Position numbers and translations under genes: made by a program. DNA of 56,009 nucleotides, counting the filler, from Thelocarpon superellum (taxonomy: Eukaryota), in assembly GCA_026025795.1 (NCBI GenBank). It is 3 parts of 3 records of this genome, joined end to end, with 100 filler letters (N's around TTAATTAATTAA, not from the genome) between each part and the next. Parts side by side here need not be neighbours in the genome. Positions count along the whole stretch, not along the records: positions 18,770 to 37,372 come from JAPEUG010000360.1; 2 more parts are not named here. One strand, given 5' to 3'. How positions within the stretch are numbered: position 1 is the stretch's first letter; each line of letters begins with the position of its first letter. This document shows, piece after piece, positions 1-56,009 of the stretch. Below the pieces are notes generated by a model, which worked only from the letters and a program-made list of their open reading frames with translations, was not told the DNA's origin and did not search any database.

Positions 1-1563
1 CCCGTTCTCGCTCTCGCTCTCGCTCTGGCCCCTTGTCTTTCTCTCTTCTCTTCCCCCTAGCGCCTGCACCTCCATCGTCGTCTGCCCCATTGTAGTTTTC
101 CTCTTCTCTCACGCCCTCTGTTTCGTCTTTAATCCCCCTGCTCCCGGTCCCATTTGCGTTCCCGTTTGCGTTCCCCTTCCCGCTCTCGTCTCCGTTCTCA
201 TCTCTCCCCCCCCTTCCACCAGCTTCTGTCCTCTCCACTCTACTCCCACCACCCAATCCCTCGTTGATCCCTTTCAAGACCTCCCGAAGAGCCCGGATAT
301 GCGCATCCAATCGTTCTCTCTTGTTCTCACATTCCGCCAGCTGCGCTTCCAGCAGCTCCGCGGTGCTGTTGTTTTGGGAGTGGTGGGAAGTGCGGCGAGG
401 GGGAGCGTGGGACTGGGATTGGGCAGGTGCGCTGTGGCTGAGATTTGAGAGGCGTGGGGTGGACGTGAAGGACGTGCTAGTGCGAACTGGTCTCCCCGTT
501 GGGGTTGTGGAGCTGGATCCGGGTTGAACAGTGACAGGAGGATTGAAGGTAGATCCTGAACGAACAGCCTGCGGGGTGTCTGACACGGGTGAGACATGCG
601 AGGAAGAACGAGCATTGATGGAAGAGCTGGTGGAGAAGGCGGAGTCGGATCGTTTGAGGTCTTCCGCGTCGTGGTCTTGCGTCGACACGTTCTTCCACTT
701 CGTGTAGCCATGCACCCGCCGCTGATGCTCCGTCAGATTCCATCGACGCGGGAAGCCCCGCTTGTGCCGCTCGCACTGCTTTTCGGGGCAGAAGTACTCC
801 GTCACGGCGCGGTCGCCTTCGCGCACCCGGTGTACCTCGCGGAGGTGGCGGTAGAGGCCGCCCATGTCGCCGAACGGTGGCGCGCCGCAGTCCGCGTATT
901 CGCATCGATATGGTCGTCGGTGCCGATCCATGTGTTTTCTGTCCTCGTCAGCTTCCCCGTGCTGTGATCGTCCGGCGCCGTGGGCAGATCCGAACCTGTA
1001 CTCCGACAATCGGGGAAAGGGATCGCGGCCGGCACATTCGGGCATGTCACACGCATGTGGCTTCCCTGGCTTTCCGGAGAAGATGCTTGCTTCAGCAGGG
1101 ATGTAGGAATCACCATCGGAGACGGCAGCGTATCCATTCGTCGTGGTGAACTGGCTGCCGGGGCCCAAGGAGGACGTCTCCTGCCGTTGAGCCGGTCGAT
1201 CGTTCTCTTCTTCGAGGTCCACTGGAGGATCCTTGCGCTTGAGAATACTACTGGGCGTACTACTGCATATATTAATCAGGGCCCCCTTCTGGCATTTTTC
1301 CGGAGATTCGACAGCCAAATGCATACTTAAGGTGTAACAGTGGAGGATCCGCCAGGGGCTGCAGTGTAGGATCTATTGCTCTTCGTCGATTATAGGCTTC
1401 CATTTGTGACGTTTCCGGAACTGCATGCCCCGCACTGTTTTAGTGCGGTTCCGAGGGAGGAGGGGACCATCTATGGCCTCCTCTACTGACCTGTGCCCGG
1501 TCCTAAGGTAGCGTCGTTCGGTCCAGGCACGGCGGAAAGGTCTGACCAGTCCAGGTTGTCATC
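1..1563 (-). CDS. C2H2 zinc-finger transcription factor (3 fingers); 3' end runs off the window start, 5' end uncertain
   Basis: Absent from the ORF track. Manual translation gives HACDMPECAGRDPFPRLSEYR|KHMDRH-RRPYRCEYADCGAPPFGDMGGLYRHLREVH...YFCPEKQCERHKRGFPRRWNLTEHQRRVH, and the frame stays open to base 1. Introns at 939-995 and 1263-1326, with probable further ones near 1421-1490 and 1564-1618. An in-frame ATG exists at 1403. Confidence 0.85.
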
Positions 1564-3847
1564 CTGCGCTGATCGCTGTCAGGCATCTCCGATTGCGGGT
1601 GCTTCTTGAGTAACTCACGAATTGAGGACGCAGGGGGGACGAAGAAGTCACTACTTGAGGGTATCAACGTTAGTTCTTCCGACCCTACCATCGATGTGGA
1701 ACCGCTCTGCTCGAATCAAAGCTGAAAGCGAAAAGAGACCAAAACATGCCGCAGGGGCCGGGCAGGCGGCTTGGGGCCAACGCCTTGTATCAACTATGGG
1801 ATTTGTCAAATGAGGGGAGACAAGGGAAGAGATCCGAGAAGGCATAGTGGGAGGCTCTGGACGTGGCTCTGCGCTACTCACTATCTTGCCTCCGCGGCGC
1901 CTTGACGCTCAGCCGTGAGGGCACCGCAGCTCCAATCATGTGACAGCCACGCCCGAAGTCTAGGCACAACCCCATGGCGCATCGTCGCCTGACGCTACCG
2001 GAGAGGATCGTGGAGGAGCTTCTGCGGTAGCATCGACAACGACGAGGACATGGGGTGGGGAAAGCAAGAGAGAAGAGGCCCATGGCGGAAAGTCACCTGT
2101 GGCCTCCCACGCGACGACACCTCGAGAATCCAGGGCAATTCGGTCATGGGGCGTCTCGTGGCGCCATCACCGTAGGCCTCGCGCTATGTTTGATATCTGC
2201 CGCTCGTAAGCTTCTCGTCAATGCCCCTCGAGAAAGGGACAGGCACTCACCATACAGGGTAGAAGGGAGGGAAGGCAGATTCTCCAGGCCAATCCAGCTC
2301 CGTTGAAAGTTCCACGATTCGGTCGGAGAGCCGCGAAGTTCATCACTACATAGGGAGGAGTCTCACAATGAGATTGGCCACCCAGGCATGCCGGCATCAT
2401 CATCGCCTTCACCACGAATGTGCGGCACCTGTTCCTGCCTGCGTCGCTGGTGGTAAGCGACGGACGGCGCTGATCGAGCGTGGTGATCCTACCCTTGCCC
2501 CCCCAGTCCGTCACGCTCTGACGCGCGAAAGTTCATCACAGGCGCTGGCGTAGAGTGAAATCTTGATGAAATCATTGCTGTCTCGAGATGGAGGAAGGAA
2601 TGGTCCCTCTGCCGTCGAGCCGCGCATGTCTTTTGTATTCAGCACTCGACCCCGCCCCAAGTCTCCTGCCGAGGACGCGCCGAGGTCGAGTCACCATCGA
2701 GGCAGCGAGTCATCCTAGCTCACCACCCCGTACAGAGCCAGCCCTCGGTGTTGGGGGAGGGTTGGCACCCAACCTGGAGCCTTGGTCCGATCCGAGTCCA
2801 TGGGGGCCAATTGGCGGCAACGAAGGTGCCGTCATTCAGTCGTCCTGACCCTCCTGGCCGGCCGCTGCTCGTGTTCATTGCATCACCGACGGTTCAAGCC
2901 GCAGAGCTACCCACCAAGGCGGATACATGACCGGCTGCAGCATCAGCCACGAGGGACCAGTGCCCAACGTAAGGTGCCGTCAAATGATGATGTGACAAGT
3001 CAAGCTGTTCGGCCCGCTCCGCAACGCTGAAGGCGATAAGGCGTCCGTCGAGGTCGGCCAGCCGACTTGGGTATCAGTGCATGCTGCCTCGCTTCGTCCC
3101 GAATCCGACCGAGCAACCCTAATCCAAAGCAATGACGGCGAGCGTAAGATAGGGTCCAGGCCGATAAGCTCCGTAGGCAGCGATGGCCTTGGGTGGAAAT
3201 GGCATCATGCATATCGGCCATGATGGGTCACGACGGCGAGCTCATGGTGGGTAGGATGATCGGGCTACTGGCACTGCTCGTAGCGGTCGGCGGATGAGGA
3301 CACCCACAAAATGTTACCGCTGCCCGATCAACCCGTCACCCACCACCCACCACCCACCATCCACCAAGCCGCGGCTCCTCTACTTGAGCACGTGGCTGCC
3401 TGCTCGGTCTACTCACGCACGACGAATCAGAGCTAGAGAGGATATCCCAGCCATGGAACGCTCGTCATGCATGGCTACAACAGTCCACGATGGGCCAACC
3501 TGATGGTGTTGCCGGGCGCGACGAGGGTGGCAGTTGGGCACCGTGGTAAATGGCGCTCAAGCGAGAGGATGAGATCTGATAAGATCTTGGAACCCTCGGC
3601 TGCCATCTCCAGGGAGGGCTCGGTAACATCTCGCGAAATCCCTCCTCCGACCACGGTTGTCGTAGGTAGCCCGCCCGAGAGTGTGGGGTCAACGATGCGG
3701 GCCGACTGCGTGAGCAAAGAAATCACGCTGTGGAATCCATGTGTTTGCTTGGACCAATGCCGGTCGTCAAGCCCGACCGTTTTGGTCATCCGCTAGGTCC
3801 CTGCGCTATTTCCCACTTGATCTTCCGCGAGCTATGCATGGGTCTGA

Positions 3848-3869
3848 CCAATACCTAATCGCTGATTGG
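3848..3869. promoter_or_regulatory. Inverted pair of CCAAT boxes (CCAAT-N12-ATTGG); candidate CBC/HapX site upstream of CCC1
   Basis: CCAATacctaatcgctgATTGG lies ~270-290 bp upstream of the ATG at 4134. It fits CSAAT-N12-RWT on both strands. Confidence 0.5.
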
Positions 3870-4133
3870 CCGGGAGCAAGCGGCCGTGACGGTTTGCTTC
3901 AGAATGAGGCCGTGGGAATGAGCGTCCACGATGCAAGTCCGCGTTCCAGGGGGGTATATATTCGATGGAATGGTTCTTGCTCGTTGGTCATGGTCTGTCT
4001 GGCCCGCTGCACATCCGGCATCGTGTCTCTCAGGCCAGCGTCGAGGGTCAATCGATCCCGTCAAGCACTTGCTCGCACACAAACGCCGTCGACCAGGACT
4101 TTCATCATTGGGCCTTCTCCAGGTCGGGCGACG

Positions 4134-5087
4134 ATGCCAGACAACGTTGCAAGCACCGTGTCGCGTCCGCCTAGCCTTGGCTCGAAGGACAAGGACGAGA
4201 CGACGGTACAGATCCAGCCATGCGAGTCCCAGCAAAGCCAGAGCGAGAGCGATGTGGAAGCACAGAAAGAGAAGCGCGCTGCGCGTCGAGCCGGGCGCTG
4301 CAAGCTCAGCCCACGCGTGACCTCGGACGCCATCATCGGTCTCACCGACGGCTTGACCGTGCCGTTCGCCCTCACAGCCGGCCTGTCGGCCTTTGGCGAC
4401 CGACGGGTGGTCATCTTCGGCGGCCTGGCGGAATTAGTTGCCGGCGCCATCTCCATGGGTCTCGGAGGCTATCTCGGCGCCCAATGCGAAGCGTGAGCCT
4501 CTCTGGCCTGATTCCACGCCGGAGCCAAGCTGGATCTCGCCCTGATGCATGCTAACCTCGCCTCCGTCGACAGGGACTCGTATGCCGAGACGCTTAGCAG
4601 GACCCGCGACTTGCTCCGCTCGGCGAGCAGCGAGAAGGAAACGCTTGTTCCGGGCGTCTTTGAGCCATATCAATTTCCGTCGAACGTGGTCGACATGGCC
4701 CACGCCCACCTGCAGACCTCCCCAGATCAGATGGTCGACTTTATCATGCTCTTCCATCATCGTCTTTCGCCGCCGGAGTCCACGCGCCCTCTGGTCTCGG
4801 CAGGGACGATCGCGTGTGGATATTTCGTGGGAGGCTTCATTCCCTTGATTCCCTACTTCTTCGTCGGTCCCCACGACATCACGACCGGGCTCTGGTGCAG
4901 CTGTATTGTGATGGCCGTGGCGCTCTTTACCTTTGGCTACGTCAAGACGTGCGTTGTCAGAGGATGGCGGGGCAAGTCGCACGTGTGGAGTGGGATCAAG
5001 GGCGGCGTCCTGATGTTGCTGGTCGGGAGTCTCGCCGCAGCTGCAGCCGTTGGGTTGGTCAAAGCCTTCAACAGCGCCTACAAGTGA
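4134..5087 (+). CDS. CCC1: VIT1/CCC1 family vacuolar Fe/Mn transporter
   Basis: Motifs SDAIIGLTDGLTVPFALTAGLS, GGLAELVAGAISMGLGGYL, GYFVGGFIPLIPYFF and ALFTFGYVK. One intron at 4493-4573 (GTGAGC..GCTAAC..CAG) joins ORFs 3741..4496 and 4545..5087. Confidence 0.93.
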
Positions 5088-5296
5088 GCTTGGATGATTC
5101 GCCTCTAGAAGACACCTGTACAATATTTACTCACGACTTACGGACGAATGCGGAAAAGGTCGTGCATCGTTGCGACAGAGCGCAGGCATGCTGTGATGAT
5201 GGACAAGTCTCTCGTATCGCGCTGGTTGAAGTCTGATCGGCCCTACCCTCCCCGCGCGGCCCATGCACGCTCCTGCCCCTCCTCGCCATCCATCGC

Positions 5297-5542
5297 TCAC
5301 GCACCGCCTTCCCGCTTGGCATATTCCTCCTCCATGCGCTCTTCATACAATTTTTCCGCTGCCACCTCCGCTTCGCTTTTCGTTGACGTGCTCAACTTGC
5401 TGCCGGCCGTCTCCCGCGAGAGGTGCTCGTCGCCGGTGGCGGACTCGGTGGCGCGGAGTGACGCATCGTCTGAGCCCGCAGGTATCGTGGTCGCGGGACT
5501 CGACGAGGAGCCGGAAGGCTTTTCGGTAGTGGAAGGCATCAT
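5297..5542 (-). CDS. Small (81 aa) hypothetical protein with C-terminal LYEERMEEEYAKREGGA motif
   Basis: Single-exon ATG..TGA ORF with a Ser/Thr-rich N-terminus. The C-terminal motif is one I recall from small uncharacterised ascomycete proteins. Confidence 0.7.
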   Translation of the reverse strand: MMPSTTEKPSGSSSSPATTIPAGSDDASLRATESATGDEHLSRETAGSKLSTSTKSEAEVAAEKLYEERMEEEYAKREGGA

Positions 5543-8270
5543 ACTAGGTCAAAGTCGGTCTCTTTGCGCCTTTGTATCGGTCGATAGTGGCAAGTGGAGG
5601 TGGGCGAGATGTAGGGCGATGCGGATGGTTGCCTGTCCGCCACCATTCTGCTTGGGGGAGTGGCGGTTTCCGTTCCTCTTCGCTATGTTACGCCCCTGGT
5701 AGCACCAGCGGGTCGTGGCGAAAGTGTACTCGTGCTACGAGGTGTCGCGCGAACTCCCTTCCCAGCGACAGTGAACCTTCGCGACGTCATGGTGCTGTAG
5801 GCCCCACGCCAAACGACGAAACGGAACTTCGCACTCCAATCGTCCGGGCTGTCTTCCACGTCCCGCAGACCATGCTCCAGGCTTTTGTCATAGACACCCT
5901 CTACCTGCAGCAGTTTCAGAGCGGTGACGCCTTATGAAGTTTCTCATCAATAGCTTGAAATGAGAGTGGTGTCGATGCCTGCCTACAATGCACGTGATCC
6001 ACTGAAGCTCTCTGCATCCGGAATACGTTAACAACGGCAATCTATAGAGTACGAAGTACTTATTTCATGATCATAGCGAGTTCAATCTTTGGCTTTGAGA
6101 GCGGGAAAGCCACTCTCCTTACTTTCTCCTACTGAGTAGAATCTTTGCCCCGACTAGCATCGGCTGCGGGGGCATACCTTGCTACGATCGGAGGTCGGGT
6201 GGCTTCCGTTGCCCTCGCGCACATCATGCTGCTTCTGTCACGGGCTCTGCGCACCACCGCGCATCTGCCGGACAGATGCCGGAACCGGATAGGAACTGCC
6301 GTGCATATCCATGCTGTGGCGCGGCGTGGGGCAAGTTCATGCTGCTGCTTCGGATATGACGGATTTCTTGGGTGTAGATAGGAAAGGGGGGTTGCAGTAG
6401 AGCCTTGAACGTAGGTGGAGATGTGAGACCAACCGGAATGAACATGAACCCCGCAACGGTTACGGTCGAGACAGACGCATACTCGAGGGAGGAACCTTGG
6501 CCGAATAGCGATGATTGACACGATCAGCCTCTCTCGGACACCCTGTTCTCCCGTCTCATCCAGGACCAGGTCATTCTCGCGGGATGCATGAGTGGCGCTA
6601 TTGGCCTGGGACTCGAAACGATGACACAAGAGAGAGCAGGGTCGAGCACGTCCATATCCTGAGAGGTAGCCGGTCGATCAAGCACATAGACGTGAGCCAT
6701 GATGTGTGCCATCCCACCTTATGCACCAGGAACCATCTGAGACGAGAGGCTGTATATGCGGGTCATGACGGTGAAATTCTTGTGCAGAGCCAAGGCCGGC
6801 ATTTGGTGCTCCATGATAGTGCGTGTGAGACATACGCATACAAGGCCAGGCGCCTGGGAGCATGCCTGGATGCGGCGCTGCTGAACACAAGCATGAAAAG
6901 GACATGACAAACAGGCAGGAGACGCCCCAAAATCAATGCCGTCCCAGCACTGCAACGAGCACTTGTGAGAGCCCGTGGCGTTCCTAGCCGACGGATACTT
7001 GGTTACAGAAGGCCTAGTCAAACTTGCTCGGCGCCATCGCACGGTACTGATCTGGTGGATATGGCACGTGAGTTTGAGGCTCGTAACTGCTCACGAAGGG
7101 GGCGGGCTGGATGTGCACTCATGAACTTGCTGGCTCTCTCTTTGGCCGAGCCGACGTTTGGCACAGATCAATCCGGGGCGGTGGAAATGCCGACCATCAT
7201 CGCAGTGGATGGAACGGATATGGTGCGCTGGACCGCATCGGAACCCTGCGATGCTGCGGGGTGGTGCATCGTGGTGTTGGTGGCGTGCTCATCAATTGCC
7301 CAATTCGCCCATAAGTATGCCCCCGGGGAGGGGAGAGGTTTGCGGCATTTGCTGGCCCCTGTACAATCCACACTCACCCCCGGAGCTTAGGCCGGGCAGG
7401 GCCCAACCGTCCGGCTCGCTAAGACGTCGAGGGTACTATCTTCCGGCGTGGGGAGGGAAAGGAACGGGGCCGAGAGCAAGAACGGTGCCGGCCGTGCTGT
7501 CGGCATGACCATGCTAAACATGAACCGTCACTGGTGCATGGCGTCAGCCGCTCGCTCTCTCCGCTCGAGCGTCAAGCGTGGAGGGTGAAATGCGGTCGGT
7601 TCGTGCCCCGCCGAGCAGCAGGATTGACGCCTACGATCCTAGTACCCGCCCGCCACGGCGCCGAGCAGGTCCGCCTCAGCGTCGCCCGACCCTACCGACC
7701 TCGTACGAGTACGCATACGAGTCCTCAACAATGAGAGACGACGGGCCGCCGTCAGAGCGGGCTACCCCACGAGTAGTGACATGCCCCGATGGCGTCGTGC
7801 GGCCAAGGCCCACGACGCCCTTGACGCATCCTCGTCCGCCCCGGACCGTGGGTAGGGAGCACCAACCACGAGTAGCTCCGCTGGCTGAAAGCTGGCCAAC
7901 TCCCATTACCTGATGTAGCAGTCCCGTCCCGAGTTCGGACATGCTGTCGACAGGGAGACCTGCACTCACGAATACCGTCGGGGGCCGCTCCACCTTCATC
8001 GTCGTCGGTCCACGCCGATCCCTGCAGGCTCTTGGGCGACGTCAATGGATCTGCCCCACGGAAACCACTTGGCCCCCGGCGCGCCCAAAGCACGATCTGC
8101 ACCTGCGTTGGGGCTTTGTCGAGATTGAGTTGCTGCCTCCACCGTTAGTGCCAAACGCCACAGCAACCTCCACGAGGGACGGGGATAAACCTGTCTGCGT
8201 CCTCATGGCCACCACACCGTGCTCAACTTCAAGGCCACTGATAAGCGCGTCAGCTCCGGCATGGTAGTCC

Positions 8271-9581
8271 GTGTCGTGTGACGGCCAGCTAACCCCCAGA
8301 TCCCGGGTCTCGACGTTTGAGCTTGGCTATGCCGGCCGTGTTTCGTCTGCTGCTCGCCGCCCGGACCCTGCCCCCCACGTCGTGACACCTGCTCCATGGC
8401 CGGACGCCGCGTCAACAGACTCGAATGCGTCCCAGTCTCGCGGGTACGGAGAAATGTATCTGTCGGATACCAAACCAGCCTCTCGCCGTCATGGCGACAG
8501 CACACATGGAATGAGCCAAGAGGTCCGCCCCGTCTCGAGAGAGACCGCCTCGCCGCCTAGCGCTCCGGTCATGTCTGTCGACGGAGCTATCCCACCGCTC
8601 CGGCGATCGGCTAGGCGGCGGCGACCCTTCGGCCAAACAAAGCCACGACCTCAGCATGCCCGGTGCGTGCCGCCGTCGGCGAGGCTGTTGCGACCATTCC
8701 TCTTCCAGGGGTTGCCAGCAGAGGTACGAACGCTTATCTATGAGATGCTACTGATTCAGCCTCATCCCCTCCGTCCACTCTGTCGTGAGGACCGTTACTT
8801 TGAAGCGCCCGGCACCGCCCGCGCCCCGGGCCTGGCGTCGGTTGTCGGGCTCCTCCGTTGCTCGCGCCTCATCCATCGTGAAGCATCGGCGGTCATGTAT
8901 GGGCGAAATGAGTTTTTGCTGTACGGCCTCGACTTTGGCGAAGCGGTCCTGCGTTTCCTCGCTACCATTGGCCCGAGTGCACGCCATGCGATTCGTCGTC
9001 TGCAGATCGATTGGCAACACGGCATCATCAAGATCAACCAAGCGAGCAAAGCCGCCGATTTGTTTGCCATGGTCAGCGATCGCAAGAATCCATTGCGCGA
9101 GTACGTGGCACGCATGCTGCATGACGTTGGCCGCTCGACGATCCGCACATTTGTGGCCTCACTCGACCTGATGGTGGGGAGCCCCTGTCTCGAGCACCTG
9201 GCTATCGTCTGCCCAGGCAACGATAGCCCGGGTGAGCATCACAACCCTTTCTCGGAGCACGACATTTGCTCGGGCTGCCCACATGAAGTTCCTCGTGTGC
9301 TCCGTCGGCTCCAAGGGCTCAAGTCCCTCACGGTGGGCGATACGGACTGGCATCTCGAGCTCGAGGCCCTCGCAAACGAGATGGGCGTGCAGGAGCTCAA
9401 CGTAACGCAGCTTGACTGCGTTTACATGAGCGACGAGACCACGAGACAGTTTGCAAGCCGAGGGTGGAGGCTGAAAGTCCCCTGGTCCGACCCTCATGGT
9501 GACCACTTTCGTCGCGTGGCCACGAAACGACTTCAACCGGACGCCGCCTCAAACGTGCCCAGGGTTCGGCAGTGGTGGTAG
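8271..9581 (+). CDS. Fungal F-box-like (LPxExRxxIY motif; 2EXR/DUF7730-like) protein; start uncertain
   Basis: 436-codon ORF containing PFLFQGLPAEVRTLIYEMLL and LLRCSRLIHREASAVMYGRNEF, followed by leucine-rich segments (IRRLQI, LEHLAI, LKSLTV). The true start may be an internal ATG or an upstream exon. Confidence 0.7.
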   Translation: MSCDGQLTPRSRVSTFELGYAGRVSSAARRPDPAPHVVTPAPWPDAASTDSNASQSRGYGEMYLSDTKPASRRHGDSTHGMSQEVRPVSRETASPPSAPVMSVDGAIPPLRRSARRRRPFGQTKPRPQHARCVPPSARLLRPFLFQGLPAEVRTLIYEMLLIQPHPLRPLCREDRYFEAPGTARAPGLASVVGLLRCSRLIHREASAVMYGRNEFLLYGLDFGEAVLRFLATIGPSARHAIRRLQIDWQHGIIKINQASKAADLFAMVSDRKNPLREYVARMLHDVGRSTIRTFVASLDLMVGSPCLEHLAIVCPGNDSPGEHHNPFSEHDICSGCPHEVPRVLRRLQGLKSLTVGDTDWHLELEALANEMGVQELNVTQLDCVYMSDETTRQFASRGWRLKVPWSDPHGDHFRRVATKRLQPDAASNVPRVRQWW

Positions 9582-10533
9582 GTCGTGCGTCATTCCCACG
9601 GCTAGGCGGAGCGAAGCTGGCTGACGGAAGAATCGCTGGGCTACAGTCTATGCTTCCGTCGGATTTACGTGTGCGAAAGTCACGCCGGGTCTGCTGCGGG
9701 CTCCGAAGAGCATGGTGACGAGCGACACGTCGAGGAAACGGCTGTCGATTCGGGTGATGATCGAGCATGCAGGGGCATGGAGACGCAGAAGCTCTGGTGG
9801 GAGCCAAGCAGCCACGAGGCCACTCGACGACTCGGACAATGGATGATGGACCAAGGCAACTCAATGGAACTACTAAGCTCTCATCGGTCACGAAGACGAC
9901 TTTTGACCCCACCTGTTCCTGAAATGGGTTGACCTGACTGCATTCATTGGAATGTTACCCGCTGGGGCGGTATCGTTTGCGTGGACAGGATGCGGTCGGC
10001 ATGCCGTTGCGTAGTCATTATGGCAGATATGCTGGAGAGAGGAGGCGATTCGTGAGACCCTCAATTCACCAGGATGTACAGAATTGTTGGGAGGCCAACT
10101 TCTTTTGAGAGAGGTGACTTGGTATTTTGCTCCAACGGTACGGCTCGTAAGGGAGGCCGTCCGAGTCACGTGATAATCACGTGTCCACGCACGCCTGTTT
10201 CGCGGCCAGCGTGCTGGATCCCTCTGCGTACCATGCCTCGACGCTGGCGTTTCTACCTGCGATGACCCGCGAGCGCTCTACCATGGGATCGAAAATATGA
10301 TTGACAAAACTATGGCATACTGTACTTCCTGTCTGCCGCTTCGTCGCTCCCCTGGCAGAGCCTCACCCGCAGGCAGCGAGGCGGCCTGCGAACTAGTGTG
10401 GCAGTGCAGCATGCACGACGGAGCCTGGGCGTCAAGGTCAGCCTTGTCGGTGTGGCACATCGCCCGTATTAAGGAGGCGGCGTTACGCGCCCTCCGCCCA
10501 TCGCCATCCGCATGATCACAATTGCTAGTGATC

Positions 10534-11733
10534 ATGGCGAAGAGTCTATCGTCGGTCATCGCCGGTTCGATCCTGATCGGACTGGTACTCCTCATGTTGG
10601 GGGAGTTCGCGCAGGCTGCACCACAACCCTCACCCTCCACGTCGACGTCGACAGGGTCTCCGCCAAGGAGCACCGTTTCTTCGGCGCCAACATCCACCGC
10701 GTCCGGCACCTGCGGCTTCCAAGGCGACGACAACATCTACGGCTTGGGTATTCGTCTGGGCGTGTACCTGCAATGGCTGACCTCAAGTGTGGCCTACAAC
10801 TTCGTGCCGGACGAAGCAGTGACGATGCGAGGGGTGAACACCTGCTTCACGCTGTCCAATTTTGCGGGTTCGTTCCTCGTCCTGCGTGTCTAATCATGAG
10901 ACTGATGCGAGCCGCGGCTGCTGTTCAGGTCTCCTCTACATTACCTTGTGGCGCGACGACAATGCCAACAGCCCCGGCTTGTATGCGGTTGAATGCTGGA
11001 TCGTCATCGGCTTCTGCGTCGGCGGCGTCTTTACCGGCCGAGTCCAGGGCCGAGACGATAACGCGCAGTCGACCTCGGTGACTTTTGCAGGCTACAAGGC
11101 GTCGGCGATTGGGGGGATTATACAACTGGCCTTGAATGCGGCCATTATATATTACACGATCTGGTATCTGTACATCGGGATGGATACCATGATCGCGACG
11201 CCCTGTTCACGCTATGCCTTCTTCTTTGCCCGAGTCGTGCGTCCCCCTTACCGTGCTCGTCTCAATATCATGCGTCCCAGGCGTCCAGGCCACAGCCATG
11301 ATCGGCCACGTGACTGATCATGCTTTAGGATCTCTTCCACTGGTTCCGAACCTTATCGAAAGTCATCTTCACCATGACCGGTATTCTGGTCGGTCTCTTA
11401 CTCGTGGGACTGCTCCTCGGTCTGTTGGCATTCATCCACAAGATGGGGCCAGTCCGGGGGGTTCTCGTTATGCTCGGCGTGGACGCCGAAAGTGACGCGG
11501 ACGCTAAAGAAGATGAAGACAAGCATCAAATCACCAACGTCAGCTTCTCCTTCACGCCGCTGGCCTTCTTCGTAGCAGGCACGGAGATGCTGATCCGGTG
11601 GAACAACATCGCGGGCGTGAATACGATCGCCGGGACCGGACAGCTGCTACCGGTGATCGTGGCAGGAGGGGGACTGCTGCGGGTGGTGTGGAAGTCTTTG
11701 ATCAAGCTCATGTCTGGGGCGTATACCACCTGA
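10534..11733 (+). CDS. Uncharacterised multi-pass (~7 TM) membrane protein with signal peptide and Ser/Thr-rich stalk
   Basis: Signal-like start MAKSLSSVIAGSILIGLVLLMLGEFAQA; motifs GDDNIYGLGIRLGVYLQW, EMLIRWNNI and GQLLP. Introns 10868-10928 and 11237-11328 join three ORF-track pieces in frame. Confidence 0.85.
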
Positions 11734-12378
11734 GGGAGCGCGGGGAGACTCATATAGGTACAATGGCTGTGACCTTGCTTCAATCAGCTTGTGGAAGGAC
11801 GACGTTGGCTTTGAAAGAGTCTAATGTTGCTCTAACACCACCGTGGACTTGGTGGAGAAGTGCCTGCCGGCGCTATATATTTCAACCAAGACGGGGAGAA
11901 AAGATGGCATCGATGGCGCTGGATAGTGTGCGCTTTGGGCCCACATCCCTAGAGATATTATTCTGTACGGTACTCACGTGACTATGTTATGTGGGTAGCC
12001 ATATACTATATCCCAGCTACGGGTAGATTTTAGTCACCACTGGGCTCTGATTCCTACACGCGTTCATTCCATGGTTCCGTTGCGGTGGCATCGGGTTTCT
12101 TTGCATCATTGAACGCTCAATCTGCTGGTCTGGTCTGGGATCCGATCCGATCCGAACGTGCATGGTTGCATTAATCTCCCCTCTCCTGTCCTCTTCTCTT
12201 TGCTCGTTCTTGTCCATACTCTTGTCCCTGTAAACAGAAAGGATCGTACCGCAGAGGGAGGAGAGCAGAGAAAGAAGAAAAGATGGTTGTACCAGTCCAC
12301 CGACCAGTTGATACCAGACCACACCATACCACACAATACGGTACACGTAGAGCAACCCCGTCGATTCATCGACCTGGT

Positions 12379-14022
12379 CTAGTAGAATTCAGCGTAGGGG
12401 TCTTCTTCCGCCAGACGCTTGTAATGTGCCAGAAGCCGCTGCCGTTCGCTTCGGGCGCTTGCTGGAGCTTGGTATGGCGTTGGGTCTTGCGGTGGTCCTT
12501 CGTGGGGTTTTGTCGGTGCTTTCTGTGCCTCCTGTGGTTGTGGTGACGACGAGAAGACGGGAGGGGCCTCGGCCTCAATTTGTGGCGGAGACGAACGAGG
12601 ATGAGGATGAGGACGAGGCGAGATAGGCCGGGAGACGTTTTCGTCGTCCATGTGGCCAACGCCAGCGCCAACTTCATCACCCCCATCAGCGATGTTGCCC
12701 ACACCTGCGTCTGCGTATGCGTCTGCGTTTGCATCTGCATTTGCACGTGCACTTGCACCATCACCACCTGGTTGATCACTCCACCTCACAGTCAATCGCT
12801 CGTCGAGCGACTTCGTCGGCGCACGATGAGGAGAAAAGAGCTTCCCAGACGTCTGGTTGATGATACGCTCGAATTTATCCCATGACGTCGGTGAATTGAA
12901 GTGTCGATCGACCTTTCCTTGTTCCTCTCGGGCGATCTTCAACGCCCCCATCGCGCGCAACTCGGACGGCGGTGCGAACAGTTTGGGTGGCGGCTGCGTG
13001 ACAGGTCGGAGCGCGTCGATTGCGTCCTTTCGTTGCTTCTTGGCTGTAGATCTCGCCGCGTACGCATTTCTTATGGACGCTGAGCTGTATAGCCTTGTGC
13101 TTGATGCTGCTCCTCGGTCTGACTCTTCATCTGATTTCGTCGATTGGAGATTTGTGCACTCAGTGGGGCATGGTCGACCTTTGCTTTCCCTTTGCAATGG
13201 ACGTCCACTCCCCTTAAAGACGTTTGTCCTTGGAGCTTTTGTGGCCGAGCTATTGACTGCTTCGCTGAGCTCTCCTTGGATCTGCCGTGACGCTGTAAGG
13301 TCGCCATCATTATTCGAATCGCTGTCGATTGTGATGTACAACTTGGAACGCTGTTGAGGTTGACCGCGACGCTGACGCACAGGCGTATCGTCATCAGACG
13401 ACAGTTCCATGCGCGGAGTATTCCTTCTCCTCACTCTCCTGGAAGACCTCGTCTCCATACGTCTCCTCTTTTCCGCCGGCGTCACGGGAGAGCTTCCTAG
13501 CACGACAATCTCATCCTCGCTGACTTCCAGCGGCGATTCAACTCTTGCTGTCTCGCAAGACTCTGTCAGTGCAGGATGCGAGACAAGGCTCCTTCCGCGA
13601 GGAGGAGATGGTGAAGCCCATCTCCTCGTTCGAGACGACGTAGCATTGAGCGTCGGCCGCTTCTCCGTCTTCTTGCTCGCCGCCACAGCGCGCTGCTTTG
13701 GCATTTCCGCCTCGGCATGTTTCTTGCGATTCCGTTGGAGGCTCCCAGAGTCGACTTCTCCGAGATTCGCTCGTTGCCGTGGCGGCACGGGTTGCCATGC
13801 GCTGGACGATTTTCGCGCCGCTACATCAGCACTCCTCGTCAGCCTTCTGCCGGAATCTAAGATACGCAAAGATCCACATACCACCTTGTCGTTTCCCGGA
13901 GACCTTCGTCGGAGCATAGACTTCCACTTGACCGTGTCTATCGACTCGTACATCGCGAACGTCGAGCGCCTCATCGTCGCTGTCTTGGCGGTTGAACGAC
14001 TGTTAGACATCGCCGCGTCCAT
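12379..14022 (-). CDS. Hypothetical low-complexity Ser/Arg/Pro-rich protein (547 aa)
   Basis: Long uninterrupted ATG-initiated ORF with basic clusters (KRRR, RRVRRR). No domain recognised. Confidence 0.65.
   Translation of the reverse strand: MDAAMSNSRSTAKTATMRRSTFAMYESIDTVKWKSMLRRRSPGNDKVVCGSLRILDSGRRLTRSADVAARKSSSAWQPVPPRQRANLGEVDSGSLQRNRKKHAEAEMPKQRAVAASKKTEKRPTLNATSSRTRRWASPSPPRGRSLVSHPALTESCETARVESPLEVSEDEIVVLGSSPVTPAEKRRRMETRSSRRVRRRNTPRMELSSDDDTPVRQRRGQPQQRSKLYITIDSDSNNDGDLTASRQIQGELSEAVNSSATKAPRTNVFKGSGRPLQRESKGRPCPTECTNLQSTKSDEESDRGAASSTRLYSSASIRNAYAARSTAKKQRKDAIDALRPVTQPPPKLFAPPSELRAMGALKIAREEQGKVDRHFNSPTSWDKFERIINQTSGKLFSPHRAPTKSLDERLTVRWSDQPGGDGASARANADANADAYADAGVGNIADGGDEVGAGVGHMDDENVSRPISPRPHPHPRSSPPQIEAEAPPVFSSSPQPQEAQKAPTKPHEGPPQDPTPYQAPASARSERQRLLAHYKRLAEEDPYAEFY
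12707..12758. repeat. Degenerate 6-bp tandem repeat (TGCRTN) encoding ASARANADANADAYADA
   Basis: tgcgtc tgcgta tgcgtc tgcgtt tgcatc tgcatt tgcacg tgcact tgca. Confidence 0.8.
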
Positions 14023-14773
14023 CGCCGGTGAGAAGTGGGCCGTGACCTACCGAAATCTATGATTTGGATCGTCCTAGATGAAAGCTCCTCCTGCAGGTTG
14101 CGAACTCGTGCCTGGACGGCAGGTTTCAATCCTGGGTGGGTCAGCTGGGAGCAATAGAAGGCTGGCGACGGTGGAACGTAAGGGGATGAACATACTTTCT
14201 ATGAAGTCAGACTGCTCTTCTTCCTCGCCATCTGAGCTCTTACGATCCTTGCCTCCCTTCCTGCTTCCTCTGGCCTCTGCATCGTTGTTAGGTTGCACGC
14301 GGAAGGAGCGACTCGAGTGAGAAGCGGAGGACGAGGAACAAGGAGAGAGCAAGGGGCATGAGAGAACAGAGGAGGGAATGCAGGAGGCAGACACTGGGAA
14401 CACACCTCTCATCTTCGTCTCAAAGATCGGTATTCTTCTGATATCTCGCCAGGGTTCCGGACCTGAAAAACCCCCCAATGGTGTCACCGCGTTTGGCGCC
14501 CCTCTAGATGAGCCACATCATGCTATTTTCTGTCAGGTCTCACTCGATCGTGGAGGTGTCGCGTCTCTTCAACGGGAGATGAAGTTCGGTTGGCATCAGA
14601 TGAACTAGACACATGCTGTCGAAGGATGGTGGAGATTGCAGTGGGAAGGAAAGTGTAGCTTGGGCCTTGACGCGTGGATGTCTCACGGTGAAGTCAACAC
14701 ATCATCAAAGTGAATAGGTCGTGATTCAGACCCAGCAGCGCATACGCAAGACTTATGTGCCCCTAACTCGATC

Positions 14774-15783
14774 CTATGTTACAATGCACGACCCGAATAC
14801 CCAGGCTATGAAGCCCTTGTCAGTCGAAGCATCCCCAGCTCTCTCACTTGACGCTGGTTCCTTCAAGGCGTAGGTGGTAGATGAGGCGTCTTTCGTGTTG
14901 ATCGATTCCGCATCTTGGGAAATGGATTTGGCCGATATGGAGGTCAATGATAAGGAAAATGATCCCTCTTGATCACCAAAGAAGCTATGCCACATTTAGT
15001 GGGGCTGCTCGAATCATGTCTGACTGGCCTTTCGAACCTTCGCATCATCAAGCTGAACCGCTTGATGCTTTGAAGATCCAGTTTCGGCGCATCTTTCATT
15101 TCTCGCCCTCGATACGTTGCCTGAAGATGGTTCCATGGGACAAAGATCGTTCCAGTCTGGTTCTGTCCCACATCAGACGGGACACGAAAGTCGTACTCAT
15201 AGGAAATGGTGGACTGTTCCCTCCCATTTTCGGGATTCGGAGGGAGTAACGAATCCTTGAGGATCAAAGTGTATCTTTTGTCTGTGGTACCGTTCAACGA
15301 TCCGGCATACCGACGTCCTCGGCCAACGTACCATCGGCCTGCGCGACGACAATTTCAAGACCATCATACGCCGAGAGGTCCCAGCAGCGGTCATCACGAG
15401 TCGTGCGCTGGCTGGCAAAGCCGGCGCCTCCCAATGTCGTAATGTCCAGACAGCCGTGAAACCGAGCGACATCACGAGTTGACGAGCAGTCCAGGAAAGA
15501 CTTTCAACGGCATCAGCGCTTCACGCAGGTACGGTCGTGATGCCTGCTGCTGCGCTTGCACGGTACCTGCGACTGTCCTCCCCGGACGCGATCGTCACTA
15601 GCCGTCCAACCGGACGGATCCCACGGACTACACTGGTCAGCCGGGGCCCTTGGTCTCCCTCGAAGACAACCATGAAACCAAGCCAAGTGTGGGGTGAGAC
15701 CCAACGCGCTCGGAGGAGAAGCTCGAGACTGGGACTGACCTGGTGCCGCCAAAAAGAAAGCATTGGTGCTGCAGGAGACCCAT
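14774..15783 (-). CDS. CIA30-family (complex I intermediate-associated protein 30-like) protein
   Basis: Spliced translation MGLLQHQCFLFGGT|SPWDPSGWTASDDRVRGGQSQ|SFLDC..ARFHGCLDITTLGGAGFASQRT..KRYTLILKD..STISYEYDF..ATYRGRE..SLMMR|SFFGDQEGSFSL, with three canonical introns. Confidence 0.9.
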
Positions 15784-17468
15784 TGGTCGGCTGGGTGTGA
15801 GATTATCGTTGCATGCACTCTAGCTATCAGCCTTGCCCGAGTCGAGGTCACATGAGGGGCACACACAGATGAAACAATGGCCGAGAGCTGCCGACCGTGT
15901 GTTGGTGCCACCACTGGGGTGTCACGGAGTGTCACGGAGCGTCAAGGGGTGGATTAGGGACACAGCGATTGATTACGTGCAGGGACAAGGCTGATGCATC
16001 GACGGTCCACGACGACGCCATCCTTCTAGTCTGATCGTCTAAATTCTTCCAAATCACTTCTCGACCAGTGGTCGCTTCGTCCCCACGCAGTTGGCCCCCG
16101 GCCCCAGCGTCACCATCCCCTTCACCCCTACCGCCATCCTCGCTTCACCCACCACGCCATTTCCCCTTGCACCGACTTGCTCCGTGGACCTGGCTCGGCG
16201 CCACCCGCCTAGCCGTTTCTCACGACCGCTCGACGCGGCTCGCGTTCACTCATCTCATCTCAAAGGCTGCCCTCCTGTTGTTTCCGCCCCCACTAGACGC
16301 GATGGCGGGGCGAACGTGTCGGTGATTGCTGTGCAAGACACAAGCTCGTAAGAGTTTCATGTCCTGTGTATGCCCTACCGACACCGGACATTTGCCAATG
16401 CTCATTTCGCGATGCCCCACATGTGCCATTGGTGGGACCGTCGACTTGACGCACACATGTGGCCCGGCGTGAGAGACGCTCGCGAGCCCGATGTAGCATC
16501 TCGTCCGCAGCCAGGTTGCGCGGAGGGCGACCCAGCACCCGGGTGCGAGGCGCGAGGTGACGCGAGGCTTTACTTCTGCCCCTTTGTGCCAGAGGGTGAC
16601 ACAACTTCAGCCCGGAGGCGGCGTTGTTCGGTCGACGCCGCTGGAAAGTCTGGGGCAGCCCAGGTCATCGGTAGTGCGACCGACGTGGAGCAGGGAGGCC
16701 ACGAGATGCTCTGCTCGGGTTCATCATCGGCACGGCCGTATCCCCTCACCCGAGATCAGGACGGGAGGTTGTCCGAGCGTCATACGAATGCCTCCGCCGT
16801 AAGACACGTTGACCACGCCGAGACGCGCCATTCCACACCTTGCAGCGCGTTGCACGCACGAGTCAGACGAAGGTCGAGCACATGCAACGGAGGTGCCTAG
16901 ATCAACGAATGGTAGACACTCCCCTCGCTCGCGCACAGATCGACGCGAACCGGGCGAAAGTCATAGATACATGCGTCTTCGTAGAAGAAATCAACAGAGA
17001 AGCGTCCGCGTCATCAGACCCGCGGATCACCATGTTTTGGGAGACGACCTTCTCGTCAGTCGGGATAAGTCGGCAAAACAGAAACCCAAGACGCCGTGTC
17101 GCCCCAATGCAGTCAAACCCACGCTCAGGCAATACATCGCACGTGGACACCCCCGCGGCCCATGCAAACCACACGTCCCTGCCGTAAGTCTACACCATCC
17201 TCTCCGAAGCCCCCAGGACTTCCCAAGAATCCCGTTTCCAGCCCCGTGGTCATATAAGAATTCATCACGCTATCCGCAGATAAGGCGAGCCCGGGATCGA
17301 CGCGGGTGTTGGCGGAAAGACGGTCGTCAAGTCGCTCGGGGACCCAGGCATCGAGTGCTCGAAACACTCGGACAGTGGCGGGGTCTGTCCGAGGGATCGT
17401 CAGCAAAGTAGCCGAGTCCAGGGCGAAGACGACGAGATCGAGTGAAAAAGGGAAGCGAATCGACGAGA

Positions 17469-18356
17469 CTAGGACGGGAATCGAGAATCGGGGAGAATTA
17501 CGTGAGATCCTGAAGCCGTGAATGCGTCCGAGGTCGGTATCTCCATTCCCGCCATCGCCGCGTAGCTCACGTTGAAAGGGCTGATGGTGTCCTCGGGGTA
17601 GAGAGGGTCGGCTTCGAACTTCATCAGGCCAGGATTGCCTGCGCCCATGGTGGGGATGGGAGGGAAGTAGTTGAACTGAAAGGGCACCTCCGCGCTCATG
17701 CTGGGCGCCGCGAGACCGTACGAGGTCGCGTGCGAGTACTGGTGCGACAGCGTCGGGTCTGCAAGCTGGTATGGCGGGCAGGCGAAGGGCGGTGGCGTCG
17801 TGGACAAAGAGCGCGAGAAACCATCGTCCAAGCTGGAGAGCGTCTCCTCGCGCGGTGACGATGACGGCGTGCGCGACGTCAGTCCGTCGAATCCCAATCT
17901 CGACTCCATCGCGTTCGGGTACGACACCGACTCCTCCTCGCTATGCTCGCGCTGTCCCGCGGTCGAGGTGCGGTCCAGCTCCTGATACTGCTGCGGCGGT
18001 GAGGTCGACGTCGAGCCGGCGCGTCGTTCGAGGTCCTCCATCCTCCGCTTTTGCTTCTTGCCTGCTTGGGTCAGCGGTCCATCGCGCACTGGCCGCGCCC
18101 GTAGAGACCTACGGTAATTCCGCTGCGCGATTCGGTTTTGGATCCTCCGCCGCTCGGCCAAGTCCGCGATCTTGGTCCAATCTTCGTTGGGGTGCGCGCT
18201 GGCGCTGAAGGCGCTGCTCGTGCCAACGCTGGTAGAGTATCGGGGAGTCGGCGGCGATGAGCACGCATACGCGTACGCGTTGATGTTCGCGTGTGCGTAC
18301 GAGGACCGCCGCATCTCCGGCGATGGGGCGGATTGCGGTGCGCGACGACTCGGCAT
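17469..18356 (-). CDS. bZIP transcription factor; 3' end may be spliced further
   Basis: Basic region and zipper HPNEDWTKIADLAERRRIQNRIAQRNYR|KKQKRRMEDLERRA. Intron 18062-18112 (GTAGGT..GCTGAC..CAG). A possible extra donor GTAATT lies near 17500. Confidence 0.88.
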   Translation of the reverse strand: MPSRRAPQSAPSPEMRRSSYAHANINAYAYACSSPPTPRYSTSVGTSSAFSASAHPNEDWTKIADLAERRRIQNRIAQRNYRRSLRARPVRDGPLTQAGKKQKRRMEDLERRAGSTSTSPPQQYQELDRTSTAGQREHSEEESVSYPNAMESRLGFDGLTSRTPSSSPREETLSSLDDGFSRSLSTTPPPFACPPYQLADPTLSHQYSHATSYGLAAPSMSAEVPFQFNYFPPIPTMGAGNPGLMKFEADPLYPEDTISPFNVSYAAMAGMEIPTSDAFTASGSHVILPDSRFPS

Positions 18357-18669
18357 GGTAGCAAGGGGGCAGGAGCAAGGGGCCAGCAGGGCGGAAGGGG
18401 TGAGGAGACAACAGGAGGTGGAGCGGCTTGGTCGAGCGTGACTCGAGCAGAGCAGGCGATGAGAGAAGAGCCGAGAGAGCTGGACTCGATGATGCGTGAA
18501 ATCACGAGAGGAATGGAGCAGACGTGACCGGGACGTGTCTTATTTATCAGCGTTCGTCGCGGCCCACAGGCCGTTGCTGCTGTCGCGCTCGCCGAGCCGT
18601 ACCCATGGCCACCCGACCAGGGTACAACGTGAGGTGCTACAGCGGACGTGCATCCGCCATGGTTACTTT

Positions 18670-18769
18670 NNNNNNNNNNNNNNNNNNNNNNNNNNNNNNN
18701 NNNNNNNNNNNNNTTAATTAATTAANNNNNNNNNNNNNNNNNNNNNNNNNNNNNNNNNNNNNNNNNNNN
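18670..18769. other. Artificial contig-joining spacer
   Basis: 44 N + TTAATTAATTAA (stop codons in all six frames) + 44 N. Confidence 0.97.
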
Positions 18770-19433
18770 CGCAATCTATGGCGACGTGGTGCGGAAATGT
18801 CTCCGATGTGGCTTTGGCCGTGGCGAGGACCTCAATCAGCCAGCGCTCCAGGAAGGCGTATACCAGGAAGTGATTTGCCCGTTGAGACGGTTGGAGGATA
18901 AGTTTCGCGAGTTATAGATCGGGAGTGAGAATTGAGAAAGGATTTGAGCATGTAGACGGTAGTACACGAGGAACTGCACGCTGCAGAGGGTTAATCACGG
19001 AAGGAGCCTGACCGATTCAGTCTACCACGTAGACTTCTCGACTGTCAATAATGAGGCCATAGACTGTTCTCTACGTGTACCATCGTATCTTCACAGGGTC
19101 CAACGATGGCCCTGAATATCTCAAATGTAGCAAGAAATGGAGCAGTAGTGAAAGTAAGCGACTGAGCGGATAGGGCGCATAGGGTGTGTGTGGAATAAAA
19201 TAATGGAATAAAATAGAGGGTCGATTATTTTAATCGTCTATCCTGGCGGGTTCTTATCCTAGCCCGATAGTCATCTTTCACATTGAACAGCATTATTGTC
19301 CGTGTTCCTTCGTTCCTTCGTTCTTCATCGCTTGAGCCAGGACTCTATTGCGACTACCACAACGATCAACGATCAGAATCGTCATTACACACCGATGCTG
19401 GTGTGAAAGAACAGGATTCACAAGGAAAGGAAA

Positions 19434-20710
19434 TCAATAATCCAATCCCTCTGCCGGCCTCACGCTCGCTGACGTATCCCCCTGAGCCTGGAAAACTCGA
19501 AGAGAGCGGATGGTCCAGTAGGACAGCGAGAAGATGGAGGGGTTCGCGGCCACGAAGGCCTCGCATGTTGTTCCGGTGCTAGACTGGCACCCGCTGCTCT
19601 CCCAGACGCTTTTTGCCCAGTCGCCGCAGAAATCCGTGTTGAAGACCTGTAGAGGTGGAGGGAAGAAGCGAGCGTCAGTGGGAGATTCTTGGTGTGATTA
19701 GATGAGAGGAAAGAGAGTTTAGGGATGAATGAAGGAGGGAGGGAGGGGAGGTCTACTCACAATCCGATTGTTCTTAAACTCCTCGTCAACTTTACACCCG
19801 GATCCTGCGGAGAAGTTCCCCGTCGGCTGGTACCATTGGGATGGATCGGGGGTGTCGGAGAAAACGTTATGGGGCGCCGTGCCGTTGGGCCAGAACCAGA
19901 TCGCAAAGGCCTCCGATGTCCACTCGAGCGCGTACACGCCGCCTCCGTTCTCGTTGAATCCTCGGCCAAAGGACGTCGTCCGATAGTCAAACGTGCCGCA
20001 GCCTGCGTTCTAATTCGCGGCGGCATTGCAGTTTTCTAATTGCGGTGGCTCCAGTGGCGACGTGATGGACATCTGACATTGGCCCCCGGCGTGCAGAGAC
20101 ATTTTGTTCTGTATCGCGTTGTTGACGTTTTCCAAGATATCGATCTCGCCGTTTGACGGCCACTCGGGTCCGTAGAGCCAACTGTGGATTGCCATCTTTG
20201 CATCAGCGAGGGGCCTGCGGAGGGATGTGGGAGAAGAGAAGTGGGACTCACAATCCTGGCCATGCCCCACATGCGTCGCCCGGCATGTGCGCAATGTCGG
20301 CAATGAAAAGGCCGTGCGTGTATGCATTCTTGCTCTCGATCCGGACGCTGCTGCGCCCAGTAATGAGGGGATCTGGATAGGTCCATGCTGTTTCGTTGTC
20401 CACGCCCACATACACGGCCGAGCCTCCCACGCGGCCGATGAGCGCCTTCTGCTCGGCAGTTGTCTGATCTAGATATTTCACGTAGCCATTCGACTTATCG
20501 GGTTGCTGAGGACTTCATGAGCAATGCCATCCTCGCACGATGTACGACAGCACGCGTGGTAGCGCGACGTACGCTGTTAAAGTCAAACATGGAGAAGAAA
20601 TGGTCGAAGTTCTGAGGTTGGTAGTCATCTTTCATGGTGTAGCTGAAGGACGAGGCCGCGGCCACACAGGTTGCAGTGGCAAAGAGCAAAAGCTGCCGAA
20701 CAGAAGGCAT
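19434..20710 (-). CDS. Secreted GH16 endo-1,3(4)-beta-glucanase (fungal Lam16A-like)
   Basis: Signal peptide MPSVRQLLLFATATCVAAA; motifs GRSSVRIESK, GLFIADIAHMPG, catalytic WPSNGEIDILE, GGVYALEW and VFNTDFCGDWA. Three introns; stop TGA at 19436-19434. Confidence 0.92.
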
Positions 20711-21543
20711 GACGACGATGGAGACGAGTTAAAAGACAACGCTCTAAGGAGGGTGAGGGTTGAAAAGCTGGCGGGCACCGCCTTCGTCTCTGTATCGTGG
20801 CGGACGGCTATGAAGACGGCCATGGCGCAGGTTTTGTGCTGTTCCGCTCGACGCCAGGGCAGCCCCTGGTGTGCGCCTTGCAATCACGTCTGCATTGAAA
20901 CAAGACGATTGATTGATTAGGAAGAGCACCGGAGCTTCCGAGGAATGACGAGACGTATAGGGATACGTGCTCCGATTGGACCGACCGGGGGCGCTCGGGC
21001 CAACGGCTTCCCAGGGTCTTGAAGTCACGCAGCAGGATGGTAACCAAACCGTATCAGGGGGGATGTAAAACAATGTGCACGGAGACAAAGGAAATGGGAT
21101 GCATAGGCCATCTTGGCAGGGTCATCAGGTCGTGCATTACGTGGATTTGGGACTCGGGTTGGAGCAGTGCAAGAGGATGGAAGGATGACGAATGCTAAGA
21201 ACACCGTGCGAAGACTTTCGTCGAAATTGCCGTCACGGGATGGGAGGCAATCGGACGACCGTCTTCACTTGCCTCTCGTAGGGCTCAGAGACATGGGCGA
21301 CGGCATTGCGACGGCATGAGGACGGAACGACTGCCGTTGTCGTTGGAATGGAATCAAGATTGACGAGAGATCAGTTCCGAGTTCTCCGGCTTCATGCATC
21401 CAACTACGGCCAATGCATTTGCTTTGGCGATGACCCGATCCACGCCATCTATCCCTTGGTGCCGAGTCAGGCAAAAGCGGCCTGCAGGGAACACATACAA
21501 GATCTAGAGGAGATGGCAGACATCCCTCGAGGATACTGGCCCA

Positions 21544-23206
21544 CTACGTCGCTATCCATGAACAGATTCCCCCGTCCCCTTCCATCGTCTTTCTTCCTAG
21601 CACCTCCCACACCTTCTTGCTGACGCCCTGCTTTTGTCCCGTGCGTTCTTCAAAATATGCTACTACCTGCCTTCGGGACTTCTCCCCCTGTCGCACCACA
21701 GCTTCGATCTCCGCTTCACGCGGGAGCGCCAACCAGGCGTGCGGATACTCGGCATACTCGTCCGAGCTACGGCCCGAGTTCAGCAGGGCCAGACGCTCGG
21801 CGCCCTCGAGGCTGAAGAAGTGGTCGACGTTGCCCGAGGACGTCTCGGATGACGCGGGCGACGAGGACAAGGGCGGCGGGGCCCACTGCGGCGTGGCCGG
21901 CGGTTTTCGGATCAAGCGGGCGGAGATGCCCTCGACGAAGTCAGGATGGGCCATCATCTTGCCCGCCAGCACGTATTCTCGCTGGAAGGTCTCGCTGATG
22001 TTCCATTGTCGACCTAGCCGCATCTGTCGCAGCGTCACCCGCACCGCCGTTGGCGACCGCTCCTGGAGCGTTTGCAGGGTGGCCCGGGCCCAGGGCGAAT
22101 CCTCCTTCTCCAACGCGGCGACAATTTCCTCGACGGTGTCCAAGGCGAAGCATCGGTCGATGGCCTCGCGAGTGGGTCCCGCCATCGCCATGGGCTCGTC
22201 ATGTGGCAAGCCCGTCACGAACTCCTCAATCGTCGAATTGATGACGGCACATCGTTCGGGGAGGCTGGCGGCATCGGGAAAGGTGAGTTCGGCCAGACGG
22301 CCTTCGAGATCGGGCAGAGACGAGGAGTGTAGATAGTGGGTGGCGATACCGGCGTAGCTATCAAGGGGTCAGCGGGTCTGGTCGCACGAGAATGGACGCC
22401 GCTCACAAGACGTTCACGCCCTTCAGGCGCTCGCTGGTCAGCGCAAGATAGGTGCCCGTGGCCCCGTCGAGCCGGGGCAGAAAGAAGCTGCCCCCGACAT
22501 CGGGGAAGAAGCCAATGGTGCATTCTGGCATGGCGAACACCGTTCGCTCCGTGGCGATGCGGAAAGGCGCGTGGACGCTGAGGCCTACACCTCCTCCCAT
22601 GCTGATGCCGTCCATAAAGGCCACGTAGGGTTTGGAGTAGGTGGCGATCAGATGGTCGAGCCGGTATTCGAGCTCAAAGTAGGCTTTGGACCGCTTCATC
22701 CCTTCGGGACCGCCGTCCATGTTGTCTCGTGCGAGCGCGGCGACGTCTCCACCCGCACAAAACGCCTTCTCGCCCGCGCCTTTCATGACGATGACGTTGG
22801 CCATCTGCGACTTTTCCCACTCCTATCCATGCAGGCGTCAGTGCCATTACGCCAGGCGCCCATCCATCGACGTACCTTTAATCGTGGCACGATCTTCCGC
22901 GCCATGGATCCGTTCAGCGAGTTGAGCTTCTTGGGCCGGTTGAGTTCGATGGTGCGGACGCCGTAGAGGGTGTTGAAGAGCACATCGTCAGCCTCGTCGC
23001 CCGGCTGTTCGCGCGGCAGGTCCGCCTGGGTCGCGAGCTGTGCCGCGGTCAATGGATGGTCGGTCGAGCGAGGGTGGCCCACCTACCCGTGCCTGGCCGG
23101 TGAAGGCCGGGTTGACGATTTTCGACTTGAGCGGCATGCTGGGCGGGACGTGGGCGCACCTGGCCAACGAAGAGGCTGCCGGACGAAGAGATCGACTGGC
23201 GAACAT
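21544..23206 (-). CDS. EHD3: Mitochondrial 3-hydroxyisobutyryl-CoA hydrolase (HIBCH/Ehd3; mitoribosomal mS47 in yeast)
   Basis: Presequence-like MFASRSLRPAASSLAR; motifs LNRPKKLNSLN, AFCAGGDV, MDGISMGGGVGLS, FAMPECTIGFFPDVGGS, RSPTAVRVTL and DFVEGISARLI. Three introns. Confidence 0.95.
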
Positions 23207-23548
23207 CAAGGCCAGCGTGGGTGCGGTCGGTCTTGCAATTGACTTGAACGGCCGCTGTTGTTGCTGCGGGTTCCTGCGTCCGTCGGCTTCCAGATGCGGA
23301 GGTTTGGCGGGTTGGACCTCGACAGAATTTGGGAATGTCGAGATGCTCGATCGTACACGTCCTCGACATCTTGTTCCCCAAGGATCACCCCATGGTTCCG
23401 AGCCGCCTTTTCATCTCTCTTGGCGTAAAGCAGTCCCGGGACCAAGCTCTAGCTACCTGTGCGAAGAACGAGTGGCACTTTCTGGTAACTCTTGGGTGCC
23501 TCTTCTCACGATTCCGCCCACGCGGTTCATTTCCCTTGTACAAGCTAT

Positions 23549-24515
23549 CTATGATACAGTCGACGTGAGACGCGAGGCCATGGGAACCAGATCGCTTTGG
23601 TGATCCAGTAAGATCTTGTTCAATGCGCTCCGCTCGATGATGACCCGGCCGAGTTCAAGCAAGTCCTTCACGTCCACCTCCTTCTCTTCCAGCACCCGGC
23701 CATCCTCCCCGGCCTCTTCCAAGGCCTCGTGCAGATTGGGCCGGTGCGACTTGGTGACAATCAAGGACCGACCATGGGGTCTACCCCAATGGTTCTGCTC
23801 AAAGATGTGTTTGATCAAACGCGTCTTGGGAAAGGGTAGGTCGACGTCGTCTTCGGTAATGATCAATTCTCCTTTCTGGTATCGATAGCTGAGCGCCGTC
23901 CGCCACGCCTGATCATAGATCTTGCGGGGAAGCTCGGTGGAGAAGTCGCGCGGCTTGGGGCCAAAGGCTACTCCACCGCCGCGGAGCATGGGCGACGTCT
24001 TGTCGCCCAATCTCGCTTTGCCCGTCCCTTTCTGTGGTCGGATCTTGCGCTTGCTCCCGTGGATCTCGGATCGCCACTTCGTACTCGCGGTGCCGGTCCG
24101 CGTCTTCGCGGCTTCGTAGATGACGGCGCGGTGGAGGAGATCGCGTCGGAGCGGGAGGCGAAGATGGAAGGGCGAATGATGCTCGAATCGAAGGGGCTCC
24201 ATGGCGGGAAAGGAGTAGACGGTGGTCAGCACGGGCGCGGCTATGCTCGTCAGCGACATCAATTTTCGAGCGGCGGGGACCGGATGGCCTACTCGACGGG
24301 ATTGACGGAATGTGTTCGGGGAAAGGCGTCGGGGACACCGCGACTTCTGTCGCCATCGAGCGAGACCAGCGTGGTGCGAGACATTGCTGGAGGCAGAGAT
24401 TAGCTTCAGTGGGGGACTTTGGAGCCTCACGCGCTCATACCCCTAACGAATCCAAGACGAGGCCTTTCTCATGACAGACGCGCTGCAAGAGCTGAGGCCA
24501 TCGCGGGAGTGCCAT
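23549..24515 (-). CDS. YML6: Mitochondrial ribosomal protein uL4m
   Basis: Motifs GTASTKWRSEIHGSKRKIRPQKGTGKARLGDKTSPMLRGGGVAFGPKPRDF and DVKDLLELGRVIIE. ATG at 24515, intron 24387-24440 and a second intron near 24241-24291. Confidence 0.93.
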
Positions 24516-24731
24516 CGATGCTCGAGAGATGGCTGGTTCATGGAATTGGGAGGAACGGGGGCCAGTGAGAGAAGACAGAGCAAACGTGGGAGCTGGGAGC
24601 GCCTCCGTCGAACGGGCGGAGATGGAAACTTCGCGGCAACTTCCGTCTCGTCCAGTCGAGTCGCGCGTCGAGCTGCACGACGGCAACAGATTGTCGGCGA
24701 CCACACCCCATCACCGTCCACCATCTCTGCC

Positions 24732-26082
24732 ATGTCGAGCGCCACGCATGCGGCAAGGCGTGCGCTCCAGTGCCCGAGATCATTACAAAGTGCTCGAGCG
24801 GTGGGGCATCGAGGTCCCGACCGTCGACATGTGAGCTTCACGGCCGCCAAGCACGATGAACCGTCCACGGCGGCAGCACCTCCGGTCGCCTCGGGCAAGC
24901 TGGACCCGAGCCGGGTCGTCTCGCCTGCACAGGAAAAGAAGCTCCTGAAGATGGGATTGATGCCGATCGGATCTCGCCGACGCCGAGCCGCCCTCCAGTC
25001 CGGCTTGAACGTGCCCTTTGAGCAGCTGCCGTACCAGTGCTTCCAGGAAGCGCGCCAGGTGTTGCAGGCCGATCGAGAGGAGAAGCTGCAGCAGATCGCG
25101 CTCGAACGAGCCCGGATCGCCAAGCTGCAGCGGAAGGATGCCGCGACCGTGGGCGGTGCAGCGCAGAAACAGCGGCGGCTACGGAGCATGCAAAACTACC
25201 TCGAGCAACTCAAGATCTACGCCGACATCAATGATCCGGTGATCAAGAAGCGATACGAAGATGGCCAAGGTCCGCCTCGCAGACCCCTCCCTCGATGGCC
25301 GAGCTTCCGCTAACGTAGCATTGGTGCTAGGGGATATGAACCGGCCCATCTATCGATTCCTGGCTGATCGGGAGTGGCGGGCATATCGGCGACTGCTGCT
25401 GATGCAGCGTCTCACGCAGATGAAGGTGGTGCCGGACATCCTTCCCCACATCGACCCCACGGCCGAGGTCCGACTCGGATTCGGTCGACGCAACGTGCAG
25501 CCCGGGGAGTTTGTGGAGTCTCGGGTCAGCGAGACCATTGCCCGCCTGCACGTGCAGGTGTTTGATAAGGGAGAGCGGCTTGTCAGCGTGGCTGTGGTCG
25601 ACCCCGATGTGCCGAATGTCGACAAGAATGGCTTCGACTACCGCTGCCATTTCCTGGCGTGCAATCTTCCCATCGCCCCGACTCTGCCCTCCCTCCCCTT
25701 GTCGCGCGTCTCGGCCGACACGCAGATGGTCCTACCCTGGCTGCCGCCGTGGGCACAGAAAGGCTCGCCGTATCATCGACTGTCCATCCTGGTGCTGCGA
25801 CAGCCCGAGGGTGCACCGCTGGACGTTGCGGCTCTGCGTACGTCGGTCGTCCGGGAGGGATTTAACCTGCGCAGCTTCAACGACAAGCATCGACTCGTCC
25901 CCGTGGGCGCCACCATGTTCCGCAGCCAGTGGGATGAGGGCACGGCCGAGGTCATGGGCCGATTGGGCGTCGAGGGCGCGGATGTGGAGTTCCGACGACC
26001 TCGGGAGGGGCCGTTGAAGAAGGTGGTGGAGCCTCGCAAGCGAAAGGAGAACCGCGGTGGCGTGCCGAGCAAGCGGCTCTGA
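24732..26082 (+). CDS. MRPL35: Mitochondrial ribosomal protein mL38 (PEBP domain)
   Basis: Motifs PIGSRRRR, PFEQLPYQCFQEAR, ADINDP, G|DMNRPIYRFLADREW, VVPDILP, VDPDVP and QKGSPYHR. Intron 25270-25330. Confidence 0.93.
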
Positions 26083-26155
26083 ACGCGGGCCTCTGGATGT
26101 ACAGTAGACAGTCCTCACGGGACGCACAGAGCGGGAGCGTCCACGAGCCACCGCG

Positions 26156-26875
26156 TCATGTAGCTGGTTTCAGCGGGTTCTCGAATCGTGTGAGCTCCAT
26201 CCGCCACTGCCGGGGCCATCCCCACTCCACGTGAAGCTTGCCGAGGACCTTGCCCTTGACTAGTCCTAGGGGCTGGGGGCCATACAAGCGGGAGTCCCGC
26301 GAGCTCCCGACATTATCACCCACCACCCAACAATGACCTTTCGGCACCTGCCCCGTGATGCGTCTGATTAGCCAATCATGCTCTACTACGAGACGCACGC
26401 ACACACCGAACCCGCACGTCGCACGGAGGTGATCCCACCCACCCACCTGGATCAGAGGCTCATCTGTGCCTGCACTCCCCCCGTCCTCCCCCTCGCGTCC
26501 CGGCGTATCCCGCATGACAAAATCTCCCGGCATGCCCAGCACGCGCTTGATGGTGCCCTCGCCCGTGAGAAAGGGGTGCATCAAGCTGACGACGTCGCCG
26601 ACCTCCACGCCTCGTCCCTTGCGGTGGAGCTTGGAGATCAACACCCAGTCGTCCCGTAGCTCGATCGTCGGTAGCATGCTCGGCCCGTAGGTGCCCTTGA
26701 CCGTGACGACATATTCCGTGACCAGGTGCCAGGTGGCGAAGATCTTGGCCGCGAGGATTGCCTTCTGCGTCAGGCTCCGGGGGGGTGGGGCCGGGGCCGG
26801 GGCCGGGGTAGCCAGAGGAGAGAGGTGGACATACCGGGGGCGGAAGAAATGCCAAAACCGCCCACGGAAGGCCAT
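26156..26875 (-). CDS. IMP1: Mitochondrial inner membrane peptidase subunit (S26 family, Imp1-like)
   Basis: GPSMLPT (catalytic Ser), IKRV (catalytic Lys), [22 protein letters not shown]. In-frame intron 26348-26446; ATG at 26875. Confidence 0.9.
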
Positions 26876-27123
26876 GCTCTTACATGTCACGCGAATGCCG
26901 CGCCGCGGATACGTGCTGGGTGCCTCGTAATCTTGGGTGCTGGGACGGTGTGCAAATGCCGCGATTGATGTTGACTGGCGGGAGAGATTGACGGACGACC
27001 TTCGCTTCGAGGCGGCTCTGGCGTCTACCAAAGTCCTCATCAGGACCTGCCAGCACCACGCATTCCAACTGTCTCCCTTGACCCACCCCTCTTTCCTGAT
27101 CCCGTCCCGGTCCACCCGGAAAG

Positions 27124-27903
27124 ATGCGGCAAGTGCGTTGCGCCAAAGGCACCGCTGGAGCTCTGTACCGGGTCTTCATCCTGCCATCCGAGCGGGCTCA
27201 ATCTTCCTTCTCCCTCTCCGTCTCCTCCGCGCGCCCTCTCCCCCGTCCTCGTCCCTACTCCACCTCCCACCTCTCCCGGTTCCGACCATGTCCGCCACAT
27301 CTCCCCTGCACGTCGCAGACACGCTACTACGCCACGACTCCCCCCCCTCCTCCTCCTCCTCCTCCGCGCCGACAACCACGCGACGAGGAGATCTCGGCCG
27401 GCACGATCCAGATCGTCAACGCCGACAACGCGCTCACCGCGCCGCGCCCGCTCCACGAAGTCCTCTCCTCGCTGGACCGCACCGTGCACGTCCTCATCCA
27501 AGTGGCCCCGCCCGACGTGCAGGTGCCCCACGCGCGGTGCAAGGTGGTGGATAAGCATCGCATGCGCGAGGAGGAGCGGGCGCGCGCAAAGGCAGGCGCC
27601 AAACCGCCCAGGAAGATGCAGCACGTCGTGAAGCAGCTGGAGCTGAATTGGGCTATTGACGCCAACGATCTCGCCCATCGGTTGAATCGGCTGCGGGAGT
27701 TTCTGGAAAAGGGGATGCGGGTCGAGGTTGTCATGGCCCCCAAGAGACGTGGGAGGAGAGCGACGTTGGACGAGGCCGAGGCGACGCTGACTACTATTAG
27801 GGAAAAGGCTCAAGCTCTTGATGGCGTTAGGGAGTGGAAACCTATGAGCGGCAGAGCCCTGCATCTGGCTACCTTGTTCTTTGAGCGCCAGCCAAAGACG
27901 TAG
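27124..27903 (+). CDS. Mitochondrial translation initiation factor 3 (Aim23/mIF3-like)
   Basis: Arg/Ser-rich presequence-like N-terminus; PRDEEI..IQIV; IF3 C-domain pattern [35 protein letters not shown]. Confidence 0.85.
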
Positions 27904-28243
27904 ATTCTGTTGCTCCATGTACTGCATCTGCCAGAAGTAGACCGTCATGTCCAGCTAATCATGGGAACTGTTGCTGGCGATTGCCGTGTCTTTCGTTGAG
28001 CAACGCCCAACAAGAAATGTGAATGCAGATATGGCAAAACAAGTGCAGCTGCAGGACAAGATACTATGCGTACATAGCCCACATCATCCCGTAGGATGAT
28101 GATCCCAACCTCACAATGTTGTTTCCACCACTCTTCAACGCCTGGAAGATAATCTGATACAACCTGCCAATGCCCCAGTCGACGACTCCGAATCGTGGAC
28201 AAGAAATATCAATGGATGTGTACATAGGAAAGGCACACAGAAG

Positions 28244-31200
28244 TCAACATCGCCCATACGTCCGTCGGGGTAAGACAAGTCCATTTGGACGTAGGTTGGC
28301 AGGAATCACCAGGTTCCCTCCGTGCGCAACGTCCACGGGGATTTGCATATGACTCCCGAACCCTTCTTGGTAGCGACGGAAAAACCATGTGAAGAAGGTT
28401 TTGCCCTTCATATCCCCGCCATTGGTCCCGGCTCCGGGGAACAGCAACTCGTCATGGCGATACGATGACGGGATGAAGACAGTCGTGGGACCCGTGGATC
28501 TGGCTCCCGGCGGAGCCAGACTCACCGTCGTGGCCGCCAATTCTTCCAAGAGCGATTCGAGCCAAGCCCGGATGCTCGCCATCTTCTGTGCCTCATCCGA
28601 GGCCTCAGATGCAGCTAGGAATTCCTCGGTGTTGTGTGGAATGCGGAAGAAGCTATGACCCCGGCAGATCACCTGGCGGCCCATCCCCTTGTCGTACGCG
28701 GTCCTGTGCTCATCACACAGATCCGTGTCGGGACAGTAGCGGCACGCCCATCGAGCGCCCTTGATGTTGCCTCCAGCGGGCCCGCACTCGTTGCACCATG
28801 CCTGGTGCTCCACGGATTTCTTGTCGTCGCTGATGAGGACTCGCCTGTCAAAGGCGATCTGCGCATCGGGCGACCGGTCAAGCAGGAGAAGCACGTCCCC
28901 GAGGCTATGGAAGCTGCGGTGATCGAGCGCGAAGTTGTCGAGGATCTCCCTGATCAGCTGGCGTACGCTGTCCACGAGTCGCGGCCGGCGCCGCTGCAAT
29001 TGGGCGGCCGAGGGCGGTGCGGTCCGGGTCCAGGCAAAGTCAATCGCCGACTGGCCATAATCGTCCGTCGTCTCAATGTTGGCCCCCGCGAGCACTAGCG
29101 CCTGCGTGGTCGAGGTTTGAAAACGCGTCAGGCTCACGGTCAGCGGAGTCAGGCCTTGCTCGCACACTTCCTCCATGTTGGCCTCGGCTTCCAGGAGCCG
29201 CGACACCACGGCGTGGTGCCCTTCCTTGGCGGCAATGTAGATGGCCGACAATGGACCAGTGCCGCCGCGGACCCCGACCCGATGCTGCAGGAGCAAGCGG
29301 ACGGCGTCCGCATGTCCACCCTCGGCCGCAAAAACCAAGGCCGTGTAATGTCGCTTATCCTCCGCTTCGACGTCAACCTTTCGATCAAGGAGCGCCTCCA
29401 TGACGGAAATATGTCCCCGGGCCGCCGCTTCGTGCAACGGCGTCGAGCCACCCGAGTCCGCGCGCTGCGGATCTGCCCCCTGCTCCAAAAGTAACTTGAC
29501 CACATCGATGTTTCCCGCCCAGCACGCGTAATGCAGAGGCCTCACGTCATTCTTGGACGTGACGTCAATATCCGGAAAGACGACCATCATCTGACGGGTT
29601 AGCGTCATATTACCACCCAGCACGGCGGCGTGCAGAGAGGTCAGGCCGTCTGGTCTCAACGCCTCAGGTTCGGCTCGGTTCTGAAGCAGCTGCCCAGCAA
29701 TGTTCTCGTGACCCTTGGCCAAGGCGATCCAAAGCGGCGTCTGATCAGCAGTATTCGGCACGTCCACCACGTTCGGCTCGGAAGCAAGGATCGCCGCCAC
29801 GGTCAAGGACTGCCCGCGAGTCGCCGCTTCATGTAGCGCGTTGTTGCGCGAAATGGTGCCTCTCATGACCTTGGCTTTGAATTGGACCAGAAGCGAAGCC
29901 ACCTCCTCATCGCCGCTGCCCACCGCAGCGTCCAGCGGCGTGTTTCCGAGCGAGTCGCAGGCATTGGGATCGGCATCCTTCTCGAGTAGAAGGCGGACTA
30001 CTTCGAGGTGCCCTTTGGTGGCGGCGGCGAAGAGGGGCGTCCAGTCGATGGGGATGATGGTGCGCGCGTCCACGTTGATGTCCGGCCGCGCCAGCAACAT
30101 GCGCACGATGCCAACATGATTCTCCCACGCGGCCGCGTGCAGCGGGTTGATGTGCGACTCGGAGAGGCCAAGATTGACCTCTGCGCCAATCTCGATCAGA
30201 TGCCGTGCAATGTCTTCGTGACCCCGTAGGCACGCGCGATACAGCGGGGGCGTCGCGTTTGCGCCCCTCCCGAGCTCAACCGCGCCAGCTTCGATGAACG
30301 CCGTCATCACGGCTTGATTGTGCTTGGACAGAGCTTCATCAAAGGCCGTGGTCTGGTCTTCCGTGGTCTTGAGCGTTACGTCGGCTCCCTCGCGAATGAG
30401 CAGTTGCACGACCGCGGCGTGACCTCCTGACGCGGCGAGATGCAATGACGTCCACCCGGTCGAACCCTTTTCTCCAGTCACGGCCAAATCGATATCGGCA
30501 TGACCTTCTTGTAGTAAGATCCGCGCGGTCTCCTCATGACCATCTTGAGCGGCATAGTGAAGGGCAGCGAAGCCACTGCTGTCCGGCACGTCCGGCATGG
30601 CGCCACGCGCCAACAGACGCTGGACGAGCGAAGCCCACCCATCCGTTGCTGAACTTTGGAGAGGCCGCCATCCATTGCTCGCGATCGCTTCTGGATCGGC
30701 GCCGGCGTCGAGGAGCAAGGCGGCGCAGTCAGTGTGGCCCGCCTGGAGGGCGTCATGCATCGGGGTGTCTTGGAAGGCGTCACGCAGGTCGGCGGTCGAG
30801 GTTCGCTCCAAGAGTTGCTTCAGGATGTCTGTTCGGCCGAGCATGGCGGCGAGGTGGAGTGTCGTGGCGCCATTCGCGCGCTCGTTGATCGCCGCGACGT
30901 TGGCATTGTTCTCGAGGAGCACACGCACCACGTCCTTGTCGCCTTTCGTGATGGCGAAATGCAGCGGCGTCGCAAACGAGGGTGAGCCGCTGTCGATGAC
31001 GGCACCATCCCGGAGCAGGAGGGTCACGGCGTCCGGGTGACCATTGCTCGCCGCACAATCGAGCGCGGTCCAACCAAAGTCGTCCGTTTCGTCCACGTGC
31101 GCGACCAGATGATGGGGTCGGAAGCGCTCAGGTATCCACGGCACATACTCCCAGAAGGAAAAGGCTTGGTTCTCGCGGTTGGACGTCCAGCCCGCCTGTT

Positions 31201-34200
31201 GGAGTGTGCGGTAGTCGGCCTTGACGAAGCTGATGTAGGGCCATAGGTTGGTGAGGTCCGCAGCCGCGATCAGGTGCAGGATGGGCTTTGACTTGCTCGT
31301 GTTGACCAGCACCTTGGTAAGGACACAAAAATGGAGCTGCCAGTTCAAGAACTGCTGCGATTGCGCCTTGAGGAAGCGCAGCAGCGCCGGGACCAACGGC
31401 GTCACGCTGTCACCACAGCGCTTGACGTGGATGGGCCAGGCGCCGGCCGCATAGCCATAAAAAGGGTGGTGTTGTTGCAGGCTCTCAATGCTTTCCTCGC
31501 TCAAGGACCATCCTTGGCCGAAGTCGTCCATCTCGAGATATCGGAGACAGATCGTCGCCATTTCGAGGTTCGAGGAGACTCCATCATATTGGAAGCGTGA
31601 CAGCGGTGCCTGGACCCGTCTTTGCGGAAGATGAAGCAAATACTGGCGCAGCGTGTCATGACGAAGCTCGTAGGTGGTACCATTCGTGCTGAGTAGCTGC
31701 CCACACATGACCTGCAGCCAATTGCCTAGGTTCAAATTGGGCCTCATCTCCGCCTTGCATTTGGGATGGGCCTGCATCGACAAGGCCTCGGCGAGCTCCT
31801 CGAGCGTCAGCGAACGATTGGCAAAGAACAGCAACATGAAGACGCGGCGAATGTCTTCCAGGTGGTCGGGGGGAATGGAAGTAAAGGCCTGATCGTAGTA
31901 TTCGTCCATGTCAGCGGGCAAGGCCTCGAGCGTGGCCTTGATGCTGTCTTGATCACCTTCGAACGAGACATCCCTGACCTTGGCCAAGGCTCGGTCGACG
32001 TAGATGAACATGCCATTGGCTTTGTACTGGATCCGACTGATGGCGTAGTCCTTGAGATCGCCCGTGTAATTGGGCGACTGGCTGATCTCATCCATGGTGA
32101 GCTGGACGACCGTTTTGATGTCCTGCTTCAAGAACCGCGCGTTCCCGTCATCCGCGCCGTTCTCCCACAAGTCAATGACCGGATGCTTGGTGGCGAAGCT
32201 CGGGATGGCTCCGACTGGAACGCAGGTCAGAATGACCTTGGCCAGGCCGGCCGCCTTGACTCCCGTATCCGCGACATTGCCAAAGAGCTGCTCCAGGTGG
32301 TGCAAGAATCGCTGGATAAACGGTTGCTGACATTCGTTGAGCGCGTCGATGACCAAATAGACCTGACCGAGATCAGGGTCTTTGAGGATGTTCTCGAGGA
32401 TGCTCCAGAGCAGGTCGGCAGAAGGCGGTGCGCCTGACCGCCGCACATGGGTGTTGGGGGCTTGAACGTGGCGAAATAATCGCTCATTAGTGTCGAGCAG
32501 GCGGTGGACGAACATCTCGAGGATGGGCGGGTCCTTGTCACGGTTGGCCTTGCCTTTGCAGTAGAAGGTGTGCACCGTCGCCCCATCCGCCTCGAGTTTC
32601 GAAGAGAGAAAGCGGGCGAGCACGGATTTGCCACAGCCCGAGGGCCCGAGGATGCACAGCACGTCCGCTTCCGGTTGCCGTTGCCATTGCTGAAAGACCT
32701 CATGCTCCCTCACCCAGGTGCAGGTCCGGCCTTGTGCCTTGGCCACATCGCCTCCCAGATGGACGTCTTCCCATACTGCAATGGAATCGAGGAAGTCCTG
32801 GCGTTCGCGCTCGTCCCACTCTGCCGGCCGTTAGGCGACGATTACGAGATTTCGCGGTCACAAGATAGCCGCGGGGAGGCCCCCCGGCCCGCCGGGGGGG
32901 GGGGAAGAAAGTGGGTGACTGACCTTTGACTGAAGCCTTTGGTAGGGGCCGGAGCCCTGATTCCTTGACCTGGAAGGTTTGGCCTACTGGTATGAGCACT
33001 TGAGCGACGCTCGGGCTAGGGTGGCACAGATACCTTTGCTGGCGAAATCGCGGATATCTTGACGAGCATTCAATGAGTCATTGTGGGACGGTGTGACTAT
33101 GAATTGCTACCGATCAGTCTCGGATACAAGTCACCTGTTTACCTACTACTACTAGTAGGCAAACAGGGAGGCAGAACGGCAAAGAGGGAAAGCGGTCAAG
33201 ACAATCGGTCTCGCAGGCTCGGCTAAACGACATCCGACACCTCCGCTTCCAGACATCTCACTGACTTTCATCACGCAGACCTCCCATCGTCGGTGGTCGG
33301 GGCAAGCGGTGGAATCTTTCAGCCATGGCGTCGTCGTCCGTCAAGGCGGGCGCCGTCGGCTGCGCAATGCTCTGCGCAATGACCTTTTGGATGGCAATGT
33401 CGAGCTTGGTTTGCAGAGTCACAAAGTCATTCTCCGTAGGACTCGCAAATTTGCACAGGTCCTGGTGAGTACGAGCGGAACCGACGGGCCGTTCCTGAGG
33501 GTGGTTCATCTTGGCCGATCCTTCGGGGACGATCTGGGCGGCATCAGCGACGGAGCTCACTCACAGCAGGGTCCGACGGACCACTTGATTCTTGTACGGC
33601 GGAGGCAGCCAGGTCTCCTTTTGCTCGAAAAAGCTCACAATCTCGATCTTGTCCCCTGGCACATTGGTGAAGTCGGTGTTGATGTCACAGAGCGTGTGGG
33701 AGTAGGGCTCCAGCTCTCGGGTCAGCGTCGTCGAGGGGTTGTGCCCAAGCTGACCCCAGTGATAAAGCTTTTGCAGGACTTGCAGCGCTCCCGATAGATC
33801 GGCGCCGTTGTGCGGCGTTCCCAGGAAGATGATGGCCACGGTGCTATTGACGATATTGCCATAGTGCTTGGCGTTGGCCTTGGCGGCGATCAAAGCCTGG
33901 GAGGCGTCAGAAGAGTCCCACTGTTCGGATAGCTGGCCTCTCACTCTTTTTACCACGATCCCACCAAGACTGTGGGCAACGAAAATGATCGGTCGACGCT
34001 GAGGACCGTCAGCTTCCTCCGACAAACGGCGCGCTCGACCCGTACCTGTTCATTCGCGGCGATCCGCTTGTCTGTGAGAGCGTCCAGCAGGTTGTTGGCA
34101 TGGGTCGCGACCCGGCCGATGACGACGTCAGAGAAGACGTTGGCGTTGTAGCCAAAGGACAGGACTCGGGCCTTTTTGAACGAGTCCGACATGAATTCAT

Positions 34201-34433
34201 CGTCGCTGAGCCAGCACTTTTTGCTGCTCTTATCCGTCCAGGTGTCGGTGGCGTCTCCGTTCAGGCCGTGGACGGCGACGATGCTGCCGGCGGCTGGTGA
34301 GCGGAGAATGTGTGTCAGATGGGCCCCACTCACTCGACCACCGCGTCATTGCGGGGACGCACAACCTTGATACTCTGGGTATGTCATGTCAGTCCGTACA
34401 CCGCCGGATAGGCCAAGCAGCGGCACGCACCAT
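28244..34433 (-). CDS. Fungal NLR-like protein: SesB-like alpha/beta hydrolase - NACHT - ~20 ankyrin repeats - ZZ-type zinc finger
   Basis: Hydrolase motifs DIVAVHGLNG, RVLSFGYNA, RPIIFVAHSLGG, IIFLGTPHNGA and THQDLCKF. NACHT Walker A GPSGCGKS, Walker B YLVIDALNEC, then ANGMFIYV and HDTLRQYL. Ankyrins at ~29040-31090; ZZ finger at ~28650-28800. Phase-compatible introns 33097-33265, ~32984-33033 and ~32821-32923 join the hydrolase exons to the 1500-aa ORF. The fusion is inferred from splice signals. Confidence 0.88.
29040..31090 (-). repeat. Array of ~20 divergent ankyrin repeats
   Basis: About 33-aa periodicity of G.TPLH.AA..GH..VV.LLL..GA; counted by eye as 20 complete repeats plus one partial. 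Confidence 0.93.
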
Positions 34434-35752
34434 GTGGCGGGACTGTCAACGCCCAGAGGGCGTCTGCCAGCTGCCGGTCGATTGGACGAACTGGATGACG
34501 GCCGGGTCAACGCGTTCCGCCACCGTCGCTCGCACGTCCGCGACAGCCTCGTTCGTCTCCATGGCGGATCCATGGAGCTTTTATACCGAGCTCCAGCCAT
34601 GCTCAGCCAATCACGCAGAGGCATCGGCGATAGACGCCATCAAGCCTCTCCGGGACAAGGCGCCCTCCGCAAGGTATGCCTGCATGGCCCGCTGCTGGGC
34701 CCCTGCCAGAGCAATGACCATCCAATACCGCTTCGCAGGGTCTCCTATGTTGCTGGCTAGCTCGCGGGCAGTTCCCCCCTACCACAGTATCGAGGAACCA
34801 GCAGGTTCGGGAGGACCTTTTTTAGGTTGGACTTTAGCGGCTTGGCTTGCGAGGGTTGCCCACCCCATCTTAGCTTTAGGTATCACGGGATGTGGGATAA
34901 CCGTGGTTAGTCTACTTGCAGCCTCGCAGCCTCGCGAAAGAGACGATCACTAGCCCACGCCATGGCCAGACCAGGCGATGCGAAAGAGTGGAGACGCAGC
35001 CCAACTGGGAGTGTTCGCTATTCTCGGACGGAGGCGGAGTGTGGTACGAACACTTCGTGCAGGGCGAGAAATATTAGTAGTATTGGGCGGTGCTTGAGCC
35101 AGTCCCATGGCCGGCGCCAAATGCCATGCTCGTCTGCTGCCAGCCTTGTCCGCTGGGGATTCCAGGACCTTTGCGCGTTCCGTGGCGGACTCATCCGTCG
35201 TAGGGCTCGGAATAGCGCAGACCAACGCGGTGCTCCGGTACAGAGAACTGACCTGGCGCGAGAAAACCTAGTGCCCAGGTCGTGTGACGGTAGGACAAAC
35301 GCTTCACTCCGCCACGAGCTTATTGGGGAGCAGCTTGAACAAAGCAGATATAGCATGCTCCGCGAATTTCAACTTGATCGATTGATCAGTGAGGAGTACT
35401 CGTAGTCACCTCACCCTTCCTTATGGCTCGAGCTCTGGACCAGGACTACAGACAGCCGTGGCAGGTAGCCGTGACCGTGTCACCGTGCATTCAGCATTCG
35501 GTCTCTGTCTCCATATGGTCCAACACCAGACACGGTGGTTCGGACGCCCTGCCGGAAGGTCAACGCACAGCGCGCCTGGCTAGGCTCGATCGGGCCAAGG
35601 CCTTTCGCTCGTCGCCAGTCTTACATAACGTCTTAGGTAAACACTCAGGTAAAAAAGTTGCCCATATGTTGCTCGTGCTCGTAGATCTCGACGTTCACAG
35701 GGTTGAAGATATCGCCCGAGCTCAACTTGTTTCTTGACACCCTCCGCGCGAC

Positions 35753-37366
35753 ATGGCGACCTTCGCTCGGTCTGTGAGCCCGTTCCTACGGACCACTCGG
35801 GTGTCTTGGCGACAAAAGAAGTCACTGCCGGAAGTCAATCCCGTGGGATATGTCTTCACTCCGGGCCGGCATGGAGCTTGCCTGGTCCGAGCCTCCCGAG
35901 GCATGGCCACGGTGTTTGAGAGGAAGAAGCCGCATGTGAACATCGGTAGGTGGCATCACGAAGGAGGGATGGCCAATGGATGTTAACGCGGACAGGAACC
36001 ATTGGCCACGTCGATCACGGAAAGGTTGTCGCAAGCTGGCCACCGATTGCAAAGGTTCCTTGCTCACATCGTAATAGACCACTCTGACGGCTGCCATCAC
36101 CAAGCGCCAAGCAGAAAAGGGATACGCGAAATTCCTCGACTATGGTTCCATTGACAAGGCCCCCGAGGAACGGAAGCGTGGCATCACCATCTCCACGGCA
36201 CACATTGAGTACGAAACGGACCCTCGCCATTACTCCCACGTCGACTGCCCGGGCCACGCGGATTACATCAAGAACATGATCACCGGGGCAGCCAACATGG
36301 ACGGGGCGGTCATCGTCGTTGCCGCCTCGGATGGACAAATGTGAGTGTCGGTGATTGGATGATGGCGGCAGTCCCTGATCGAGTCGCAGGCCGCAAACCC
36401 GCGAACATCTCCTGCTGGCCCGACAAGTCGGCGTGCAGAAGATCGTCGTCTTCGTCAACAAGGTCGACGCCATCGAAGACAAGGAGATGTTGGAGCTGGT
36501 GGAGATGGAGATGCGAGACTTGCTCACGACCTACGGCTTCGAGGGCGACGAGACCCCCATCATCTTGGGCTCGGCGCTGTGCGCGTTGGAAGGTCGACAG
36601 CCCGAGATTGGCGTGGAAAAGATTGATGCGCTCATGGATGCCGTTGACGCGTGGATTCCCACCCCACAGCGAGACTTGGACAAGCCCTTCCTGATGTCTG
36701 TCGAGGACGTCTTCTCCATCCCGGGGCGAGGGACCGTGGCGTCGGGGCGTGTGGAACGGGGGACGCTGAAGCGGGATGCGGAGGTGGAGCTGGTGGGCAA
36801 GACCGGTGCGCCCATCAAGACCAAAGTCACGGACATCGAGACCTTTAAGAAGTCGTGCGAGGAATCCCGCGCCGGAGATAATTCGGGCTTGTTGCTCCGC
36901 GGCGTCAAGCGGGAAGATGTCAAGCGGGGCATGGTCATCGCCAAACCCGGTTCCACCAAGGCACACACCAAGTTCATGTGCTCGATGTACGTGCTCACCA
37001 AGGAAGAAGGAGGTCGTCACACAGGGTTCCACGACAATTACCGACCGCAGCTCTTCGTCCGTACGGCTGGTACGTTTCTCTCCACCTCACTCGTGACCTC
37101 GCTCCTCTAACTCCCGTACAGACGAGGCCGCTGCCTTCCACTGGCCCGAGGGCACGGCCGATGCCAAGAGCAAAATGGTAATGCCTGGCGACAACGTGGA
37201 GATGGTGTGCGAGACGCACTCGCCGTTAGCGCTCGAGCCCGGGCAACGATTCAATATCCGCGAGGGCGGCAGGTAAGGGCCTCAATCCTCTCATCCCCTC
37301 CTCAGCATTTCTGACAATCGACTCAGGACCGTCGCGACGGGACTCGTGACTCAGATCATGGAGTAG
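35753..37366 (+). CDS. TUF1: Mitochondrial elongation factor Tu
   Basis: [81 protein letters not shown] and [13 protein letters not shown]. Five introns. Confidence 0.97.
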
Positions 37367-37372
37367 GGGCTG

Positions 37373-37472
37373 NNNNNNNNNNNNNNNNNNNNNNNNNNNN
37401 NNNNNNNNNNNNNNNNTTAATTAATTAANNNNNNNNNNNNNNNNNNNNNNNNNNNNNNNNNNNNNNNNNNNN
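37373..37472. other. Artificial contig-joining spacer
   Basis: Identical 44 N + TTAATTAATTAA + 44 N. Confidence 0.97.
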
Positions 37473-37553
37473 CCGCAGCCGCTTGGGCACGTCGGCCATT
37501 GCAAAGAGCGATATGGGGACAGGGACGGTACGGACAAGGACGGGACTGCCCAA

Positions 37554-38501
37554 ATGATGGCGAAGAAGCCCGCGGCATCGCAAGGATATGTCCTGAGCGG
37601 CCCAAATACACCAGTCCGACGCCAGTCAGTCTCAACTGCGGACGACGCTGTGACCGTCCTGGCGGCCACGCACCAGGATCTGAACAAGAAGGGCCCACTG
37701 CAGTCGATGATGGCAAACCATCGGGACCGTCTCGGACAACCCTCTGGGCATGTCTTATATCTCAGGCAAGACCAAAGGTCGAAGAAGGATGGAGATCGGG
37801 GTCTGGGTGTGGATGAGGAGAAGCAACATGAAAGCTACGGCACCCCTTCAATCGCGAAGCCTCCAACCGTCGCTCGGCGAGGGGAAGAGATCGGGTTGAT
37901 CAGTGACGCAATGGCCGCGGCAAATGTCGCCGCCTACTTCAGCGGGCCAGAACGCAGCGCCGGTCAACGCACGGCAGAACGCGAGCTCATCCGGGCCATG
38001 GGCACCTCACCCTTCTGCGAGCCCCAGATCCACGACGTCATCAAGTGGGCGGACGAGCTGTTCTTCCAGAAGAAGCTGCAGTCCCGGGTCGAGTGGCGCT
38101 GGTCGGACGACGTCGACCCCTGCGCCGTCGCCACCACCGGCCTGCGCCGGCTTGGCCCCGGCCGATTCCGCGCGCAGATCACCCTCTCTCAACCCGTGCT
38201 ACAGAGTGGCCGGTACGACCAGCGTTTGCTCATCGCCGCCATCCTGCACGAAGCAATCCACTCCTACCTCATCATTTGCTGCGGCGTCGACGCCACGTTG
38301 CGCGGCGGACACCCGCCTGGCTTCGTGCAGATCGCCCAGCTCATCGACGAATGGGTGGACAACAGGCACTACCTCCACCTCTCTGACATCCGGGCGAAGA
38401 TGGAGCACTTTGAGCTTGAAACCCCACCACGGGCGGCCCAGCCCAGGCCAGTACGGGTGGGACGGCACGCAGCACCACGTCGTGGGCGCGCCTGTGCATA
38501 A
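37554..38501 (+). CDS. SprT-like zinc metalloprotease domain protein
   Basis: ADELFFQKKL..VEWRWS, ITLS, LIAAILHEAIHSYL (HExxH) and GGHPPGF match the SprT-like layout. The start lies close to a contig end, so it is uncertain. Confidence 0.75.
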   Translation: MMAKKPAASQGYVLSGPNTPVRRQSVSTADDAVTVLAATHQDLNKKGPLQSMMANHRDRLGQPSGHVLYLRQDQRSKKDGDRGLGVDEEKQHESYGTPSIAKPPTVARRGEEIGLISDAMAAANVAAYFSGPERSAGQRTAERELIRAMGTSPFCEPQIHDVIKWADELFFQKKLQSRVEWRWSDDVDPCAVATTGLRRLGPGRFRAQITLSQPVLQSGRYDQRLLIAAILHEAIHSYLIICCGVDATLRGGHPPGFVQIAQLIDEWVDNRHYLHLSDIRAKMEHFELETPPRAAQPRPVRVGRHAAPRRGRACA

Positions 38502-39264
38502 GGTCTCTCTTGCTTCGGATCCTCTATCTTCCTCCTTGTGGTGGTGGCTGGTGGATTTTTGATCACTTTGGTTGCCTTCTTTTCATCTTTGAGCTTGCCC
38601 TTGCATTCTAGATGAGAGAAGGTTGGAGGGTTTGGCGGGCGGGTAGCAGGGTGAGCAATTCTTACGCGGCGGACGATGTAATGGATTTTGGAGAATTTCG
38701 CAGGACGCAAAGAGAATAGAAGCCAAGAGAGATGGAGATGCAAGAACTACGTCTTCTACCTCGGACATCAATGAAACAAAGACCCCGTTGGCAAGTACTT
38801 TGAATTGGAATGAGCTGGAGCTAGACTTGGACCTGGACCTGGACTGCGGTCAACTCAAGAAGAGGAACAACAGGGAGGGGACGAGACGAGAGACGAATCG
38901 GCGCGATACATCGTACACAGCAAGGAATTCCATTCACCCACTCAGTCAAAGAAAAGAAGAGGCGCAATGCGCAACGGGAGTGAGCGACATCTTTCCCATA
39001 ACACGAACCACCACCATCACCCCCACTCGCGGCGCATCAACGCGTCGTGTTGGTTGTTAGTTCCCAATTACGTCCGTCATACAAAACGTGCATGCCATCT
39101 GTCCGTCGCATACCTGCCTCCACCTCTACCCCTCCAAGAACAGGTCGATAGCCGGAAAGATAGGAAAGGTTGGAGAGGTCGGTAGGGGAATCATCCACGG
39201 AGAAGAAAGGGGAAGACCGAGAGAGCAGGCAAGGAGAGCAGGGAGGAGAGGTTGGAGAGGTAGG

Positions 39265-39285
39265 TAGGGTAGGGTAGGGTAGGGG
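39265..39285 (+). repeat. (TAGGG)4 microsatellite, G-quadruplex-capable
   Basis: tagggtagggtagggtagggg downstream of the HMG gene stop codon. Confidence 0.8.
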
Positions 39286-39398
39286 CCAAAGAAAAACGAC
39301 AAGGGATCGGTCCAGACGCTTCCCTCCAACGAGAGACACCACACCCCCCCGCTCCCCCATTCCCACTCCCTTCCTTCGCTCCATCGCGCAATCACGCC

Positions 39399-40819
39399 TC
39401 AGTCGTCGCCGGCGGCGCTCTTGCGCTTCTTCTTCGAGGCTCGCTTCTCCTTTCCGGAAGCTTGAGACTCAGGTTTCTTGACACTTTCTACTGGTGTCGG
39501 TTCGACGTGGCTCACCTCGTCCGCCTGGCTCTTGCGGTCGCTGCGCTTCCTCTTCTTCTTGTTGTCGCCCTCTTTCTCGCCCTCCTTGGATGCGGGTGCG
39601 CTGGACCCGCTCGCTTTGACCCCCGGCGGCGCCACGGGCGTCACCTTGCTTGGCACCGGCGCGTCGCTCGTCGCCTTGGGCGTCTCCTCGGCCTTGCCCG
39701 ACTTGCGGCGTCGCGCCGCCTTGGGCGCCTTGGCGGGCGCGGGGGCCTCGACGGCTGGCTCCTCGGCTTCGGCTGCCAGCACGTCGGCCTCTTCTTCCGT
39801 CACCGCGCCGTTCTCTGCCGCCAACTGTGCGGCGGCGGCGTCGCCACCGCCTGTACTGGCCTTGTATGCCGCGACGCGCTTGCGATACTCGGGAAGACTC
39901 GCTTCATACGCCACTTTCCACAACTAGATCAAGCCCGTTGGTGGGGAACGACAAGCTGGAAGGGAGAGGGAGGACGTACGGCTTTCTCCTCCTCCGTCAT
40001 GGCTTTCCATCGACGCGTTCCCTCGGCGCTAATGGCGCCGGGCTTGGCCTCGCCCCCCAGGTCAGAGGTGATGACAGGACGCGCGGATTGCATATACAGG
40101 AAGTACGGCGTCAGCGGGCGCTTGGGCGCATTCGGATCGTGGTATCGCTTCTTCTTCTTCTTTCCGTCTTCGGCCTCGGCGGCCGCCGCGGCGGCATCTT
40201 TGGCCGATGGCACGGCAGCGACCAGCGTCTTGCCCGTCAGAGACGTGGGGAAGGCTGGAGTTTCGAGCAGATCCAGAGTCGCGCCGGGGGCATGGCCTAG
40301 CACCGTGTTGGTGTGGACAATATAGGCGCGCGAGAGCTGATGGACCGCGGTGCTGAGCGTATCAAAGCCGGCGACCACCTGTAAGCATGTCAGATGAAAG
40401 GCGACGCGACCGCAAGCGAACATGTTTCCGTGTTGTTTGGCCGGCATTACGCGGGAAAAAAATCAAACCGGCGCCGAGGGAAATGGATTGAGTGCGGTAC
40501 GATCGGTCGCGGTGGAAGAGCGACCGGGGAGATCGTGAGAAGGCCCATAGTGGAGCACAAAGAGTAGGACGGGCATTGCGCGCGACCACCAGAAAGCTCC
40601 CGTCACCCCGCGGTGAAGGTGAGCGGCGAAGTGGGGCGCGATGCTCGGTAACAGAGGTGGCAGACGAGAGAGTGATGGGGAGTGACGCGCATCAAAACAA
40701 AGACGCCGCCGGCTTACCGAGTCTCTCGACCGCTTGAAGTCTTCCACGCTGACCTGGAGCACCGCCGCATCCTTCGGCTTCTCCTTGGACTTTTCTTCGC
40801 CTTTCTTGGGACGCGCCAT
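39399..40819 (-). CDS. HMG-box chromatin protein (Hmo1-like) with Lys-rich tail
   Basis: MARPKKGEE..., HMG box KKKKRYHDPNAPKRPLTPYFLYMQSARP...GTRRWKAMTEEEKA|LWKVAY. Introns 40379-40717 and ~39924-39979. Confidence 0.92.
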
Positions 40820-43804
40820 GTCGCGCTGATGTCAAATACCGGAGGAAAGAGCGAGAGCTGCGAATGCGCCAACTCAATGCTGGGTGGGGAGCAGGTGGCG
40901 GGTGTTGACGGTGAGCGCGCGATCTGGCACTGATCCGAAAGGCTGACGGAGGGTGGACAGTGGAGGGTGTAGGGTGGTTGCAGATGGAGGAAGTTAAACC
41001 GACGCGCGGCCGGGACGGGCTCAGTTAAAAGGGCTGGGGGCCTTCTGGGTAGCAAGGTTGTTCAGCGACACGGCCGGCCTCGCCTATTCTCTCGGCCTTC
41101 TCCTCGCACCCACACCCCAGCGACCTTTAGCACCCGGCGCACCGCCAGTACTCGTGCTCGCGCGCGCGCGCTCACCCGCACCCGGGGACTCGCGGCACCC
41201 TGTGTGCCAGGTGCTGGGCGCCAGGCGCCAGGTGCAAAGTGCATAGTGCCCGCTGCGCCAGAGCCGCTCGCCAAATGTTCGCGTTTAGGCGGGCCCCGTA
41301 CTAAGCTACTGACTCCTCCGTACAGACGGGTACGAAGTATCGTGCTAGAGTCTCGTTAGAGGAGAGCGCCGTTTGCCGCAACCCCCGGACGGCGTCAACA
41401 CAGCGAGGCCCCTGCCCGGCCTCCAGCGAAGTGGCCGGCCGCCTAAAGCACGCAAGCTAGTAATGGCGCCGCTGCCTGTGCTTCGGCTGCGAGGTGTGGA
41501 CCACTCCCTTACCTGCCCAGGTGGGTCAAGGGTGGTCTGGGACACTCAAAGCTTTCCCCCGTCACTGAGAGCTTTCTGACACGATCGGCTTCCTGAGTCA
41601 GAACGCATCGTTACCCTACGGAGTCGCCGGAGTCGCCGAAATCGCCTAGGCGTCCCTGCGTGCATCCCGCTCTGGGCCAGGTGAGGCCCGCCGCTGTAGC
41701 GATCGTGGCCTCTACCGCCCAGGCAGCCAACGCCCAAACTCTCGGCTGGCTCTCCTTGGGACTGTGCCGCACACTGAAAGCCTGTCGAACCCCACTGTCC
41801 GAAATACTCGTAGAAGTAATGTTATCCCTCTGTCGGTGCGCCGACTCGTGCTCTAGGCCCGTAGCTACGGTCGCAAACACCCGGAAACACCAACCTGCCG
41901 CGGATCAACCTCTCCCGGGGGCCACAATACGATAGCAGTACCTGCCCGCCGCAACCGTCCCAAAACCCTCAGCCCATCTCGACTAGGGCTACTCCTTGCG
42001 CACTGAAATAAACCAAGGATGCTCGGACACCAACGACCGATATCTTGAGTCGATCAGTCAGGCCGTGGAGGCTGCGGGAGGCAGAGGACGTGGCGACATG
42101 TTTGGGAGACAAGGAAATACGATAGCACGTAGCCTGCTCCTCGTGGGCGTGCATCAGAGAGCACGATGGAATTGACACAGGCGCGGACCGGGGGGTGGAC
42201 ATGAGGTGTGCAGCGGGGAAACAGTGAATGTCGACCAATCAAACCAGGTGCGGGCATGGTCCCCCAAGTTCCTCTCCGACCCTAGTGACCTTATCGCATG
42301 CACCTCTGGCGAAATTGAGAGCGTCGCAGCGCGCTCTACGACCACGCAGCCGGGCGACAGCAAGGGTGAATGTGACGGTCGGCGCGGTCGCTGCACGCGC
42401 GCTGGACGCACCGCATGCCCAAGTCCGCCTAGCCAGCTCCAATCCACGTCTTTCGGACCCACCTGACCGCGAGGAAGCAATGGGATGCGTGGTGGACTGG
42501 CTAGGCATGGTGGGGTACTCGTACGACCTAACGAGCATCCACAGCCTATGGGGAACCCCCGGCGAGAAGCAAGCGTGCAGGTCGCCGCCGGCCCTCCCAG
42601 GCACACCACAGGCTTGCTCAACGCCCGCCTCCCCACCCCCCCCAGCACGCGACAGAGCCAACTCACACGAGCGATATTCGCTTCCCCTAGCTCCCTTCGG
42701 CTGACCCGAACACGCCAGACCCATCGTCTTTGTCTACGTCGATCTTACGGGTATGGCGGAGGGGCCCCCATTCCTGCGGCGTGGCGCCGACGGTGTGGAG
42801 GGACCCACTGGTCCGCGCAGTTACCGTGCCAGTGCTCGTACGCTCGCAAGCGCCGATAGGACGGCATTCAGGATGCCACGACATTTACGACGTTCAGCAT
42901 CCAGTAGTGGCAGTCGGGAGCGTGGAGCCGGGCACCTCAATGAGCACCTGAATGAGTATTCACATGTGTTGCACTGACGATGGTCAGTAACCTCCTGTTT
43001 TCCTGAAATGGTTGTGGTCACTGGGCAAATGGCCGGCCGTTGTTCGACGGAGATGTCGCCCCGTTTCTGACCCCAGGTCACAGCTCGCGCCCTTTCCCTG
43101 CGGTACTCGTACAGGCTCGGAAGACTACCGCGACCTCCCAGCACCCACCCTGGCAGCCGATGCAAGCCCCGTCCAAGTGGCCGTACCGTCATCCCTCTAC
43201 CTCTTCCACACCCTTGCTTAGCGACCGCTCGCGTACCTGGACTACCGGCGGACGACCAGACAGCTGCCCCATTTGAGGCTCGTCCAAGCAAGTACGGCGC
43301 CTTGAACGTCGGCCTCAACGGAACGTCCAGCTCTGCTGCTGCCAGCGGGCTGCACGGCCAAACTCAAACACGCCCGCCGACCTACGGCGACTCACATCCA
43401 GGTCCCCTCTCACTCTCTGCCTCTTCCACCTGGCCAAGCCCCTCGACCGTCACATCCGTGTACCGTCCCCTACGTCTCTGCGTCGCCTCGTCGGCCTCAC
43501 CCTCCGTCTCGTTTGCCTGAACACGCGCAGCCTAGTCCATCCATGTCACCACCGTGATCGACCGTCGTGGCTGCGCTCAAGGCCACCACCGCTCGTTTTA
43601 CTCCGACTCCGGCTTGTCGAATCCCCCGCTCCCTTCCGCTCAGTCGGGCACGAGATCGCGGTGATCAGGCACCGTCCGAGGCGCGAGCGCCCCTGTCTAG
43701 GCCGTGGGAAGGTCCTGTCCCCTCCCTTCGCCCCGCCCCACGTTCTGCCCGGCTGGTCCTCCGCTCCGGGACCGTCGTCGCCTTCCTCCTCTCAGACGGC
43801 CATA

Positions 43805-44587
43805 ATGCATCGTACGTCGTTGCCCGGGCTCGTTTACTACCATCTGTACCCTCACCCGCGGCCGAACGACCCGCACAACTTCGCGACGCATCTCACGCGG
43901 AATCTGGTGCCTGAGGTTCGGGCGGAGACGCAGACGTTCTACGGCACGCTCGACTGCATCGAGGCTCGCTATCCCGGTCTCAACTACACCCATCCTCCTC
44001 ACCGCATGCGCCTCTCCCGCTTCACGCATCACCGCCGACTGTTCCGCGCCTTCGATGAGCTCGGCTTGACGGATGACGAGATCCTCAGTCTCTGTCGATG
44101 GGAGGGCACGCGCTGGGCACGCGAACGATATGAGCGTGAGGAGGGCGTGCGGGTGCGCGATACGACTGGCGATGAGATCCCCGACTGGGTCGAGCCGGTC
44201 AAGCATCGCCTCTTTTCCGCCCATGCGTCGGCCGAAGCCGTGGCCGACTTGGCGTTCAGCCTCATCGGACGAGGCCCGGGTGGAGAAGCGCTGCAGCAGG
44301 CCGAGGAGGAGAGCGAAGATGAGATGGAGAGCGTCGGCATCGAGCTGAACCAGCGACTTAGCGCGGCCGCGGAGGCACGAGAGCGAGGCGCCGACGTAGT
44401 CATGGATGAGGCCTGGGAGCAATGGCTCAAAGAGGCCGCCGAGCGAGGGGTCCTCGCCGACCCCGTCGCCGCCTTCCGTGCCGGTCACACCTTTCCTCCC
44501 ATCGCCGCAGTGGCAACCGAGGTCGTCTCCGCGACACGAATCTCGTCCACAGCATCAACAATGCCGCCCGCTGGTACGGCCATGTGA
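43805..44587 (+). CDS. Conserved fungal hypothetical protein
   Basis: Single exon, 260 aa, globular-looking core NLVPEVRAETQTFYG..IEARYPGLNY..HRRLFRAFDELGLT..LCRWEGTRWARERYE, plus WEQWLKEAAE. Confidence 0.85.
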   Translation: MHRTSLPGLVYYHLYPHPRPNDPHNFATHLTRNLVPEVRAETQTFYGTLDCIEARYPGLNYTHPPHRMRLSRFTHHRRLFRAFDELGLTDDEILSLCRWEGTRWARERYEREEGVRVRDTTGDEIPDWVEPVKHRLFSAHASAEAVADLAFSLIGRGPGGEALQQAEEESEDEMESVGIELNQRLSAAAEARERGADVVMDEAWEQWLKEAAERGVLADPVAAFRAGHTFPPIAAVATEVVSATRISSTASTMPPAGTAM

Positions 44588-45129
44588 TGGACAGCATGGA
44601 CATTGGCGCCGATCCACGATCCCTTCCTTGACCTCTGGCCCCCGCGCGAGGCTGCACCGCGCCGCGTCGCGGAAGATTTATGGGATCCTCTACTTTCCCC
44701 CCACCATCTTCACACATCCATACCAGCATTCTCGGTCACGTCTCATCTGGATTACGACGTCTGATGTCGCTTCATGTCCCCCGAACATACATGGCTCTAA
44801 TATCCCGGCTGATGCCCCTTTCCCCGCGTTCCCGCTGCGCTGGCTCGCTCGATGGCTTCTCGCGTCTTTACTCCTTCCACCAATAGTTGAACGCCCTACG
44901 AGCATAGCAATGACACCCCTAAGCCCTACCTTGCCCTTTCCGCCACCCTAACCCGCTAGGCAGCCGCTCTCTTGGTGATCTGTATATAGCAGCCGGCATG
45001 ATCTGAAGCCAACAAGTCTTTGCATATCCCGACCTCAGCCTTGGAATCGCGGTAACGATTGATTGGCAAATCTTGTTTGTCTTCATGCTATCACATAGTA
45101 CAGTAATCGCATCTCAGCATAGCGAGATA

Positions 45130-46434
45130 TCAATGATTTTTCTCCACAATCTCGCGCGCAAAGGCAGCAAAATCACGCTTTTCGTCCACCATCTCATCGA
45201 GATTGGGCTCTGGTGGATACGGGTTGAATCAGCGAACGTTTCGTTCATTCTCGATAGAGACATGACCTGAGATGCGTGGAGGGCTTGACTCACGGGTGAA
45301 GACGGCGATTGTGTTTCTCGCAATGCTACCTTGATCTCGCCTTGTCTTGGCTCCCTTGACAAAGTGAGGCACGGCCCTGAACTTTCCTTTGGTGATGATC
45401 TCGAGCGCTTCGCCCGTCTGAAATGCCAGACAGTCACGAGGGATGCTGATCTTGACCGTCTCACCTGTGCGACTGCGGATGTACAGTCCGGCCGACGGAT
45501 CTGGCGAGGTGGCTAGTTCGGGCAGGGGCGGGAGCGTTGACATGTCTGGACGGGCGTCGGTGGGGATGACAGGCAGGGTCCAGGATTCGTCGATGAACAT
45601 GGCTGACGTGAGTCCCGTCAGGCAGCCGTGGTCGAGGTGCGTGGCACACCAGTCATCTTCCTCCTTGGCGGATTCGAGTTGCCGGCCTGTGTCTGATGGG
45701 CGCGGGAAGTAGTGAAGCAATCGTGCTTTCGTCGTCGTGCTGTCTTTGACCATCTTTTCCAGACAGCCCGGCCGGTAGCCCTCAATTGTTGTTTCGGCAT
45801 ACTGGTCGCAGGCTCTCGCCACCAAGACCGCGGTATCGATGATGAGCGTGCAGAGTTCCTCGAATGTCGAGCGAAACGCCGGAAGCAGAGTCTCTGGTGG
45901 CCAGACGTTGGGAGCCGTGTATTCTGGAAAGGATGGATAGTCTCCTTGGGCGCCAGAAAGCGTTGGGTCCTTGTAAAAGGCGCAATTGACATAGTATGAC
46001 CCCTTTAAGGTGTCATAGACGCCTGACTTAAGCGTTTCGCGCCCACAGGACCATCCGACGAGCCACTTGGCTTCTGGACTTTCTAGTTGGCCTAACATTA
46101 TGGCTGTAAGCCTGCCGAGCCTATACTCACGATTCAATACGGCATGACTCACTGAGTTCCTCCGCCGGCAGGTTTGCCAGGTAGGAGGAATAGGACAGCA
46201 AGCGGAGCCGTAGCTCCGCGAACTTGGCCGGCAGATCTTTCACGACGATAATCCCTAGTGACGTTTGTCCAAACGCGTTCTCCAGGGCACTGAACGGAAT
46301 GGATCCTGGACATGTTAGTTGTGCTTCAGATTGCGACTCGGCTCGTGAAGCGGGGGGCCCCATATACCTGCTTGCAGTGCCTGGAGGCTAACCACGACGG
46401 CCTGCTGTGAAGCCGGAGGTGCCTCATCCATCAT
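45130..46434 (-). CDS. 2-oxoglutarate/Fe(II)-dependent oxygenase (IPNS/clavaminate synthase-like fold)
   Basis: AFGQTSLGIIVVKD, GWSCGRETL, KGSYY, KARLLHYFP, WCATHLDHGCLTGL (HxD), AFQTGEALE, AVPHFV (third ligand His) and RNTIAVFT|QP. Three introns. Confidence 0.9.
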
Positions 46435-46754
46435 CCTATGTGATCATGTCCAATCCCGACAATCTCGTCCCGAGTCCTGGAGGATGAAAAATAGGAATTC
46501 CGGTGGCATGGCGGAATGTCCGATGCCATCGCGATGGCGGGGCAAGATAAGGCACATGCCCTCCCGGTTGAGCAGCCGGGCCAGGCGGGTGGCCAAGGCT
46601 TTAGCTGATTGAGTTTGCGCGAGCGATGATATGCGTTCCGCCGAGCTTTTAGACGGTCCCGCCCCATGGCTGCGGACAAGCGCATCTACCGAGCGGTCCT
46701 AACCATCCTTCTCCCTCGGTCTGGCTGCGCCTCAGCCAACACTCGTTCCCAGCG

Positions 46755-47615
46755 ATGGTGAAGGCCCTGACGTTCAAGGGCGACAAGAAGTCCAAGAAGC
46801 GAAAGCGACCGCCCCCGCAAGAGGGAGCGGACCCGTCCGAGGAGACGGCCGTGACTCGCTCATCCGAGGCCCAAGCCGGCGAGGACGACAGCTGGGTCAC
46901 GGCCGAGGCGCCCTCGGACGTAGTCGGTCCCGTCATCTTCGTCCTGCCGTCCGATGAGCCCAGCTGCATCGCCTGCGACGCCAACGGCAAGGTCTTCTCC
47001 AGCAAGCTCGAGAACCTCATCGAGGGAGACCCGGCCACGGCCGAGCCCCACGATGTGCGACAGGTCTGGATCGCCAATCGAGTGGCGGGTACAGAGGGAC
47101 ACACGTTCAAGGGACATCATGGGCGGTGCGTCTGCTACACACATACGAGCACGCTTAGAACGGACGAGCTGATCATGGACGCATCTAGCTACCTGGGATG
47201 TGACAAATTTGGCATTCTGTCCGCAAGCCGAGAGGCCGTATCGCCGGCGGAATCCTTCACCTGCATTGCCACGCCCGACACGCCGGGTAGTCTGTCCATC
47301 CAAAGCATGCGAGAGACCTTTCTCTCCATCACGCCCACGGGCGCTCTGCCCGAAATTCGCGGCGATGCGGCGGAGATCACCTTCAATGCCACCTTTCGCG
47401 TGCGAATGCAAGCGCGGTTTAAGCCACGGCTGAAGGCGAACAAAGAAGAGAAGGCGAGGGAGAAGATCAGTCGTAAAGAGCTGGAGGAGGTCGTGGGACG
47501 ACGACTGAATGATGAAGAAGCCAGGAAGCTCAAGAAAGCGCGGCGCGAAGGCAATTACCATGAGGCCATTCTGGATGTCCGGGTCAAGGGAAAGCACGAT
47601 AAATTCGCAAGCTAG
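46755..47615 (+). CDS. FRG1: FRG1-like protein
   Basis: MVKALTFKGDKKSKKRKR, AEPHDVRQVW, FKGHHGR|YLGCDKFG, RMQARFKP and ARREGNYHEAILDVRVKGKHDKFA. In-frame intron 47126-47188. Confidence 0.93.
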   Translation: MVKALTFKGDKKSKKRKRPPPQEGADPSEETAVTRSSEAQAGEDDSWVTAEAPSDVVGPVIFVLPSDEPSCIACDANGKVFSSKLENLIEGDPATAEPHDVRQVWIANRVAGTEGHTFKGHHGRCVCYTHTSTLRTDELIMDASSYLGCDKFGILSASREAVSPAESFTCIATPDTPGSLSIQSMRETFLSITPTGALPEIRGDAAEITFNATFRVRMQARFKPRLKANKEEKAREKISRKELEEVVGRRLNDEEARKLKKARREGNYHEAILDVRVKGKHDKFAS

Positions 47616-48059
47616 CGGGGTAGCGGGGGACCGTTGGATTGAGATAGCTCTCAGGTACTACCTCAAGCTTGGGAACCCAACGTGCTCAGTCGAGCGAGGC
47701 ACCGGTCACCGGAGGTATTTCCCAGGCCCGCAAAGCAATCATGTTTTGAGGAGTGCCTTGCCTTTGCCGTCAGATCGTTTCCAACATTTTCGTCAAATCA
47801 ACGAGGCGCTCGGTGCATTCCAAGCGTTTTGAAATAAGTGGGCCACTTCAGCTTACGAAGTTTTCTCCGACAAGCGGAGCTGGGAGGCACAGTAAGTTTT
47901 GCGAGTCCTCGCCAGGACCACTCGACGTGTTGATGTCATTTTTACATAAGCGAGAGCATGCCCGTACCTGCTCTCATCTGACGCCATTCCATGCCATGCA
48001 TCAAAGGCTTTTGTGCAACGCTCCTCACATCACGAATAGCAGCTCCAAAGTACGTTAGA

Positions 48060-49327
48060 ATGTTGGCAAGATCATCTTTGAGGTCGCTGCACCCATTGAA
48101 GCAGGTCAGTATCGCCAGTGCGAAACAATTGGCCCGCGAAGGCTCGTCCGTGGTGTTATTGACCTCCTACGAACTCGCTCCCTCTGGCACCGGTGCACGA
48201 CAGCCTAGGTGGATTCGGCTGATGTGTCGGCATTATAGAACGTGCGCCGGTATGCCACCGAGCCCTCGAAAGGCGGCTCGAATACCGCACTCATCGGCGG
48301 CCTCGTGGCTGCCGCAGGCGTCGGCGCCTACTACTTCCTGAGCTCCGGCGGTCAGACTATCAAGGCTCCGGCCGCGGCCACGTCGATCGCAGAGACGGCG
48401 TCGGGCGTAGCATCCACCTTCACTGGAGGAGACCAAGGTTGGGTCAGCCTGAAGCTGAAGGACGTGGAGAACATCAATCATAACACCAAGCGCTTCCGCT
48501 TCGAGCTTCCCGAGAAGGAGCACGTGTCCGGGCTTCACATTGCTTGTACGTGCAGGCTTTCTCTTACGTCTTCTTCCGTCTTTATCCCGATCCCGCCAAT
48601 GACTAATTTCGTCCATCAGCTGCCATCCTGACCAAGCACCAGGGTCCAAAAGACGAGAAGCCCGTGATTCGCCCATATACCCCCGTCAGCGATGAAGGTG
48701 AGCTCTCGTCTTCGAAGGGGATGGCGAACGCGAGCGCTAATGGACGAGCCACACGCAGACGAGGCGGGTTTCCTTGATCTTTTGGTCAAGCGGTACCCAA
48801 ACGGTCCCATGTCGGAACATCTGCATGACATGAAGCCCGACCAACGGCTGGAATTCAAGGGGCCCATTCCCAAATACCCGTGGGAGGCCAACAAGCACGA
48901 GCACATCGCGCTGATCGCGGGGGGTACGGGCATCACGCCCATGTACCAGTTGTGCCGGGCGATTTTCAAGAACCCCAACGACAAGACTAACGTGACGCTC
49001 GTGTTTGGCAACATCTCGGAGGAGGACATCCTGCTAAAACACGAGTTTGAAGAGCTCGAGAACATGTACCCACAACGCTTTCGCGCCTTCTACGTACTCG
49101 ACTCGCCGCCGGAGAAGTGGATGCAAGGCAAGGGTCGGATCGACAAGAACCTGTTGAAAACGGTGCTGCCCGAACCCAAGTCGGGGAACGTCAAGATCTT
49201 CGTCTGTGGTCCTCCAGGCCTCTACAAGGCCATCAGTGGCACGAAAACGAGTCCAAAGGATCAAGGAGAGCTATCGGGCATCTTGAAGGAGCTCGGATAC
49301 AGCGAGGAACAGGTCTACAAATTCTAG
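48060..49327 (+). CDS. MCR1: Mitochondrial NADH-cytochrome b5 reductase 2
   Basis: Presequence [22 protein letters not shown] with a TM segment; motifs [42 protein letters not shown] and QVYKF. Three introns. Confidence 0.95.
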
Positions 49328-49509
49328 CTAATGGGTTGCGAAATGCTGTAGGGAGTAAAATACACCTGATCCCTGATATCCGTAGCGTCTAATAAAGCAA
49401 ATCCCCGAGAGCGACTGGGCAGCGTAGCTAGCTGGCGTGCCGCGAACTTCGATCGATGGCCGCCGTGATTGGGATGTGCCCTGAACAGCGCGGAGGGGCC
49501 TCGGGCGCA

Positions 49510-49558
49510 CGCGAGAACCCGCTGTAAAGTACCACTGTAAGTACAGCGGGTTCTCGCG
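49510..49558. repeat. Perfect 17-bp inverted repeat (hairpin, 15-nt loop)
   Basis: cgcgagaacccgctgta (49510-49526) pairs with tacagcgggttctcgcg (49542-49558). Confidence 0.9.
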
Positions 49559-50010
49559 CGCGCCATAGTATACGGAGCCCTTGTCAGCGCTCCTGCTACC
49601 AAAGCCTAGGGCGAGCACACGTCATCCGATGGCTTGAGCTGGACGGGAGGTTGTTCTTCCCACGACAACAGAAATGTGGGCGACACAAAGTGAACGAAGC
49701 CAGGCATGATGCACTAGTTGGCAGACCTGTGGGAAGGTTGTCGTCCTCCGTCCTCCGTCCTGCGTTCATGGAGGACTTCTATGACTCGTATTACGACGGC
49801 GGAAAAAGTGACCCCATCCCGGCTAAGACGGCCCGGTCATGTTACCAGGCCAGCTTCCCGGGCCATCACTATCTCTCGAGCTGTTGACCAATCCAGATTG
49901 TAGCTGACGTCAGAAGAACGGCCGTCTCTCACATAGTTTTTAGCCATGGCTGTTCCGTCTTCGTTCATGATGAACGCTCTTTCTGGCATTGCTGTGACTC
50001 ACGAGCAAGG

Positions 50011-52104
50011 ATGCAGAGTGTCTTACAATATCGTCGCTTTGGCAGGCGGCTCCGCGCCCAATACGAGCAGCATCTCGAGAGGTTGGCGGCCGAAGGCATA
50101 GAATCAACCGCCGTCAATCCTCCAAACGAGCATCGCGTCCCATCCTCTTCCACTTCCACTTCCACTTGCACTCACTCTCAACCTCCCTCTTACCTACAGC
50201 CCGAGGGCGGTGGCGATCATGCGCGGGATCTCGAGGCCGGCAAGGCCCCGCCAATCCTGTCTCCGCATCCCGACAATGATGCCGGGATTGAAGAGCATGC
50301 CGGCCGAACTATGCCCGCCGACGAGATGATGTCAAGGTTATCGACGCAGAGATCACGGCGCAGTATGGGGCCTGCGTTGGGCGCCGTCTTGACTGGGATA
50401 GAGCGAAAAACCACAAGTCGTCAACAGACCGAGGTCTTTGTGGTAGAATATGAAGGTGAAGGAGACCGCCAGAACCCACATAATTGGAGCATTTGGACGA
50501 GATCCCTAGCCACGTATGTGCTTCCACTCAGCCCGCAACCGTCTCGCCTCGCGCGGCAGTCCAGCCCCGCCGCCACGTCCCGGGCTAATGATGTTCGTCT
50601 GTAGGATGTTGATCGCCGCCGTCGGCTTCGTTGTTGGCATCGCCAGTTCCATCGACTCCGGCGCCCTCCCACAAGCTTCCGCTGAGTTTGGCGTGAGCGA
50701 CGTGACGGAATCACTGGCGACAGGTATAGCAGCGAATGTGGTCCCTCTTTGCCCTGGTTCGCGGCCCGTGCTGACCATCTAGGCCTCTATCTTGCAGGAT
50801 TCGGCGTAGGGGCTCTCTTCGCCGGTCCTTTCTCGGAAACGGTGGGACGGAACCCGGTGTACATCGCCACGCTCAGCCTGTTCATGATTTGGATCATGGC
50901 CAGCGCGCTCGCTCCCAACATCGGGGCGCAGCTGGTGTTCCGCTTCCTCGCCGGCTTCTTCGGTTCCACGCCCCTGGTCTGCGTGGGTGGCTCCCTGTCG
51001 GATCTCTGGACACCCATGGAACGAATCTACACCTTTCCCATCGTCGCCAACGCCGCCTTCATCGGCCCCATCATGGGCCCCGTCCTTGGCGGCTTCATTG
51101 GGGAGAGCACGGTGGTCAGCTGGCGGTGGGTCGAGTGGACGACGCTCATCATGTCCGGATTGATTCTGAGCCTCCTGGTGCTCTTCCTCCCCGAGACCTT
51201 CGCCCCCGTTCTCTTGAAGTGGAAGGCATCGCAGCTGCGCTCTCTCACGGGAGATGAGCGATACAAGGCCGCGTTAGAAATCCGAGAAGACACGTTTCTG
51301 GAACGACTGAAGGTGGCCTTGTACCGGCCTTTCCTGCTTACCTTCTCCGAGCCCATCATCCTGCTGCTCGCCGTCTATCTGACCGTCATCTACGTCATCT
51401 TGTTCACGTTCTTGAACGGGTACACCTTCATCTTCACGGACATCTACGGCTTCTCGCAGGGCATCACGGGCCTCTCCTTTCTCGGGATCGGCATCGGTCT
51501 CTGTCTGGCCACGCTGCTCGTCCCGCTGATCTACCGCTGGGCGCAAGCAGAGCTGAAGCAGGTCGAGGAGAAAGGGGGCCATAAACTCCCTCCCGAGTTT
51601 CGCCTCTGGTTCGCCATGCTCGGCGCACCCGCCATCCCCATCTCTCTGCTTTGGCTTGGTTGGACCAGCTACGCGTCCATCAGTCCGTGGTCGGCTCTGG
51701 TATCGTAAGTACTGCGACGACTCTTAACTCCTTGCCGGCAAGACCTTACAGCCCAGTACGTTATCACGCAAAACGCTCGACTAACGGTTCCTTTCTTCCT
51801 TGCTTGCTTGTGCAGGACGGTCCTCCTCGGGTACGGCTTCTTCACCGTCTTTCTAAGCAGCTACCTGTACATCATCGACAGCTACGAGATCTACTCTGCG
51901 TCGGCGCTGGCGTCGCTGACGCTGATCCGGTACCTCGCGGCCGGCGGGATGGTGCCTGTCGCCGTGCCCATGTACCAGAACCTCGGGGTCCACTGGACCT
52001 GTACTATCTTGGCTGGTCTGAGCCTCTTGATGGTTCCCGTCCCCTACGCTTTTTACAAATGGGGCCCGAGGATCAGAGCTAGGAGTAGATTCACCCCGGC
52101 TTGA
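50011..52104 (+). CDS. MFS drug:H+ antiporter (DHA1 family)
   Basis: DRQNPHNWS, GPFSETVGRNPVY, FRFLAGFFGS, GPIMGPVLGG, WRWVEW, PETFAPVLL, PEFRL, YIIDSYEIYSASALA and GPRIRARSRF. Three introns. Confidence 0.95.
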
Positions 52105-52443
52105 GTGGAGTGGGATAAAGGGTAGATTGCAAGGTACGTGATGTGGATAAGATACGGGAAGATAGATGGTTAAGTAGATGAATAGATGTATAAAGAGCGT
52201 GATGAGTAGATAATTTGTGCTTTGAGGCAGGAAAATCACATTATGCGCCGTCCCGTCTTCCATCGCTGCTCTCGCTGCGGCTGGTCCCGATGCTCCTGCT
52301 GGTGCAATGATTGCGTGGATGATGTCTCGCGCGGCTTGCCAGTGCGGAAATAGGGGTGGACATCCAGCTGGAAATCGTCCTGTTCCGCACCAAGTAAATC
52401 GACCATATGAAAAGATTCGTACGTTCGTGGCTTGTGCCTTTTC

Positions 52444-53250
52444 TTAGGCTCCGCGCTCTCCTGGTTTGAATGCGCTCTCTTCCCGTCGAGTGACACTCCC
52501 CCCTACCTTCGCCATCGGCTTCGGATGGGCTTTGGCCTCCTGATAATGCAACTCTGCGGCTTCCAGATGCAACTCCGCTGCTTCGAGGTGAAGCTCAGAG
52601 AGGAAGTCGTCCACGAGAGTGCGAGAATCTGTCTCGGTCTCGGTCTCGGTCTCCTCCTCCGGTTCTGTCTCTGCTTTCGTCTCCGCTCCCGCTTCCACCA
52701 GTGGAGCCGAAGATATCTGACGACGATCTTCAATGGGACCCAGCATGGACTTTAGCGCCACTGGAGCACGCCGGGCCTTCTGCTTCACGGGGTTGTATCG
52801 CCCTGCGCGGCGATCTTCAGGTCCGTCATCATGAGACACCACGCCTGTGTCAAGCTGTGGAAGGACCTGTAAGCGCCGCAGGGTGCGGCTCTTGAATGAG
52901 GATGCAGCGTCTTCGAAAAGCGGCGTCGGCACCAGTGCCATGGTCGACAGCGCCATCGTGGGCGGCACGGGACCTTGCATCTCAAACGTCACGTTCGGGT
53001 GAGCGTAGAGGACGCGTTTCTTTTTGAGCTCCGGCTGGCTCTCCTCCGGCCGCCACTGTTGCGGTCGCTGTTGACGCTGCTGGTACGACAGGTAAGTGGA
53101 CGCACGGCGTTGCGTGGGAGAGGACAGAGATGGGGATGACAGGTGACCTTTGCCGGCAGGGTGCGGAGACCGCTTTGAGTCCGTGGGTGGCGCGACCTCG
53201 TCTCGGCGGCTGGGCTTCCGTCCCTGCGCTGCAGGCGGTGATGCACCCAT
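52444..53250 (-). CDS. Possible hypothetical low-complexity protein (ETETET and AELHLE repeats)
   Basis: 268-codon ATG ORF with codon-phase repeats. No domain recognised and both ends uncertain. Confidence 0.35.
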   Translation of the reverse strand: MGASPPAAQGRKPSRRDEVAPPTDSKRSPHPAGKGHLSSPSLSSPTQRRASTYLSYQQRQQRPQQWRPEESQPELKKKRVLYAHPNVTFEMQGPVPPTMALSTMALVPTPLFEDAASSFKSRTLRRLQVLPQLDTGVVSHDDGPEDRRAGRYNPVKQKARRAPVALKSMLGPIEDRRQISSAPLVEAGAETKAETEPEEETETETETDSRTLVDDFLSELHLEAAELHLEAAELHYQEAKAHPKPMAKVGGSVTRREESAFKPGERGA

Positions 53251-54239
53251 TGTACCTTACCCGTGCAACTGGGTATCCGGGTATGCCTTGCTCGAGTTGG
53301 TGGGTCTCCTTGCCCGTCCAGCTGCGATCGATCCTCGAGGGCCTAGTAAAGCGATGCTTCTCCTCCAATAGCCCCTGTAGCACAGCTGGGAGGAAGCGGA
53401 TATGCCATGGCGAGGCTGCTTATTTGTAGCAGGATGCTCACCGCTATCAAGCGTTGTTCAAGGTTCTTACTGTCATTCGGGTGACTGAGTGTTAGTGGTG
53501 GCGGTTGAATGATACCACGGGATTGTTCAGGGTGACCACTCCACCGCTCTATGCTCATATAATGATTATAACCCAGGGGCATCGAAAGCTGCATGGCTTG
53601 TAGATACACTTCGACTACAATTGAACAAGCGTCAGGCACGAAAGGATTTAACGATGGTAAGTGAGGTGGGTATTTGAGTGCGTCCTGTAGAGCCGGAACA
53701 ACGCTTTAGACTCACCCGGCTAAGCGATTCTCTACCCGTGGACGAGCGCGATCACAGTCACAAATCTTATCTCTTCTCGTTTGCCCGCCACCTCCGCCTT
53801 CTGTCGAACCACTTGCTTTCACTCCCAGGAGTCACGCCAAACTACTAGTTTTATGTGTCTTCTCTTTGAAGAGCGTCGTAGACCCACATCCAGTCGTGAC
53901 CAGTGCACTACATGTGTTATCATTCCACAGTATTCCATGAGTAACGCTCCACTTGATCGAGTGACCCAGCGTCAGAATTTCCGCAGCTTGAAGCCGTGTT
54001 ACGTCATCAAGCATCATGAAGTATCTCCGCGGTGTGGTGCGGTCCAATGCAGTGTGGACCAGAGCGCGAGTGACTTACTTTAATTACCTCAGTCAAAGCA
54101 CTTGACGATCGGATGTTTTTCCACGACCAGAGATGAGTCAAATGCTGTTCAATGGCGGATATAAGAATGTCCAGACACGCGAACGTGCAAGGTTTGCGGA
54201 GAGACTGAACAAGTTTTGCTGAAACAAGTGATCGAACGA

Positions 54240-55852
54240 ATGACTGAATCGAAGGGTGTCACGGATGCTGAGACGAGTGATTCTCCAAATGTTCCTACTA
54301 TTTCTTACGATGAGTCGGCTCTCGTGGAGGGGCAGACATGCCGTAAATGTACTACGGAAGTTGCATCGACCAATGAACTTCACTCAGAAATACCAACCCC
54401 CTCTTCATCTGTCACTCCCATCAGGGACGATGAGTCGTCAACTTATCCCGAGGGCGGGCTCCGGGCCTGGTCGGTGGTGTTTGGGTCCTTTTGTGGCATG
54501 ACGGCCTGTTTCGGGCAGATGAACTCCATCGGAACGTTTCAGGCGTACATCAGCACGCACCAGCTCCAAGACTACAGTCCGTCGACCACAGGCTGGATCT
54601 TTTCTCTCTACGTCTTCCTCGCCTTCTTCTGCGGCGTGCAGATTGGCCCCGTCTTCGATGCCCGGGGGCCGCGAGGCCTCATTCTCGCCGGCAGCGTTAT
54701 CGGCGTCACCGGCATGATGCTCTTGGGTATCTGCTCGGGTGCGTATTCCCCTGCCCTGCTTGATCCCCGCCTCTAGCCCCCCGCTAACCTCCATCGTCCT
54801 CCAGAGTACTGGCACTTCATCATCGTATGGGGCATACTCGGCGGCACAGGAGCGGCGCTGATCTTCACGCCCGCCGTGGCCAGCATCGGGCACTTCTTCT
54901 TGGCGCGGCGCGGCGTCGCCACAGGCATCGCCACGACGGGCGGTAGCGTAGGCGGAATCGTCTTCCCATTGATGCTACAGGGCCTGATCCCCAAGATCGG
55001 GTTCGCATGGAGCACGCGCGTCATGGGCCTGATCATCCTCGTGCTGACGCTCTTCGCCAACCTCCTCATCCGCTCGCGCCTGCCCCGTGTCAGGGGCGTC
55101 AGCGCCCGCCCGGACTTTGGCATCTTCGCAGAGCCAACCTTCCTCCTGACCACCATCGGTGTCTTCCTCATCGAATGGGGTCTGTTCATCCCCTTGAGCT
55201 ACATTAGCTCCTACGCGCTCGCTAACGGGGTCTCGCCTGCCTTCTCCTACCAGCTCCTGGCCATCTTCAATGCCGGCTCGTTCTTCGGCCGCGCCGTCCC
55301 CGGCTGGATCTCGGATCATCTCGGCCGCTTCAACGCTATGATTCTTACTATTGCCCTCTGTCTTCTTACGACCCTCGCCTTGTGGCTTCCGGCCGGCACT
55401 TCAACAGCCCTCATTGTCCTCTATGCCGTTTCGTTCGGCTTTGCCAGCGGGAGTAACATCAGGTTGGTCTTCGATCATGTGCTCTGGACCAAAGCACAAA
55501 AGAAGCTGACGCGCTCCTTTTCTCCTCCTCTTTCCAGCTTGACTTCCGTATGCGTAGGCCAACTATGCAAGACGGAGAACTACGGCCGATATTACGCCAC
55601 GTGTTATACGATTGTAAGCTTTGGGTAGGTCTCACTGGCGACTCGTGGCGCATACACATCCAATCAACGTACTAACACGGCCCATATAGGTCCCTGACCG
55701 GTATTCCAATCGCAGGCCAGATCATCTCCATGGACAACGGGAGTTACTGGGGTCTGATTGTTTTCACGGGCATGTGCTACGCGGGTGGCTTAGTTGCATT
55801 TGTCGCCGCCCGCGCCGTGGCTGTTGGATGGAGCGTGCGTGTTGTGTTCTAG
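54240..55852 (+). CDS. MFS monocarboxylate-porter family transporter (Mch5/Esbp6-like)
   Basis: YPEGGLRAWSVVFG, GPVFDARGPR, GHFFLARRGVATGIATTGGSVGGIVFP, FFGRAVPGWISDHLGRFN, GFASGSNI|SLT and G|SLTGIPIAG. Three introns; stop at 55850-55852. Confidence 0.94.
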
Positions 55853-55946
55853 ATGGTGCTGGCTATGTGTCTGCTTGTTGTCTCTTCGTCGGCTTGGACT
55901 TTGCTTCTACGCTGATATGAAGATTAGGCGGCGTCTCTCTTGGTTC

Positions 55947-56009
55947 CTTGCTTTCTTGCTTTCTTGCTTTCTTGCTTTCTTGCTTTCTTGCTTTCTTGCT
56001 TTCTTGCTT
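55947..56009 (+). repeat. (CTTGCTTT)n 8-bp tandem repeat running off the window end
   Basis: Just under 8 perfect copies visible. Confidence 0.95.

What the first reader, a model, noticed from the sequence alone, without database searches (positions are those of the whole stretch)
21544..37366. Operon-like cluster of nuclear genes for mitochondrial translation and protein maturation
Seen: five consecutive, tightly packed genes (EHD3, uL4m, mL38, IMP1, mtIF3; gaps ~70-340 bp, two head-to-head pairs), then mitochondrial EF-Tu after one intervening NLR gene, all on one contig segment. Known: Ehd3 is yeast mitoribosomal mS47, uL4m and mL38 are large-subunit proteins, mtIF3 and EF-Tu are the organellar translation factors, and Imp1 processes mitochondrially translated pre-Cox2 in yeast. 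Inference: six of seven adjacent, non-paralogous genes serving one process suggests a selected, co-regulated housekeeping cluster rather than a metabolic one. I cannot tell whether it has been described before.
Basis: partly seen in the sequence, partly recalled or inferred. Interest (0 to 1): 0.75.

Follow-up and report, generated by a model that had tools for sequence, protein, structure and literature searches.

The report
Conserved fungal cluster of mitochondrial-translation genes
Five to six nuclear genes that build and run the mitochondrial ribosome lie side by side in this lichen-associated fungus, and much of that arrangement recurs in distantly related classes of filamentous fungi, which is unusual for housekeeping genes in eukaryotes.

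Summary
On one 18,603-bp contig of Thelocarpon superellum (window 18770-37372), mS47, uL4m, mL38, an IMP-family inner-membrane protease subunit and mtIF3 fill 6.4 kb, with gaps of 73-411 bp. They include two head-to-head pairs. An NLR gene follows, then mitochondrial EF-Tu.

The cluster is not private to this genome.
- In 80 metagenome loci anchored on mL38, uL4m lies head-to-head with mL38 in 25 of 30 lineages that have enough left flank.
- One unnamed clade has all six genes contiguous with no NLR, so the NLR is a lineage-specific insertion.
- mS47-uL4m-mL38-IMP recurs in a Eurotiomycetes-like clade.
- Locus tags or accessions put mS47 two genes from mL38 in 11 of 14 named species, covering Geoglosso-, Xylono-, Lecanoro-, Candelario-, Coniocybo- and Sareomycetes.
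- The neighbours shared by the most clades are exactly these mitochondrial genes.

A chance run of five is expected about 7e-6 times per genome, using assumed set sizes.

Not shown: co-expression (no RNA runs), a shared promoter motif (none found), and selection as opposed to slow neutral decay of a tightly packed block. The cluster is broken in several lineages. IMP1 versus IMP2 is unresolved. I found no prior description in print.

The parts
18770..37372 (.). The single physical contig (18,603 bp) that carries the whole cluster. It is bounded on both sides by artificial spacers (44 N, TTAATTAATTAA, 44 N).
   Evidence: N runs; spacers read; contig length 18603 for P0001, P0121 and P0181; even cover and no joints in the probable source run X1, which is not independent.
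21544..23137 (-). mS47, the Ehd3 / 3-hydroxyisobutyryl-CoA-hydrolase-like small-subunit mitoribosomal protein (locus tag M1838_003396); at least three exons.
   Evidence: ECH_2 on two ORFs; 6yw5_88 at 5.4e-59; P0181 maps here.
23549..24356 (-). uL4m, a large-subunit mitoribosomal protein. The start at 24356 and a 51-nt 5' intron are inferred by me, not confirmed.
   Evidence: Ribosomal_L4 at 9.2e-46; 6ywe_D at 1.3e-77; start region read.
24357..24731 (.). Shared divergent promoter region of uL4m and mL38, about 376 bp from ATG to ATG.
   Evidence: The same head-to-head pair occurs in 25 of 30 lineages with enough left flank. ATG-to-ATG distances read, using the first in-frame ATG of each gene, are mostly about 100-400 bp in other loci, with one of 35 bp.
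24732..26082 (+). mL38, a PEBP-like large-subunit mitoribosomal protein (M1838_003398); one phase-1 intron at 25270-25330.
26156..26875 (-). Mitochondrial inner-membrane protease subunit of the IMP1/IMP2 family. It is convergent with mL38, with the two stop codons 73 bp apart.
   Evidence: Peptidase_S26; Atlas name; ATG read; the T. impressellum orthologue M1832_004288 lies between mL38 (4287) and mtIF3 (4289).
26876..27123 (.). Shared divergent promoter region of IMP and mtIF3 (248 bp).
   Evidence: Sequence read. The same head-to-head pair is found in L012 and in L022/L023/L026.
27124..27903 (+). Mitochondrial translation initiation factor 3 (M1838_003400).
   Evidence: IF3_C at 32.0 bits, below the cut-off; bacterial IF3 at 3.7e-6; homologues with IF3_N plus IF3_C; P0121 maps to 27124-27768.
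28244..34345 (-). NLR gene (NACHT-type NPHP3_N domain plus ankyrin repeats). It is inserted between mtIF3 and EF-Tu in this lineage. The 5' limit is approximate.
   Evidence: It is absent between mtIF3 and EF-Tu in L012, L023 and L026, where the matched stretches of the two genes lie about 1.2 kb apart.
35753..37372 (+). Mitochondrial EF-Tu, with several exons; it runs to the contig end.
   Evidence: GTP_EFTU, D2 and D3 domains; exons read; solved EF-Tu and mitochondrial EF-Tu at about 1e-87 to 1e-89.

Best explanation
This is an old, compact cluster of nuclear genes for the mitochondrial translation machinery, inherited from an early ancestor of the leotiomyceta (the filamentous ascomycete classes).

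Structure. The core is the divergent pair uL4m<->mL38, which shares a short promoter region. Attached to it are mS47 (in tandem behind uL4m), an IMP protease subunit (convergent with mL38, stop codons 73 bp apart), mtIF3 (divergent from IMP across 248 bp) and EF-Tu. In Thelocarpon superellum an NLR gene was inserted between mtIF3 and EF-Tu.

How it probably works (inferred). The two bidirectional promoter regions, and possibly one shared chromatin neighbourhood, couple the transcription of components that are needed together. The very short intergenic spaces, shared promoters and overlapping 3' ends leave almost no place where a rearrangement can cut without damaging an essential gene. Together these would keep the block intact while the surrounding genes are reshuffled.

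Shown: the gene identities, the adjacency, its recurrence across classes, and the different flanks in different clades.

Inferred: the age of the cluster, the coupling of transcription, and any selective advantage of linkage.
For: Gene identities.

Full six-gene order without the NLR in L022/L023/L026, and mL38-IMP-mtIF3-EF-Tu in L012.

mS47-uL4m-mL38-IMP in L035/36, L062 and L064. These sit next to Malbranchea (Eurotiomycetes) in a quick mL38 tree.

uL4m is head-to-head with mL38 in 25 of 30 lineages that have at least 1.2 kb of left flank.

Among 35 orthogroups in 27 representative loci from 10 clades, the most widely shared neighbours of mL38 are uL4m (9 clades), mtIF3 (6), IMP (6) and mS47 (5). 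The best non-mitochondrial orthogroups reach 3 clades.

No other ORF of the window matches any of the 80 loci.

Named species: mS47 lies two tags or accessions from mL38, or is fused with an L4 domain next to it, in 11 of 14 species with both genes visible. These cover Thelocarpales, Sareomycetes, Candelariomycetes (Pycnora), Geoglossomycetes, Lecanoromycetes, Coniocybomycetes and Xylonomycetes.

T. impressellum tags are 4285 (mS47), 4287 (mL38), 4288 (IMP) and 4289 (mtIF3).

Where the order differs, mtIF3 still lies within about 1.3-5.4 kb of mL38, beside uL4m in some loci (L009, L013, L041, L080, L068, L072, L074). A bacterial-type, presumably mitochondrial, GluRS lies beside mL38 or near mtIF3 in L057, L072 and L074.

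Chance expectation.

Baseline from the literature: within one class, only two blocks of at least 5 genes were conserved in at least 14 of 18 Dothideomycetes, and neither occurred in outgroups (PMC3516569, section 9 read).
Against: Retention falls with distance from the anchor gene. Immediate neighbours are kept in 9 and 6 clades, second neighbours in 5 and 6, and third neighbours in 3 (a bZIP gene) and 2 (EF-Tu). Neutral decay of an initially contiguous block gives the same pattern, and no non-mitochondrial gene sits at distance 1-2 to serve as a control.

The cluster is dispensable.
- uL4m is not beside mL38 in 5 of 30 lineages (L025, L039, L049, L073, L076).
- mS47 is on another contig in Candelina and Scytalidium, and five genes away in Xylogone.
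- Leotiomycetes-like loci lack IMP and mtIF3 within 10 kb.
- EF-Tu is linked only in this genome and one clade.

No promoter motif common to the four promoter regions was found. The A-tract motif upstream of mL38 was defined after looking at the data and tested against a biased background. No RNA data exist.

Locus-tag spacing is only a proxy for adjacency. The clade names rest on a quick single-protein tree. The functional category was defined after seeing the genes. N and the set sizes are assumed. The scan that produced this finding looked at very many windows.
Confidence: 0.6

Rival explanations
1. Frozen accident. The genes came together by chance once in an early ancestor. They have stayed together only because the block is so tightly packed with essential genes that few rearrangement breakpoints are tolerated. 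Linkage gives no benefit for regulation.
For: Retention declines smoothly with distance from mL38. The cluster erodes independently in many lineages. No shared promoter motif was found. Intergenic spaces are very short, with convergent stops 73 bp apart.
Against: The initial chance assembly of five or six genes of one narrow process is very improbable: 7e-6 for five and 1e-7 for six with a set of 150 genes. mtIF3 stays within about 1.3-5.4 kb of the pair after rearrangements that changed its side. Another mitochondrial translation gene (GluRS) appears next to cluster members in other lineages.
Confidence: 0.3
2. A coincidence private to this genome or assembly: chance adjacency, or a chimeric metagenome-assembled contig.
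For: The genome is a metagenome-assembled one on short contigs.
Against: The same arrangement is found in independent metagenome contigs and in annotated genomes of other species. Unitigs of run X1 cover the contig evenly, bridge mL38-IMP-mtIF3 and mtIF3-NLR, and show no joints. X1 may be the source sample, so this last point is not independent.
Confidence: 0.02
3. A relic of bacterial translation operons, carried over when mitochondrial genes moved to the nucleus. From general knowledge, uL4, EF-Tu and IF3 are operon genes in bacteria.
For: Three members (uL4m, EF-Tu, mtIF3) are of bacterial descent.
Against: mS47, mL38 and IMP are not bacterial operon partners of these genes. The genes lie on both strands, each with its own promoter and introns. 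EF-Tu linkage is seen in only 2 of 10 clades. By my recollection, not tested here, the Saccharomyces cerevisiae orthologues lie on different chromosomes.
Confidence: 0.02

Closest known systems
Adjacent-gene co-regulation of ribosomal-protein and ribosome-biogenesis gene pairs in yeasts and other eukaryotes (Arnone et al. 2012, PMC3500266: abstract and one passage seen; Eldabagh et al. 2018, PMC6001612: abstract in the search listing seen, and a term search found no mention of mitochondria)
   Same: Functionally related housekeeping genes of a large assembly sit next to each other, often as divergent pairs, more often than chance predicts, and the pairing is conserved.
   Different: Those are mostly pairs and concern the cytosolic ribosome pathway. 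Arnone et al. pool all ribosomal proteins, organellar ones included. Here four to six genes of the mitochondrial translation system form one block that recurs across classes. Co-expression is shown for the yeast pairs but not here.
Conserved microsyntenic blocks in Dothideomycetes (Ohm et al. 2012, PMC3516569, section 9 read)
   Same: Blocks of at least 5 genes survive the intrachromosomal shuffling (mesosynteny) of filamentous ascomycetes and are proposed to be under selection.
   Different: Their two blocks are confined to one class and absent from outgroups. One has no functional theme and the other is made of oxidoreductases. The present block spans several classes and has one clear theme.
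Ancient collinear blocks of fission yeasts (Acs-Szabo et al. 2021, PMC8537764, passages and a table seen)
   Same: The GO slim term 'mitochondrial gene expression' is over-represented in conserved collinear blocks there (79 of 150 genes; p = 0.02 and 0.01). This is a hint that such genes tend to keep their neighbourhood.
   Different: That is a statistical enrichment inside one genus, with no specific cluster of mitochondrial translation genes described in the passages I saw, and a different subphylum.
Bacterial translation operons (S10, str and infC operons; general knowledge, not tested here)
   Same: Genes for ribosomal proteins and translation factors are kept together and expressed together.
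   Different: There is no polycistronic transcript here. The genes are on both strands with their own promoters and introns, and the membership is different.
Fungal metabolic gene clusters such as the nitrate-assimilation cluster (PMC2040219, abstract in a search listing only)
   Same: Non-paralogous genes of one process are clustered and co-inherited in fungi.
   Different: Those encode a dispensable pathway that is switched on by conditions and is sometimes transferred horizontally. This is a constitutive, essential organellar machinery.

Membership tests
mS47 (Ehd3 / HIBCH-like mitoribosomal small-subunit protein) | ECH_2 (crotonase-fold hydrolase) domain | tested here: met
   ECH_2 at 3.4e-65 and 1.1e-38 on the two main exons.
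mS47 (Ehd3 / HIBCH-like mitoribosomal small-subunit protein) | Closer to a chain solved inside a mitoribosome than to free HIBCH enzymes | tested here: met
   N. crassa mitoribosome chain 6yw5_88 at 5.4e-59, against human HIBCH 3bpt at 4.9e-18. UniRef names 'mitochondrial 37S ribosomal...' appear on two homologues.
mS47 (Ehd3 / HIBCH-like mitoribosomal small-subunit protein) | Only such gene in the genome, or the true orthologue among paralogues; physically part of this organism's mitoribosome | not testable with these tools
   No whole genome is held.
uL4m | Ribosomal_L4 domain, and closest to mitoribosomal uL4m chains | tested here: met
   (9.2e-46). N. crassa 6ywe_D at 1.3e-77, yeast uL4m at 8e-34, bacterial L4 at about 1e-24.
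mL38 | PEBP-like domain, and a match to mL38 chains over both exons | tested here: met
   (6ywe_1 at 3.1e-73 and 1.6e-34; yeast mL38 at 3.5e-27).
Imp1 (catalytic subunit 1 of the inner-membrane peptidase) | Peptidase_S26 domain of the mitochondrial IMP type | tested here: met
   Peptidase_S26 at 4.8e-17. Atlas clusters are named 'Mitochondrial inner membrane protease subunit' (score 0.96).
Imp1 (catalytic subunit 1 of the inner-membrane peptidase) | Orthology to Imp1 rather than to the paralogue Imp2 | tested here: inconclusive
   Of the ten of the 150 listed homologues that I looked up, the only one with a name was a 'hypothetical protein' of T. impressellum. No labelled Imp1 or Imp2 reference was available.
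Mitochondrial IF3 | IF3 C-terminal domain | tested here: inconclusive
   IF3_C at 1.2e-7 but 32.0 bits, under the 34.8 cut-off. Bacterial IF3 structures match at 3.7e-6 over residues 96-256.
Mitochondrial IF3 | IF3 N-terminal domain | tested here: met
   Met in the homologues, not in this protein. Precomputed Pfam gives PF05198 plus PF00707 on 6 of the 17 homologues listed. The window's own protein is listed with PF00707 only.
Mitochondrial EF-Tu | GTPase domain plus domains 2 and 3 of bacterial-type EF-Tu, encoded by an intron-bearing nuclear gene | tested here: met
Co-regulated gene cluster (adjacent-gene co-regulation) | Physical adjacency of functionally related, non-paralogous genes beyond chance | tested here: met
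   (set sizes assumed).
Co-regulated gene cluster (adjacent-gene co-regulation) | Conservation of the adjacency in distant relatives | tested here: met
   The conservation is partial and eroded in several lineages.
Co-regulated gene cluster (adjacent-gene co-regulation) | Correlated expression above that of ordinary neighbours or unlinked members of the regulon | not testable with these tools
   No RNA holder is listed for this DNA.
Co-regulated gene cluster (adjacent-gene co-regulation) | Shared cis-regulatory elements | tested here: inconclusive
   Two bidirectional promoter regions are evident from the gene orientation. No k-mer is common to the four promoter regions in both genomes tested. 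An A-tract motif lies upstream of mL38 in 11 of 23 loci against 1.4 expected, but it was defined after looking at the data.
Operon | Genes on one strand transcribed as one polycistronic RNA | tested here: not met
   Strand order is -, -, +, -, +, (-), +.

The most novel reading that the evidence does not exclude
The ancestor of the leotiomyceta assembled a dedicated cluster for mitochondrial translation: mS47, uL4m, mL38, IMP, mtIF3 and EF-Tu. Selection for coordinated transcription from two bidirectional promoters has kept it for hundreds of millions of years. It still draws in or holds further members, such as mitochondrial GluRS, in some lineages. That would make it a eukaryotic housekeeping counterpart of a bacterial translation super-operon.
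Probability: 0.3. Interest if true: 0.8.

Novelty: new variant of a known kind. Interest (0 to 1): 0.62.

Why it matters
Clusters of functionally related genes in fungi are known mainly for dispensable metabolism. For core machinery, the known cases are mostly gene pairs.

A block of four to six essential genes for one organellar machine, recurring across several ascomycete classes whose genomes are otherwise thoroughly shuffled, would be a natural test case. It asks whether gene order in eukaryotes is shaped by the need to co-express partners or only by a lack of safe breakpoints.

Nature has already provided the comparison: lineages with the block intact, rearranged or dispersed.

It also has practical value. 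Finding an unknown gene inside this block in other fungi would be a lead to a role in mitochondrial gene expression.

Tried and rejected
- Whole-genome permutation test: impossible, because no genome is held for this window. It was replaced by an analytic expectation with assumed numbers.
- Earlier notes of this scan: nothing relevant.
- RNA evidence: no RNA holder is listed. Only DNA unitigs could be laid.
- Looking further along the long metagenome contigs for the dispersed members: those records are not held.
- Promoter k-mers. The strongest recurring k-mers in the uL4m/mL38 spacer turned out to be start-codon and splice-site context of the two genes, not regulatory motifs. No k-mer was shared by the four promoter regions in both the window and L023.
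- Puf-type motif TGTANATA: 5 hits in the window against 0.8 expected. Only one (28219) lies downstream of a cluster gene, so it was not pursued.
- The ORF after EF-Tu in L023 carried a Ribosomal_S14 domain and might have been a seventh mitochondrial gene. It is cytosolic RPS29.
- The unknown protein downstream of mL38 in eight lineages has no Pfam or solved-structure match, and only weak Atlas leads. It cannot be counted as mitochondrial.
- N. crassa locus numbers, wanted for a synteny check in a model fungus: the readable supplement of PMC7560712 gives UniProt ids only, and its PDF supplements could not be read.
- Imp1 versus Imp2: not resolved.
- Literature searches for a prior description returned nothing that describes this cluster: with follow-up reading.

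Full report
**What the window is.** The 56-kb window is not one stretch of chromosome. Two spacers of 44 N, TTAATTAATTAA and 44 N divide it into three contigs. The finding lies wholly on the middle one, window 18770-37372. Its length of 18,603 bp equals the contig length recorded for the three proteins of this region that are in the public collection. Those proteins are annotated as Thelocarpon superellum, a metagenome-assembled genome. NCBI taxonomy places the species in Thelocarpales, leotiomyceta incertae sedis. No whole genome is held for the window. Unitigs of the probable source run cover the contig evenly, bridge mL38-IMP-mtIF3 and mtIF3-NLR, and show no joints. That run is not independent of the assembly.

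**The observation.** All gene identities hold.
- mS47: ECH_2 domain. The C-terminal exon matches the N. crassa mitoribosome small-subunit chain 6yw5_88 at 5.4e-59, against 4.9e-18 for human HIBCH.
- uL4m: Ribosomal_L4. N. crassa 6ywe_D matches at 1.3e-77, against about 1e-24 for bacterial L4.
- mL38: PEBP domain. 6ywe_1 matches at 3.1e-73 and 1.6e-34 for the two exons.
- IMP: Peptidase_S26. The Atlas names its cluster 'Mitochondrial inner membrane protease subunit'. Whether it is Imp1 or Imp2 could not be decided.
- mtIF3: IF3_C scores just under Pfam's cut-off. Bacterial IF3 structures match at 3.7e-6, and 6 of 17 listed homologues carry IF3_N plus IF3_C.
- NLR: NPHP3_N plus ankyrin repeats.
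- EF-Tu: all three domains, several introns, and about 1e-87 to 1e-89 to solved bacterial and mitochondrial EF-Tu.

The strand order is -, -, +, -, +, (NLR -), +. Five genes fill 21544-27903, which is 6.4 kb. The gaps are:
- 411 bp from the mS47 start to the uL4m stop;
- about 376 bp between the uL4m and mL38 start codons (uL4m start inferred);
- 73 bp between the convergent stops of mL38 and IMP;
- 248 bp between the IMP and mtIF3 start codons;
- 340 bp from mtIF3 to the NLR.

**Chance.** In a randomly ordered genome of 10,000 genes, the expected number of runs of five from a set of 150 genes is 7e-6, and of six is 1e-7. If every nuclear-encoded mitochondrial protein is counted (900 genes), the figures are 0.058 and 0.005. 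These set sizes are my assumptions. The category was also drawn after seeing the genes, so the numbers are only a guide.

**Relatives: DNA evidence.** I aligned 18 mL38 proteins and scanned the metagenome contigs with the alignment. Of 383 matched stretches, 194 encoded a relative, and the best 80 loci were kept with up to 10 kb on each side. I then ran tblastn with the window's ORFs.
- The full order mS47(-), uL4m(-), mL38(+), IMP(-), mtIF3(+), EF-Tu(+) occurs with no NLR in L023 and L026. L022, a shorter contig of the same lineage, carries the first five genes. L012 has mL38-IMP-mtIF3-EF-Tu on a contig that starts inside mL38. The matched stretches of mtIF3 and EF-Tu lie about 1.2 kb apart there, so the NLR of T. 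superellum is a later insertion into a six-gene block.
- mS47-uL4m-mL38-IMP occurs in L035/36, L062 and L064.
- mS47-uL4m-mL38, with IMP and mtIF3 8-9 kb downstream, occurs in L020/24.
- mtIF3 lies directly behind uL4m, on the other side of the pair, in L009/10, L013, L041/42 and L080. It lies 4.6-5.4 kb from mL38 in L068, L072 and L074.
- Grouping the loci at 85% mL38 identity gives 57 lineages including the window. Of the 30 with at least 1.2 kb of left flank, 25 have uL4m head-to-head with mL38. The exceptions are L025, L039, L049, L073 and L076.
- Of the 29 lineages with at least 1.5 kb of right flank, 6 have IMP tail-to-tail within 500 bp, 2 more have it about 8 kb away, and 8 have instead an unknown conserved protein. 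Two further lineages with short flanks also show IMP directly downstream.

**Relatives: named species.** NCBI names carry locus tags, which number genes along contigs. Comparing the tags of mL38 and mS47, plus accessions for two species, gives the following.
- The two genes are two apart in T. superellum, T. impressellum, Sarea resinae, Pycnora praestabilis, Caeruleum heppii, Glutinoglossum americanum, Geoglossum umbratile, Xylographa soralifera, Lambiella insularis and Xylona heveae.
- In Sclerophora amabilis the neighbouring model is a 699-residue fusion of the ECH and Ribosomal_L4 domains.
- That makes 11 of the 14 species in which both genes were visible.
- Xylogone has them five accessions apart. 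Candelina and Scytalidium have them on different contigs.
- In T. impressellum the tags run 4285 (mS47), 4287 (mL38), 4288 (IMP) and 4289 (mtIF3).

Class assignments for five species were checked in NCBI taxonomy; the rest are from my knowledge of the genera. Tag spacing is a proxy: the gene in between was verified as uL4m only in Sclerophora. Many other species appeared in only one of the two lists and could not be scored.

**Is this more than ordinary synteny?** I clustered all ORFs of 26 representative loci and the window's contig into orthogroups, removed antisense shadows, and assigned the loci to ten clades from a quick mL38 tree.
- Beside mL38 itself, the orthogroups found in the most clades are uL4m (9 of 10), mtIF3 (6), IMP (6) and mS47 (5).
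- The next are an unknown protein (3) and a bZIP gene (3).
- All other flank genes are shared by at most 2 clades. They include CSN5, ATG16, ferroportin, a zinc-cluster factor, DUF1264, CSL4 and importin-alpha.
- No ORF of the window other than the six genes matches any of the 80 loci.
- For scale, a study of 18 Dothideomycetes found only two blocks of at least 5 genes conserved in at least 14 genomes, and neither was present in outgroups (PMC3516569, section 9 read).

So the block outlives its surroundings across classes.

**The main caveat.** Retention falls with distance from the anchor gene (9 and 6 clades, then 5 and 6, then 3 and 2). This is what slow neutral erosion of an initially contiguous, very compact block of essential genes would also give. 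There is no unrelated gene inside the block to act as a control. The block is clearly dispensable, since several lineages have lost parts of it.

Two things speak for more than inertia. First, assembling such a block by chance is improbable in the first place. Second, mtIF3 keeps close to the pair after changing sides, and a bacterial-type GluRS (catalytic domain plus Anticodon_2, presumably the mitochondrial enzyme) lies 0.9 kb downstream of mL38 in L057 and next to mtIF3 in L072/L074. I could not test co-expression, because no RNA run is listed.

I found no shared promoter motif.
- The recurrent k-mers in the uL4m/mL38 spacer are start-codon and splice-site context.
- No k-mer is common to the four promoter regions in both the window and L023.
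- An A-tract motif, AAAA[AG]TT, lies within 200 bp upstream of the mL38 start in 11 of 23 loci against 1.4 expected. One of only two copies in the window lies 100 bp upstream of the EF-Tu start. That motif was defined from the same data and tested against a background that includes coding sequence.

**Mechanism I commit to.** This is an ancient cluster whose two divergent pairs share short promoter regions and whose ends overlap. Transcription of partners is therefore coupled locally, and rearrangements inside the block are rarely tolerated. The anatomy and the conservation are shown. The coupling and its benefit are inferred. I give this about 0.6. I give the purely neutral 'frozen accident' about 0.3, and about 0.04 to artefact, private coincidence or bacterial-operon relic combined.

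**Comparison with what is known.**
- Closest are the co-regulated adjacent pairs of ribosomal-protein and ribosome-biogenesis genes (PMC3500266, abstract and one passage seen).
- Next are the conserved blocks of Dothideomycetes (PMC3516569).
- A third parallel is the over-representation of 'mitochondrial gene expression' genes in ancient collinear blocks of fission yeasts: 79 of 150 genes, p = 0.02 and 0.01 (PMC8537764, passages and a table seen).
- It is not an operon, because the genes lie on both strands. It is not a metabolic cluster.
- Five full-text searches and the follow-up reading found no description of this particular cluster. Subscription journals and unreadable PDF supplements are not covered, so a prior report cannot be excluded.

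**Verdict.** I rate it a new variant of a known kind, with interest 0.62.

Noticed in passing
window 18670-18769 and 37373-37472: The window is three separate contigs joined by artificial spacers (44 N, TTAATTAATTAA, 44 N). Genes outside 18770-37372 are not physically linked to the cluster. This includes a CIA30 complex-I assembly factor at about 14947-15354.
   Followed up: yes
window 28244-34345 (-): A large NLR gene (NPHP3_N / NACHT-type domain plus many ankyrin repeats) sits between mtIF3 and EF-Tu only in this lineage. In loci L012, L023 and L026 the two genes are direct neighbours. Pieces of the NLR are also present in two runs from another study, at low depth.
   Followed up: partly
window 27124-27903 (+): The public gene model of mtIF3 (P0121, 223 aa) ends in a different 3' exon after 27768. 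The unspliced frame runs on to 27900 and keeps the IF3_C match to profile position 80 of 86, so the annotated intron is probably wrong.
   Followed up: partly
window 24260-24500 (-): The conserved MAT/MAS-type start of uL4m is out of frame with the main ORF in this genome. A 51-nt GT..AG intron would join them. Leotiomycetes-like loci instead have a separate upstream first exon. The true 5' end of uL4m here is unconfirmed.
   Followed up: partly
protein P0172 (Sclerophora amabilis M1837_001324): A 699-residue public model carries both the ECH and Ribosomal_L4 domains. This is most likely mS47 and uL4m merged by the annotator because the genes are so close, not a real fusion.
   Followed up: no
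L009:12055-13176, L017:12054-13157, L041:11624-13036, L068:4555-6093, L072:12025-13080, L074:12180-13274, L080:12162-13337; also L052 and L055: An unknown conserved fungal protein of about 320-470 aa with a strongly conserved C-terminal motif takes the place of IMP directly downstream of mL38 in eight lineages. It has no Pfam or solved-structure match, and only weak helical-repeat leads from the Atlas.
   Followed up: partly
L074:2548-4233, L072:1858-3504, L057:2278-2739: A bacterial-type glutamyl-tRNA synthetase (tRNA-synt_1c plus Anticodon_2), presumably the mitochondrial enzyme, lies next to mtIF3 or directly downstream of mL38 in three lineages. A DnaJ gene lies beside it in L072 and L074.
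   Followed up: partly
L049:14593-16317 and L049:1984-3840: In one lineage where mL38 has lost uL4m as a neighbour, an M16 peptidase (the family of the mitochondrial processing peptidase) and a She9/Mdm33 gene lie within 8 kb of mL38. This may be coincidence.
   Followed up: no
upstream of mL38 in 11 of 23 loci; window 35653: The A-tract motif AAAA[AG]TT lies 67-147 bp upstream of the mL38 start codon in 11 of 23 loci. One of only two copies in the whole window lies 100 bp upstream of the EF-Tu start. The motif also occurs upstream of mtIF3 in L009 and L080 and upstream of IMP in L035. It was defined after looking at the data and may be a generic promoter feature.
   Followed up: partly
L023:15819-16325 (-): The gene after EF-Tu in the clade with the full six-gene block is cytosolic ribosomal protein S29 (uS14), followed by DNA polymerase alpha subunit B and a CRAL-TRIO protein. 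The mitochondrial theme ends at EF-Tu.
   Followed up: yes
window 1-18669 and 37473-56009: The other two contigs carry a VIT-family transporter (3714-5084), a DUF7730 protein, an HMG-box protein (39932-40462), an FRG1-like protein (46653-47612), a cytochrome-b5-reductase-like oxidoreductase (48668-49324) and MFS transporters. None is related to mitochondrial translation.
   Followed up: no
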